DNA from: Candidatus Woesearchaeota archaeon
GTDB taxonomy: Archaea; Nanobdellota; Nanobdellia; Woesearchaeales; GW2011-AR9
DNA length: 64,000 nt
Direction: 5' to 3'
Assembly: GCA_018696595.1 (NCBI GenBank)
Contig: JABHQW010000003.1
Coordinates: forward strand, 1 to 64,000
The notes under the pieces are model-generated. The model saw only the letters and a list, made by a program, of their open reading frames with translations. It did not search any database and had not been told where the DNA came from. Shown here one piece after another: positions 1-64,000 of the stretch (positions within the stretch are counted from its first letter, which is position 1; each line of letters starts with the position of its first letter). The translations under genes and the position numbers were made by a program.

Positions 1-174
1 ATGCATCATAAGGTTTTCGTCATCGATGAAGAAACTGTTGTAACTGGATCATTTAATCCAACTGGTGGTGGAGATACTAGGAATGATGAGAATGTTCTGA
101 TTATTACTGATAAAGATATCGCTAAAGAATTTGAAGAAGAGTTTGAGAAGGTTTATGCAGAAGCTAATCAGTAA
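1..174 (+). CDS. Phospholipase D-like (HKD) domain protein, 3' part only
   Basis: Manual translation MHHKVFVIDEETVVTGSFNPT...NDENVLII; HxKxxxxD motif followed by GSxN; stop at 172-174; probably begins upstream of the window. Confidence 0.85.
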   Translation: MHHKVFVIDEETVVTGSFNPTGGGDTRNDENVLIITDKDIAKEFEEEFEKVYAEANQ

Positions 175-205
175 TCTTTAAATAACCTAAAAATCTACTT
201 CTCTT

Positions 206-1060
206 ATGAAAAGATTATTGGTTGTCTTAATTGTATTATCTTTATTTTTAGTGGGGTGTAGTGCAGAACCAACTGTTCCAAGAGAAGTTCCTTCTCTGTC
301 TGAACCTGTTCCATCTATAAGTGAACCAGTTCTAATGAATAATCAAAATAACTTCATAATTGATATTGTTGTTGATTTAGAATCTTTTAATCCTTCTGAA
401 GAAGAAATTAATGAAGTTATAGAAGTTGCAAAATTTAAATTTAAGCAATTAACTAATTTAAATCTAGAGTTAAGAAACATTCATTTCTTAGGCTCGCTTA
501 GAGAAGAAGGAAGTAATACAAACAATCCTAAGAAAATGTTTCAATATAAACAAATTCTTAATGATAAATCGGTTAATGGTGTTATTGTTTTAACAAAAGA
601 ATTTAATACTGAGGAACAAGGTGGTTTTTCTGTAGCTTATGAATTTCCTGATTACTGTAACGGATTTAAGTCTAAATATGGACAAAATAGAATCTATTAT
701 GCTTATATGGATTGGGAACACAAATATTCCATTTGTGGTTACAAAGACGGCGAACATATTTCTGACATTTCTATTGGCGGAGAATGTACTAATCAACCAG
801 GAACCCCTTGCGTATTTAATGGAGATTATTATATTTGTGAAAATGCTCAAGAAAATTTTTATTCTAACCCAGCTAACTTTATGGGGTCATTATTTGTTCA
901 TGAACTGATGCATCCGTTTGGTGAAAATGGAAAATATGATCATTATGGTATAAATAATTGTCCTGAAGTAAGTGAAACTAACTTAGAAGATGCTCAATAT
1001 TATTGTGGACTATGTCCTAATGTTTATGATAACTTTAAAGAAAGTTTTGTTGAGTGTTAA
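206..1060 (+). CDS. Secreted/lipoprotein zincin-like metallopeptidase
   Basis: Signal peptide with lipobox-like LVGC, HELMH (HExxH) motif with later His, Cys-rich C-terminus. Confidence 0.6.
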   Translation: MKRLLVVLIVLSLFLVGCSAEPTVPREVPSLSEPVPSISEPVLMNNQNNFIIDIVVDLESFNPSEEEINEVIEVAKFKFKQLTNLNLELRNIHFLGSLREEGSNTNNPKKMFQYKQILNDKSVNGVIVLTKEFNTEEQGGFSVAYEFPDYCNGFKSKYGQNRIYYAYMDWEHKYSICGYKDGEHISDISIGGECTNQPGTPCVFNGDYYICENAQENFYSNPANFMGSLFVHELMHPFGENGKYDHYGINNCPEVSETNLEDAQYYCGLCPNVYDNFKESFVEC

Positions 1061-1118
1061 TCATTTTACTCTAAACAACACAAAACTATAAAAAGAAACT
1101 TCTCATTTTACCATAAGT

Positions 1119-1287
1119 GGACCTGTGGCCCAGCCTGGATATCTGAAAAGACCAGAAAAGGCGATTCCCTCCTATTTAAAAGCAGAGCTTTTTAATCCGA
1201 CAAAAGCTTCGCATTAGTAGTAAGGAATAGATCGGGGGTTCGAAGCAGTTCTTTCAAAGAAGAATTACGAAAGTCCTCCCAGGTCCG
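1119..1287 (+). tRNA. tRNA-Arg(CCT) with three introns (1141-1157, 1175-1222, 1245-1273); CCA not encoded
   Basis: Acceptor GGACCTG/CAGGTCC, anticodon stem ATTCC/GGAAT with loop CT-CCT-A|A, T arm GGGGG-TTCGAA|T-CCTCC; removing the three BHB-bounded inserts gives a 75-nt cloverleaf. Confidence 0.92.
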
Positions 1288-1379
1288 CATTTTCAAATGA
1301 CAGTCTCAAGATCCAATGAAGAATCCTGGAGTAATTCCATTGTGGAATGATCTAAGTAGGCCGAGGATGAGTAATCTGT

Positions 1380-1694
1380 TTATTTGGAAGATGTTTTAGA
1401 ATTATTTTTAACCACTCTTTCTTCTAAAGGAATATAAAGAATTGCGCCAACTTCAATATGGCTTCTATCTTCAAGATTAGGATTAACTTGATGTAATTCT
1501 GTTGCTGTTACTCCATTAATTCTAGCAAGTTCATTAAACGTATCTCCCTCTTGGATTTCATACATCTTTATTGGGGTGTTTAATGCTGTTCTTTCATTAC
1601 CATAAATCTGTTGGTGATGTCTTTCAGGAGCACAAGCTGTCAAAGATAATCCTAAACACGTTATTCCAATATTATATGCTAATTCTCTAATCAT
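1380..1694 (-). CDS. LysM domain lipoprotein
   Basis: N-terminal hydrophobic segment ending LTAC; YEIQEGDTFNELARINGVTATELHQVNPNL...IEVGAILYIP is a typical LysM. Confidence 0.85.
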   Translation of the reverse strand: MIRELAYNIGITCLGLSLTACAPERHHQQIYGNERTALNTPIKMYEIQEGDTFNELARINGVTATELHQVNPNLEDRSHIEVGAILYIPLEERVVKNNSKTSSK

Positions 1695-1736
1695 ATTTAC
1701 TTCAGATTATGTGTTTTTTATAAAAGTTCTGAAAGA

Positions 1737-2081
1737 TTATAATTTTTCTTCTAAAGTTCCAGGCGGTAAACAGAGTGTTCCTCCCGTAGTTATAGAGGTA
1801 ATGTCTTTTAATTTAGAATTGTATTTTTCAATGTCTGAAACTTCTAAATCATACTTTATCAATAAACGATAAACTGTATTTTCTATCCCAATTTTATATT
1901 CATCAGCTTCTAGACCAGGAGTACAATAATTTGGTCCAATAAACTCAATTTTTAGCACTGATTGTGGTATAGGTTGTGGTTCTTCTAAATATTTTGGAAC
2001 ATATTCTACTGCCCAAGCTACTGTTGCTAAGAACATTAACGAACCCATGGCTCCTACTGCTTTTCTAACTAAGCCTCCCAT
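1737..2081 (-). CDS. Membrane-anchored degenerate LysM-like protein
   Basis: N-terminal TM segment; YKIGIENTVYRLLIKYDLEVSDIEKYNSKL...ITTGGTLCLP follows the LysM pattern. Confidence 0.55.
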   Translation of the reverse strand: MGGLVRKAVGAMGSLMFLATVAWAVEYVPKYLEEPQPIPQSVLKIEFIGPNYCTPGLEADEYKIGIENTVYRLLIKYDLEVSDIEKYNSKLKDITSITTGGTLCLPPGTLEEKL

Positions 2082-2158
2082 ATTTAGCTTATGGAGATTG
2101 ATTTATATAAAATTTTCTAACAAAAGTTATTTATAGCAATTACTATTTTTTAACAATT

Positions 2159-2485
2159 ATGGAAATACAAGATTTAAAAGATTTTTCAAAACGGATGCAC
2201 AAAAAGTTAGAAAGTTATTATGACTTTGATGACCCTAGGAAGTTAAATTTACCAATGACAGTAAAAATCATGGAAGAACTTGGCGAACTTTGTGATGATG
2301 TTTTAGCACATTCAGGATTACAAAGAAAAGAAAAGCTAGAAAACAAAGATATGGAAAACCTCCAAGAAGAGTTTGCTGACGTTATTCTAACAACCTGTAA
2401 CTTAGCTGAGAATATGGGTGTTGATATTGAAGAAGCTTTAAAGAAAAAAATTATGAAAGTTGATAATCGGTTTAAAGAACAATGA
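2159..2485 (+). CDS. MazG-like nucleotide pyrophosphohydrolase
   Basis: KIMEELGEL...LQEEFADV motifs. Confidence 0.85.
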   Translation: MEIQDLKDFSKRMHKKLESYYDFDDPRKLNLPMTVKIMEELGELCDDVLAHSGLQRKEKLENKDMENLQEEFADVILTTCNLAENMGVDIEEALKKKIMKVDNRFKEQ

Positions 2486-3165
2486 AATTATCTAGATTCC
2501 TAACATTAGACAACACTGAAACTTTTCTAAACAGTGAAGTGCAACAAACTTATCATTCACAGACTGGAGCAGTAGAAGAAGCTCTTAAGAAATATGCTAT
2601 TCCTTGTAAAATTGCAGAAGTAGCTAAAACTGGGACCGTAAGGATATTGGATATGTTCTTTGGTATTGGATACAATTCCGCGATGGCAATTGATGTCGCT
2701 TTAGAAAGTAACCCTGATTGTAAGATAGAAATTGTTGCTGTTGAAAATGATCCTGAGATTATCAAGAAAATCTTAGAAGTCAAACCACCAATTAAATCTT
2801 ATACTTTATACAAAGAATTAGTTAGAGGTAACGAAATTAAAGAGAATCAAAAGTTTATTTATGAGGCCAATAATATTAAGATTACTTTGTTTGTTGATGA
2901 TGCTCAAAAGGCGGCTAAGAAACTTCCTGAAAAGTATTTTGACGCTATTTTCTATGATCCCTTTTCTCCAAAAGCCCAACCGGATATGTGGACAGTAGAA
3001 TTGTTCAAAGAAATGTATCGGGTTATGAAAGATTCTGGGATTTTGGCAACTTATTCTTGTGCAAGAATTATAAGAGACAATCTTTCTAAAGCAGATTTAG
3101 TTTATGATGATGGCCCTATTATTGGTCGCAGAGGACCAGGAACAATCGCTACTAAATGGATTTAA
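2482..3165 (+). CDS. MnmC/MnmD-like SAM-dependent tRNA methyltransferase
   Basis: YHSQTGAVEE, ILDMFFGIGYN, FYDPFSPKAQPDMW, LATYSCA motifs. Confidence 0.8.
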   Translation: MKLSRFLTLDNTETFLNSEVQQTYHSQTGAVEEALKKYAIPCKIAEVAKTGTVRILDMFFGIGYNSAMAIDVALESNPDCKIEIVAVENDPEIIKKILEVKPPIKSYTLYKELVRGNEIKENQKFIYEANNIKITLFVDDAQKAAKKLPEKYFDAIFYDPFSPKAQPDMWTVELFKEMYRVMKDSGILATYSCARIIRDNLSKADLVYDDGPIIGRRGPGTIATKWI

Positions 3166-3458
3166 GAAAAGTATAATCCTTCAACCATTTTTCCTACTGC
3201 CTGAGCTGACATTGGTGAATAACATCGGAATTTTTGTAATCTTTCTTCCACCATTTCTGGGGTACATGCTTGCAAAGTGGTGTTGACTATTCCAGAACTT
3301 TCACTAATTTCAATTTCTGAATCTCTTAAAGATCCCCCTTTAATTATCAAATAAGGGGCTGCTAAAGTTGGTGGGTCATTCTTTTCTAATTTTCCCACGT
3401 GAATAGAACCTGGGACCATTGCCATTACTACTAATCCAACTAAAGAGTCATCTGCCAT
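3162..3458 (-). CDS. Hypothetical protein
   Basis: 98-aa ORF filling the gap between convergent genes; no motif. Confidence 0.5.
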   Translation of the reverse strand: MADDSLVGLVVMAMVPGSIHVGKLEKNDPPTLAAPYLIIKGGSLRDSEIEISESSGIVNTTLQACTPEMVEERLQKFRCYSPMSAQAVGKMVEGLYFS

Positions 3459-3511
3459 AATAATTTAGAATTAAATAAACTATATAAAAACTTGCAATCT
3501 CTAATATATAT

Positions 3512-3916
3512 TCAAAACAACTTATTTACAAAGAACAAGACAGTACTAGTTAACCCACAAATAAAACCACCCCAGATTATGTCCATAATTGTCATTACGA
3601 TTGGCCAATTATGTAATGTTGCTAAGTTAGTTAAATCATAAACTCCATAAACTATTAACCCAAAAATAGCTCCAAATATTGTTGCGTGCCACCATAAGTT
3701 TGCTTTAGGTAAAACAAAAATTAAGATCCCTAAAATAATCAAAGTCCATACCAATAAAGCGGAAATAATTGGTAAAGCTGTAACTGCTGCTTTTCTAGCT
3801 AAATCTCCTAATTGTGATTTATAGAATTTACCCATGATTCCAAAGATAAATATTGTGTCAATAGTTACCATAAATAAAAGCCCAGCAAAGAATAATTTTA
3901 TTTGGTTAACATCCAT
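3512..3916 (-). CDS. DUF2177-like membrane protein
   Basis: Four hydrophobic helices; YGVYDLTNLATLHNW...DIIWG signature. Confidence 0.75.
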   Translation of the reverse strand: MDVNQIKLFFAGLLFMVTIDTIFIFGIMGKFYKSQLGDLARKAAVTALPIISALLVWTLIILGILIFVLPKANLWWHATIFGAIFGLIVYGVYDLTNLATLHNWPIVMTIMDIIWGGFICGLTSTVLFFVNKLF

Positions 3917-3948
3917 CAAAGATAAGTAAAGAAAGATTGTTTATAAAT

Positions 3949-4551
3949 TTATTTATTTTTGTTTCTGCCACGTTTTTTAACAGCTTGAAATCGTTCCAAA
4001 ACAAACTTAGCGTCAGGATTAGATTTCCCATATCCTTCAAGAACTTTATCAAAGATTTCAGGATAATGTTGATAATGTTTACTTTCTAAAGCTCTATCTA
4101 AAAGAAACAAATCAACCGCTTTATCTTCAACTTTGTCAGAAAATGAGGATAACCCAAAATCAATAAACTTAATTTCTTTGTCTTTAATCATGTTAGAAGT
4201 AGTTAAATCTCCATGAATAATATCATGTGCATGTAATACTCCAATTTTTTTACCAACTTCTTCAGCAAATTGTTGATATTCGTCTCCTGCAATTAAAACA
4301 TCTCTTAATTTTTCACCGGGAACGAAGTCCATAGTTATTTGCATTCTCTTATCACAGAAATTTAACAAACCAGGGGCCGGGAATTTCATATCTTGTAATT
4401 TACTGAGAACTTTAGCTTCTCTTCTAGTTCTGAACTTACGTAAAGAATCATCGATTTGAGGTAGCCTGTAATTCTTACTAACTCTTTCCTTCATTACTTT
4501 ACTACCATCTTTGTAAACTACTGCTTCCGCTCCTTGTCCAATTTTGATCAT
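3949..4551 (-). CDS. bud32: KEOPS complex kinase Bud32
   Basis: IGQGAEA, RTRREAKVL, HGDLTTSN, FIDFGL, KAVDL, RGR C-terminus. Confidence 0.92.
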   Translation of the reverse strand: MIKIGQGAEAVVYKDGSKVMKERVSKNYRLPQIDDSLRKFRTRREAKVLSKLQDMKFPAPGLLNFCDKRMQITMDFVPGEKLRDVLIAGDEYQQFAEEVGKKIGVLHAHDIIHGDLTTSNMIKDKEIKFIDFGLSSFSDKVEDKAVDLFLLDRALESKHYQHYPEIFDKVLEGYGKSNPDAKFVLERFQAVKKRGRNKNK

Positions 4552-4619
4552 AGTACCTAGCTTATTACTTGAATTTAAAAAGATTATGTTTTTAAATGAG
4601 TAAATAATTAGCTATAATA

Positions 4620-6551
4620 ATGAAAAAGATAGAATTACTCTTACCAGCAGGGAACCAAGAAAACCTAACAGCAGCAGTAGAAAATGGTGCAGATGCAGTT
4701 TATTTAGGTATTGATAAATTCAATGCTAGAAGAAGAGCAGACAATTTTAAACTAGAAAATATCAAAGAAGTCATTGATTATTGCCATCAGAATGGAGTAA
4801 GATGTTATTGTACACTGAATATATTAATCAAGAATGAAGAAATAGAAGAATTCTTTGAAACTGTTAAAAAGTTATATCTTGCAGGAATGGATGCTGTTAT
4901 TATTCAACATATTTCTTTCTTACCAATTATCAAGAAAAACTTTCCGGGCTTGGAAGTGCATCTAAGTACACAAACTACAATTACAAATACTTATTTCTAT
5001 GATTTAATTAAAGAAGCAGATAAAGTTGTTTTGCCAAGAGAAGCTTCTAAAGATGAAATTAAAAATTTTATTAAAAAAATTAAGTTGCCAACAGAAATAT
5101 TTGTTCAAGGAGCTTTGTGTTTTTCTTATTCCGGTAAATGTTTGTTCTCTTCTTTCCTTGGTGGTCGTTCGGGCAATAGGGGGTTGTGTGCCCAACCTTG
5201 CAGAAAGAAATATAATGGCAAATATCTGTTAAGCATGAAAGATCTTTCTTTAGTTAAAGAATTGCCTAACTTAATTGAAATGGGTATTGCTTCATTAAAG
5301 ATTGAAGGCAGATTAAGAAGTGCTAAATATGTTGCTGCTTCTACTAAATTATATCGAGATGCAATTGATTCTTATTATGCTAAAAAGTTTAAGGTTGATA
5401 AAGATTTGTTTAAAGAAATGAAACTTGCTTTCAACCGAGAATTCACTTGGGGTTATTATGCTAATCTAAAAGATGTTGTTTCTCCTGAAAAACCAATGGG
5501 TCGCGGTCTTTATTTAGGTGAGATTGATCAACAGAAATTGATTAAGTTGGAAGAAGAAGTTTCTCTTGGAGATGGTTTAGGAATTTGGTTGCCAAACAAA
5601 GTTGACGGTGCAGTTCTTAGAAAGATGGAACTAGTTGATTCAAAGACTGGTGAGAAAAAGAAAGTTAATTTTGCTAAGAAAGGAGATTTAGTTAAGTTAG
5701 ATATTTTTGCTAAACCTGGAACGAAGATTTACAAAACTTCTTCTGTTGAGGAAGCAAAAGAAATTGAGTTTGTTAAAAATAAACCAATTGTTGTTAAAGG
5801 AAGGAAAGTTAAGGATATTGTTTTGCCTGATGTTAAAGAAATAAAGGGCCTTAGTACAAAAGAGGAATTATTAATTAAAGTTTATAATGTTAAAGACGGT
5901 AAAGAAGCTTTACGTTATACTGATAAAGTTTTTTATGACATTTTTGCTGAAGACTTTTCTAATAAGTTTTCTGCTTATGTTCCTCGAATCTTAAATGATC
6001 AGGATGTAGAGGAAGCAGTTAAGTTGATTGAGCAAGATAAAGTTAAAAATGTTTTAGTTGGCGATTTAGGTGTTTATGCTAAACTAAAAGGTAAAAAAGG
6101 ATTAAATATTTATCTTGATTATTCAAATAATATTTTCAATGATTTAGATTTAGAATTCTTTAATGGTTGTACTCCAATAATTTCTCCAGAACTATCTTCT
6201 GAGGAACTGAAAGAGTTTAGTACTAAAGGGTTTGCTGCTTTTGTGCACGGCAGAGTTGTAATGATGAACACTAAATACTCTTTACTTCCTAGCAAACTCA
6301 AAGACGAAAAGAAATATAGTTTCCCCGTAAGAAAGGAACATGATTATTATCAAATTCTTAATAGTAAAGAATTGGGATTATTTGAATTGGTTAATGATTT
6401 AAGAAAGATTGGAATCAAAAAATTCTTTTTAGATTTAGATGATGATGTTGATTATATGGCTAAGTTTTATTCTTCTTTATTGAAAGGAAAAGTTCTTCCT
6501 ATTAACATTCGTGGTTATACTAAAGGCCATTTTGATAAAGGAGTAGAGTGA
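4620..6551 (+). CDS. Peptidase U32 family protein (long form; probable RNA hydroxylation enzyme)
   Basis: ELLLPAG, GADAVYLG, FVQGALCFSYSGKC, NRGLCAQPCR, KIEGR motifs. Confidence 0.88.
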   Translation: MKKIELLLPAGNQENLTAAVENGADAVYLGIDKFNARRRADNFKLENIKEVIDYCHQNGVRCYCTLNILIKNEEIEEFFETVKKLYLAGMDAVIIQHISFLPIIKKNFPGLEVHLSTQTTITNTYFYDLIKEADKVVLPREASKDEIKNFIKKIKLPTEIFVQGALCFSYSGKCLFSSFLGGRSGNRGLCAQPCRKKYNGKYLLSMKDLSLVKELPNLIEMGIASLKIEGRLRSAKYVAASTKLYRDAIDSYYAKKFKVDKDLFKEMKLAFNREFTWGYYANLKDVVSPEKPMGRGLYLGEIDQQKLIKLEEEVSLGDGLGIWLPNKVDGAVLRKMELVDSKTGEKKKVNFAKKGDLVKLDIFAKPGTKIYKTSSVEEAKEIEFVKNKPIVVKGRKVKDIVLPDVKEIKGLSTKEELLIKVYNVKDGKEALRYTDKVFYDIFAEDFSNKFSAYVPRILNDQDVEEAVKLIEQDKVKNVLVGDLGVYAKLKGKKGLNIYLDYSNNIFNDLDLEFFNGCTPIISPELSSEELKEFSTKGFAAFVHGRVVMMNTKYSLLPSKLKDEKKYSFPVRKEHDYYQILNSKELGLFELVNDLRKIGIKKFFLDLDDDVDYMAKFYSSLLKGKVLPINIRGYTKGHFDKGVE

Positions 6552-6619
6552 ATTATCAAGTCTAACCTTGCTTTTAGAGAATAATAAAATATTTAAACAA
6601 TCATTCCTTCTAAACTTCA

Positions 6620-8083
6620 ATGGTATTCAGCTTCAAAGCAAGAAAACAAAGAAAATTAATAGATCTAGTTGATCAGTTATCTTCTCCTGGAGCAAAAGCA
6701 AGTGTTCTTAGTCAGTGGGTAAAAAAAAGTTTAGATGGCTTCCCAGGTGAGGACGTAAAATCTAAAAAACTATTAACACCAGAATCTCGAGAATATGTTG
6801 CTCAGTTGGCTAAAGACCATTTTACTGAGATTTCTCCTGGGTGTAGAGAAAATTTCTCTTATCTTTTAGAAGATCCTCTTATTTATATTCGAACTTGTAG
6901 TGATAAAAATGAATTTTGGCGTTTAAACTCTGTAGAAGAAAGAATTAAGAAACCAGAAGAATGGGAAGCTTTATTTGTGGCCTATTTGGACTCTGGTCAT
7001 GGGCGTTCAAATACTTATGCTTATGAATTATTACAAAAAGATAAATTACCTTTAGAAAAAGCAGCATTACTTGCAGAAGAATATGGCCATTTGAGATTTG
7101 CAGCAGAATTGTTAAAAGGAAGGTTTCCAGAGAAGGCTAAGGATCTGTATGCTAGATTAAGTGCTCAACAGGAAGCTGAAGGTATGACTGTGCTTACTTC
7201 AGACCCAGTTCCTTCTACTTGTAAAATGTTTGTAGAAGATTTAGAGGAATTAGTTGCTTCAGGAAGATTTCCTCATGTTGAAGTTTCTGATTCTCATGAA
7301 TCTGGAATTTCTTTAGACTTAAGAGTTCTTTCTCCAGAAAAGGAGAGTTATGTTAAATTTATGGAAGAAGCAGTGGAATTGGCAAGAGAAGCAGGAGATG
7401 AAGAACGGGTTACGGGGTTACATCAAAATTTAATGGGAGTGTTGAGACATCAGGGAGATTTTTTTGGTGCTGGAGTCTATGCTGAGAAATTAGGGCAAAC
7501 TGAACAAGCTATAAGTTACTTTGAAAAAGCGGAGTCTCATTATAGGGCGGGCAACTTATGTTCCCAAATGAAAGGAATGGAAGAACAAGCAATTGAAAAC
7601 TTTTCTAAAGCAGGAGACCATGTTTCATGTGGGCATATATACCGACGCCTGGGAAAAGTAGATGAAGCAATAGCTGCTTACCAAAAAGATATAGGTCATG
7701 CTCTTGAATACATAATAAGCACTTGCAAAGAGTCTGATCAATTAGAGAGAGCTCAAGGAATTGTTGGAGAATTGATATCAGACGCTCTTGATTCAGAAAG
7801 GGAAGAAGATCAGGGGACTTTAGGCTTAGCTGCTCACGCACATGGAGCTCAAGGAATTGTTGGAGGATTGATATCAGATGCTCTTGATTCAGAAAGAAAA
7901 GAATCTAAAATCTCTTTATTGAACTTAGCTGCTTATGCACATGGGGTTGAGCTTTATAGTCAAGCAATGGACATATACGAAATGAAAGGACGTCTTCCAA
8001 GCGCACAACAGTCTGCAATCTCTGCAAAAAATGAAGAAAAGGAACAATTATACACAAAACTTCTAACATTTCTGAAAATATAA
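6620..8083 (+). CDS. Hypothetical helical-repeat (TPR-like) protein
   Basis: 487-aa ORF with AIxxF/AGxH helical repeats; internal duplication. Confidence 0.6.
   Translation: MVFSFKARKQRKLIDLVDQLSSPGAKASVLSQWVKKSLDGFPGEDVKSKKLLTPESREYVAQLAKDHFTEISPGCRENFSYLLEDPLIYIRTCSDKNEFWRLNSVEERIKKPEEWEALFVAYLDSGHGRSNTYAYELLQKDKLPLEKAALLAEEYGHLRFAAELLKGRFPEKAKDLYARLSAQQEAEGMTVLTSDPVPSTCKMFVEDLEELVASGRFPHVEVSDSHESGISLDLRVLSPEKESYVKFMEEAVELAREAGDEERVTGLHQNLMGVLRHQGDFFGAGVYAEKLGQTEQAISYFEKAESHYRAGNLCSQMKGMEEQAIENFSKAGDHVSCGHIYRRLGKVDEAIAAYQKDIGHALEYIISTCKESDQLERAQGIVGELISDALDSEREEDQGTLGLAAHAHGAQGIVGGLISDALDSERKESKISLLNLAAYAHGVELYSQAMDIYEMKGRLPSAQQSAISAKNEEKEQLYTKLLTFLKI
7750..7896 (+). repeat. In-frame tandem duplication (two 51-bp units, period 96 bp)
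   Basis: agctcaaggaattgttggag...gattcagaaag at 7750-7800 and 7846-7896. Confidence 0.9.
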
Positions 8084-8095
8084 AAAAGAAAAAAA

Positions 8096-8419
8096 TTAAA
8101 TTTTACTCAAGACTTCGTCAATCTTCTGTTTCAACTGTGGTGCAGGATTGAAACCAACAATTCGATCAACTTCTTCTCCTTTGTTAAAAACAACTAAACA
8201 AGGAATTCCAGTAATATGATTTTGTTGTGCTAATTCTGGTGATTCTTCTGTAGACAGTTTAGCAAACTTTAGTTTTCCTTCAAACTCTTTACTAACTTCT
8301 TCAAATACTGGTGTTAACATTTTACATGGTCCGCACCAACTTGCCCAGAAATCTACAATCACTGGCATTTCTGATTTAACAACTTCTTGTTCAAAATTTT
8401 CTCCATTTAATTCTAACAT
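8096..8419 (-). CDS. trxA: Thioredoxin
   Basis: [11 protein letters not shown] active site, GIPCL. Confidence 0.95.
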
Positions 8420-8476
8420 ATTAAAAACCTCCGCGTTTTTTGATACCCCAGAAATCTCTTTGATTTCTCAGGGTAT
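8420..8476 (-). repeat. Double-hairpin palindromic element in the trxA leader
   Basis: Minus strand ATACCCTG-AGAAATC-aaaga-GATTTCT-GGGGTATC-AAAAAAC-gcggag-GTTTTT; architecture resembles the lhr insertion. Confidence 0.6.
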
Positions 8477-8615
8477 TGTTTAATACCTCTGTCAATTGTA
8501 AATGCTAAGTTGAGGTAGTAATATATAAATCAAATGGTATAATGTTTGATTGTTAGAGAATTCTGCACTACTGCAAAGCAAAAGCATTATAAACCTTAAA
8601 ATATTACTTCTAGGT

Positions 8616-8963
8616 ATGGGTGTGAACTTTGTTTGTCGGATAATTACGTTGGAAGATATTCTTAGATGTTCCTTCGGTTTAAACAAGACAGAAATAGCAA
8701 TTATGAAGTTTTTATTAGAAAGAAAAGAAGAACTGACTATTGAAGAAATTATGAAAAAGATTAAACGTGACAGAACAACAATTCAAAGGGCAGTAAAAAG
8801 ACTGTTTGAGAAAGAATTAATCAAGAGAAGGCAAATAAATCTTGATAAAGGCGGTTATGTTTTTGTCTATGCTCCAAAAGCAAAATCTGAACTGAAAGAA
8901 AAAGTTTATAAAATATTTGAGTCTTTTAAGGTAGCAGTAGGAAAAGAAATCCAAAAATGGTGA
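8616..8963 (+). CDS. MarR/TrmB-like HTH transcriptional regulator
   Basis: LNKTEIAIM...LTIEEI...RDRTTIQRAVKRL..KELIKRRQ..GGYVFVY winged HTH; start moved to ATG 8616. Confidence 0.8.
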   Translation: MGVNFVCRIITLEDILRCSFGLNKTEIAIMKFLLERKEELTIEEIMKKIKRDRTTIQRAVKRLFEKELIKRRQINLDKGGYVFVYAPKAKSELKEKVYKIFESFKVAVGKEIQKW

Positions 8964-10105
8964 AGATGTATAAGAGAGGTGTACTATTAATTGCAATGCT
9001 AGTTTTACTTAGTTCTCTAGTTTTTGCTGCAGAAAGTACAGAGAAAGATTGTATCTATTATTTTTATGGCGATGGTTGTGATGATTGTCCTGAAGTTAAT
9101 TTATTCCTAGATCAGTTAACTGACAAATATCCTGATTTGAACATAGAAAAGAATGAAGTTTATTATAATACAGATAACTTGAAACAATTACAACAATTCT
9201 TTGACGCTTATTCTGTTCCTGAAGATGAACAAGGTCTTCCAATTGTGTTTATGCCACATAGTTATTTCTTGGGACAAGAATCTATTAAAGGTTTATTAGA
9301 AGAACGGATTAAGAATAATGATAATAATGAATGTCCCTCTTTAGATAAAAAGGAAGTTATTGGAATTGTTGGGGAAAGTTCTTCAAAAAGTGTTATGGAT
9401 GGATTAAGTTTTTTTCTAGTTACTGGGTCTGCATTACTTAGTTCTGTTAACATGGGCGGTCTAGCTTTATTTCTGGTTTTGTTACTACTAATTTATTCTA
9501 TTAAAGATCGTGATGAAATGTTGAAGAAAGGTTTTATGTTTATTCTGGGAATTTATTTGGCTTATTTATTATTTGGGATGGGATTGTTTGCTTGGTTTGC
9601 TTATTCAAACATCGGAACATTTATTGCTAAAGTATTAGCTATCTTAGCGATCATCTTTGGTTTAGCAATGATTAAAGATTTCTTTGTTAGTTGGCAAGTT
9701 ACATTTAAGAATGTTAAGAACGAAACTAAGAAAAAATTGGCTGAAATTAAAGAATTTGTTTTGTTACCTTTCACAATATTATTCATGGGTTTTATTTTAG
9801 GATTATTTACACTTACTAACCTAAGCAAAACATTTCTCTTGGTGAGATATTTATTTATGGAAGGCTCAACTAGATTAATTGCGTTACCAATCTTACTTTA
9901 TTCTCTGGTATTATTTGTTCTGTTAATGTCAGTTGTTCTGATAACAGTTTTCTTAATGAAGGAACACCATTCTAAGAAGGCTAAAGTTAAACATCCACAA
10001 CATGATCGGAAAGCAAAAGCTTGGGATGACCATTACATTAAAGTTATGAATTTTATTGTTGCGGTTGTGATGTTGATTTTGGGATTAATTGTTTTGTTTC
10101 TTTGA
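8957..10105 (+). CDS. Glutaredoxin-like domain fused to a CcdA-like membrane domain
   Basis: Signal peptide, FYGDGCDDC CxxC motif, LPIVF, then 6-7 TM helices. Confidence 0.65.
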   Translation: MVKMYKRGVLLIAMLVLLSSLVFAAESTEKDCIYYFYGDGCDDCPEVNLFLDQLTDKYPDLNIEKNEVYYNTDNLKQLQQFFDAYSVPEDEQGLPIVFMPHSYFLGQESIKGLLEERIKNNDNNECPSLDKKEVIGIVGESSSKSVMDGLSFFLVTGSALLSSVNMGGLALFLVLLLLIYSIKDRDEMLKKGFMFILGIYLAYLLFGMGLFAWFAYSNIGTFIAKVLAILAIIFGLAMIKDFFVSWQVTFKNVKNETKKKLAEIKEFVLLPFTILFMGFILGLFTLTNLSKTFLLVRYLFMEGSTRLIALPILLYSLVLFVLLMSVVLITVFLMKEHHSKKAKVKHPQHDRKAKAWDDHYIKVMNFIVAVVMLILGLIVLFL

Positions 10106-10159
10106 ACGTTCTTTTGTAGTTTGATAAAGTTTATATTCTTCTGTTCTCAAACAATCATT

Positions 10160-10720
10160 ATGGGGGGTCAACCTTTTAAAGCAGTGGATATGATTTCTTT
10201 AGTTGATGATACTTATTCTGGATTATCAAAAAAAGTTCAGGAATTGGTGCGTGGTGCTGAATATCATGAGAAGTATCACCAGAAAGGAAATTTTGTTCAT
10301 GATCCAGATACTAATGAATGGAGAGTCGAAGTAGAATATTCGGTGGTTGGCGGTCTTATATATTCTGAATGTCCAGAAATGCCAGGAGGGTTTCTTGAAG
10401 AAAGAGAGGGACTTGAACTAAGAGTTGGATTAGAAATAATGCTTGATTCTGGTGTTGATGCAGCAAAAGAATATTTGGGTTATGAACAAAGATCAAACGA
10501 TGATTGTTTGGCATCTTTAAAAGAAAAAGGATTGCCTGAGACTGCTAAGGCCTATGGTGTTCCAGAAGAAGCTTTATTGGCATTTCAGGGATTAAATATT
10601 AGGAGATTACAGGAATATTTTGATTATTCTTTAAAAAGACCGGTCCAGGTTAGTTTAGCGGAAAAATTAGGTACAACTAGAGATTTTTTAGAAGATTTAA
10701 GAAGAAGAAAACTAGCTTAA
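10160..10720 (+). CDS. Hypothetical protein
   Basis: ORF preceded by an AT-rich promoter-like region; start moved to ATG 10160. Confidence 0.55.
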   Translation: MGGQPFKAVDMISLVDDTYSGLSKKVQELVRGAEYHEKYHQKGNFVHDPDTNEWRVEVEYSVVGGLIYSECPEMPGGFLEEREGLELRVGLEIMLDSGVDAAKEYLGYEQRSNDDCLASLKEKGLPETAKAYGVPEEALLAFQGLNIRRLQEYFDYSLKRPVQVSLAEKLGTTRDFLEDLRRRKLA

Positions 10721-10764
10721 AATCAATAACTTTTATATAACCAATTAGTTTCTACATTAAACAT

Positions 10765-12114
10765 ATGGTACTTGAGAAACTAGGAGATTCATTGAAGAAC
10801 ACTTTAGGCAAGATTGCCAAGTCCGTTTTCGTAGATGAAAAGCTAATCAATGAACTAGTAAAAGATATTCAAAGGGCCTTATTACAATCAGATACTAATG
10901 TTCAACTTGTTTTTGATTTAAGCAAGAAAATTAAAGAAAGAGCTAAAGAAGATACTGCTCCTGGAATAACAAAAAGGGAACAGTTAGTCAAGATTGTTTA
11001 TGAAGAATTAACAAATTTCTTGGGAAAGGAAACTTCTGAACTTAAGATTGAAAAAAAGCCAACACAAATTATGTTAGTGGGATTATTTGGAAGCGGTAAA
11101 ACCACTACTACTGGAAAACTAGCTAAATTTTACAAGAAACGTGGTTACAAAGTTGCAGTAATGCAAACTGATACTTGGCGACCAGCAGCTTATGATCAGT
11201 TAGAACAGTTAGCTAAAAGTGTTGGAGTAGAATTCTTTGGTGTTCGTGGAGAAAAAGATCCAGTAAATATTTACATGGCTTTCCAAGATAAAATTAAAGA
11301 TTATGATGTTGTTATTGTTGATACTGCTGGAAGAGATGCTTTATCAGAAGATTTAATTGAGGAACTTAACCAAATTCATTCTGTGGTTAAACCAGATGAA
11401 AGATTATTGGTTATCTCTGCAGACATTGGGCAAGCTGCCCAGAAACAAGCGCAAGCCTTCCATGATACTGTTGATGTCAATGGTGTAATTGTAACAAAGT
11501 TAGAAGGAACTGCTAAGGGTGGCGGTGCTTTATCTGCTTGTTCTGTAACTAATGCCCCAATCAAGTTTATCGGTATTGGTGAAAAGGTTGACGATTTAGA
11601 AATATTTCATCCGCAACGGTTTGTTGGTAGGCTTATTGGGTTTGGAGATATAGAATCATTATTAGAGAAAGCTAAAGAAGTTATGAATGAAGATGATGCT
11701 AAAGATATGCAAGATAAATTTTTGAAAGGAGATTTTAATTTACTTGATCTTTATAATCAAATGAAGTCGTTGAAGAAGATGGGTTCATTTAAGAAAATCA
11801 TGGGTATGATTCCTGGCATGAGTAATATGAACATGCCGAAAGAAATGTTGGATGTTCAAGAAGGGAAACTAGAGAAATGGAAGATTGCTATGGATTCAAT
11901 GACTCAGGAAGAATTGGAAGAACCCGATAAGATTGGTGCAGATAGAGTTGACCGGATTGCTTCTGGTTCAGGCAGTTCAATTAAAGAAGTTCGTGAGTTG
12001 CTTAAACAGCATCGTCAAAGTAAGAAAATGATGAAAATGTTTAAGGGCGAAAAAGATATGAACAAGATGATGAAGAAGATGAAAGGCAAAATGCCTGGCG
12101 GTATGAAGTTTTAG
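10765..12114 (+). CDS. srp54: Signal recognition particle protein SRP54
   Basis: GLFGSGKTTT, DTWRPAA, DTAGR, TKLEGTAKGGG motifs and Met-rich M domain. Confidence 0.97.
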   Translation: MVLEKLGDSLKNTLGKIAKSVFVDEKLINELVKDIQRALLQSDTNVQLVFDLSKKIKERAKEDTAPGITKREQLVKIVYEELTNFLGKETSELKIEKKPTQIMLVGLFGSGKTTTTGKLAKFYKKRGYKVAVMQTDTWRPAAYDQLEQLAKSVGVEFFGVRGEKDPVNIYMAFQDKIKDYDVVIVDTAGRDALSEDLIEELNQIHSVVKPDERLLVISADIGQAAQKQAQAFHDTVDVNGVIVTKLEGTAKGGGALSACSVTNAPIKFIGIGEKVDDLEIFHPQRFVGRLIGFGDIESLLEKAKEVMNEDDAKDMQDKFLKGDFNLLDLYNQMKSLKKMGSFKKIMGMIPGMSNMNMPKEMLDVQEGKLEKWKIAMDSMTQEELEEPDKIGADRVDRIASGSGSSIKEVRELLKQHRQSKKMMKMFKGEKDMNKMMKKMKGKMPGGMKF

Positions 12115-12209
12115 TCTTTGTTTTCTTTTGATCAAACTTTTGTAAAAGTTTGTGATGGAGGGGATGAAAGGCAAAATGCCTGGTGGCATGAAGTTTTAGT
12201 CTTTGTTTT
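12078..12209 (+). repeat. 47-bp direct repeat of the srp54 3' end around a 38-bp hairpin spacer
   Basis: 12078-12124 vs 12163-12209; two mismatches (ggc ggt vs ggt ggc); spacer contains CAAACTTTT-gt-AAAAGTTTG. Confidence 0.92.
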
Positions 12210-12254
12210 GTAGTTTTAACATACTTAATTAACATTCAAATGAGGTGAAATAAA

Positions 12255-12599
12255 ATGAGTTTAAGATTAGAAAATGTAGAAGTTGTAGGTGGAAAACTCC
12301 AGGATTTGTTGGAGGTTCTATTGGAACATATGACTGAAAGAGCAGAATTAATTAAAGTTTTAAGAGAAATTGAAAGAACCCTTCCTTTTTTAATGGATAC
12401 TATAAGAAAAAGGTTCTCAAGTGTGGAGAAAGCTAGTAAGAATTTTATTAATGCTTATCTGAAATTGGATCAAGAACGTAAAAACATGATTCTTGAATTA
12501 ACTCTTAGTAAAGAAGCTAATTATTATCGTCAGATACAAGAACCTGTTTTGAGTTTTTCAAGATCCTTGCAGGCAATGTGCAATAAAATTTCACACTAA
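12255..12599 (+). CDS. Hypothetical helical protein
   Basis: ORF with upstream GAGGTGA ribosome-binding site. Confidence 0.65.
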   Translation: MSLRLENVEVVGGKLQDLLEVLLEHMTERAELIKVLREIERTLPFLMDTIRKRFSSVEKASKNFINAYLKLDQERKNMILELTLSKEANYYRQIQEPVLSFSRSLQAMCNKISH

Positions 12600-12662
12600 A
12601 CTTTTAATACAAGTAGAAATTATTATTAAAAAACATCCTTATTAAGGAAAGAGGTGATTATT

Positions 12663-12911
12663 ATGGCTGTTGATCCAGCAAGGGTATTTAGGTTATTAAA
12701 AAAAGAAGAAAGTGAGATTGTAATGCAAATTAATCAACTAGTTAGTGAGTTGGAGATTATAAAGAAGGCCGTTAAGGCTACTGAAAAAGGTAAACAGTTT
12801 GAAACGGGAAGTTGGGCTATAATGCTTAGGGAATTTAAGAAATCAACAAAAAACTTATCATTACACTTACAAATCTTTATTGGTGAATTGATCCCAGCTA
12901 GAAAGTCTTAA
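12663..12911 (+). CDS. Hypothetical helical protein
   Basis: GAGGTGA RBS before ATG 12663. Confidence 0.6.
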   Translation: MAVDPARVFRLLKKEESEIVMQINQLVSELEIIKKAVKATEKGKQFETGSWAIMLREFKKSTKNLSLHLQIFIGELIPARKS

Positions 12912-13036
12912 CTAATGGCAATCTCTTTTCGGTAACCGCATTTCTTACAGTAATGTACATCGTACATGCCGTCAGCGAACTTATGCTGGCCAACATGTAA
13001 TAGTTTATCGCATTCTGGACAATTTGTTTGTTGCAT
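12908..13036 (-). CDS. Small zinc-ribbon protein (42 aa, not in the ORF track)
   Basis: Manual translation MQQTNCPECDKLLHVGQHKFADGMYDVHYCKKCGYRKEIAIS; two CxxC; directly downstream of the U32 gene. Confidence 0.75.
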   Translation of the reverse strand: MQQTNCPECDKLLHVGQHKFADGMYDVHYCKKCGYRKEIAIS

Positions 13037-13041
13037 TTTAA

Positions 13042-14235
13042 TTAAGATCTTTCTTTAACTAAATAAACTTTATCATTTTCTCTTACTAAGAAATCTGTTT
13101 TAATTGTAATTAATGTTCCTTTCTCTGCTTTCTCAATCTTTCCAGAATGATCATGCATTTCAGAAACAACCATTTCTTCGCAACCAGTAGTTGGACCAAT
13201 GAAAGTAATTTTATCACCTACTTTAACTTTGTCACATTCAACTTTAAACTCTACAGCAGAAATGTTTTTGTAAAAATTACTCGCTTTACCAATCTGAACT
13301 TTTTTGGTTGTTGCTTTACTCCCATATAAATCAGCTCTTTGATGGTGGGGATAATCTATAAAGAATCCAGTTGAAAAATCTTTATTGTAAACTTGTTTAA
13401 GTTCCTCAGTTAATTCTGTTACTAATTCTTTGTTGAATTTGTTTTCTTTAATCGCTTCAACCGCTTTTCGGTAAACAGAAACTACTTTGGAAACATAATC
13501 TGCTCCTCGGTTTCTACCTTCAATCTTTAAACAATCAACAAAAGTAAGTTTGTCTAGTACTGGAAGTGCACATAAATCTTTGGCAGACATGACAAAGTTA
13601 TTATCCATAACCATTTCGTGTCCTTCTTCTTTATCAGTTACTTTGTATTCTCTTCTGCAAGGTTGTAAACATTCTCCTCTGTTGGCAGATTTGTTAAATA
13701 ACTCTTGTGACATAAAACATCTTCCTGAATAAGAAATACATCTTGCTCCGTGAATGAACACTTCTATTTCCATTCCAGTTTTCTCTTTTATTGTTTTAAC
13801 ATCTTCGATTGAACATTCTCTGGCAAGAACAATTCTTTCTACTCCTAATTCTTTCCAGTATAATGCCGCTTCTGAATTACTTACAGATGCTTGTGTGGAT
13901 AAATGGATTGGGATTCCTAATTCTTTACACTTCTTAACTACAGCTAGGTCCCAACAGATAACTGCATCAATATTAGCTTCTTTTAACGTTGTGAGAACTT
14001 TGTTTAATTGTTCTAACTCTGATTCGTAAATTATAATGTTAACTGTACAGTAAGCTTTAACATTATTCTCATGACAATATTCTACAATCTCTTTAACTTC
14101 GTCTAGTTCAAAGTTTCCTGCTGCTACACGCATGTTAAAATCTTTAATTCCAAAATAGATCGCATCTGCTTTAGCTTTAACAGCTGCGGTAAGCATGCTT
14201 CTATTTCCTACTGGTGCTAATATTTCCATTTTCAT
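13042..14235 (-). CDS. Peptidase U32 family protein (TrhP-like architecture)
   Basis: EILAPVG, ADAIYFG, FIHGARCISYSGRC, NRGECLQPCRR, KIEGR, C-terminal beta-barrel. Confidence 0.88.
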   Translation of the reverse strand: MKMEILAPVGNRSMLTAAVKAKADAIYFGIKDFNMRVAAGNFELDEVKEIVEYCHENNVKAYCTVNIIIYESELEQLNKVLTTLKEANIDAVICWDLAVVKKCKELGIPIHLSTQASVSNSEAALYWKELGVERIVLARECSIEDVKTIKEKTGMEIEVFIHGARCISYSGRCFMSQELFNKSANRGECLQPCRREYKVTDKEEGHEMVMDNNFVMSAKDLCALPVLDKLTFVDCLKIEGRNRGADYVSKVVSVYRKAVEAIKENKFNKELVTELTEELKQVYNKDFSTGFFIDYPHHQRADLYGSKATTKKVQIGKASNFYKNISAVEFKVECDKVKVGDKITFIGPTTGCEEMVVSEMHDHSGKIEKAEKGTLITIKTDFLVRENDKVYLVKERS

Positions 14236-14420
14236 TCTGTTAATAAACTAACAAATTCAACCTCTCGTTTTTGACAGGAATAATTTTTGCCTTCATATCC
14301 CCAAGAACCATCTAACTTTAAGGGGTCAATATTAGCAATAATTCTTTCTTCATGATTATATTGACATACTGAATAAAGCGGACAATCTAATTCTCTTCCA
14401 GTATGACATTCTTTATTCAT
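14232..14420 (-). CDS. Small Cys-containing hypothetical protein
   Basis: 62 aa, four Cys, ATGA-type overlap with the U32 start. Confidence 0.55.
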   Translation of the reverse strand: MNKECHTGRELDCPLYSVCQYNHEERIIANIDPLKLDGSWGYEGKNYSCQKREVEFVSLLTE

Positions 14421-14515
14421 TTTTATGTTTAATTCGGGGTTTACTCTAAAAATGTTTCGTATATTCTAGTGGTAAGAAAAATTTATAAACAACCTTTGAA
14501 AATCTAATTCTCTTA

Positions 14516-14902
14516 ATGAAAGGCTACCAAGCAACAACATTAAGGAATTTGAAACAAGCTGGTTCTGGAATTCATGTTATGGTGGAGGCTATGCCACTTT
14601 CTGGCATGAGAGATAATAATGGTGGTTTTATTTGTTCTTTAGCAAGAGAAGGGGCAGTAGTACCTGCAACAATTGATCAATCTGTTTATGATTCTACTCA
14701 GGAAGTAATTGACGTTTATAATGTTCTAGGAAGGTGGAACGGCACTGAATTAGAAGTTCATCATGCAGAAGCAAGGGGATTACTTAAAGTTGGAAGAACA
14801 AGACCTCCTGGACCAATAAAACCAATGTATGATGAGAATTCAAGTCTTCAAATTTCTCAAGAATTAGCTAGGAAAAAGAGATTAGATCTTAAACTTCTAT
14901 GA
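14516..14902 (+). CDS. Hypothetical protein
   Basis: ORF with upstream TTTATAAA box. Confidence 0.55.
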   Translation: MKGYQATTLRNLKQAGSGIHVMVEAMPLSGMRDNNGGFICSLAREGAVVPATIDQSVYDSTQEVIDVYNVLGRWNGTELEVHHAEARGLLKVGRTRPPGPIKPMYDENSSLQISQELARKKRLDLKLL

Positions 14903-15485
14903 TTTTACCTTTCTTACCAACATTAATAACTTTAGTTTTACCAATAACTTCTTCAATTCCTTCAGATTCATGGATGTGGCCACAGATGTGTAGCTCTGGT
15001 TGAAACTCTTCAATTGCTTTCTTTATTCCTTCACTTCCAGGAAATAATCCTAAACCAATAATACTACCTTCTGGCTGAGTATGAGTTAACATGATTTTCT
15101 TTTTCACATCTGTTAAAGAATCGTGCGCTTTTTTCAAAGTGTTGAAAACATCTTCTTCGCTTAATTGGTGTGGCCCAATATTACCATAACCGCAACCAAA
15201 GATCCCTACATCTCCCTTTTTGAAAACGTATCCATGCATATTCTTTGCACCATACTTTTCAACTAAGAAATTTATTTCTGTCATTCCTTCCCAATTTCCG
15301 GGAATTAATCCCACTTCCAGATTCTTGGCTCTAAATGGTCCAACCATGCCTTCTACGCTACCTTCATCATCTACTAAGTCTCCAGCTAATAAAACTAAGT
15401 CTACGTTCTCTTTTTCAGCTTTCTCGGCCATCTCTTTAACAAGATGTTTGTCGCCGTGTAAGTCGCTTAAAGCCAGTATTTTCAT
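14889..15485 (-). CDS. Calcineurin-like metallophosphoesterase
   Basis: SDLHG, AGDL, PGNWE, LTH, CGHIHE motifs. Confidence 0.9.
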   Translation of the reverse strand: MKILALSDLHGDKHLVKEMAEKAEKENVDLVLLAGDLVDDEGSVEGMVGPFRAKNLEVGLIPGNWEGMTEINFLVEKYGAKNMHGYVFKKGDVGIFGCGYGNIGPHQLSEEDVFNTLKKAHDSLTDVKKKIMLTHTQPEGSIIGLGLFPGSEGIKKAIEEFQPELHICGHIHESEGIEEVIGKTKVINVGKKGKIIEV

Positions 15486-15586
15486 ATAAATCTAATAGCA
15501 ATTCTACTTTATAAATCTTTTGGTTTTGTTATTGGGGAGTGATGACTTACATAAAGTTTATAAATAAAGATTATTTATTCAATTTT

Positions 15587-16747
15587 ATGTCTATTCATAC
15601 ATATAATTTTGCTGACATAACTGGAGCGACCCATAAAGAATTAGGGGTTGATGAAATTGTAGACAATGCTCTTAGTAAGGACTTAGAAGGAATTGTGGTG
15701 ATTTCTTCAGGAAACTTTTCTTTTGCAATTCAGGAAGAAATTACACGCCGAGAATCTAGTTTAAAATTATTCAATTTAGTTGGTAGGAAATCAAGATCAA
15801 ATTCTGAGATAGAAATTCCTAATGGGGATATTCTTAAAACTAATGAACAAAGGGTTTCTGTTGTTAGAGATGCTACAGGGTTAAACATAAAGATACAAGA
15901 TTACACCGACTTTATTCCTAATGCTTATGGCGTACATGCAGAAGTAATCTTAGCATCAACACCAGATTATGTTTTGTGTCCAATTGGTTCAGGTAAATTA
16001 TGGTTAAGCATTGTGAGAAAAGTTCAGTCTTTAGACATTAGTACTAAAGTTATTGGGGTTACTCCCAAAGGGAGAAATGCTTTTTTCTTAAATAATTTAA
16101 CCAGAAACTTAGATTCGGTTGCAGATAAACTAACTGCCCCTTATACTCACTTGAGAGAAGAAGTTTTGGCTGAATCCCCAAATCATATTGTTGCGGAAGC
16201 TTCTGAAAGGCAGTTAAAAAAAGCATATAATAAAGCAAAGCAAAGAAATATTGAATGCGAACCAAGTGGAGCAGCAGGATTTGTTGTTTATGATCAAAAG
16301 TTTTGTAATCAGCATGAAATTGATAAATCTGATGATGTTGTTGTTGTATCAACTGGGAAAGGATTTAAGTATGAAGTTGATCAAACTAGAAACACAGAAT
16401 GTAAAAGAAGATCTAAAATTGGTACTTTAGCTACTCTTTTTGTTGCTGGGACTTTTTGTTTTTTAGCACAAACAATGGCTCATATTTCTGATCAACAAAT
16501 TGCAAGGGAATTATTATCTACTATGAATTCTAAAACTGATTATCGGGCTTTAGTTTACATGGCGGAAAGAGAAGGGGTTAGTTCAATAATGAGTTTAAGT
16601 GCTGATGGGGTTTCAATGGCAGGAACTCTTTCAATGATGGATCAAACTGGATTAGATTATATTGTTCATTCTCAAGATCCTAAGAAAGCTGCAATGTATC
16701 GTGATTTTGTATCTAAATGTCCCTATGATAACAAAACTTGTCTTTAA
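15587..16747 (+). CDS. Fold-type II PLP-dependent enzyme (threonine synthase-like) with C-terminal membrane-anchored extension
   Basis: TGATHK (PLP Lys), SSGNF, PDYVLCPIGSGKL, CEPSGAAG, VVSTGKGFK; TM helix LATLFVAGTFCFLA after the catalytic domain. Confidence 0.65.
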   Translation: MSIHTYNFADITGATHKELGVDEIVDNALSKDLEGIVVISSGNFSFAIQEEITRRESSLKLFNLVGRKSRSNSEIEIPNGDILKTNEQRVSVVRDATGLNIKIQDYTDFIPNAYGVHAEVILASTPDYVLCPIGSGKLWLSIVRKVQSLDISTKVIGVTPKGRNAFFLNNLTRNLDSVADKLTAPYTHLREEVLAESPNHIVAEASERQLKKAYNKAKQRNIECEPSGAAGFVVYDQKFCNQHEIDKSDDVVVVSTGKGFKYEVDQTRNTECKRRSKIGTLATLFVAGTFCFLAQTMAHISDQQIARELLSTMNSKTDYRALVYMAEREGVSSIMSLSADGVSMAGTLSMMDQTGLDYIVHSQDPKKAAMYRDFVSKCPYDNKTCL

Positions 16748-16956
16748 ACTTCTTTCCAAGGTTCAACATAATTGCATCCGTAACATTTTGCACTTTGTGA
16801 TGCTGGGTTTTGATCAAAATCTAACCAAGTGACTTCTCGTGTATTAGAAACATTGATGTGTTCGCAAGCAACGTCTTGCAATCCTGCAGATAAAAGACAC
16901 CTGTCATACATACGACAGTTGGCTAATCCATTTTCTGTTATACAATCAATTGTCAT
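16744..16956 (-). CDS. Small Cys-rich protein (CYGCN motif)
   Basis: 70 aa, six Cys, ends AKCYGCNY. Confidence 0.6.
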   Translation of the reverse strand: MTIDCITENGLANCRMYDRCLLSAGLQDVACEHINVSNTREVTWLDFDQNPASQSAKCYGCNYVEPWKEV

Positions 16957-16961
16957 TTTTA

Positions 16962-17210
16962 TTATTGAATATATTTTGCAATGCCAAGACCTTTTGTTTG
17001 TTGGTTCCGATTACAACCGTAACATTCTGCAGTTACTGTCCCTACTCCTGTTTTGTGCCATTCTTTTACTTCACTTCTTTCAATGTCTAAATAGGGGCAC
17101 GAAATTGTTTGCTTTCCTTCAGAAAGAGTACAGTGTCCTGCAAGTGATGCTGGCATTCCGTTTCTTTCATTACAAAATACAATACTTTTCTCCAATTGAC
17201 TTCTAACCAT
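16962..17210 (-). CDS. Small Cys-rich protein (CYGCN motif)
   Basis: 82 aa from ATG 17210; AECYGCNR; apparent paralogue of its neighbour. Confidence 0.6.
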   Translation of the reverse strand: MVRSQLEKSIVFCNERNGMPASLAGHCTLSEGKQTISCPYLDIERSEVKEWHKTGVGTVTAECYGCNRNQQTKGLGIAKYIQ

Positions 17211-17238
17211 TTTATTATCTCCAAACACCCAAGAACTC

Positions 17239-17799
17239 TTATCTTTTCTTCAACTTTAGATCCAACACCAGATCTTCTAACTTCCTAAGATCGTATTTAA
17301 CGGCATCAACTTTTCTTCGGATATCATTACTTCGGAAATCAAATTTAAGTAATTCGCCATAAATCATATCCACTTCGTCTTTGATCTTACCCACTTTAGC
17401 AACTTGACCTTTTCCAGCTAGAAATACTGCTTTTCGAACTAACTCACCGGGAAGATCTGCTAATCCTAATACAAAATGATCCGCAGCAACTTTTAAGTCA
17501 ATTAGTTTTCCATTCTTAACAAAATTGTAATATAGAATTGCTTCTACATATTCTTGAATAGCAACTTTATAGCTTCCTTCAGTGGACATCTTTTTGCTAT
17601 GTAATGCAATGGCATCCACTTTCTTTTTTTCAGATTCAATTTGTTTAACTAGCTTTCCAGCTTCGAGAATTTCATCCCGATGTACAGCGTAAATTAATTG
17701 TTTACTTAATTTAAGAACTACTCTGCTTTGTTTGATTAATTTCTCTCGTTCTGAGTCATAATCTTGAATTTGTTTCATTAATTTCTTGAAGTTTACCAT
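17239..17799 (-). CDS. Translin/C3PO-like protein
   Basis: REKLIKQSR..., QEYVEA, GLADLPGELVR, RRKVD motifs. Confidence 0.82.
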   Translation of the reverse strand: MVNFKKLMKQIQDYDSEREKLIKQSRVVLKLSKQLIYAVHRDEILEAGKLVKQIESEKKKVDAIALHSKKMSTEGSYKVAIQEYVEAILYYNFVKNGKLIDLKVAADHFVLGLADLPGELVRKAVFLAGKGQVAKVGKIKDEVDMIYGELLKFDFRSNDIRRKVDAVKYDLRKLEDLVLDLKLKKR

Positions 17800-17928
17800 A
17801 GTACTCTAAAATAGATGTTCTTTTATAAGGGTTTCTGGGGATTTTGATTTGGTTAAAATATTTCAACTAAAAAAGTTAATTCAAAGCAAAACATTTATAT
17901 AACCCTCCTCTAATTTTAACTTAAACTG

Positions 17929-18015
17929 AGAGCAATTAATTATTGAACTAAATAATTGCTCTGGTATATACAAAAGCATTACTTAAATGTTTGAAACATT
18001 AGTGCTTTTAGTATA
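17929..18015 (+). promoter_or_regulatory. Structured leader (two hairpins) upstream of lsm-rpl37e
   Basis: AGAGCAATTA/TAATTGCTCT (17929-17938/17953-17962); AAAAGCA..TGCTTTT stem with inner AATGTTT/AAACATT; TATA-like box at ~17895. Confidence 0.45.
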
Positions 18016-18043
18016 ATTCATATAATGGGGTGTAATAATTAAA

Positions 18044-18271
18044 ATGGAAGAAAACTCAAGACCTTTAGACGCATTGAATGCAGCAAGAGGAAAATCAGTA
18101 TTAGTAGACTTAAAGAACGGCACTAGATTTGTCGGTAAGCTAAAAGCTTTTGATATTCATATTAACGTAGTTTTAGATGAAGCAGAAGAACACAAAGATG
18201 GCGAAGTTAAAAGAAAATTAGGAACCGTCTTTATTCGAGGAGATACAATTATTATTTTGTCTCCTGCTTAA
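18044..18271 (+). CDS. lsm: Sm-like archaeal protein (SmAP1/Lsm)
   Basis: RPLDAL, GKLKAFDIHINVVL (Sm1), FIRGD (Sm2); upstream of rpl37e as usual in archaea. Confidence 0.95.
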   Translation: MEENSRPLDALNAARGKSVLVDLKNGTRFVGKLKAFDIHINVVLDEAEEHKDGEVKRKLGTVFIRGDTIIILSPA

Positions 18272-18293
18272 ATTATTGTAGAGGAATTAGAAA

Positions 18294-18467
18294 ATGACTA
18301 AAGGAACACCAAGCATGGGAAAACGGTCTGGAAAAAAGACCCACATGAGATGTAGAAGATGCGGTAAGCCTGCATATCACATGAGTAAAAAGAAATGTGC
18401 TTCTTGTGGCTACGGAGAAACAGCTAAGTTGAGAAAGTACGCTTGGAACAAGAAAAATTCCGCTTAA
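18294..18467 (+). CDS. rpl37e: 50S ribosomal protein L37e (57 aa, not in the ORF track)
   Basis: MTKGTPSMGKRSGKKTHMRCRRCGKPAYHMSKKKCASCGYG... Confidence 0.97.
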   Translation: MTKGTPSMGKRSGKKTHMRCRRCGKPAYHMSKKKCASCGYGETAKLRKYAWNKKNSA

Positions 18468-18528
18468 ATTTTTCTGTTCTGAAAATTAATATCCTTTAAT
18501 TTTTATGAACAAGAAAAACTCTGCTTAA
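18446..18528 (+). repeat. 22-bp direct repeat of the rpl37e 3' end around a 39-bp spacer
   Basis: gaacaagaaaaattccgcttaa (18446-18467) vs gaacaagaaaaactctgcttaa (18507-18528); spacer has AAAATTAA/TTAATTTT. Confidence 0.8.
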
Positions 18529-18582
18529 TTCTTATTTTTATTTTATTCTTAAACTTTCTAAAAATAATAAAAAATTAAAAAA

Positions 18583-19245
18583 TTAATTTTCCTTAAAGTA
18601 ATCTTCACAACTTGTTTTTACCATTTGACTCTTGATTAATTCACATTTTTCTTCATTATTGCTCAATTTTGCTATTTTTAAAATACATGAACCCTCTGAA
18701 ATTGTATTTTTTAAAGAAGAACATAGTTCGATGTTTAATGTTGTTTTAGCAATCTGGAAAATACATTTTTCTTTATCAACATAATTCAAATATTCACATA
18801 ACAGGGCATCATTTGTTACAATAGCTAATTCATGTCTACATTCTAGTTGTTGCTTTGAGTTATCAATAACTGAACAGAATTCATTATCTTTGCTATTAAT
18901 AGCAAAATAGTAATGGCAATTATCTTTCCAATATTGGTCTCCAATTTCTTTACAAGTCTCGGGATTGTTAGTTAATTTTGCAATCTGGGTGTGACAATTT
19001 CCTTTGACTTTATCAGTAACAATCAAATTACAAACTTCTAAATCTTTTTTTGTTTCAGCTAATTTTACGATGCAAAGATCTCTTAAAACCTGACTGGAAA
19101 TCTTGCTACATTGATTTGCTTCGTCATAACAATTGTCTTTTGCAGTTCCTTCTAAAGAAATACATTCATCATTGGCTTCTGTCACCTGACAAGCCGTTAA
19201 GATTAACATTGATACTACTAAAATGGTGATAATGATTTTTTTCAT
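18583..19245 (-). CDS. Cys-repeat lipoprotein
   Basis: Lipobox-like ILTAC; repeated C-x2-I-x6-7-C units; GGAGG RBS before ATG 19245. Confidence 0.7.
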   Translation of the reverse strand: MKKIIITILVVSMLILTACQVTEANDECISLEGTAKDNCYDEANQCSKISSQVLRDLCIVKLAETKKDLEVCNLIVTDKVKGNCHTQIAKLTNNPETCKEIGDQYWKDNCHYYFAINSKDNEFCSVIDNSKQQLECRHELAIVTNDALLCEYLNYVDKEKCIFQIAKTTLNIELCSSLKNTISEGSCILKIAKLSNNEEKCELIKSQMVKTSCEDYFKEN

Positions 19246-19312
19246 TTTAATCCTCCTTTGTACATTTAATAAGAACAAGAAAAAATGATATTTAAAGTTT
19301 GTGAATTAAATC

Positions 19313-19765
19313 TTATTTTTCATGAATAACTACCAAAGATTGGGTTTTATCAATTCCTGCAATTTTTTGGAATTTCTTAAGTAAGAACTGATCATATGCT
19401 TCAACATCTTTTACTCTTACTCTCATTATGATATCTGTTCCGCCTGTAACTACGGCCACTTCTGAGACTTCTGGGAGCATTTTAATCTCTTTAGCTAATT
19501 GGTGCTGGTCTTTCTTTAGTTCTCGTAAAGTCTTGTAATCTACTGATACTAAAACCATTACTGAGAAACCTTTCTCAATTTGTTTATAATCTAAATCAAC
19601 TGTAAATTTTTTGATAATTTTCTCTTGTTTTAATTTTCTGATTCTATTATGTATGGTTGTAGCTGGAAGTAATGTTTTCTTAGCAATCTGTCGAGTAGTA
19701 TAATCTCCGTGTTCTTCTAATATTTCAATAATCTTTTTATCTTTCTCGTCCAGTTTGTAAGTCAT
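19313..19765 (-). CDS. Lrp/AsnC family transcriptional regulator
   Basis: LDEKDKKII...TTIHNRIRKL..IIKKF HTH; VTGGTDI RAM domain. Confidence 0.92.
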   Translation of the reverse strand: MTYKLDEKDKKIIEILEEHGDYTTRQIAKKTLLPATTIHNRIRKLKQEKIIKKFTVDLDYKQIEKGFSVMVLVSVDYKTLRELKKDQHQLAKEIKMLPEVSEVAVVTGGTDIIMRVRVKDVEAYDQFLLKKFQKIAGIDKTQSLVVIHEK

Positions 19766-19898
19766 AATGGAACAAATGTCCCACTTTTATATAAATGTTT
19801 CGTGAATACTGCCTATTTTTCCATTATTTTTGGAGTAACTATATATAGTAACTCCTCTCTTGAGATATTAGGAAAAAGAGGTTTGAGATGTTTACAAA

Positions 19899-20183
19899 AT
19901 GAAACACCTAAAAACATTACAGGAAGAGGACCTTGGTTTTGCCGAGGGCGGACAAGTGGGCGTCAACATTGAACTAATTTGGGAAATGACTCAGAAAGAA
20001 GAAACTTTCGCAGAAGAATTCGCCAAAACAATGGCTCATGAATTAATGCACGTTCTTTTAGCGGATGCGCTAGGGAATAAATTGCGAAAAGTCCCTGTAA
20101 TTGTTGAAGAGGCGGTAATTCGTCATATCTTAGGTGAAGAGTGGACTGAAGAAATTGCTGCTATGTATTTGGAGGTGAGCTAA
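19899..20183 (+). CDS. Small HExxH protein
   Basis: AHELMHVLL motif. Confidence 0.55.
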   Translation: MKHLKTLQEEDLGFAEGGQVGVNIELIWEMTQKEETFAEEFAKTMAHELMHVLLADALGNKLRKVPVIVEEAVIRHILGEEWTEEIAAMYLEVS

Positions 20184-20184
20184 A

Positions 20185-20265
20185 ATGACTGCTGATAAAG
20201 AATTAGAATATGAATTGAAACGGATCGAATGGGAGAAAAAGATGGGATTGAAGTTTAGGTATTGA
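20185..20265 (+). CDS. 26-aa small protein (not in the ORF track)
   Basis: GGAGGTGA RBS then MTADKELEYELKRIEWEKKMGLKFRY. Confidence 0.4.
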   Translation: MTADKELEYELKRIEWEKKMGLKFRY

Positions 20266-20295
20266 TTGTACTGAAATAATGGAGGAATAATAAAA

Positions 20296-20604
20296 ATGAA
20301 ATTTAAAAAAACAATTTGTGGGTTAATTGCAGCTTTAAGTATTGGAGCTGCTGGTTGTAATGATCATAGGACTGAAGGAGTATCTTATCCTGTTAAAGGA
20401 TGCTCTTGGCACAATTATCGTTTTACTTTTAAGGGAGATAAATTACTCAGTGTAACTGCACCTTGTGTCTCTGAAGATAAGATGACTTGTCTTTATACTG
20501 AAGGTAATAAAAAAGAATGCCCAGGTCAACATACTTCTCATAAAGTAGATCAAGAAGTACTTGATAAATATCTTCGAATTTATGAAGAAGGTCAGAAGCA
20601 TTGA
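20296..20604 (+). CDS. Hypothetical lipoprotein
   Basis: GGAGG RBS, signal peptide ending AAGC, Cys pairs. Confidence 0.65.
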   Translation: MKFKKTICGLIAALSIGAAGCNDHRTEGVSYPVKGCSWHNYRFTFKGDKLLSVTAPCVSEDKMTCLYTEGNKKECPGQHTSHKVDQEVLDKYLRIYEEGQKH

Positions 20605-20698
20605 AAAAAGATGTGAAGTAAATATTTTTATTGATTAAATAGGAAATAATAAATAGTGATAGTTGTTAGGTTAACCTATCAAAGGAGGTTCAGATAAA

Positions 20699-21727
20699 AT
20701 GGAAATATTACCAAAAGGATATAAATCAAAATTAAGTTTCTTTGAAACCGAAGAAGCGATTAAGCTAGTTAAAGACACTTTCCAGAAACAGTTGTCTAAA
20801 AAGTTATCTTTACATCGAGTTACTGCACCAAGATTTTTAATGGTTGGTAAAGGTTTACAAGATGATCTTGCGGGAACACAAACTCCTGTTGATTTTAAAG
20901 TTAAGTTTAGTAAAACCCCAGTTGAGGTTGTACATAGTTTAGCAAAATGGAAAAGGCATGCATTAGGTAAATATGGTTTTAAACATGGCACCGGATTATA
21001 TACAGATATGGATGCAATAAGAAAAGATGAAGATATCTCGCCAATACATAGCATTTATGTTGATCAGTGGGATTGGGAAAGAGTTATTTCTAAAGAAGAA
21101 AGAACAATTCCGTTTTTGAAAAAAGTTGTTAAGAAAATTTATGCTGCAATTTTAGAAACAGAAAAGGTTGTTGAGAAAAAGTATTCTAGTTTGAAATCTA
21201 AATTGCCAAAAGAGATTAAATTTTTACATGCTCAAGAGTTGGAAGACTTATATCCAAAATTATCTATGAAAGAACGTGAAAAAGCGATTGCTAAAAAGCA
21301 TGGTGCAGTTTTTTTAATAGGTATTGGTCATCCTTTAAAGTCTGGAGAAGCGCATGATGTTCGTGCTGCAGATTATGATGATTGGTCAACAGAAACTTCT
21401 AAAGAGAGAAAAGGATTAAACGGAGATATTTTAGTTTGGGATTCTGTAAGAGATGATGTCTTAGAATTGTCTTCAATGGGAATTCGTGTAGCGGCAGAAT
21501 CGTTAGAAATTCAATTGAAACATATGGGTCTTGAAGAAAGAAAATCACTTGCTTTCCATAAAGCTGTTCTGGAAGAGAAACTACCTTTAACAATTGGTGG
21601 CGGAATTGGACAATCTCGGCTGTGTATGATTATGTTACACAAAGCTCATGTTGGAGAAGTACAAGCATCTATTTGGCCGGATGAAGTTGAAGAAGAGTTC
21701 GCTAAAAAGAAGGTTGTGTTGTTGTAA
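20699..21727 (+). CDS. asnA: Aspartate--ammonia ligase (bacterial-type AsnA)
   Basis: VVHSLAKWKR, YVDQWDWE, DYDDW, LNGDILVW, ELSSMGIRV, TIGGGIGQSR. Confidence 0.95.
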   Translation: MEILPKGYKSKLSFFETEEAIKLVKDTFQKQLSKKLSLHRVTAPRFLMVGKGLQDDLAGTQTPVDFKVKFSKTPVEVVHSLAKWKRHALGKYGFKHGTGLYTDMDAIRKDEDISPIHSIYVDQWDWERVISKEERTIPFLKKVVKKIYAAILETEKVVEKKYSSLKSKLPKEIKFLHAQELEDLYPKLSMKEREKAIAKKHGAVFLIGIGHPLKSGEAHDVRAADYDDWSTETSKERKGLNGDILVWDSVRDDVLELSSMGIRVAAESLEIQLKHMGLEERKSLAFHKAVLEEKLPLTIGGGIGQSRLCMIMLHKAHVGEVQASIWPDEVEEEFAKKKVVLL

Positions 21728-21766
21728 TCAATAACTTTTTATATTCTTTTATTATTGTCATTTCTT

Positions 21767-22480
21767 ATGAATAAGATAATTAGAGACATAGAAGCAATAA
21801 AAAGATTATCTCGAAAGGTACTTTTAGATTTAAAAAGAAGAAAACTTAAGAAAGCTAAAGAGCATTTAAACGATATTATTGCTTTTGATATGGATGAATT
21901 AACAAGATTGCAAAGAGAGAATGGCGATAGAGAAGTAATTGATGAATGCTTAATTGTTTTAAAACAAGCCAGAAGGGCATTACAAAATGTTAATAATTTT
22001 GATAATTTAGTAGAAGCAAAAAAGTTAGTGCAAAAGATTGGGGCAATTGAAGAAAAAGAGTTATCACAAATAAGATTAAGAGCACACCATGTTGGCAAGA
22101 TTCTTGGATATCACTTGTCTCCAAAAGTTTTTGAATTATCTGATGCTGAATATCTTGCCGAGATGCATGAAGTCATGAAAAATGATCCTAATTATCCTAA
22201 TGATTTTTATTCTGATGAATGGTTTTTAGGAATGAGAGAAATATTTAAAAAAATGTTTGATGATCCTACCATTAAATTTGAATATGTTACTGGTTCTGAT
22301 TCTCTTTGTACGCTTTGTCACCATAGGAAAAAATGTATTGATGTTAATCATGAATTTCATGAAGTTGTAAATAAACATGATGCAAAAGAGGCAGTTGAAC
22401 ATTCTGATTTAAAGAAAGGGAGAAATTATGGTGTTAAGTTTATCTTGCAAATCTATAAAAAGAAAGGTTGGCTTAAGTAG
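21767..22480 (+). CDS. DUF1284-like domain protein with extra N-terminal helical domain
   Basis: IRLRAHH...GSDSLCTLC...C pattern in the C-terminal half. Confidence 0.55.
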   Translation: MNKIIRDIEAIKRLSRKVLLDLKRRKLKKAKEHLNDIIAFDMDELTRLQRENGDREVIDECLIVLKQARRALQNVNNFDNLVEAKKLVQKIGAIEEKELSQIRLRAHHVGKILGYHLSPKVFELSDAEYLAEMHEVMKNDPNYPNDFYSDEWFLGMREIFKKMFDDPTIKFEYVTGSDSLCTLCHHRKKCIDVNHEFHEVVNKHDAKEAVEHSDLKKGRNYGVKFILQIYKKKGWLK

Positions 22481-22540
22481 GTTCTAATTATCTTATAACA
22501 ATTACATTTATATATCTCTTTTCTTTCTTTAATTAATAAT

Positions 22541-22798
22541 ATGAACTTACAAAAAGAAGTAACTGAAATCAAAGAAAGAAACAAAAAAGTAGAAGCAGAC
22601 AAAGCCTGGGAAACTAGTTGGAGCAGGAAACTTGTTATTGCTGTTCTAACTTATGCTGTTATTGTAATATTTTTTTACTTTGCTGATTTGCCAAAACCAT
22701 TTGTTAATTCTATTGTTCCTACTTTGGGTTTTGTATTATCAACATTAACCTTAACCTGGTTTAAGAAATTGTGGATAAAGATAACTTACAAAAAATGA
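22541..22798 (+). CDS. Small membrane protein
   Basis: ERNKKVEADKAWETS followed by two TM helices. Confidence 0.7.
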   Translation: MNLQKEVTEIKERNKKVEADKAWETSWSRKLVIAVLTYAVIVIFFYFADLPKPFVNSIVPTLGFVLSTLTLTWFKKLWIKITYKK

Positions 22799-23370
22799 AA
22801 AAGATATATCAGCAAATCTGGAAACTAGCTAAACCATACTACCAGAAAGGCCGTCCGATGGACATTGATCACATTGAATGGATGATGAAAGATGCTTTAC
22901 TTGTTTCTGAGAAAGAAAGATTGGATGATACTTTATTGCTACCTTTAGTAATTCTGCATGATGTTGGTTACGCTGAGGTTCCTAAAGATAACCCTTACAA
23001 TTTAGATTTAAGAAAAGCGCATATGAAAGCAGGTAAGAAGATTGCCAAAGATATTTTAGAAAAAGTAGATTATCCAAAAGAGAAAATTGAACAAATATCT
23101 TATTACGTTTCTGTACATGATAATTGGGCTTTAGGGGATAATAAAATTTACAAAAAAGATATTATTCTGGGAACTTTTACGGATTTAGATTTTACCTGGA
23201 TGACAACTAAGAAAGGTTTTCCTGCTTTAATGAAAATTCTTAAAAAGAATAAAAAAGAAATGATTGAATATCTTAAAAATAATGAAAAATTATCTTTGAG
23301 ACCATTCGTAACGAAAACTACTGAAGAATTATTTCAGAAATATCTTCAAGCCAGGAAGAAAGCTTTATAA
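22795..23370 (+). CDS. HD domain protein
   Basis: DH...ILHDVGY...HM...VHD..DLD; ATGA overlap with the upstream gene. Confidence 0.8.
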   Translation: MKKIYQQIWKLAKPYYQKGRPMDIDHIEWMMKDALLVSEKERLDDTLLLPLVILHDVGYAEVPKDNPYNLDLRKAHMKAGKKIAKDILEKVDYPKEKIEQISYYVSVHDNWALGDNKIYKKDIILGTFTDLDFTWMTTKKGFPALMKILKKNKKEMIEYLKNNEKLSLRPFVTKTTEELFQKYLQARKKAL

Positions 23371-23432
23371 AATTCAATATAATCATTAAATTTAGTTTAT
23401 TTAGTGAATAAAAAAGAGGAATGGAGATAAAA

Positions 23433-24755
23433 ATGAAAAATATATTATTAATAAGTTTATGTTTACTAACAACTATTTTTTTGTTAGCTGGATGTACTAA
23501 TCAATTTAATGAAGTTGAAGAAATTGTTGTGGAAGAATTTGAAGAAGATTCTGTTGCTGAAGCGGATGAAGAGATATTAGTACCCGAAATTAACAATATA
23601 TTAACAGAAAAGTTTACGACTATTGCTGGAAAAAAAGATTTTTACAATACAAATTTTGTTTCTGAAGGAGACAATGTTCGTTTTATGCCTGAACTAACTG
23701 GTAAGTCTGACGTTTATAATTGGAGATCTAGTATTGATGGTCATCTGAGTTCAAATCAAATCTTTGTAACAAATGATTTGTCGCCAGGAATCCACCTGAT
23801 TTATTTTAAAGTCGGGCTTGGGGATAAGTGGTCTGATGAAGTTAATACAAAATTAGAAGTAAAGAAAAAAGCAACAACAGTAACAACAAAAGCTCCTACT
23901 AAACCAGAGGCAAAAATAGATTACATTACACCAACCTCAGCAGAGATGGGAGATAAAGTTGAATTTTCTGGAGATAAAAAAGAAAAAAATCTCCTTTCAA
24001 AAAATTCCATTCCTAAACATGGTTGTAGTTGGAGATCTAATATTGATGGTCAGTTAAGTTCCGGGTGCAGTTTTAGTAGTTCTTCGTTATCTGTAGGAAC
24101 CCACACTATTTATCTTAAAGTTAGAAGTTATAACTTAGTTTTAGTCAAGGATGGAAAAACAGGAAAAGTTTATAGTGATTGGTCAGAGGAAGTAAGCCAA
24201 GAAATAACAATCAAGCAAACTAAAACAGCACCTTCAGCACATATTGATTCAATATTTCCTAATTTGATTAAAGATGTTGAAGAAGCTTCTTTAAGTGGAC
24301 ATGGTGAGGGAGATAATGAAATTGTTGCTTACGAATGGAGGTCTGATATTAGTGGGGTTTTAAGTGATTTAAGTTCAGCAACTGTTTCAGAATTGTCTCC
24401 GGGAACCCATGCCATCTATTTTAAGGTTCAAGATAATAATGGTGTGTGGTCAGAAGAAGCAAGTTCCACATTAGTGGTAGAAAATACTTTTTCACCTGTA
24501 GCTTATATTGATATGATATCACCTAATCCTGCAACCACAGTGGATGATATTTTGTTTGTTGCTAATGGAGAAGATAGTGATGGTGTTATAATTGCTTGTA
24601 GTTGGAGAATGGATGATTATGGCGTAATCTCTGATCAATGTTCATTTGGTGCTTCTGAATTTGAAGCTGGTACATATGTTTTTTATCTTCAGGTACAAGA
24701 TAATGATGGCTTATGGTCAGAAGAAGTAACTGGGATTTTAGAAGTGAATGAATAA
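23433..24755 (+). CDS. Surface lipoprotein with four Ig/PKD-like repeats
   Basis: LLAGC lipobox; repeated WRSxIDG...GxHxIYxxVQDNxGxWS units. Confidence 0.75.
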   Translation: MKNILLISLCLLTTIFLLAGCTNQFNEVEEIVVEEFEEDSVAEADEEILVPEINNILTEKFTTIAGKKDFYNTNFVSEGDNVRFMPELTGKSDVYNWRSSIDGHLSSNQIFVTNDLSPGIHLIYFKVGLGDKWSDEVNTKLEVKKKATTVTTKAPTKPEAKIDYITPTSAEMGDKVEFSGDKKEKNLLSKNSIPKHGCSWRSNIDGQLSSGCSFSSSSLSVGTHTIYLKVRSYNLVLVKDGKTGKVYSDWSEEVSQEITIKQTKTAPSAHIDSIFPNLIKDVEEASLSGHGEGDNEIVAYEWRSDISGVLSDLSSATVSELSPGTHAIYFKVQDNNGVWSEEASSTLVVENTFSPVAYIDMISPNPATTVDDILFVANGEDSDGVIIACSWRMDDYGVISDQCSFGASEFEAGTYVFYLQVQDNDGLWSEEVTGILEVNE

Positions 24756-24844
24756 TTTTTTCTTTTTTCTCATTTTTCTCATGAATTTGTTTAAACTTTA
24801 ATTCCTAAGAAAGCTTTATAAAATATAATAAAATAACTTTTAAT

Positions 24845-26137
24845 ATGAAATACGTATCAATACAAGAAGCGATTAAAAAGGGAAAAGGTAAAGTCTCAGT
24901 TAGAGGCTGGGTCCACAGAGAAAGAGGCAGCAACAAGTTTAAATTTATTACTTTAAGAGATGTTACTAATGTTATTCAATGTATTTTTGAAAAAGAGAAT
25001 TTTGGGCAGGAATGGGATGCTTTGGATAAAATGCAAGTTGAAACTTCTATTAAACTTACTGGAGATCTAAAAGAAGATAAAAGGGCTTCTAATGGATACG
25101 AAATTAATGTTAAAGAGTTTCATATTATTGGAGAAAGTGATAGTTATCCGATTACTAAAGATTTTTCTGTAGAACATTTAGCAGATAATAGACATTTATG
25201 GTTGAGAAGTAGAAAAATGGTTGCCATTATGAAAGTTCGAAGTACTTACATTCAGGCAAGAGATGAATTTTTCAGAAAAGAAGGATTCCACAGATTTGAT
25301 GCACCAATTATGCAACCAATGCAATGTGAAGGTGGCAGTACTTTGTTTGAAGTTAAATATTACAAAGATAAACAATATTTGTCTCAATCTTGGCAACTTT
25401 ATGCTGAAGCAGGAGTTTTTGGATTAGAAAAAATATATAATATGGGTCCAACATTTCGGGCAGAGAAATCTAAAACCAGTAGGCATCTTTCAGAATTTTG
25501 GATGGCAGAAGCAGAAGTGGCTTGGGCAGATTTGCACGATATCAGCGAATTAGCAAAAAGAGAATTAAAGTATTGTCTTAAAATAGTTGCTGAAGAACGA
25601 GCAGAAGAATTAAAACAGTTAGGGAAAGATGCTAAAGAAATTCTTAAAATGGTGAAGGCAGAATGGCCAACTATTAAGTATCGTGAAGCTCTAAAAATTC
25701 TTAAAACGAAATGTAAAATGGATGTTCCTTTTGGTAAGGATTTGAGGACCATAGAAGAAGAAGAATTGATGAAGCATTTTGATGTTCCTATTGTTGTTAC
25801 TCACTATCCTGTTGAAGTAATGGCTTTTTACAAACCAAGAGATCCTGAACAGATTGATGAAGCTTTATGTTTTGATATGTTAGCTCCTGAAGGCTACGGA
25901 GAAATCATTGGTGGCAGTCAAAGAAGTCTTGACATAAAAGATATGGAAGAACGCTTAAAGAAAGATGGTGAAGATGTTAAGGAGTATGGTTGGTACTTTG
26001 ATTTAAGAAAGTATGGCTCAATTCCACATTCTGGTTATGGTATTGGAGTAGAAAGAATTGTTCGTTGGGTTTGTGGTTTGGATAATATTAAAGATGCTAT
26101 TCCGTTTCCGAGAACTATGGACCGATATAAACCCTAA
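24845..26137 (+). CDS. asnS: Asparagine--tRNA ligase
   Basis: OB-fold RGWVH..., LSQSWQLY, FRAEKSKTSRHLSEFWM, EIIGGSQR, PHSGYGIGVER. Confidence 0.9.
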   Translation: MKYVSIQEAIKKGKGKVSVRGWVHRERGSNKFKFITLRDVTNVIQCIFEKENFGQEWDALDKMQVETSIKLTGDLKEDKRASNGYEINVKEFHIIGESDSYPITKDFSVEHLADNRHLWLRSRKMVAIMKVRSTYIQARDEFFRKEGFHRFDAPIMQPMQCEGGSTLFEVKYYKDKQYLSQSWQLYAEAGVFGLEKIYNMGPTFRAEKSKTSRHLSEFWMAEAEVAWADLHDISELAKRELKYCLKIVAEERAEELKQLGKDAKEILKMVKAEWPTIKYREALKILKTKCKMDVPFGKDLRTIEEEELMKHFDVPIVVTHYPVEVMAFYKPRDPEQIDEALCFDMLAPEGYGEIIGGSQRSLDIKDMEERLKKDGEDVKEYGWYFDLRKYGSIPHSGYGIGVERIVRWVCGLDNIKDAIPFPRTMDRYKP

Positions 26138-26209
26138 TCTTTCCATGCGCAAGTGTTTACCAATTAATTAACAAATATTTTTATATTACCTTTCTTTTTT
26201 ACTTCTAAA

Positions 26210-26710
26210 ATGACCCTACACTTCACACATAACCTGCAAGAAGCACAAAGTAATATCCAAGCAGAAGGTTATCATGAGATTATTGTGCATGATAAAGAAG
26301 AACCTAAAGATTATATGAATTCTTGTGATATTGTAGAGAAGTACGGAAATGCTAAACATGAAATTGTTGAATTGATTAATCAAGTTTATAATAAAAGTTT
26401 TAATCATCACAATTGGATCAATAAAAATTTAGAAGATGAAGTTGCTTATTTCATTAATGAGGTTGGTTCAAACTCATTGAATCATTCTGAGTTTAAAGCA
26501 CCTCATAAGTTTCACGTTTGGTTTGGTAAACAGGGATTCATTGTTGCAGTTGAACAGCTGGGTAAAGGATTTAATGCTGAAGATGTTCATGAGAATAAGA
26601 TTAAGAGTAATGAAGGCAGAGCTTTTGAATTTTTTAATAATTGTAAAAGTAAAATTTTCTTTGATGATTCAAAAGAAGCTAAGATTGTTTTTATGGAGCA
26701 TGAAATATGA
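26210..26710 (+). CDS. Degenerate HATPase-like hypothetical protein
   Basis: NEVGSNSLNH N-box-like and GKGF/GRAF G-box-like segments. Confidence 0.45.
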   Translation: MTLHFTHNLQEAQSNIQAEGYHEIIVHDKEEPKDYMNSCDIVEKYGNAKHEIVELINQVYNKSFNHHNWINKNLEDEVAYFINEVGSNSLNHSEFKAPHKFHVWFGKQGFIVAVEQLGKGFNAEDVHENKIKSNEGRAFEFFNNCKSKIFFDDSKEAKIVFMEHEI

Positions 26711-27714
26711 GTAATTATATCCTAAAACAAATACCAGAAGATTTTGTTGTAACAGAAGTCAGTAATCTTAACGTTTTAGATAATGGTAAGTTTGCTTATG
26801 TTTTAATGAAGAAGACTAACCGTAATACTTTAGATTGTGTTAGGGAAATAGCAAAACAACTTAACATTAGAGAAAAAGATGTTGGTTTTGCTGGTAGTAA
26901 AGATAAGAACGCAGTTACTTCACAATTAATTTCTATTAAGAATGTTTCTAAAGAAAAGATTGCTTCTATTAATGTTGATAATGTTTCTCTAAAGATAGTT
27001 GGATATAATAACAAACCAATCTCTTTAGGTGATTTATCAGGAAACAAATTTGAGATTGTTGTTAGAGACTTAGATTCTGTTAAGGTTCAAGAAACTAACT
27101 TTGTTGCCAATTACTTTGATGAACAAAGGTTCTCTGTTCACAATGTTGCTATTGGAAGAAATATGATTAAGAAAGAGTTTAAGGAAGCTGTTAAGTTAAT
27201 GAATGATACTCGTGCGGATGAACATTTAGAGAAACATAAGAATGATTCCATTGGCGCCATGAAGAAATTGCCTAAAAGATTGTTGATGATGTATGTTCAT
27301 TCTTATCAGAGTTATTTGTGGAATGAAACTTTAAGAATTTATTTAGAAGAAAATTCTAAGGTTGTTAATAAAATGAAATATTCTCTTGGTGAGTTCGTGT
27401 TTGTTTCTGAAAAGAAATTTTTACAAATTCCTTTAATTGGATTTAATGATGGTTTAGTTACAGAAGAAGTTAAAGAAATAATAGATGAAATCATGAAAAA
27501 AGAAAAACTTAAGCATTCTGATTTTATCATTAAACAAATCCCTGAATTGTCTTTAGAGGGAGATTTAAGAAATGCTTTCGTTGATGTTAAGGATTTAAAA
27601 ATTGGCAAAACAGAAAAAGATGAACTGAATACTGGTAAGAAGAAAGTTAAGGTTTATTTTTCATTAGGTAAAGGTTCTTATGCCACTATGGTTGTTAGGA
27701 AACTAATTAATTGA
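26707..27714 (+). CDS. truD: tRNA pseudouridine(13) synthase TruD/Pus7
   Basis: PEDFVV, GFAGSKDKNAVT, GNKFEI, NYFDEQRF, GSYATM. Confidence 0.93.
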   Translation: MSNYILKQIPEDFVVTEVSNLNVLDNGKFAYVLMKKTNRNTLDCVREIAKQLNIREKDVGFAGSKDKNAVTSQLISIKNVSKEKIASINVDNVSLKIVGYNNKPISLGDLSGNKFEIVVRDLDSVKVQETNFVANYFDEQRFSVHNVAIGRNMIKKEFKEAVKLMNDTRADEHLEKHKNDSIGAMKKLPKRLLMMYVHSYQSYLWNETLRIYLEENSKVVNKMKYSLGEFVFVSEKKFLQIPLIGFNDGLVTEEVKEIIDEIMKKEKLKHSDFIIKQIPELSLEGDLRNAFVDVKDLKIGKTEKDELNTGKKKVKVYFSLGKGSYATMVVRKLIN

Positions 27715-27745
27715 AATGTGGTCTTGAGTTTCTAAAACTTTATTA

Positions 27746-28456
27746 ATGATTGCTGTAAATGTGAAATCTATGAAAAATAATAATCCCATCAATCCACATT
27801 ATGTTCCTGAACAAAAGACGCCTTTCTGGAGAAAGCCAGGTTTTGGTATGGGGGCATTTGTAGGTACAGTAGTATTAGCATCTCTTGGTGCAGTTAATTA
27901 TACTTTATTTAAAGAACCTATAGATTCATTTGTTCACAAAAAAGTAATGCCTGCAGTTTATGAAATGGTTGATGAAGAATATGTTGAACCATTAAGAAAC
28001 ATTTATGATCCAAAAGAAGTAAGAAAAACGGGAAAATGGGCAGCAAATTGTGATTTACAATATGAAGAACGTGATGATGATAAAAAAGTCTTTGAAGCAG
28101 AATGTTGGTTTAATGATGGGCGAAAAACAGTTACTGGATGTGATTTTCCCAATGCAACAGAAACCGGCACAGTAGATGTTGACCCTTTCGTTTACATTAG
28201 TCAATTTGCAACGTATCGTGGGGAAGACGCTTTAGACAGACTTAAAGAAGATTTTGATGATTGTCCACAATTAGATTCAATTATGATCTCTGGGAAATCT
28301 ACATCAAAGAAGGTTAATGGCTTACATGAATTTACACATCATCCTGTGCCTTCACCGTGGACATTAGAAGATCTTACAGAACCAGAACTTCAGAAGATTG
28401 CAAACCATTTTGACAAACAAAAATTTGCTCCTTATAGGACTTTAATGGGAATGTAA
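27746..28456 (+). CDS. Hypothetical single-pass membrane protein
   Basis: One TM segment, Cys-containing soluble domain; start uncertain. Confidence 0.55.
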   Translation: MIAVNVKSMKNNNPINPHYVPEQKTPFWRKPGFGMGAFVGTVVLASLGAVNYTLFKEPIDSFVHKKVMPAVYEMVDEEYVEPLRNIYDPKEVRKTGKWAANCDLQYEERDDDKKVFEAECWFNDGRKTVTGCDFPNATETGTVDVDPFVYISQFATYRGEDALDRLKEDFDDCPQLDSIMISGKSTSKKVNGLHEFTHHPVPSPWTLEDLTEPELQKIANHFDKQKFAPYRTLMGM

Positions 28457-28462
28457 GTTGTT

Positions 28463-37560: not shown

Positions 37561-38975
37561 TAAGAACAATTATTCAAATTGCTAAATCAGCTGGGGAAAT
37601 CATTGAACAAGAAAAAAAAAATAAACATGAGGTTATGCTTAAAGAAGATAACAGCGTAGTTACAACAGTAGATTTGAAAGTTAACAATTTTATTATTTCT
37701 GAACTAAAGAAGTATTTCCCTGATAAAGAAATAATCAGTGAGGAACTAATCAGTATACCTACAAAAGATTCTTTCTTTATTATTGATCCGTTGGATGGGA
37801 CACAGGAATTCTTGAATTGCATTGATGAACCAGAAAAGTACACCGAGTATGCTGTCCAGATTGCTTATGTGGAAGACGGTTGTCCCATAATGGGTGTTGT
37901 TTATCAACCCGCTATTGATAAATTATATTACGCTGTTAAAAACAAAGGTGCTTTTTTGCAACAAGGAACTAGTATTAAGAGAATTTTTACAAAACAATCT
38001 AATCGTGTTGTTGTGGGTAGATATAATATTGATGAGGATCTAATAAAAATATTAAGCTCGAAATTCTCAAAAACCCTTTCCGAAGTTAGTCAGGTAGGAA
38101 GTTTCGGAATAAAAGTATGCCAAGTTGCTGAAGGTAAGTACAATTCTTTTGTTCATACTAATTTTGATAATAATAAAATTCATGCTTCTTTATGGGACTC
38201 TTCTGCTCCAGACATTATTCTTCGCGAAGCAGGTGGAAGATCATTTGAGATGAAAACTTTAGTGCCCATAGATTATTCTTCTAATAAAATAAACCTTACT
38301 CAGGGGTATATTGCCACTTCAAATAAAAGTAAAGTCATAATTGTTTTTGATGTTGATGGGGTTTTAGGAAACTTTGAGATCCTTAAAGAAAAGAGAGATG
38401 TTGCCCATATTACTGCAGTAGCTAATAATAATCTGATTAGTTTCCAAGAGGCTAAAAAGCTATTTATTACCACTAGGGAAAAACTAAGGGCTGTAGATCA
38501 GTTTTCTACTATTGATACAATGTTTCATCTTGGTATTAGTAAAGAAGAATTTTATAATATAATGAATTCAGTACCTATTGAAGGAGGGATTAGTTGTAAT
38601 CCTAACGCTAAAACAATATTACAGTACTTATCCAAAAATTGTACTTTAGTTGCTTTAACAAATACTCCTTACTTAGCAAATATTGAAACTTTAGACTATT
38701 TAAGATTATTAGAATATTTTGATAAAGTATATTCTATCGATAAATATAATTTTATTAAACCATCAGTGGAAATATTCGAGAGAATAAAGATGGATTTTGG
38801 GGCTGAGCAAGGCTATTCTATTGGTGATAATGCCCATAAAGATTTACTTCCTGCTAAGGAAGCAGGATTTAAAACTATTTTATTTGGAGATAAAAAAAAA
38901 GTAAGTGGTGTTGACTATAAAATAGATGATTTGGCTAAATTAAAAGAAATAATTAATCTAAAAAATGACAATTGA
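37557..38975 (+). CDS. CysQ/inositol-monophosphatase domain fused to a HAD hydrolase
   Basis: SEE, IDPLDGTQEF, WDSSA in the N-terminal part; FDVDG, ALTN, KP, IGDNAHKD in the C-terminal part. Confidence 0.85.
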   Translation: MIRTIIQIAKSAGEIIEQEKKNKHEVMLKEDNSVVTTVDLKVNNFIISELKKYFPDKEIISEELISIPTKDSFFIIDPLDGTQEFLNCIDEPEKYTEYAVQIAYVEDGCPIMGVVYQPAIDKLYYAVKNKGAFLQQGTSIKRIFTKQSNRVVVGRYNIDEDLIKILSSKFSKTLSEVSQVGSFGIKVCQVAEGKYNSFVHTNFDNNKIHASLWDSSAPDIILREAGGRSFEMKTLVPIDYSSNKINLTQGYIATSNKSKVIIVFDVDGVLGNFEILKEKRDVAHITAVANNNLISFQEAKKLFITTREKLRAVDQFSTIDTMFHLGISKEEFYNIMNSVPIEGGISCNPNAKTILQYLSKNCTLVALTNTPYLANIETLDYLRLLEYFDKVYSIDKYNFIKPSVEIFERIKMDFGAEQGYSIGDNAHKDLLPAKEAGFKTILFGDKKKVSGVDYKIDDLAKLKEIINLKNDN

Positions 38976-41655
38976 TGATAAAATTGAAGAAGAGTACGAT
39001 GTAAGTAAAGAATGTGATCTTAAAAGTATAATTCCAGAAGTTGAAGAACATAAGAAGAAACTTTCTCAAGAGCAATTAGGGGAATTTAATTCTTTAGAAT
39101 CCAAATTAAAGCCATTGACCATTAATAATCCAGATCATGCTCATCCGGGCAACTCAGAAGCTTTAAGAAAAATGGGCAATATTTTTTATGAGAATGAAAT
39201 ATCTAATGATATTGCTTCTCAGTATTATCATCTTGCTTTTGAAGAATATTCTTCTGATGCGAGAATACTTTGTAATCTCGGAATTATTGCTAAAGAAAAA
39301 AATGACTATGAAAAAGCAAAAGAATATTTATGGAAATCTCTTAATTGGAATAAAAGTTTGTGGTTAGCTCATGATGCTCTTACTGATATTCTTAGTGATG
39401 AAAATGATACAACTGGAATGGTCACTTGGATCAATAAATTTATTAATTCTGTTGGAGGTAAGGGGAGTATAATTCAACTAGCGGGGATGGTAGAAGATTC
39501 AGATTATGAAGAAGATAATATTCTTTATCAATCATATGACGCATTAGAGGTTCTTGTTTCTGCAGATTATGGTGAAAGATTTGATGGTTACGATGTTTGC
39601 AAATTAATCCTTTCGGGGATAAATCCTCAACTTGCTAGTCAATATAATGGTCGTTTTGGTGCTTTGGATATTGTTAATTTACATAAAGCAGATTGTTCTC
39701 CAGAAAAAGCTAACACTTACGACGTTCGTTTTGGAGGCTTAGATATTGCACATCTAAAAATGGCAAGAGTAAAGAATGAAGAAGCAATTATTTATCCTGA
39801 ACATTTTGATGGTAGTTGTATATCTGCTTTAGTTCATGAGAATATTTCTCCAGAAGTTGCTGGTTCATATGGCGAGCCTTTAATGCCAACATACTTGAAT
39901 AAAGGATATTCTGGAACAAGCATTACCTGTTTTGTAAAATATGGTCTTAATGATAAAGATGTTAAAGATTATGGTGAACTTCCAAGTTCGGTAATTTGTT
40001 TATTGGTTGAAAATGGAATCTCAGCTGAACAATATAGACCTTATGGAGAAAAATTTGTAGATACAGAAAAGTGGCATAAAGTAGATTGGAAATCTTTAAT
40101 AAAATTGATTAATCGTGCTAAAAACTATGAAGAGATTGCTGAATATGATTCTTCTTTGGGTCTTGATGATATTATTCAACTAAATTACAATTCAATATCC
40201 TCTTCACTTGCTAACCAATATCACGGATTTAACGGTTCACAGATTTCTCGTTTAGTTGAATACAAGATTGAACCAGAAAAGATTCCTGAATATTCAGAAC
40301 GATTTGATAAAGAGGATATATCGTGGTTAGCTAGTTTTAATGTTTCTTCAGAATTTGCAGAAAAATTTGATCCAAGGTTTAAAGGTAATGATATTATCAA
40401 TTTAAAAGATGTGTATTCGCCAGAGATCACTCAATACAATGCTAAAATTCCTGCTATTATAATTAGGGCATTAATTAAAAATAATGTTTCACCTGAAAAA
40501 GCTGAGGAATATTTGAAACATTGGAACGAGTGGGAATTAATTGGGGTTTTTGATGTTCCTTTTGATATTGCTCGTAAATATAAAGAAAATAATGGTTTGC
40601 ACATTGGAAAAATGTATCGAAGCGGAATTATGCCTGAAGAAGCAAACAAATTTGATGATCGTTTTAGATCTGATGGTATTGTAGATTGTATTGAAGCAAA
40701 AGTTAGTCCAGAAATAGCTAATAGTTATCATGGGCGTTTTGATGAATATGGTGTTAGGCAATTAGTTGAGTTTAATTGTGATCCAAAGATTGCTAATACT
40801 TACGATGAGAGATTAAATGCTGAAGCTATTTTATTATTATCTAGCGTTGGTATTTTCCCAGGAATATTTAGTGAGAATTCTGAGATTTATTACAGTCTTT
40901 TAAAAGATATCACTCACTTTGAAGAAGATGATACTGATGATGATCAAGATAGTAATCTTTTAGGTGTTGGTTCACAAGGGATTGTGATTCTAAAGAATGA
41001 AAGTGCTTGGAAGTTTAGTCAGGATATTGATTATGAATATTCATTACTTAAAATGCTGGAGAATCCTAAGAATGTTATAGGGATAAAAAATAAACCAAAA
41101 AAAAGAGTTGCCTTGGAATTAGAATATGTTTCGGGCGACTCACTAAAAACGATTATGGGGAAAAAACTATTATCATTAGATAAAACATACCATTACTCAT
41201 TGGAAATATTTAACGGTCTTCAAGAACTTCGTCAAGCTGGGATTTATCAGCATCGTGATATTCGTCCAGCAAATATTATGGTTGACGAAGAAAAAGAAAG
41301 AGCAATAATAATTGATTTAGGAATTGCTACAACAGACCCATTAGATTTACCTAAAGATAACCGTAGATATGGCGGTCCAAACGATTTAGTTTCTCTTGGA
41401 CAAGTGATGTATAAAATGGCTACTGGCGAACATATTTTTGCTGAATCTGAATCTATGGAAAGAACTATTTACGCAGACAAGTTAAAAGATCATCGTGATT
41501 GGATTTACGAGGAAGATAAGAGATTAGGACCATATCTTAGAATAGTTAATGAAACTGTTACAGATGATAAAGTGGCAGATTTAATAAAATTATGTCTGAC
41601 GGCAAAAGGTACAGAAGAAGATTATCAGAGATTAGAAGAGAGATTTGCAACATAA
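38965..41655 (+). CDS. TPR + tandem-repeat protein with C-terminal Ser/Thr kinase
   Basis: TPR-like helices, ~25-aa repeats, LGVGSQG, HRDIRPAN, IDLG. Confidence 0.8.
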   Translation: MTIDDKIEEEYDVSKECDLKSIIPEVEEHKKKLSQEQLGEFNSLESKLKPLTINNPDHAHPGNSEALRKMGNIFYENEISNDIASQYYHLAFEEYSSDARILCNLGIIAKEKNDYEKAKEYLWKSLNWNKSLWLAHDALTDILSDENDTTGMVTWINKFINSVGGKGSIIQLAGMVEDSDYEEDNILYQSYDALEVLVSADYGERFDGYDVCKLILSGINPQLASQYNGRFGALDIVNLHKADCSPEKANTYDVRFGGLDIAHLKMARVKNEEAIIYPEHFDGSCISALVHENISPEVAGSYGEPLMPTYLNKGYSGTSITCFVKYGLNDKDVKDYGELPSSVICLLVENGISAEQYRPYGEKFVDTEKWHKVDWKSLIKLINRAKNYEEIAEYDSSLGLDDIIQLNYNSISSSLANQYHGFNGSQISRLVEYKIEPEKIPEYSERFDKEDISWLASFNVSSEFAEKFDPRFKGNDIINLKDVYSPEITQYNAKIPAIIIRALIKNNVSPEKAEEYLKHWNEWELIGVFDVPFDIARKYKENNGLHIGKMYRSGIMPEEANKFDDRFRSDGIVDCIEAKVSPEIANSYHGRFDEYGVRQLVEFNCDPKIANTYDERLNAEAILLLSSVGIFPGIFSENSEIYYSLLKDITHFEEDDTDDDQDSNLLGVGSQGIVILKNESAWKFSQDIDYEYSLLKMLENPKNVIGIKNKPKKRVALELEYVSGDSLKTIMGKKLLSLDKTYHYSLEIFNGLQELRQAGIYQHRDIRPANIMVDEEKERAIIIDLGIATTDPLDLPKDNRRYGGPNDLVSLGQVMYKMATGEHIFAESESMERTIYADKLKDHRDWIYEEDKRLGPYLRIVNETVTDDKVADLIKLCLTAKGTEEDYQRLEERFAT
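39568..40860 (+). repeat. Protein-level ~25-aa tandem repeat array (YxxRFxxxDIxxLxxxxxSPExA)
   Basis: e.g. YGERFDGYDVCKLILSGINPQLASQ / YNGRFGALDIVNLHKADCSPEKANT / FDDRFRSDGIVDCIEAKVSPEIANS. Confidence 0.7.
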
Positions 41656-43395
41656 AAATGAAACTAGAAAGAATACTTGCGGAAACAGAACTGGCAAGAG
41701 ATTATCGAAGAATAATTAGATCGAATGATTTCTTAGGGGATAAAATAAAAGAAGCAGTTCAGAAAATTAGGGGTATTCATCAAGTTAAACGTTATTTAGG
41801 ACATGTTGATTTATTATCAAAAAAGTGGAGTGCTTATTTAGATGATCCTCCTGTTAATTATGGGATCGCTTTTGCTCATTATGCTTGGTTTAGTATGGAT
41901 TTGCCTTTTTACACTAGGGCTTTTTCTAAAGTAGAAGAAGAGTTTTCAGATGTCATTTCAGATATAATCCTTCAAGTGAATAAGAAAACTAATCATCTTT
42001 CTAAATTAGCTTACGTTTTTGAAACGCCGTATAATAAAAATTGGGGTAATACTTTGCCATATAAAAAACAACGTCAACAATACTTTTCTCTTCTACATAA
42101 ACTACAAGCTGTTGATCCAGATGTTATTGCCGATGCACATTATCTTCTTTCTTGTTTAATAAAGAATCAAGAAAAAGAATATCCTTTAGAAAAAATAGTG
42201 TCAAATATTTGTGAACTGGACAAATTGGGTGATGACCCCCATCTGAATTCATCCTCTGTCCAAGGGATGCCAGAAACTGTTAGATCACTTGCACAAACAT
42301 ATATTGAAGGTCTAAATTTTTTGGCAGGGCCAACATATATTAAAGAATTTGAAGAAGATTTAAATTTAAAAGACATACTTAATGACGATACAGTTGATTT
42401 ACATTTTGAAAAAGTAATCGCTTTTGCTAAAAAATGTGACTCTGTTTGTAATCAACGAAATCAATTAACAAACAACATAGATTATCTTGAATCTGTAGAA
42501 TATAAAGAGATAGATTCAAAAGCTGATAAGTACAATGGAATTGTTGGTGCTTTTGCAATGGGCCTTCCAATAATACAACAATTAAATCCAAGTGCCGTTG
42601 ATGATTATGTCCATACTGCTTCTGAAATGATAATTCGTGCTGTTGATATTAACAAAGTGGAATTAGCATTCAAAAGTTTAATTACCCATATGGGAGGTTA
42701 TAAATTAATATCTACGGGTATACGTTCAATTGTTGTTTTTTCTGGTGATTCTATCAGTAAGTTTTCATCAGACATCTCATATGAAGCAGAATTACATCAT
42801 AAATTAGAAAATCCAATAAATGTTGTTTCGGCAGTAAAAGAAAGCAATACTGAAATAACTTTAGAATTAAAATATATTCATGGTCACTCACTTGAAGAAT
42901 TAATGGATATTAATCAATTATCTTTAGATTTAATAAAGAAATATTCTTCAGGTATTTTCAACGGTCTTCAAGAACTTCGCCAAGTAGGGATTTATCAGCA
43001 TCGTGATATTCGTCCAGCAAATATTATGGTTGACGAAGAAAAAGAAAGAGCAATAATAATTGATTTAGGAATTGCTACAACAGACCCATTAGACCCCCCT
43101 AAAGATAACCGCAGATATGGCGGCCCAAACGATTTAGTTTCTCTCGGACAAGTGATGTATAAGATGGCTACTGGCGAACATATTTTTGCTGAATCTGAAT
43201 CTATGGAAAGAACGATTTACGCAGACGAGTTAAAAGATCATCGTGATTGGATTTATGGGGGAGATGAAAGGTTAGATCCATATCTTAGAATAGTTAATGA
43301 AACTGTTACAGATGATAAAGTGGCAGATTTAATAAAATTATGTCTGACGGCAAAAGGTACAGAAGAAGATTATCAGAGATTAGAGGAGAGGTTTG
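41212..43395 (+). repeat. Near-identical 436-bp kinase module in two adjacent genes (41212-41647 and 42960-43395)
   Basis: Manual alignment without gaps, roughly two dozen mismatches. Confidence 0.92.
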
Positions 43396-43409
43396 AAAAT
43401 ATTGTTTGA
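41658..43409 (+). CDS. Ser/Thr kinase-domain protein with unrelated N-terminal domain
   Basis: HRDIRPAN, IDLG; degenerate Gly loop; start moved to ATG 41658. Confidence 0.8.
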   Translation: MKLERILAETELARDYRRIIRSNDFLGDKIKEAVQKIRGIHQVKRYLGHVDLLSKKWSAYLDDPPVNYGIAFAHYAWFSMDLPFYTRAFSKVEEEFSDVISDIILQVNKKTNHLSKLAYVFETPYNKNWGNTLPYKKQRQQYFSLLHKLQAVDPDVIADAHYLLSCLIKNQEKEYPLEKIVSNICELDKLGDDPHLNSSSVQGMPETVRSLAQTYIEGLNFLAGPTYIKEFEEDLNLKDILNDDTVDLHFEKVIAFAKKCDSVCNQRNQLTNNIDYLESVEYKEIDSKADKYNGIVGAFAMGLPIIQQLNPSAVDDYVHTASEMIIRAVDINKVELAFKSLITHMGGYKLISTGIRSIVVFSGDSISKFSSDISYEAELHHKLENPINVVSAVKESNTEITLELKYIHGHSLEELMDINQLSLDLIKKYSSGIFNGLQELRQVGIYQHRDIRPANIMVDEEKERAIIIDLGIATTDPLDPPKDNRRYGGPNDLVSLGQVMYKMATGEHIFAESESMERTIYADELKDHRDWIYGGDERLDPYLRIVNETVTDDKVADLIKLCLTAKGTEEDYQRLEERFENIV

Positions 43410-43416
43410 AGATAGA

Positions 43417-44367
43417 CTAATGTGATTCGCTTTTATTTTTTCCTAGTTCTCTAATAATAGTGGCTCTAACAAAATCATTGATACAATCTAAAAATGGACT
43501 CACTTCATTAATTACTTTTAATTCATTTAAACCAAAATTAATATTTTCCATTCTTTTTATCAACTCGTACCTCTTATTGGTTAAGTTATGTTCCAAACTA
43601 CCTTTATGTAAGTGAAGAAAGTGTTCATAGACTAGTTCAAATATTTCTTGAAGAATATTTTTAACTCTTAGTGTGCAACCAAACCTAGCAGTTTTTTCTA
43701 CTAAATGTCTATATTTATCCATCATTTTATCAACAATCAGATATAAAGTGAATAATTGTGCCTTTTCTTCTTGACTTTTATCTGACTTATCTAAGACTCT
43801 CAGAAAATAAGTGATAAACTTACAAACATTATCATGGTAATCATAAGCATTTTCAGCATATAAATGGAAATCTTTTCCTATACTTTTTAAATATTCTTCC
43901 ATTACTTCTTTAAAAAGAAAAAATATTCTTTTTTCAATTATATTAATATTTTCTTCCTTATCTGTTAGGAAACAACGGAGTTCAGTCCTGTTCTTGGTTT
44001 GAGAAACTATTTCCATGCCAATGAAACGGGTAATCATTTTTTTTTTGATTAAAGATAAAATGTTAATGTTTTTATTATTTTTACCATCATAGATCTCAGG
44101 TTTAGAATACATAAGTGTGATTTTATTATAGTTGGTAATATATAATGTCTCCAAATATCTTCCCAGGATATGTTTATTAAAACCACTAATATCCAGCGTA
44201 ATCTTTTTTTCTTTCTCTTTTCTTTCTCCTAAAGAGAAATTAATTTCTTTTTCCCCTAAAGAGACGTCTAATTCATCTCCCTTAGAAACATTATTCTTTT
44301 TAACCCACTTGTTAGGCAAGGAAACCATTAACGTACTAGGACCAATTTGAGCTACTTTTCGCTTCAT
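43417..44367 (-). CDS. AbrB/MazE-type DNA-binding domain + PhoU-like regulator
   Basis: RKVAQIGPSTLMVSLPNKWVKK..KGDEL N-terminus; helical PhoU-like C-terminus. Confidence 0.75.
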   Translation of the reverse strand: MKRKVAQIGPSTLMVSLPNKWVKKNNVSKGDELDVSLGEKEINFSLGERKEKEKKITLDISGFNKHILGRYLETLYITNYNKITLMYSKPEIYDGKNNKNINILSLIKKKMITRFIGMEIVSQTKNRTELRCFLTDKEENINIIEKRIFFLFKEVMEEYLKSIGKDFHLYAENAYDYHDNVCKFITYFLRVLDKSDKSQEEKAQLFTLYLIVDKMMDKYRHLVEKTARFGCTLRVKNILQEIFELVYEHFLHLHKGSLEHNLTNKRYELIKRMENINFGLNELKVINEVSPFLDCINDFVRATIIRELGKNKSESH

Positions 44368-44513
44368 AATTCCAATAATCTCGGATAATATTTAAACTTT
44401 TCGGAAAATTATAATATTATAATGCATTATTATAATATAATCATTAAATATATATTCCTCTTTAAGTTTACTAATAGTTAAGAACGGAACAATTTCCGTT
44501 TGGAGGCAAAAAA

Positions 44514-44936
44514 ATGAAAAAACATATGGTTGAAAAAGATGGGATTTATGGTGCATTAATTATGGCTGCAAAGAACCCTAATACAGATTCTTCAAAGAAT
44601 CTAGCAAAAGCGGGATTGAACTTTCAGTATAAGAAAAATCAAATCATGGAACAATATGTAATACCTGTTAATGGTGGGATATATCAAGTTCAAGTATTAG
44701 ATTTCTTAGGTGATCAATATGGACTTGAAGGAGTAATGGCTATGGGTGTAAATACTAATGGGGATGAAATGAACAATGTGTTGGATTTTCTCTTAACTAC
44801 AGCAGGGATTGTACCTTTAGATCAAGAAGTATTTAATGGCAATCCATTAAAAGAAAAATACACTGAAGTACTTGAAAAAATGGTTACTGATTATGCAAAT
44901 ACTTTGGTAATTAATACACCAGACACAGTGAATTAA
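44514..44936 (+). CDS. Hypothetical protein
   Basis: GGAGG RBS; abuts the Lrp gene. Confidence 0.65.
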   Translation: MKKHMVEKDGIYGALIMAAKNPNTDSSKNLAKAGLNFQYKKNQIMEQYVIPVNGGIYQVQVLDFLGDQYGLEGVMAMGVNTNGDEMNNVLDFLLTTAGIVPLDQEVFNGNPLKEKYTEVLEKMVTDYANTLVINTPDTVN

Positions 44937-44937
44937 A

Positions 44938-45375
44938 ATGAATCCAAAAACCTTACAACTCTTGATGCATTTAAGAGAGAACTCTAGAGAGAAGCTTACA
45001 AGTATTAGTAAAAAAACTAATATCCCGATCTCTACCCTCTTTGATCTGTTGAAAGAGTTGCAGGGGGGTTTAATTCTCAAAAGTACTGTTTTATTAGATT
45101 ATTCTAAGTTGGGTTATCATGCTAGAGCAAAAGTGTTTCTGAAAGTAAGTAATGAGAATAAAGAGAAATTAAAAAACCACTTGAACTTAAATCCCAATGT
45201 GAACACAATTTACAAAATTAATAATGGGTGGAGTTTTTTAATTGAAACTGTACATAAGAATATTAAAGAATTAGATATTTTTCTGGAGAAGTTAGAAGAT
45301 AATTATAATATTGAAAACAAACAAATTCATTATTTAATTGATGAAGTTAAAAGAGAAGGTTTTGTGGTTGATTGA
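44938..45375 (+). CDS. Lrp/AsnC family regulator
   Basis: LRENSREKLTSISKKTNIPISTLFD HTH; LLDYSKLGY linker. Confidence 0.8.
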   Translation: MNPKTLQLLMHLRENSREKLTSISKKTNIPISTLFDLLKELQGGLILKSTVLLDYSKLGYHARAKVFLKVSNENKEKLKNHLNLNPNVNTIYKINNGWSFLIETVHKNIKELDIFLEKLEDNYNIENKQIHYLIDEVKREGFVVD

Positions 45376-45384
45376 ATATTAAAT

Positions 45385-46593
45385 TCATTTAATCTCTTTA
45401 TATCCTAAAACCTGGTTTTCTTTATCTCTTAATTCAACATATTTTTCTGGTTCTCTAGCTATGTCATACCAGAATCTTACTCTGCTGAATCCGTTCTTTG
45501 CTTTTCCATTACATCTAATTACGCCCATTCCAGCCCAAGGAACTGGCTGTGTTTTTTTGTTTACCAAATGAATCCCTAATTGTCCACTTTTTGGATGAAC
45601 TGTTCCTCTTAGATGTTCAGAAAAATACTTCTCCAAAACCTTTAATTCTCTAAGTGTATAATTTAAAGCTAAGTATCCTACAGTAAAGTCTTCAATATTT
45701 TGATCTATAACTTCTCTTCTTTCATCTTTACTTATGTTTTCCCCATATACTAAATCATGAAAATAATCAAACTCTTCTTGAGTTGATTCTCCATGAACTG
45801 GAACAAAGTTATTGCCAACAAGTGTGTCTAAATTTAGATTTCTTTTTGAATTTCTAGCCAACTCACAAACTTCTGGTTTTTTTCTTATGGTTTCCCATGA
45901 TGCATGAAGATTACTCAAATGCTTTTTATAACAATCATCCCACTGACTTTTAAATGGAGATACTAGATCCTCTATAATATCATATACTTTAATTGGTGCC
46001 TTTAGGTGTTTTATAATTTCCTTTAATTCATCACGATAATTTCTTGCACAACTTTTATCAACACCAAATAAATCAGAATATAGTATCCCATCACTTGCAA
46101 TTATTATTTCTACTCCTGGTTCATAAACTCTTTGTATAGAATCAGAAATTCCCGATAATTGGGTCACTGAAGCAATCTCAGCTAAACCCGCAATTCTTGA
46201 ATTGTTCCGTAAAGGATTTGGTAACTTAAATGGAAATGAAGGGATAATAATTTTTATAGGTTCATTAGATGAGATTGAATTATTAAAATTATTGATGAAA
46301 TATTCTTTGCTTTCAGTTAAATTACATGCAGGGCCATTTCTAATCCTCTGATTTAAAAATATGGAAAGAATCTTTTCAGCTAAGTTTCCATTGTATTTAC
46401 GTGCATTATTTCCTATTGATTCATAAATACATTTATGTAATTCCTTCCATTCTGAATAATCAAAATTTTCAATTTGTTTTATCTCAATCTCTTTTTTCTC
46501 AGATAGCTTGCCTAATGATTTTCTAAAAAAGAATTCTGGTTCAGCGACTGTACTCATTATTACTCTTTCATCAAATTGTTTTGCTAATGTCAT
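45385..46593 (-). CDS. PvcA/Dit1-family isocyanide (isonitrile) synthase homologue
   Basis: IPSFPFKLPN, LAE, VYEPGVEIIIASDGILYSDLFGV, LRGTVHPKSGQLG, PW motifs match the remembered family pattern. Confidence 0.8.
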   Translation of the reverse strand: MTLAKQFDERVIMSTVAEPEFFFRKSLGKLSEKKEIEIKQIENFDYSEWKELHKCIYESIGNNARKYNGNLAEKILSIFLNQRIRNGPACNLTESKEYFINNFNNSISSNEPIKIIIPSFPFKLPNPLRNNSRIAGLAEIASVTQLSGISDSIQRVYEPGVEIIIASDGILYSDLFGVDKSCARNYRDELKEIIKHLKAPIKVYDIIEDLVSPFKSQWDDCYKKHLSNLHASWETIRKKPEVCELARNSKRNLNLDTLVGNNFVPVHGESTQEEFDYFHDLVYGENISKDERREVIDQNIEDFTVGYLALNYTLRELKVLEKYFSEHLRGTVHPKSGQLGIHLVNKKTQPVPWAGMGVIRCNGKAKNGFSRVRFWYDIAREPEKYVELRDKENQVLGYKEIK

Positions 46594-46624
46594 GAGTATT
46601 AATTTGATGACAATATAAAAGTGT

Positions 46625-46720
46625 ATTTCTACAGAAAAACCGTAATATTTCCGAGCGATTTAAATGGATATAAGAAGAATAACATTCTATTCGTAAATTA
46701 TCCGAGAAGTCTGTAGAAAT
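46625..46720. promoter_or_regulatory. Symmetric divergent promoter with two palindromic boxes and an 11-bp inverted repeat
   Basis: ATTTCTACAGA (46625-46635)/TCTGTAGAAAT (46710-46720); boxes at 46641-46653 and 46692-46704. Confidence 0.6.
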
Positions 46721-46751
46721 GTTTATTAAATGATTAGAATATTAATGTTAT

Positions 46752-47738
46752 ATGAAAGCGTATCAACTAATAAAATATGGGCCTTCCAAGGAAGCATTTA
46801 AAACAATTGATGTAAAGACTCCAGAGATCAATGATGATGAACTTCTTGTTAAAGTTAAAGCAGCAGGAATTAATCCTGTTGATATTAAGATGAGATTAGG
46901 AATGATTCCTTCACTTGATCTACCAACTATTTTGGGTTATGATTTCTCAGGTGTTGTGGAGAAAGTTGGCAAGAATGTTACTCGGTTTAAGATTGGTGAT
47001 GAGGTATATTCAGCTGGTGCTAATCCTCATGATAAAGGAGGATCTTATGCAGAATACACTGCAGTAAATGAAAGATTAGCTGCAATAAAACCAAAGAATA
47101 TTACTTTTGTAGAAGCTGCTTCAATTCCTCTCGTGGGAATTACTGCTTATGAAGCTATATTCGAAAAACTAAATCTTCAAGAAAAAGAAGATATACTCAT
47201 TCATGGCGGTACTGGTGGTGTTGGATCAATTGCAATTCAATTAGCAAAACTTAAAGGGGCAGAAGTTTACTCAACCATCAGTTCACTTAGGAAAAAGAAG
47301 ATTGTTGAATCTTTGGGGGCCATTAGTATTGACTACACCGAAGAATGTTTTGTAAGGTATGCAAAGAATCTTCCAGGGAGTGGTTTTACAAAAATATTTG
47401 ATACTGTTGGTGGTAAAGTTTTCCAAGAAAGTTTGGGAGCACTTAAGCCCTATGGTCAAATAGCTTCAATTTTAAATGTTTTTGATGAAAGTTTAGATTT
47501 AAGTAGTGCAATGATTAATAATGCTTCTATACATTTTACAATGATGCTTTTACCTCTTAGATTGGGATTATATGATCAAATGAAAAAACAAGGGGTCATA
47601 CTTGAGAATTTATGTCATTTAATTGAATCTGGAAAAATAGTTCCAAGAGTAGAAAAAGTATTTTCAGATATGATTAAAGCTCATAATCATGCAGAAAAAG
47701 GTGGATTAGAAGGAAAACTAGTTGTTGAGTTTAATTAA
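46752..47738 (+). CDS. NADPH:quinone reductase / MDR-family oxidoreductase
   Basis: GINPVD, LGYDFSG, ILIHGGTGGVG, GKLVV motifs. Confidence 0.88.
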   Translation: MKAYQLIKYGPSKEAFKTIDVKTPEINDDELLVKVKAAGINPVDIKMRLGMIPSLDLPTILGYDFSGVVEKVGKNVTRFKIGDEVYSAGANPHDKGGSYAEYTAVNERLAAIKPKNITFVEAASIPLVGITAYEAIFEKLNLQEKEDILIHGGTGGVGSIAIQLAKLKGAEVYSTISSLRKKKIVESLGAISIDYTEECFVRYAKNLPGSGFTKIFDTVGGKVFQESLGALKPYGQIASILNVFDESLDLSSAMINNASIHFTMMLLPLRLGLYDQMKKQGVILENLCHLIESGKIVPRVEKVFSDMIKAHNHAEKGGLEGKLVVEFN

Positions 47739-47776
47739 TATTTAACACCATTTTATATACTTATCAAACTAAAACC

Positions 47777-48334
47777 ATGAAAATGACATACATATCTTTT
47801 AAAGAGAGAGAAACTAAAAATAATTATGCTGCCGATGAAGTTATTTCTGCATTACAAAAAGAAATTCGTCGTGGTAATCTAGAATCTGCATGTTTCTTTG
47901 GATTAGAATTGTTGGAATCTGGTTTGGAATTTGAAACCAAGTTTTGGGAAAGAATACTAGTGATTTCTGTTGAAGATATTGACGACGATAATAAAATACC
48001 ACTCATTAGATCATTAAAAGAAAATTACTTTGATTTAGTAAACTCAAAAAATTGGGACAAACATATGCAAGCAATTCAAGCTATAAAGATTCTGTGTGAA
48101 GCTAAGAAGGGCAGGATTATTAGTGAATTATATGATGTACTACAATTAAGGAAAAAAGATGGCTGGAAAGTTAAGGTACCAGATTATGCACTTGACAAAC
48201 ATACTAAGAAAGGAAAAGAAATGGGTAGAAGTTATAACCATTTCTTTGTTGAAGCTGCAAAAATAATTAATGTAAATAAAGTTGAAGATTTTAGATATCT
48301 AAATGAACTAAAAAAATATTATAAAATTAATTAA
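47777..48334 (+). CDS. Stand-alone MgsA/RarA C-terminal-like helical protein
   Basis: ISALQKEIRRG, VISVEDI, PDYALDKHT..G motifs; no Walker A. Confidence 0.55.
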   Translation: MKMTYISFKERETKNNYAADEVISALQKEIRRGNLESACFFGLELLESGLEFETKFWERILVISVEDIDDDNKIPLIRSLKENYFDLVNSKNWDKHMQAIQAIKILCEAKKGRIISELYDVLQLRKKDGWKVKVPDYALDKHTKKGKEMGRSYNHFFVEAAKIINVNKVEDFRYLNELKKYYKIN

Positions 48335-49434
48335 AATTTTTTCTTAAATTCTCTTAAAACTAATTCCGATAACAAAACATTTGAATCAACACTATCTTTA
48401 ATTTCATCTTCTTTCATTAAACTAACTCTAGGTGCCCCTTCAGGTGCACGAATTAAAATAATATCACTTTCAGGAAATCTTTTACTAGCAAGTCTTGCAG
48501 TAGCTAATGATTTGCCATCATCATAGTATTTTTTAGGTAGATAAATTGTTTTACTTTTTGAAAATGATGTTAATGATAGACTGGGAGCATCCAAATTAGT
48601 TGGGCTTCCAGATAAATCAAAACTATTTTCGCCAACTAATATTATATTTGGTGATCTTGTTGAAATAAATGTTGGTTCAATTATATCAATCTCAATATCA
48701 TCTTGACCAACACGCGGCATTTTATTTAATAAATAGTTCTGCCAAAAAGATTTCACGCATTCACGAACATTAGTTGTACCTTTTAGCTTTCTTATTTCTG
48801 CTGTTTTTTCTTCACCTAAATCCCATTCTCTAGAATCATATGTTGAGCAATTAGATTCACTCCAATCTTTAATAAAAGTAGCAAAAGTCACATAATCACT
48901 TAATCGGGGAACTCTCGTAATATCCCATCCTTCTAATACTCTTGTACACTCAGTTAAAGTTCTTGGCGTGCTAAAATATTTGACGCCTTCTGCATCTAAC
49001 TTTTCGAACAATTTCTTTTCATGATAAACTTCAATTAATGAAACTCTTCCAAAAGTGTCAACAATTTCTTTATTTTCTTCAAATGCAGTTCCATCTAAAA
49101 CGCTGGCTTTTAATTGCATGAAAGAATAATACATTGGAATACTTAATGCACCTGCGCCTTTATTCAGATACCAGACATCAGGCATTCTTAATCCAATATC
49201 CTCATCATCTTCTGGACAAAGTTCATCTTGGTGTACTTGATAGCCTTCTTCAGATAATAGGTCTGCAAGAATATCTGTGTTTAATCCACCATAAGTTAAT
49301 ATTGGTAATTTAGAAGTTGTTTCTAAATCGAGATTATTATGTGAATTATTTAAATCACAAACATAAATTCTTGATTCGATCTTTCTAATATTTAATGGGT
49401 TTCTTATTTTTTGTTTTAAGTTTGTTTCGTACAT
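48331..49434 (-). CDS. Hypothetical protein
   Basis: 367-aa ORF; no recognised motif. Confidence 0.65.
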   Translation of the reverse strand: MYETNLKQKIRNPLNIRKIESRIYVCDLNNSHNNLDLETTSKLPILTYGGLNTDILADLLSEEGYQVHQDELCPEDDEDIGLRMPDVWYLNKGAGALSIPMYYSFMQLKASVLDGTAFEENKEIVDTFGRVSLIEVYHEKKLFEKLDAEGVKYFSTPRTLTECTRVLEGWDITRVPRLSDYVTFATFIKDWSESNCSTYDSREWDLGEEKTAEIRKLKGTTNVRECVKSFWQNYLLNKMPRVGQDDIEIDIIEPTFISTRSPNIILVGENSFDLSGSPTNLDAPSLSLTSFSKSKTIYLPKKYYDDGKSLATARLASKRFPESDIILIRAPEGAPRVSLMKEDEIKDSVDSNVLLSELVLREFKKKF

Positions 49435-49593
49435 AAGTAACTATAAATGATTCTTTTAAATTACTCTTTCCCCAAAAATCCCGTAACAATTCCGCACGTT
49501 TTCCGACGACATATAAAGAAAACAATGTTTCTCGGAAACTTTCCGGAACTTTAATAACAACGCTTTTTAAAAAGAAAATTAACATTTTCTAAA

Positions 49594-50028
49594 ATGAAAG
49601 AAAAAGAGCGGTTAATAATTTCACACTTAAGAAAAGATGCACGTTCTAGTTTAGCTTCAATTTCTTTTGATATTAAAATGCCCATTTCTACAATCTATGA
49701 TAAGATTAACCGTTTTCAAAAAGACAAGACTATCAGAAAACAGGTTGCACTAATAGATTTCAGAAAGTTAGGTTATCATCATCATACAAAATTAGCTTTA
49801 CAAGTTCCTCGTTTACAGAAACAATCCTTACAAGAATTCTTAACTAACCATTCAGCAATTAATTCTATTCATGAAATTAATAGTGATTATGATTTTATGG
49901 TTGAAACAGTGCATAAAGACATTAAAGAATATTTAGATTTTATTGAAACTTTAAATGAATCTTTTGACATTACGAATAAACAAGAATTTCAAATCATTAA
50001 TGATCTTGCAAGAGAAAAGTTTGTTTAA
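49594..50028 (+). CDS. Lrp/AsnC family regulator
   Basis: LRKDARSSLASIS...PISTIYD HTH; IDFRKLGY; paralogue of 44938-45375. Confidence 0.8.
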   Translation: MKEKERLIISHLRKDARSSLASISFDIKMPISTIYDKINRFQKDKTIRKQVALIDFRKLGYHHHTKLALQVPRLQKQSLQEFLTNHSAINSIHEINSDYDFMVETVHKDIKEYLDFIETLNESFDITNKQEFQIINDLAREKFV

Positions 50029-51032
50029 ATTAATAATCCTTCGTTCGGTTCTGGGAATGAACCCTTTTCCAAAAATTCATTGATTAATTGTTTGGCAGAC
50101 TTACCATGATAATCTTTTGCAAACTTTTTCTTTGTTTGGGCAATGTGTCTCTGAAGTTCTTCGGGAAGAGTTCGTTCTCTGAAAAGGTTTTCCATTACTT
50201 CTTCTGGCTGATCTGTTTCGTAAAGTTTTCCAAATAACTTTGGTACCACTAATTCCTCTAGGATCTCAGAGTAAGTTCCAAGGGTTGTAACTTGAATTCC
50301 AGTATTCAATGATCCTCTTTCCAAGTTTTCTGGGTCATAAAGCACAACGTAAGCTTTTTTAGGAACTACCTTATCATTTTCTCTTAGTTCTTTAGTTTCT
50401 ACCTCAACTTCTAAAGTGATACTAGCACCAGGACCAAACAATCCCCGGTCATTTTGTTCATAAATATCAGGAGTAAATGGAATAATTATTTTTGGTAACT
50501 TTCTTCGTTCTTCAAATAAAGGCGGTCTGTTTTCATTTCCTTCGTTAGTAAGCGTATTACTTTCATCAAGTTCAATTTCCATATATGGTAATACTTCGTA
50601 AGGATAAGCACTTTCATTTATTTTAACTTCATAACTTTTTACTGTTCCTTCTAAATTAACAATAATTTTCTTCTTTGCTGGATCATAACAACTAAAGTTA
50701 CCCCAATTATCAATTTCAATTCTACGTTCTGGTGATGTGAGTTTACTTGTTAATGAATTAATAATTTCTTCTTGAGCTTCTCTTTCATCTCCAGCCAATT
50801 CACTTTCTTTATCTGCATTCCAACCAGTTAATCTATATTCAGCAAGAATTGTACCACTTTGAGAAATACTATAAACAGTTGAACAATCTTCAATCCCAGT
50901 ACTCGTTCTTCTACCCTTAATCACATTTGCTCTAGCTGAATATTCTTCACCAACTTGAGTATTATCAACTACAAAATCAATAAAATCCGTATAATTTGTA
51001 AATATTTGTGGTTCGCTCATAATGTTATCCAT
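50025..51032 (-). CDS. Hypothetical protein
   Basis: 335-aa ORF; no motif. Confidence 0.6.
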   Translation of the reverse strand: MDNIMSEPQIFTNYTDFIDFVVDNTQVGEEYSARANVIKGRRTSTGIEDCSTVYSISQSGTILAEYRLTGWNADKESELAGDEREAQEEIINSLTSKLTSPERRIEIDNWGNFSCYDPAKKKIIVNLEGTVKSYEVKINESAYPYEVLPYMEIELDESNTLTNEGNENRPPLFEERRKLPKIIIPFTPDIYEQNDRGLFGPGASITLEVEVETKELRENDKVVPKKAYVVLYDPENLERGSLNTGIQVTTLGTYSEILEELVVPKLFGKLYETDQPEEVMENLFRERTLPEELQRHIAQTKKKFAKDYHGKSAKQLINEFLEKGSFPEPNEGLLI

Positions 51033-51141
51033 TTTTAATTATTTGCTTATAAATCTTTCTATTTATTTACTACTCTTGTGTGATTATTCTCTTGACAACA
51101 AATAATTTTATAAATCCAAGGGGTCTGCTAAAAATTGTAAA

Positions 51142-51684
51142 ATGGGGGATGTAATAGATGTTTGCAAAAGAAGACAATTTCCTGCCGTGATTGTAAATGG
51201 TAGGGAGGGTTCACAAAGAGATTACGTACTACGAGAATTAATCGGAATTTTAACTGTGTTTTATAGTGGTTGTGGATTTACTTTTTCAAGCACTTCAAGG
51301 GAAGGAGAATCTAGGTGGAAACGACCTAAACTCTATTTTAATGTGTTTGATCCTAAAGGCAACAAGTCAACTAGAGTTGCTATTGAAGAACGTAGAGATG
51401 GAGTCAGAACATTAAAGGAAGATTCTGGTAGGGATTATGCAGCTTCTCCATTAACAAGATACTCTCCTTGTTTTGCTATTTATTTTGATTCTCAACGTGA
51501 TGAAAGATTTTTTAGAAATAAAATGAAGCGTAGTGGTGAACAAGGTGGTCTTGAGGGCAAGATTGTTAATTTAGAAGAATTCTTAATCCGGGAAAGAGAG
51601 AAGTATAGTTATGTGCAAAGAGACCTGTTTCACAATCACTTAAAACCTCAACTTGAATCTAAGAGAAGGGCAGAAAATTATTAA
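51142..51684 (+). CDS. Hypothetical protein
   Basis: 180-aa ORF with upstream TTTATAAA box. Confidence 0.55.
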   Translation: MGDVIDVCKRRQFPAVIVNGREGSQRDYVLRELIGILTVFYSGCGFTFSSTSREGESRWKRPKLYFNVFDPKGNKSTRVAIEERRDGVRTLKEDSGRDYAASPLTRYSPCFAIYFDSQRDERFFRNKMKRSGEQGGLEGKIVNLEEFLIREREKYSYVQRDLFHNHLKPQLESKRRAENY

Positions 51685-52910
51685 ACTAACTTCCCATTAA
51701 AGATATTATGTTTATCTCTACTAATCTTAACTCTAACTTTTTTTCCTTTCTTAAAATCACAGTTCGGGATAGAAATTACTCTGTTCTTTGCTACAGCGAT
51801 ACAAGAATTTGCAAATCTATCTGGAGACTTAATAATCGCTTTCACTGTATCATCAATTTGGAAGGGTTTATCTAACTCTTTAGTTTTTTGAATTCCAAAG
51901 TCTGTTGCTGATAACTTTTGTTTAGTTGCAGTCTTCTCACTTAACTCGTTAATCATTTGATAAAACTCTTGCCAAGACTTTGCCCTAGTTGGATTTCTTC
52001 CAGTTTTATAATTAAGAAAATTTTGTATTCCAATAATGGGGTGTTTTGCTTTCTTTTCAATACCTAACTCTTTAACAAAGTTAACAATCTTAACTAATTC
52101 TTGGTCATTATATCCGGGAAGATAAACTGGAGCGATTAAAACTTTAACCTCTTTTTCTACGGCATATTTAATCATTTTCATAACATAGTTAACATTATAT
52201 TTGCAACCTGCCATTTTTTCTGCCAGTTCTGGATCAATGGCATCTAAAGAAACATTAAATCTTAACTTGTCTTTGAATTTAGATAACTCATCTATTTGCG
52301 ACTTAGTAACAATAGTAAAATTTGAGTCCATAGAAATAATTGTTATTTGTTTGTTATTGTACAAATCTTCAACTAACGGTATTAAGTCTGCATACAAGAA
52401 AGGTTCTCCTTGTACCCCAATATGAATCTCGACTGGTTCTTCTACAAATTTAAGTAACTGTTGTAATTCTTCTACTAAGTAATCTTTTTCGACAACAAAG
52501 TCAGTTTTCTTTGACTTTTTCCCTTCACCAACAGAACAGTAAATACAATCTAAATTGCAAGAAGTTACTGGCTTGATTTCGATAAGTGAAGTGTTCCTGT
52601 AAACAATCCCAAAAGAAACATGACCAATTAAAGGAACTCCTGAATTTTGATGAATGTAAACTGCTTTGTTTCCATTAATTGAGTTTTTTAATTGATCCAG
52701 ATGTTTAGCTAAAAGATTAGAAAAATTTCGTTCTGCTTTATCTTGATAAGTTTCTGTAAACTCTAAAGTGTGTTCATCAACTAATTTAAACGGCCCAACT
52801 TGATTTAGTTCTTCTACCAGAATTTTTGTGTAGAAGATATTAAGAAGATTAACCTGTAATTGATCTTTCTTAAGTACGAATGATAATGTTTTGAAGTTCA
52901 GTTGTGCCAT
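51681..52910 (-). CDS. Radical SAM protein with C-terminal TRAM-like domain
   Basis: CNLDCIYC (CxxxCxxC), GEP, SLDA; C-terminal beta domain ending DKHNIF. Confidence 0.85.
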   Translation of the reverse strand: MAQLNFKTLSFVLKKDQLQVNLLNIFYTKILVEELNQVGPFKLVDEHTLEFTETYQDKAERNFSNLLAKHLDQLKNSINGNKAVYIHQNSGVPLIGHVSFGIVYRNTSLIEIKPVTSCNLDCIYCSVGEGKKSKKTDFVVEKDYLVEELQQLLKFVEEPVEIHIGVQGEPFLYADLIPLVEDLYNNKQITIISMDSNFTIVTKSQIDELSKFKDKLRFNVSLDAIDPELAEKMAGCKYNVNYVMKMIKYAVEKEVKVLIAPVYLPGYNDQELVKIVNFVKELGIEKKAKHPIIGIQNFLNYKTGRNPTRAKSWQEFYQMINELSEKTATKQKLSATDFGIQKTKELDKPFQIDDTVKAIIKSPDRFANSCIAVAKNRVISIPNCDFKKGKKVRVKISRDKHNIFNGKLV

Positions 52911-53039
52911 ATTTGCTCTATTTCTGCCTTATTTTATAAACTTATTGTTATCTGTCATTGAGAGATGGTAACTTAATCTGTGGTCTTAAGAAAAGATAAA
53001 CTTTTTAATAAGGTGCTCTTATAGAATTTTAGGGGGTTT

Positions 53040-53807
53040 ATGGAAGATATAAAGATTACTTTAGAAACTTTGTACGATATTCTTCGTAATGAGAAGAAGA
53101 AAGAGGAATTGCAGACGCTAGAAGAAACTTTCTTCGCTGATGTTGTCTCTTATTTAAAAGAGAAAAAAATGTTCTTAGACTTAAAGAAAGACGACGACGA
53201 TCCTTTTGCTTCTGGTGAGAAAGATAAGTTAGAGTATGAAATCAGAAGTATTAAACGAATTCTTAAAGAGATTTATGAGAAAAGAGAGAAGAAAATTCTT
53301 GACATTGCTTTGAACAAAAGCAGAACTGGCTCAGAGATTATTGATGCTGGTTCAATGTTAAAAGAAGAGAAAGATTTTTACAAGAAAGTATTAGACATTC
53401 TAGACTTACATCGTAAAGGAATTATTTTAAACTTATTTCAAGGAAAGCTTCCTCAGTTATTTGATTCTGAAGTTAAAGAAAGTCCCGCTGACCAGAAACT
53501 AACAGATGTAAAGGTTGAAGTGGAAAAAACTTCTGGACCAACGGTTGAAACTTCTAAAGTAACTTCATCTAATGCAACTGAAGAAACAACGGGATCTGAA
53601 GATGCTACAGAAACAACTGAGAACCCAGAAGAAACTACTTCTAAAATTGAAATTGAATTGATGAAAATAAAGATGGTTAAACCAATGCCTAGTTTTGTTT
53701 GGAAAGACATGAAAGTTTATGGTCCCTATGAGATTGGCGATGAAGTAGAGATTTTTCCAGAGGTTGCTGAGTTAATGGTCAGGAAAGGAAGAGCTGAAAA
53801 GGTTTAG
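53040..53807 (+). CDS. gins: DNA replication GINS subunit (Gins51-type)
   Basis: EKKKEELQTL..FF, REKKIL A domain; GPYEIGDEVEIFPEVAELMVRKG B domain; T/E-rich linker. Confidence 0.8.
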   Translation: MEDIKITLETLYDILRNEKKKEELQTLEETFFADVVSYLKEKKMFLDLKKDDDDPFASGEKDKLEYEIRSIKRILKEIYEKREKKILDIALNKSRTGSEIIDAGSMLKEEKDFYKKVLDILDLHRKGIILNLFQGKLPQLFDSEVKESPADQKLTDVKVEVEKTSGPTVETSKVTSSNATEETTGSEDATETTENPEETTSKIEIELMKIKMVKPMPSFVWKDMKVYGPYEIGDEVEIFPEVAELMVRKGRAEKV

Positions 53808-53808
53808 A

Positions 53809-54387
53809 ATGACTCTTGAAGATTCTGTAAGACGCCATGGGGGGATGGTTGTAAGAATTGCAAGAATCTTTATGGGATATTCTACTAACTCTTTAGCTTC
53901 TGATCTTGGCATATCGCACTCACAATTAAGCTGTATTGAAACTGGAAAACGGAGCATCTCAACTTTACAACGTCTTTATCGTTCTGCAAAAGCTCTTGGA
54001 TTATCGCCCGATGATTTTGGCACTTTTGCTTTAGAATTAGATGCTAATGATCAGGGGTCAGATTTAGCAGATTTTTATCAACAATTAAACAATCAACGTC
54101 TTCCTGAAGATGCATTTGATTATGCTCGTGGTGACAGCATAAGAATTGTTAGATCTCTTTTAGGAATTACACAAAAGTCTATTTGTGAAAGAACTTCTCT
54201 TTCTGACATTGAGAATATGTATCGAGTAGCTAGTGATAATATGCTTACAATGATTTGTTCAAGTTTAGATGTAGAATTGGATTACTTAAATGCCATTTCT
54301 GTAAAAAGTGACTCTCTTAATTCTGAAGATAATGAAAAACAAAGAGAAACTTTTTTAAGATTACATCAACGTTGGAAAAGGTATTGA
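53809..54387 (+). CDS. Double XRE-type HTH protein
   Basis: LASDLGISHSQLSCIETG HTH and a second RSLLGITQKSI HTH. Confidence 0.7.
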   Translation: MTLEDSVRRHGGMVVRIARIFMGYSTNSLASDLGISHSQLSCIETGKRSISTLQRLYRSAKALGLSPDDFGTFALELDANDQGSDLADFYQQLNNQRLPEDAFDYARGDSIRIVRSLLGITQKSICERTSLSDIENMYRVASDNMLTMICSSLDVELDYLNAISVKSDSLNSEDNEKQRETFLRLHQRWKRY

Positions 54388-54422
54388 TTAAATGTTTAGT
54401 TTTCCGTAAAGTTTTTGCCTAA

Positions 54423-54716
54423 CTAGACTTTTACTTCAGCAAGAATTTCTTTTAGTTGTTCATCATATCTTTTAAATAGTCTTGGATGACATTCTTTTAA
54501 GTCAGATTTAACTAATTGGTATACATGAACAACTGCTTCTAAACTTAATTGGTGTGCTTCTGGATCTTGTTGATAAGATGGAAATATCTCCAATGCTAAT
54601 TTAACTGCTTCATCTACATTCATTAATTGATCATATTGTAATTGAGTAATTGCTTTTTGGTTATCTTTCATCAAGGAACCAATGTCTTGAGGAACAATTC
54701 TACTAGTTTGTGTCAT
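54423..54716 (-). CDS. Hypothetical protein
   Basis: 97 aa, directly follows the HD gene. Confidence 0.6.
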   Translation of the reverse strand: MTQTSRIVPQDIGSLMKDNQKAITQLQYDQLMNVDEAVKLALEIFPSYQQDPEAHQLSLEAVVHVYQLVKSDLKECHPRLFKRYDEQLKEILAEVKV

Positions 54717-54717
54717 T

Positions 54718-55905
54718 TTATCTTTTCTTCATACAAATCTGTCCACGACTACACAATTCAGAACAACCAAATCCAGAAATAACATATCTTCTTTTGTAAA
54801 GTAAACGAGAAACAACTTCTTTTAACGCATGAGCATCTTTATATTCAATCACGGCATGCAATTGTTTATCTGTGAAGTTAAAATCTGCAAAAAACTTTTT
54901 ACAATATTTCATCTCGTCACCCTTCATCTTGTCAAACTTTTTCCATTCTTGATGTAAACGAGCATCATATTTCTTAACAATTCCTTGATACAGGCGCATG
55001 GGGTGAGTCTCTTTCTTTTCAACTTGAGTAACTCCCCACAATCCATGTTTTTCGTGAACAAATTTTCTAAACGCTAATTGTAACATTGATTCAACATTAA
55101 AGATATCTTTAGCTAAACTGGCATGACAAACATTTAAGAAAGCATCATAGGTTGCTTTACAACATTTTCTGAACAGTTTTTCTGTTGGGTGGATTGCTTT
55201 ATCAAAATCAACATCTTCACCATATTTGTCAATTAGAAATCTTTTAGTATTGTTAAGAATGAATAAGTTTTTGAAAGCTTGATAAATTTTTCCCAGTTCA
55301 TTAAATGGTGCTAAACTTTGAATATTGTGGATTCTGTCAGCAAGTTTCACTTGGATTGCTTTTTCTTTAATTTTTTCATCTTTATGGTTATAGATTGCTG
55401 AGATTGAACGATAATAAAAGTGTCTTTTATGTCTTGTCAATAATCTTAGAACTTCAATGATTTCTTTAACCATCTTAGTGTCTAGTTTATTTTCTTTACA
55501 ATATTCAGTTAATTCTGTTTCTAGGTCAAAAAATACTTTTGTTTCAAATTTATCTAATAATGTTAATCCTTTTTCGTCTTTAGCAATTTTATTTTCTTTT
55601 TGATAACAATCAACTTTTTCTTCAATATAATCATGTAATAATGCCGATGATAAAGTTACGGGATCATCAATGTCTGCTTTCTTTAAATCCCAAGCAAGGT
55701 TTAATGGGTGAACAAACGGATTTGTACCATCTTTTCTGATTGGGAACTCTTTGTATGCTTTTTTTGTTTTTTCATAAAGGTAAGAAAAGAATTTGCCGAA
55801 TTTGTTTTTTGGGTTTGTTAAATCTTTAACTAAGAGGATTTCATTAGCTGGCTGCCAATGTTTAACCATTTTAAATTTTTTATATTCTTTTGATAATCTA
55901 TGCAT
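54718..55905 (-). CDS. SpoT/Mesh1-like HD hydrolase with C-terminal extension
   Basis: RKDGTNPFVHP, ALLHDYIEE, VKLADRIHN. Confidence 0.75.
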   Translation of the reverse strand: MHRLSKEYKKFKMVKHWQPANEILLVKDLTNPKNKFGKFFSYLYEKTKKAYKEFPIRKDGTNPFVHPLNLAWDLKKADIDDPVTLSSALLHDYIEEKVDCYQKENKIAKDEKGLTLLDKFETKVFFDLETELTEYCKENKLDTKMVKEIIEVLRLLTRHKRHFYYRSISAIYNHKDEKIKEKAIQVKLADRIHNIQSLAPFNELGKIYQAFKNLFILNNTKRFLIDKYGEDVDFDKAIHPTEKLFRKCCKATYDAFLNVCHASLAKDIFNVESMLQLAFRKFVHEKHGLWGVTQVEKKETHPMRLYQGIVKKYDARLHQEWKKFDKMKGDEMKYCKKFFADFNFTDKQLHAVIEYKDAHALKEVVSRLLYKRRYVISGFGCSELCSRGQICMKKR

Positions 55906-56029
55906 GGGCTTATTGGAATTTTTTCTAAGATTTTAAAGCTTTCGTTAATAAAGGGCTTGAGTTTAGTCAAGAGCATTCTTTAGTGTAAAGTCAATACTTT
56001 TATATATTAATTTATTTCTGATAAATAAC

Positions 56030-56449
56030 ATGAAAGTCTCAAACCCAGTAGATCTAATTATAATTAATAAAGAAAACCAAATACTTCTATGTAAAAGAAC
56101 TGAGGAAGAACACGGATATAAAGACACTTGGTCAATTCCGGGTGGGGGTCCCGAATTTGATGAGGGGATTGAAGAAGCCCTTCATAGAGAAATTAAAGAG
56201 GAATTAGATTGTAAAATTAAGTGGTATAAATATTTTAAATCCTATTTCATGAAATTATCTGAGGAACATATATCTAGGGCAATATATTTTTATGGGGAAA
56301 TTGAGGGCGACATTAAACTGAATCATGAATTGTCTGACTTTAAGTGGTTTGACATAAATGATCCCCATATTTTTAACCTTAGTTTTGCATTTAATCAAAA
56401 AGATGTTCTAAAAGATTTTATAACATTCTGGAAAAAAGCTGTAAAATAA
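56030..56449 (+). CDS. NUDIX hydrolase
   Basis: IPGGGPEFDEGIEEALHREIKEE Nudix box. Confidence 0.9.
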   Translation: MKVSNPVDLIIINKENQILLCKRTEEEHGYKDTWSIPGGGPEFDEGIEEALHREIKEELDCKIKWYKYFKSYFMKLSEEHISRAIYFYGEIEGDIKLNHELSDFKWFDINDPHIFNLSFAFNQKDVLKDFITFWKKAVK

Positions 56450-56515
56450 CTAATAATCTTATTTTTATCACTTTCTGGGCATAACCTTATAAAGGGGAAG
56501 CGTTTTTCAGCAGTT

Positions 56516-56947
56516 ATGAAAAAATTTGTAAGAAGAGAAAGCGGAGATTCCAAGGGTCGAGGAAGACCTAGAGGCGGATCTTCAAGAGGCGGAGACCGAG
56601 GCGGTTACTCTAGTGGAGGATCTCGAGGAGGTTCTTCAAGAGGCGGAGACCGAGGCGGTTACTCTGGTCGAGGATCTAGAGATTCAGATCGGGGCGGAAG
56701 ATACGCTGGAAGAGAATCAAAGCGTGGAAGTCAAAACCGAAGAGATTTTGAAATGACTGAAGTTATCTGTTCTGCATGTAAATCTAAATGTGAAGTGCCT
56801 TTCAAACCAACTTCTGATAAACCAGTTTACTGTAGTGACTGTTTTGGAAAACAAGATAAAGGCGGTTCTAGTCAATCTTCTGGCAAAGATCTTGAAATGA
56901 TTAACAAGAAGCTAGACAAGATTATGAAAGCTTTAGAGATCAAATAA
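56516..56947 (+). CDS. RGG-rich protein with CxxC-x17-CxxC zinc finger
   Basis: CSACKSKCEVPFKPTSDKPVYCSDC; N-terminal R/G/S/D low complexity with a 33-bp repeat (56579-56611, 56633-56665). Confidence 0.85.
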   Translation: MKKFVRRESGDSKGRGRPRGGSSRGGDRGGYSSGGSRGGSSRGGDRGGYSGRGSRDSDRGGRYAGRESKRGSQNRRDFEMTEVICSACKSKCEVPFKPTSDKPVYCSDCFGKQDKGGSSQSSGKDLEMINKKLDKIMKALEIK

Positions 56948-57019
56948 ATTCTTATTAATTATTTTTTTAATATCTTTAACCAAAATCTTTATAAACCAAT
57001 CACGTAATAATACTTTAAA

Positions 57020-57289
57020 ATGGATTTTAAAATTATTGAGGAATCAAAAGAAAAACTTGTTTTTGAGTTAGAAGGAGAAACACATACTTTCTGTAATGCT
57101 TTAAAGAAAGAATTACAAGAAACTAAAGGTGTTACTGTTGCTACTTACAAAATTGATCATCCGCTTGTTGGAGTTCCTAGGTTTCAAGTAGAAACTAAAG
57201 GTGTTGATCCTAAAAAAGCTATTAAAGATGCTCTTAAATCTTTGAAGAAGAAAGTCTCTGAATTCGAGAAAGAAGTTAAAAGTTTGTAA
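57020..57289 (+). CDS. rpoL: RNA polymerase subunit L (Rpo11)
   Basis: EGETHTFCNAL, ATYKIDHPL. Confidence 0.93.
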   Translation: MDFKIIEESKEKLVFELEGETHTFCNALKKELQETKGVTVATYKIDHPLVGVPRFQVETKGVDPKKAIKDALKSLKKKVSEFEKEVKSL

Positions 57290-57297
57290 ATTCTTTT

Positions 57298-57609
57298 TTA
57301 TATTGTATATCTATCTTCTATATTCACTTTAAGTTTTGATAATACTGGGTTAGGAACATTTTCTCTAACTAATTCAATAGTTGCATCTGGTAACAAGCTA
57401 TTTAGAAATTCTATGATTTTAGATGCATCTTCTCCTGAAGGAACTGCGAATCTAACAGACTTTTCAATATCTTCTGTATTTTCAGCAAGAACATTTCTAT
57501 TATTTGTTAAACAAAATTTTCTAATTCTACCTCGGAGCATTACTCCATTGATAGGAGTTGATTCAGTTCTAATTTCATAGATGTCCCATTTAATGATTTC
57601 TTTAAACAT
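57298..57609 (-). CDS. Conserved hypothetical protein
   Basis: 103-aa ORF with good coding pattern. Confidence 0.6.
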   Translation of the reverse strand: MFKEIIKWDIYEIRTESTPINGVMLRGRIRKFCLTNNRNVLAENTEDIEKSVRFAVPSGEDASKIIEFLNSLLPDATIELVRENVPNPVLSKLKVNIEDRYTI

Positions 57610-57682
57610 AGAAACGATAATCTTCTGTTATTAATAAAGTTTGCTCGTTAAATTTATATATTAATGCTGCTTTTAATTATTA

Positions 57683-58240
57683 ATGAAGAAGATTATTGAA
57701 ATTGCTAAAAATAGTTACACAGAAAAAGATTATAATTATCATATTTTACCAGTTGTAAAAAATGCTTTACTTTTAGCAAAAAAACTTAATGCAGATTTAG
57801 AAGTAGTAGAAATAGCAGCATATTTGCATGATATTGGAAGAGCAATAAAAAAGAAATTCACAGAAGAAAATGAACATCATATTACAGGAGCAGAAGAAAC
57901 AAAAAAGATATTGAAAGAACTGAAATACGATGAGGATTTTATAAAAAAAGTAGAACATTGCGTCTTAACCCATCGGGGAAGAAAAGGTCCTAAACCTGAA
58001 ACTTTAGAAGCTGAAATAATATCTTGCGCTGATGCAATGGCACATTTTGACACTTTCTTAGATTTAGTTAATTATTTTATAAAAAACACCAATTCATTTG
58101 AAGAAGCTGTTAATAAAATCGAAAAAAAAGTAGAAAGAAATTGGAATCAAAAATTGACTCTTTCTGAAGCAAAAGAAATTGTAAAAGTAAAATATGATTC
58201 AATACTTCTTTTAATTAAAAGCATGAAAGAATACTTTTAG
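57683..58240 (+). CDS. HD domain protein
   Basis: YHI, YLHDIG, HH, TH, CADAMAH. Confidence 0.85.
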   Translation: MKKIIEIAKNSYTEKDYNYHILPVVKNALLLAKKLNADLEVVEIAAYLHDIGRAIKKKFTEENEHHITGAEETKKILKELKYDEDFIKKVEHCVLTHRGRKGPKPETLEAEIISCADAMAHFDTFLDLVNYFIKNTNSFEEAVNKIEKKVERNWNQKLTLSEAKEIVKVKYDSILLLIKSMKEYF

Positions 58241-58289
58241 AACTCTACTTACACAATTAATTTAAACAATTATAATTCTGGATAAAAAC

Positions 58290-58952
58290 ATGATTGATTT
58301 AATGGTTTCTGATTGGAATGGTACCATCTTGGCTGATACCCAGCTAGCTGTTAGATCAACTAATCATGAAATTCTCGCATTTGGTGGTCAACCTCTCTCA
58401 AGAAAAAAACTGATTAATGGAATTTATTTTCCAATTAATGATTTCTTAATTGAGCAAGGTTGTGATCCAGAAGCGTTAAAAGATCCAAAATCAGCAGAAA
58501 TCTTTCATGAATTTTATAACGCAGGATCTAGTAAGTGTAGAACCCGATCTGGGGTGAGAAAAGTTTTAAAATACAATTCTGCTCATTCTATTGAATCTTT
58601 AATTTTAAGTAACCACCTTAAGCCAGAAATAGAAACCCAGTTAGAAAGATTACAACTTGTGGAATATTTTAAAACAGTATTGGCTCATGAAAAAGCTACT
58701 GATACTAGCCAAGGAAACAATAAAGTGCATCGTTTTGCCCACTACCTTGAAGAAACAAGACAAGATCCTAAAAACGCTTTAATCATTGGGGATGCTCCTG
58801 AAGATATTGGGATTGGGAAAGAGTTTGGCATGGTAACTGTGGCATTAACAGATGGATACTATCCCACAAGTAAATTAAGAGCAAGTAATCCAGATTATTT
58901 AATTAGTAATGTTGGGGAGTTAGTAGATATTCTTGAAGAACAATCACAATAA
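58290..58952 (+). CDS. HAD-superfamily hydrolase
   Basis: DWNGTI, LSN, IIGDAPED motifs. Confidence 0.85.
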   Translation: MIDLMVSDWNGTILADTQLAVRSTNHEILAFGGQPLSRKKLINGIYFPINDFLIEQGCDPEALKDPKSAEIFHEFYNAGSSKCRTRSGVRKVLKYNSAHSIESLILSNHLKPEIETQLERLQLVEYFKTVLAHEKATDTSQGNNKVHRFAHYLEETRQDPKNALIIGDAPEDIGIGKEFGMVTVALTDGYYPTSKLRASNPDYLISNVGELVDILEEQSQ

Positions 58953-59005
58953 TGAACAAACTACTTACAAAAATAATTTAAACTAACACCCTCTCAAGCG
59001 TTATA

Positions 59006-60568
59006 ATGGTAGATAAAAGCACTTGCTTAAAGTTCTATAAAAGAGAAGATATTCAGAAGGCAATGGTAGAACATGCTCAAAATAAAGAGCTTGGTGTCCG
59101 TTACGGAGACGGTTTTGGTAAAAGGCCAGACATTCTAATGTATCCAAATGAAGTATTAGAACTAGCCAAACAAGGAGTGACTTCTTTCCATTGTAGTGAA
59201 GAAGTTTGGGACAATCCTTTGGGGATTAGTAGCGATTTAACTAGGAAAAATTTAGACGAATTAAGGGCTGGTTGGGACTTAGTTTTAGATATTGATTGCC
59301 CTGATTGGGAAATTTCTAAACTAACCACTTATTTATTTATTAAAGCACTAAAAGATAATGGGATTAAAGAGGTTTCTTGCAAGTTTAGCGGGAATAAAGG
59401 GTTTCATATTGGGGTTCCATTTGAAGTTTTCCCTCAAGATGTTGCTGGGAAGAAAACAAAAGATATTTTTCCTGAAGGACCAAAGAAAGTTGCTCAATAT
59501 TTACTAAACATTATTACTACTCGTTATGTTCAAGTAAAAAACAATAAAATCTTTCTGAATCATGATTCTGCTTTTAGTTTACCCGAACTGAAAGAAAAGT
59601 TTGGTGAACAAAAGTTTTTAATTAATAAATGTGTGAAATGTAAAAGAGAAATAAAAAAACCTAAAGAAACAATTATTGAATTTATTTGTCCAAGGTGTGA
59701 ACAAAAAATAACCGAAGATAAAGAGTTTGTTAAGTGTCAGAAATGTAACATTTTAATGAATAAGATAGAAAATTCAAGGTCTTTGTGTCCTTGCGGTTCA
59801 AATGAATATAATTCTATTTTTGATCCTCTATCTATTATAGAAGTGGATACAATCTTAATCTCATCCCGTCATTTGTACCGGATGCCTTACTCTTTACATG
59901 AAAAATCTGGCTTAGCTAGTTTGCCAATAGATCCAGATAAAGTTTTACAGTTTGAGAAATCGATGGCTCATCCAGAAAATATTCAAGTCTCTACCTTCAA
60001 TTTTATGGACAGAAATGTCTTAGGAGAAAGTGGAAGAATGTTATTATTAAACGCTCTTGATTTTGAAGTTAAGATTGAAGAAGATCGAGAAACTTCATCG
60101 GATAAATTTGAAGAGGTTAAGATTGAAAGTCCGATTAAAGAAGATTTCTTTCCACCATGTATTAAACAAATCTTAACTAATGGTTTAGAAGATGGTAAAA
60201 AACGGGCAGTATTCATATTATCAAACTTTTTAGGGAAAATTGGTTGGGAAAAGAAAGAAATTGAAAGTTATATTCTTAAGTGGAACCGCGAGAAAAATAG
60301 AGATCCGTTACGTGACAATTATATTGTTGGTCAAATGAAAAGTTTTGTTCCTGGTGCCAAGTTGCCACCTAATTGCAGTAATGATGGGTATTATAAGGAT
60401 CTTGGAGTTTGTCATCCTGATGCTTTGTGTGGCAGACTAAAGAATCCTACTAATTATACTATACTGAGATGGAAACGATGGTTGAGGGACCGAGAGAACG
60501 ATAAAGGCAGTAAGAAGAAGGAAGAAGTTGAGAAAGAAGCAGAATCACTAAAAGCAAGCAAAAACTAA
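59006..60568 (+). CDS. priS: Fused DNA primase PriS-PriL with zinc-ribbon insertion
   Basis: WDLVLDID, KFSGNKGFH, HLYRMPYS (PriS); FFPPCI...PPNC...CHPDALC..KNP (PriL C-terminal domain). Confidence 0.85.
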   Translation: MVDKSTCLKFYKREDIQKAMVEHAQNKELGVRYGDGFGKRPDILMYPNEVLELAKQGVTSFHCSEEVWDNPLGISSDLTRKNLDELRAGWDLVLDIDCPDWEISKLTTYLFIKALKDNGIKEVSCKFSGNKGFHIGVPFEVFPQDVAGKKTKDIFPEGPKKVAQYLLNIITTRYVQVKNNKIFLNHDSAFSLPELKEKFGEQKFLINKCVKCKREIKKPKETIIEFICPRCEQKITEDKEFVKCQKCNILMNKIENSRSLCPCGSNEYNSIFDPLSIIEVDTILISSRHLYRMPYSLHEKSGLASLPIDPDKVLQFEKSMAHPENIQVSTFNFMDRNVLGESGRMLLLNALDFEVKIEEDRETSSDKFEEVKIESPIKEDFFPPCIKQILTNGLEDGKKRAVFILSNFLGKIGWEKKEIESYILKWNREKNRDPLRDNYIVGQMKSFVPGAKLPPNCSNDGYYKDLGVCHPDALCGRLKNPTNYTILRWKRWLRDRENDKGSKKKEEVEKEAESLKASKN

Positions 60569-60707
60569 AAATAGTTTTTTAGGTTTCCAACCAAAACCTT
60601 TATAAACAACCCATTTATTTAATCATAATCAAGTCCGAGTTCACGCGCATTTAGGACTAAACTAAGTTTAACGTGTGAATTCTAAGGCTAAAATCAAAAT
60701 TATAAAA

Positions 60708-61223
60708 ATGGCAGAACAAAAACAACAAAAACCAGTTGAACAAAAGCAAGAACAGAAAGTAGACAACTTCAAACACATTGTTAGAATTGCTAATGTTGAC
60801 ATCCCTGGAGAGAAACATGTTAAGATAGCTTTAACAAAGATTAAAGGTGTTGGAACAATTCTTGCTGACGTATTCTGTAAATTAGCTAATATTGATCGTC
60901 AAAAGAAAGCTGGATACTTAACTCCTGAAGAAATAGTAGAGTTAAACAAAGTTGTTAACGATCCTTTATCAAACGGTCTTCCACTTTGGATGATTAATCG
61001 GAAAAATGATTATGAAACTGGTGAAGATAAACATTTATTGACTGGTACATTAAATTTTGTACAAGATAACGATCTTAAAAGATTAAAGAAAATCAAAACC
61101 TTACGTGGAATTAGACATCAAAGAAAGTTACCTGTTCGTGGTCAAAGAACTCGATCAAACTTTAGAAAAGGTAAAGGTAAAGTTGTTGGTGTTAAGAAGA
61201 AAGGCACTCCAGGTAAGAAATAG
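60708..61223 (+). CDS. rps13: 30S ribosomal protein S13
   Basis: HIVRIANVDI, LTKIKGVG, RGIRH..LPVRGQRT. Confidence 0.97.
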   Translation: MAEQKQQKPVEQKQEQKVDNFKHIVRIANVDIPGEKHVKIALTKIKGVGTILADVFCKLANIDRQKKAGYLTPEEIVELNKVVNDPLSNGLPLWMINRKNDYETGEDKHLLTGTLNFVQDNDLKRLKKIKTLRGIRHQRKLPVRGQRTRSNFRKGKGKVVGVKKKGTPGKK

Positions 61224-61233
61224 GTAAAATAAG

Positions 61234-61983
61234 ATGGGCGATCCAAAAAAATTAAAGAAAAAGTACTCAACTCCTGCACATCCTTGGAATAAAACCGAGA
61301 TTGAGGAGAATAAGATCTTACGAAGAGAATATGGTCTTAATATTCAAAAAGAGCTTTTGATTGCCAATTCATTCTTAAAAAAATATAAAAATATTGCTAA
61401 GCGTTTAATTGCAGATACTTCTGAACAAGGACAGAAAGAAAAGAAACAAATGGTAGACAAGTTGTTTAAACTTGGTTTGTTAACTTCTGATGCCGCTATG
61501 GACAGTATATTAAGTTTAACAGTTAGAGATATTTTAAACAGAAGATTACAAAGTGTTATTTTCAGAAAAGGACTAGCTAGATCTATGAAACAAGCTAGAC
61601 AATTTATTACTCACCGACATGTAATGGTTGCTGAGAAAGAAATAACTGCTCCCTCTTATTTAGTTTCAAGTGAGGAAGAAGCACAATTAAATTTTAAAAA
61701 TAAATCAAGTTTATCTAATGAAGATCATCCTGAAAGAGCTATTCCTGAAGCTAAAGAAATCAAAGCAGAAGCTGAAGCTATTAAACCTAAAACAGAAGAA
61801 AAAGCTGAAGAAGCTGCTCCTGTTGAAGAGAAAGCTGAGGAAGTTAAGGAAGTTACAGAATCAAAAGACTCTGAATCCTCGGCAAAGCCTGCGGAACCTA
61901 AAACAGAAGAAAAGGTTGAAGAAACTCCTAAGGAAGAAGTTAAAGAAGAAGAAGCTTCTAAAGAAGAGGTAACTGAAAAATGA
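61234..61983 (+). CDS. rps4: 30S ribosomal protein S4 with acidic C-terminal extension
   Basis: [29 protein letters not shown]. Confidence 0.96.
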
Positions 61984-62459
61984 GAGAAGAAAGAAGATCA
62001 GGACCTAGTTCAGGAAGACCTAGACCACAAAGACATGGACAAAGAGATAATCGAGGACCAAGGTCATTTCCAAACATGCGTTGGGGAATTGCTCACATTT
62101 ATTCAAGTTACAATAACACAATTATTACTGTTACCGATATTACTGGAACCGAAACTTTAGCAAGAAGTAGCGGTGGCCAGATGGTTAAAGCAGACAGATT
62201 AGAAAGTTCACCTACCGCAGCAATGTCAGCAGCAAGAAAAGTTGCAGAAATTTGCCGTGAGAAAGGAGTTCAAGGATTATACATTAAGATCAGAGCAAAA
62301 GGCGGTCATAATGGTCCTAAAAATCCTGGACCTGGTGCACAAGCAGCAGTTAGAACATTCTCTCGTGTTGGAATCAGAATTGGTAAAATCGAAGAAGTAA
62401 CTCCAGAACCTCATAACGGTTGCCGAGCTAAAGGCGGTCGAAGAGGAAGAAGAGTATAA
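61980..62459 (+). CDS. rps11: 30S ribosomal protein S11 with basic N-terminal extension
   Basis: [37 protein letters not shown]. Confidence 0.97.
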
Positions 62460-62478
62460 TCCTAATTAACTAATAAAA

Positions 62479-63261
62479 ATGGCAATGAAACTGGAAAAAA
62501 TTAAGGAAGAACGAAAGAAAAACAAAATTACTTTCTTGTTCAAAGGAAGCGATGAAGTTTTTGCAAACACTATTCGTAGAACCATTATTGAAGAAGTTCC
62601 AGTTTTAGCTGTAGAAGATTTAGAAATTAAAGAAAACAACTGTGCATTATACGATGAAATGTTAGGATTAAGATTAGGATTATGTCCAGTTAAGACTGAC
62701 TTGAAAAGTTATAATTTGAAAGATGAATGTAAATGTGAAGGAGCAGGTTGTGCTCAGTGTGAATTGAAAATGCATCTTAAAGCAAGTAAAAAAGGTTATG
62801 TTTATGCAAAAGACACACAAAGTTCAGATCCAAAATGTACTTTTGTTTATGACGAAATGCCTTTAGCAAAATTATTATCAAAACAAAAAGTTGATATTCA
62901 GATGACTGCAACTATGGGAAAAGGTCGAGATCACGCAAAATGGATTCCTGGATTAGCTTTCTTTAAGAAAGAACCAGTTGTTAAAATTGGCACTGTTAAA
63001 GATGCTGAAGGAATTGCAGCTGCTTGTCCACAAAATGTTTTCAATGCTAAAGGCGGAAAATTAACAATTAATAAAGACAACTTATATGATTGCCATTTAT
63101 GTAATCAATGTGTTGATTTAGATAAAAATATTACTCTTGAAGACTCTGGCAACTTTATTTTTAGTTTAGAAAGCTGGGGACAATTAACTAATAAAGAAAT
63201 TTTAACGCAAAGTGCAAAAGTTTTATTAGAAAAGATTGACAATTTAGAAAAACAAATATAA
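62479..63261 (+). CDS. rpoD: RNA polymerase subunit D (Rpo3)
   Basis: ANTIRR, LYDE, RLGL, G.GRDHAKW, Cys-rich CP...CxxCxxC insert, ESWGQ. Confidence 0.95.
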   Translation: MAMKLEKIKEERKKNKITFLFKGSDEVFANTIRRTIIEEVPVLAVEDLEIKENNCALYDEMLGLRLGLCPVKTDLKSYNLKDECKCEGAGCAQCELKMHLKASKKGYVYAKDTQSSDPKCTFVYDEMPLAKLLSKQKVDIQMTATMGKGRDHAKWIPGLAFFKKEPVVKIGTVKDAEGIAAACPQNVFNAKGGKLTINKDNLYDCHLCNQCVDLDKNITLEDSGNFIFSLESWGQLTNKEILTQSAKVLLEKIDNLEKQI

Positions 63262-63270
63262 GGATATAAA

Positions 63271-63630
63271 ATGGTTAAAACAACAGGCCCAACAAACTAC
63301 CAAGCACGACTTTTATTGAATGAGTTAGATGCTAAGAGCAGGGAAAGTAATCTCTGGAAAAGAGTAGTCAAAGACCTAAAGAAACCATCAAGACAACGAA
63401 GAATAATTAATCTTTACAAAATCAATAAGTTTGCTCGTGATGGGGAAACTATCTTAGTTCCTGGAAAAGTTTTAAGTGTTGGTGAACTTGACAAAAAAGT
63501 TGATATCGCTGCAATGAACTTTTCAAACGGAGCAAAAGAAAAAATTATTAATGCTAAGGGTAAAGCAATGTCAATTCAAGAATTATTTAAAGCTAACCCA
63601 GAAGGCAAAAAAATCAGAATTTTAGGATAA
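63271..63630 (+). CDS. rpl18e: 50S ribosomal protein L18e
   Basis: LWKRV, INLYKIN, VPGKVLSVG. Confidence 0.95.
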   Translation: MVKTTGPTNYQARLLLNELDAKSRESNLWKRVVKDLKKPSRQRRIINLYKINKFARDGETILVPGKVLSVGELDKKVDIAAMNFSNGAKEKIINAKGKAMSIQELFKANPEGKKIRILG

Positions 63631-63633
63631 AAA

Positions 63634-64000
63634 ATGAAAATATATAACGGAGAAGGAATGATACTTGGAAGAATGGCTGCAGTTATTGCTAAAGCATCCT
63701 TGCTTGGAGAAGAAGTAAACGTAGTTAACTGTGAGAAAATGGTAGTTAGTGGAAGAAAAACTAATACTGTTGCTCAAGAAAAGCAGAAAAGAGATCGAAA
63801 AGGATATCCGTTAAAAAGTGCAAAGTTCTCAAAATTACCTGATAGATATGTTAGAAGAACTATTCGAGGAATGGTTCCTTGGAAACAAGCTAGGGGAAAA
63901 GAAGCATATAAAAGAGTTATGTGTTATATTGGAATTCCAGCAGGCTTAGCTGATAAAGAAATGATTACTATTAAAGAAGCTTCAATGAAAAAATTACCTA
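63634..64000 (+). CDS. rpl13: 50S ribosomal protein L13, truncated by the window end
   Basis: MKIYNGEGMILGRMAAVIAKASLLGEEVNVVNCEK...RRTIRGMVPWK. Confidence 0.93.
   Translation, partial: MKIYNGEGMILGRMAAVIAKASLLGEEVNVVNCEKMVVSGRKTNTVAQEKQKRDRKGYPLKSAKFSKLPDRYVRRTIRGMVPWKQARGKEAYKRVMCYIGIPAGLADKEMITIKEASMKKLP

What the first reader, a model, noticed from the sequence alone, without database searches (positions are those of the whole stretch)
45385..47738. Isocyanide-synthase (PvcA/Dit1) homologue in a reduced archaeal genome, divergently paired with an oxidoreductase
Seen: ORF 45385-46593 carries the PvcA/Dit1 pattern (PSFPFKLPN, AE, YEPGVEIIIASDG, TVHPK, PW). Known: characterised members convert an amino acid amine into an isocyanide using ribulose-5-phosphate, and are described from bacteria and fungi (paerucumarin, rhabduscin, xanthocillin, metal-binding isocyanides). 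Inferred: a DPANN-type archaeon with little biosynthesis would not be expected to carry a specialised-metabolite enzyme. No TauD/PvcB dioxygenase or NRPS is in the window. Instead it shares a symmetric promoter with an MDR reductase and sits between two Lrp paralogues, which suggests a minimal, possibly undescribed archaeal isocyanide pathway for metal scavenging or antagonism.
Basis: partly seen in the sequence, partly recalled or inferred. Interest (0 to 1): 0.85.

Follow-up and report, generated by a model that had tools for sequence, protein, structure and literature searches.

The report
Archaeal isonitrile-synthase-like enzyme with reductase partner
A tiny marine archaeon carries a real but divergent relative of the bacterial and fungal enzymes that make isonitrile groups, in a small conserved module with an amino-acid-type regulator and a reductase instead of the usual oxygenase; its product is unknown.

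Summary
ORF 45385-46593 (-) is an intact 402-aa member of Pfam DIT1_PvcA (96 bits, cut-off 26.4). Its confident AlphaFold model matches PvcA and PIsnA. The contig also carries an archaeal 16S gene, in a 1.19-Mb, 97%-complete marine genome.

It is not a PvcA orthologue (64 bits against a 600-bit cut-off). It belongs to a small archaeal clade under purifying selection. It keeps nearly all family-wide conserved residues, but a 95%-conserved Asp is Gly (G136).

No TauD/PvcB dioxygenase was found in the genome. The gene instead sits in a conserved module:
- an Lrp-type regulator;
- the synthase-like gene;
- a reductase, which is a quinone/enone-type MDR in three lineages and a nitroreductase in two.

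The promoter is mirror-symmetric, and its rare operator box is also found in the relatives' intergenic regions. The module is accessory: not found in 60 genomes of the same family or in a same-genus genome.

The claim that this family is unexpected in such organisms is weakened. Relatives occur sporadically in this archaeal phylum and in Patescibacteria, and this scan has noted similar genes before on other DNA.

Chemistry, substrate and the reductase's role remain untested. I rate it a new variant of a known kind, of moderate interest.

The parts
45385..46593 (-). 402-aa isonitrile-synthase-family (DIT1_PvcA) protein, archaeal long-form clade; Gly at the position of a 95%-conserved Asp (G136)
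   Evidence: PF05141 at 96.4 bits. PDB sequence hits PIsnA and PvcA at about 5e-12. AF2 model pLDDT 93.7; Foldseek top hit PvcA 3e59, E 1.4e-14, TM 0.78 normalised by the target. Residue conservation. dN/dS 0.14-0.25.
46594..46751 (.). 158-bp divergent, mirror-symmetric promoter region shared by the synthase-like gene and the MDR gene
   Evidence: Both arms read CG box, 6 nt, CTGTAGAAAT, 31 nt, ATG. Inverted repeat and direct repeat.
46641..46653 (.). CG box 1 (CGTAATATTTCCG), candidate operator on the synthase side
   Evidence: Pattern CGKAA-N3-WTSCG gives 6 matches in the window against 0.05 expected. Ten matches, at eight sites, to a slightly looser form of the pattern in the whole 1.19-Mb genome. 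Related boxes lie in the intergenic regions of L004/L005 and L007/L008.
46692..46704 (.). CG box 2 (CGTAAATTATCCG), candidate operator on the MDR side
46625..46634 (-). BRE-like element CTGTAGAAAT of the synthase promoter, followed by a TATA-like TTTTATATT at 46612-46620
   Evidence: Read from the sequence. Promoter function is inferred, not shown.
46711..46720 (+). BRE-like element CTGTAGAAAT of the MDR promoter, followed by a TATA-like TTTATTAAA at 46722-46730
   Evidence: Read from the sequence. Promoter function is inferred.
46752..47738 (+). 328-aa quinone/enone-oxidoreductase-type MDR reductase, partner of the synthase-like gene
   Evidence: ADH_N, ADH_zinc_N and ADH_zinc_N_2 domains. 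Best NCBIfam matches are adh_fam_1 and quinone_pig3, both below cut-off. Nearest PDB sequences are Fragaria enone oxidoreductase 4ida and quinone oxidoreductases. A 57%-identical orthologue sits in the same divergent position in L006 and an MDR gene likewise in L037.
44938..45375 (+). 145-aa Lrp/AsnC-like regulator, convergent with the synthase-like gene; conserved member of the module
   Evidence: Weak Pfam and NCBIfam Lrp hits. 65% identical to the regulator beside the homologue in L006 and 48% to that in L004, which carries recorded HTH_24 and AsnC_trans_reg hits.
49594..50028 (+). 144-aa Lrp/AsnC-like paralogue with two CG boxes upstream (49482-49494, 49533-49545)
   Evidence: 39% identical to the first regulator. 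CG boxes.

Best explanation
The gene encodes a functional, stand-alone enzyme of the IsnA/PvcA/Dit1 family. Most likely it condenses the alpha-amino group of a salvaged amino acid with the C2 keto group of ribulose 5-phosphate, giving an alpha-isocyano acid or its hydrated N-formyl form. It is transcribed from a mirror-symmetric divergent promoter together with an NAD(P)H-dependent quinone/enone-type reductase. Both promoters carry a rare operator box placed just upstream of the BRE/TATA elements, probably bound by the adjacent amino-acid-sensing Lrp-type regulator. The reductase takes the place that the Fe/2-oxoglutarate dioxygenase (IsnB/PvcB) holds in classical pathways. It either tailors the product or removes reactive carbonyl or enone by-products left from the sugar-phosphate skeleton. 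Shown here: family membership, fold, selection, conserved gene linkage and promoter symmetry. Inferred: substrates, product, regulator-operator pairing and the reductase's role.
For: Family and fold: PF05141 at 96 bits; PDB sequence hits to PIsnA and PvcA; AF2 pLDDT 93.7 and Foldseek top hits PvcA/PIsnA with TM 0.70-0.78 normalised by the target. Family-wide conserved K123, E139, G160, D168, G169, Y186, Y307, R329, T331, K335, P352 and G355 are kept, and so is the H333 of the HP(K/Q) motif. Purifying selection: dN/dS 0.14-0.25, and 0.20 in an unsaturated pair with dS 0.55. Partner: a divergent MDR gene in the window, L006-8 and L037, with 57% identity between the window and L006 copies; a nitroreductase in the same divergent position in L004/5 and directly downstream in L011/12. 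That is 4 of 6 clade lineages beside one of two unrelated reductase folds. Regulator conserved at 65% and 48% identity. Symmetric promoter and rare CG box, also found in relatives. Co-substrate: ribulose-phosphate 3-epimerase is present. No chorismate synthase was found, so aromatic amino acids would have to be imported. Bacterial relatives at about 30% identity sit with MFS exporters and DJ-1/PfpI proteins, the family of isonitrile hydratase by general knowledge, and without TauD. The IsnA-family reaction is stated in PMC12946266.
Against: It scores only 64 bits against the PvcA equivalog model, whose cut-off is 600. The whole long-form branch has no characterised member that I could place. 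Asp136, conserved in 95% of 151 family sequences, is Gly here and in the four nearest lineages. Its role could not be checked because the PIsnA structure paper is not held. No exporter, hydratase or other tailoring gene lies in the module in this window. Two of six clade lineages show no adjacent MDR or nitroreductase. No known isonitrile pathway that I am aware of uses an MDR or nitroreductase partner. In Patescibacteria, family members sit in housekeeping contexts beside Trp/Tyr-tRNA ligase, which hints at non-secondary-metabolite roles.
Confidence: 0.5

Rival explanations
1. Same fold, different chemistry. The enzyme forms only the amino-acid/keto-sugar-phosphate imine or a rearranged adduct, and the partner reductase reduces it. 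This would yield an N-alkylated, opine-like amino acid or another non-isonitrile product.
For: A 95%-conserved Asp is lost in this subclade, and P0008/P0009 vary at E139 and P0009 at H333. A reductase rather than an oxygenase is the conserved partner, and two unrelated reductase folds are interchangeable. The branch is distant from characterised enzymes.
Against: All other family-wide conserved positions are retained. No precedent is known to me for MDR or nitroreductase enzymes reducing such imines. Two clade lineages have no adjacent MDR or nitroreductase.
Confidence: 0.22
2. The enzyme serves amino-acid handling or salvage (primary metabolism) in a host-dependent archaeon rather than making a bioactive metabolite. 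It would be switched by Lrp in response to amino-acid supply.
For: It is linked to Lrp/AsnC regulators. In the same-genus genome the syntenic Lrp-flanked slot holds amino-acid enzymes: a PLP decarboxylase, a TyrRS with a C-terminal S4 domain, an aminotransferase and an M20 peptidase. A Patescibacteria tandem pair lies upstream of a Trp/Tyr-tRNA ligase, and the G357 copy lies beside PheRS. An earlier scan note makes the same suggestion, unchecked here.
Against: The module is accessory. It was not found in 60 family genomes or in the same-genus genome and was over the cut-off in only 3 of 401 genomes of the phylum. That fits a dispensable trait better than core metabolism. No concrete salvage reaction is known for this fold.
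Confidence: 0.13
3. The synthase-like enzyme works alone, and the reductase is only a syntenic neighbour sharing regulation, for example a general quinone or electrophile detoxifier, with no role in the pathway.
For: The MDR-paired lineages are close relatives (58-79% identity) with wider shared synteny involving kinases and an AbrB-like gene. The pairing could therefore be inherited rather than selected. P0005 and P0009 lack an adjacent MDR or nitroreductase.
Against: An unrelated reductase fold (nitroreductase) occupies the same divergent position in the closest relative, which is 63% identical, and the downstream position in a 41%-identical one. The MDR orthologue is missing wherever the synthase is missing in the family. 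The two promoters are mirror copies.
Confidence: 0.15
4. The gene is an inactive relic of a horizontally acquired gene.
For: Loss of the conserved Asp136 and patchy distribution.
Against: Full-length open frames in at least six diverged lineages, dN/dS about 0.2, 58 invariant columns across the clade, a confident compact model, and a dedicated promoter.
Confidence: 0.03

Closest known systems
IsnA / PvcA / PIsnA isonitrile synthases (Pfam PF05141; PDB 3E59, 9DH4, 9DHM)
   Same: Same Pfam family and same fold. It shares the FPxK, (D)xAE, PG...SDG, R-x-(T/S)-x-HP and PW-G motifs.
   Different: About 19-20% identity over the Foldseek structural alignments. About 70-100 extra N-terminal residues. 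64 bits against the 600-bit PvcA equivalog cut-off. Gly replaces the conserved Asp of the D-x-A-E motif. No IsnB/PvcB dioxygenase anywhere in the genome. The host is archaeal.
Long-form bacterial 'L-tyrosine/L-tryptophan isonitrile synthase family' proteins, e.g. Priestia megaterium WP_310876672.1 and a Gammaproteobacteria MAG protein MDR3478924.1
   Same: Same length class, with the shared N-terminal extension and the TVHPKxGQ motif; 30-32% identity. They also lack a TauD partner.
   Different: The bacterial genes sit with MFS exporters, ATP-grasp, HAD, aminotransferase, methyltransferase and DJ-1/PfpI genes, not with Lrp plus a reductase. They keep the Asp. None of them is characterised as far as I could find.
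Fungal Dit1 / ICS proteins (Dit1-Dit2, XanB, CrmA)
   Same: Same Pfam family. Stand-alone or differently partnered ICS enzymes show that the dioxygenase is not obligatory (PMC5974471).
   Different: Fungal partners are a P450, a fused dioxygenase or NRPS-like domains. That survey lists bacteria and eukaryotes only and does not mention archaea.
Quinone/enone oxidoreductases of the MDR superfamily (e.g. Fragaria enone oxidoreductase 4IDA, E. coli QOR 1QOR)
   Same: The partner protein has the same domain pair and its best sequence matches are to these enzymes.
   Different: It is below every NCBIfam subfamily cut-off. Its substrate is unknown. I know of no link between this enzyme class and isonitrile pathways.

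Membership tests
DIT1_PvcA / IsnA-family isonitrile synthase (PF05141) | Significant match to the family HMM above the curated cut-off | tested here: met
   96.4 bits against 26.4, E 2.7e-27, profile positions 4-255 of 273; 95.8 bits in the genome scan.
DIT1_PvcA / IsnA-family isonitrile synthase (PF05141) | PvcA/PIsnA three-dimensional fold | tested here: met
   AF2 model pLDDT 93.7, pTM 0.93. The Foldseek top eight hits are all PvcA or PIsnA chains, E 1.4e-14 to 8e-13, TM 0.70-0.78 normalised by the target; the next hit is at E 0.016.
DIT1_PvcA / IsnA-family isonitrile synthase (PF05141) | Family-wide conserved (presumed catalytic or binding) residues | tested here: inconclusive
   Of the columns conserved in at least 75% of 151 sequences, K123, E139, G160, D168, G169, Y186, Y307, R329, T331, K335, P352 and G355 are kept. 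Asp136 (95% conserved) is Gly, and two lesser positions differ. The roles of these residues in the solved structures could not be read because the paper is not held.
DIT1_PvcA / IsnA-family isonitrile synthase (PF05141) | Catalysis: amino acid plus ribulose 5-phosphate gives an isonitrile | not testable with these tools
   Needs an enzyme assay. Indirect support only: ribulose-phosphate 3-epimerase is present in the genome.
PvcA orthologue (NCBIfam NF045653, L-tyrosine isonitrile synthase equivalog) | Score at or above the equivalog cut-off (600 bits) | tested here: not met
   64.3 bits, covering only residues 103-207.
Canonical IsnA-IsnB / PvcA-PvcB two-gene pathway | Adjacent Fe(II)/2-oxoglutarate dioxygenase (PF02668) | tested here: not met
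   No PF02668 match in the 97%-complete genome, while the E. coli control rings. None is listed beside the clade's relatives.
MDR superfamily, quinone/enone oxidoreductase type (partner gene) | ADH_N plus ADH_zinc_N domains above cut-off | tested here: met
   72.7, 55.5 and 53.8 bits, all over their cut-offs. The nearest NCBIfam subfamilies, adh_fam_1 and quinone_pig3, are below their cut-offs.
Lrp/AsnC transcription regulators (flanking genes) | Winged-helix domain plus AsnC-type ligand-binding domain | tested here: inconclusive
   The Pfam hits are just below cut-off (21.8 and 21.7 bits against 25). NCBIfam Lrp similarity is E 1e-8 to 2e-12 over the full length. The protein is 48% identical to an L004 protein with recorded HTH_24 and AsnC_trans_reg hits.

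The most novel reading that the evidence does not exclude
Marine DPANN-type archaea use a previously undescribed, oxygenase-free three-gene module: an Lrp sensor, a divergent isonitrile-synthase-fold enzyme and an interchangeable ene/quinone-type reductase. With it they turn an imported amino acid and ribulose 5-phosphate into a new kind of small molecule, either a reduced or otherwise tailored isonitrile or an N-alkyl 'opine-like' amino acid. This molecule would act in metal capture or in the interaction with the host cell. The Asp-to-Gly change would mark the altered chemistry.
Probability: 0.2. Interest if true: 0.8.

Novelty: new variant of a known kind. Interest (0 to 1): 0.5.

Why it matters
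According to the literature read here, isonitrile biosynthesis is known by only two routes (PMC12946266). In the 2018 survey read here, IsnA-family proteins are listed only for bacteria and some eukaryotes (PMC5974471). Here a selected, regulated family member sits in a host-dependent marine archaeon with almost no biosynthesis of its own. Its partner is a reductase rather than the usual oxygenase. If active, it would be a one- or two-enzyme way for an ultra-small cell to make a reactive, metal-binding metabolite from scavenged precursors. That would give a concrete handle on how such archaea interact with hosts or metals. The swap between two reductase folds and the conserved operator make the module directly testable by heterologous expression.

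Tried and rejected
- The genome-contig scan with the single protein found no relative. Alignments A1 and A2 were too diverse for the pattern search. Alignment A3 found only two distant actinobacterial relatives.
- The viral-contig scan found no relative, so I saw no virus link for this clade.
- The metagenome scan added one informative new lineage, L037; the rest were distant or short and were not annotated further.
- No RNA holder was listed by the look-up of sequencing runs.
- The PIsnA structure paper and the PvcA structure paper are not held. No residue-level active-site assignment was therefore possible.
- I first took the 140-aa ORF 44514-44936 to be the counterpart of the 140-aa gene in L004. 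That was rejected: the L004 gene is a second Lrp paralogue.
- The 185-aa ORF after the MDR gene is unrelated to the kinase-like gene that follows the synthase in L006.
- RpiA and an HPS-type OMPdecase-family protein were not found in the genome. Only the epimerase supports a ribulose 5-phosphate supply.
- The genome's DJ-1/PfpI gene lies far away on contig C3 and is not informative.
- I have no named, characterised sequences in the tree. The placement relative to PvcA/IsnA/Dit1 rests on HMM scores and on one canonical-type archaeal sequence (L019).
Full report
**Observation.** It matches Pfam DIT1_PvcA (PF05141) at 96.4 bits against a 26.4-bit cut-off, over profile positions 4-255 of 273. By sequence alone it finds the solved isonitrile synthases PIsnA (9DHM, 9DH4) and PvcA (3E59) at E about 5e-12. 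The plus-strand ORF 46752-47738 is an MDR oxidoreductase. The two flanking 144-145-aa genes are Lrp/AsnC-like and 39% identical to each other.

**Host.**
- The window is the start of a 312-kb contig in a 1.19-Mb, 8-contig genome estimated 97% complete.
- The same contig carries an archaeal SSU rRNA gene at 1407 bits.
- The window encodes a GINS51 homologue and a DNA-primase small-subunit (PriS-type) protein.
- Relatives in the same order have genomes of 0.6-1.9 Mb.
- No chorismate synthase was found.
- The stretch is held almost word for word in marine and seawater metagenomes from at least 14 studies.

'DPANN-type, reduced archaeon' is therefore a fair description, although I cannot name the taxon.

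**Family placement.**
- An AlphaFold2 model built on 103 homologues is confident (pLDDT 93.7, pTM 0.93).
- Its only significant PDB matches are PvcA and PIsnA, with E 1.4e-14 to 8e-13 and TM 0.70-0.78 normalised by the target.
- It is not a PvcA orthologue: 64 bits against NCBIfam's 600-bit equivalog cut-off.
- A search of 1.8 billion representatives found 1027 family members, but only 10 below E 1e-30.
- In a tree of 151 sequences the protein falls in a six-lineage clade (P0001, P0002, P0003, P0005, P0008, P0009; SH-aLRT 97).
- One contig of this clade also carries ribosomal protein S3Ae, which is archaeal or eukaryotic.
- The clade belongs to the 'long' forms, with an N-terminal extension and a TVHPKxGQ motif. 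It is far from a canonical 309-aa PvcA-type protein found in another archaeon of the same order (G357, 203 bits).

**Residues and selection.**
- Across 151 family sequences the strongly conserved positions K123, E139, G160, D168, G169, Y186, Y307, R329, T331, K335, P352 and G355 are all retained. The His of the HP(K/Q) motif (H333) is retained as well.
- The exception is the Asp of the D-x-A-E motif, conserved in 95% of sequences. It is Gly in this protein and in its four nearest lineages.
- I could not determine what that Asp does, because the structure papers are not held.
- The gene is under purifying selection: dN/dS is 0.14-0.25, and 0.20 for a pair with unsaturated dS of 0.55.

**Module.** Neighbourhoods of the clade's lineages:

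| Lineage | Identity to the window protein | Reductase context |
|---|---|---|
| Window (P0001) | – | Divergent MDR |
| P0003 (L006-8) | 58% | Divergent MDR; MDR proteins 57% identical |
| L037 | 59% | Divergent MDR |
| P0002 (L004/5) | 63% | Unrelated nitroreductase in the same divergent position |
| P0008 (L011/12) | 41% | Nitroreductase directly downstream on the same strand |
| P0005 | 43% | No adjacent MDR or nitroreductase |
| P0009 | 33% | No adjacent MDR or nitroreductase; a pyridine-nucleotide-disulfide flavoprotein lies two genes away |

- The genome has only two other nitroreductase genes.
- No MDR orthologue was found in 60 genomes of the same family.
- Repeated adjacency to one of two reductase folds is therefore unlikely to be chance. 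This is my inference, not a formal test.
- The adjacent Lrp-like regulator is also conserved, at 65% identity in L006 and 48% in L004.

**Promoter.**
- The 158-bp spacer is mirror-symmetric. Each arm reads 13-nt CG box, 6 nt, CTGTAGAAAT, 31 nt, ATG, with an A/T-rich TATA-like run after the purine-rich element.
- The CG box (CGKAA-N3-WTSCG) has 6 matches in the window against 0.05 expected. A slightly looser form of the pattern gives only 10 matches, at eight sites, in the whole genome.
- Two copies lie here, two lie upstream of the second Lrp gene, and one lies before a protein-kinase gene with the same downstream layout.
- Related boxes occur in the intergenic regions beside the homologues in L004/5 and L007/8.
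- An operator just upstream of BRE/TATA is the position used by archaeal Lrp-type activators. This rests on general knowledge, and binding was not tested.

**Accessory nature.**
- PF05141 exceeded its cut-off in 2 of 201 genomes sampled from the order and 3 of 401 from the phylum, counting this genome.
- Neither the synthase-like gene nor the MDR was found in a same-genus genome that is 84% complete.
- In that genome the flanking Lrp genes and distal genes are syntenic. The slot between them holds a PLP decarboxylase, a TyrRS with a C-terminal S4 domain, a methyltransferase, an IMPase-family protein, an MR/MLE enzyme, an M20 peptidase, a GNAT and an aminotransferase.
- The module therefore sits in a variable, Lrp-flanked slot that carries amino-acid-modifying cargo.

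**Substrates and missing partners.**
- No TauD/PvcB-type dioxygenase was found in the genome.
- Ribulose-phosphate 3-epimerase is present, so ribulose 5-phosphate is a plausible metabolite. RpiA was not found.
- Bacterial relatives at about 30% identity also lack TauD. They sit with MFS exporters, HAD, ATP-grasp and DJ-1/PfpI genes, which is compatible with small-molecule production and self-protection.

**How unexpected is it?**
A Patescibacteria genome has a tandem PF05141 pair upstream of a Trp/Tyr-tRNA ligase.
- A 985-kb 'MAG: archaeon' contig carries a member that NCBI already names an isonitrile-synthase family protein.
- G357 carries a canonical-type copy beside PheRS.
- This scan has noted PvcA-like genes in ultra-small bacteria and archaea several times on other DNA.
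- On the other hand, the 2018 family survey lists only bacteria and eukaryotes (PMC5974471). A 2026 paper still describes IsnA enzymes as acting on L-Tyr/L-Trp with ribulose 5-phosphate (PMC12946266).

**Verdict.** This is a genuine, selected, regulated and divergent isonitrile-synthase-family enzyme in a marine reduced archaeon. It is linked to an Lrp regulator and an interchangeable reductase instead of a dioxygenase. Isonitrile or N-formyl chemistry on an imported amino acid is the most likely function, at about 0.5. Altered chemistry coupled to the reductase is the main rival. Nothing about the product or its ecological role is shown.

Noticed in passing
L070 (G502:C41:6500-24000), syntenic with window 44936-50028: In a same-genus genome the slot between the two conserved Lrp genes lacks the synthase and MDR. 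Instead it holds a PLP-dependent decarboxylase, a TyrRS with a C-terminal S4 domain, a methyltransferase, an IMPase-family protein, an MR/MLE enzyme, an M20 peptidase, a GNAT and a class I/II aminotransferase. It is a variable slot filled with amino-acid-modifying genes.
   Followed up: partly
window 34278-43409: Three large proteins with C-terminal eukaryotic-type protein-kinase domains (34337-36763, 38965-41655, 41592-43409). The first follows a CG box and the same BRE/TATA layout as the synthase and MDR promoters. Similar kinases flank the module in L037.
   Followed up: partly
L026/L027 5811-9230: A Patescibacteria genome carries two tandem PF05141 paralogues (385 and 384 aa) directly upstream of a class Ib (Trp/Tyr) tRNA ligase, among housekeeping genes. 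This matches an earlier scan note.
   Followed up: no
L019 (G357:C53) 1390-3766: Another archaeon of the same order has a canonical short (309 aa, 203 bits) PvcA-type gene immediately upstream of the PheRS alpha subunit.
   Followed up: no
L006 4755-5441; L037 7232-7885: In the P0003-like lineages a 217-228-aa protein with weak P-loop / dTMP-kinase-like similarity follows the synthase-like gene, overlapping its 3' end in L006. It is 82% identical between the two contigs and is absent from the window.
   Followed up: partly
L002 (G076:C15) 1168-2169; P0009 locus: A 333-aa protein at the edge of PF05141 detection (27 bits) occurs in another genome of the order. A 333-aa gene without any Pfam hit overlaps the start of the P0009 homologue. 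This may be a very divergent paralogue pair.
   Followed up: no
window 47777-49434: Two ORFs between the MDR gene and the second Lrp gene (185 aa on the plus strand, 367 aa on the minus strand) have no Pfam or NCBIfam match and no counterpart beside the homologues.
   Followed up: partly
window 4620-6551 and 13042-14235: Two peptidase-U32-family genes (248 and 256 bits) lie within 9 kb of each other in a small genome.
   Followed up: no
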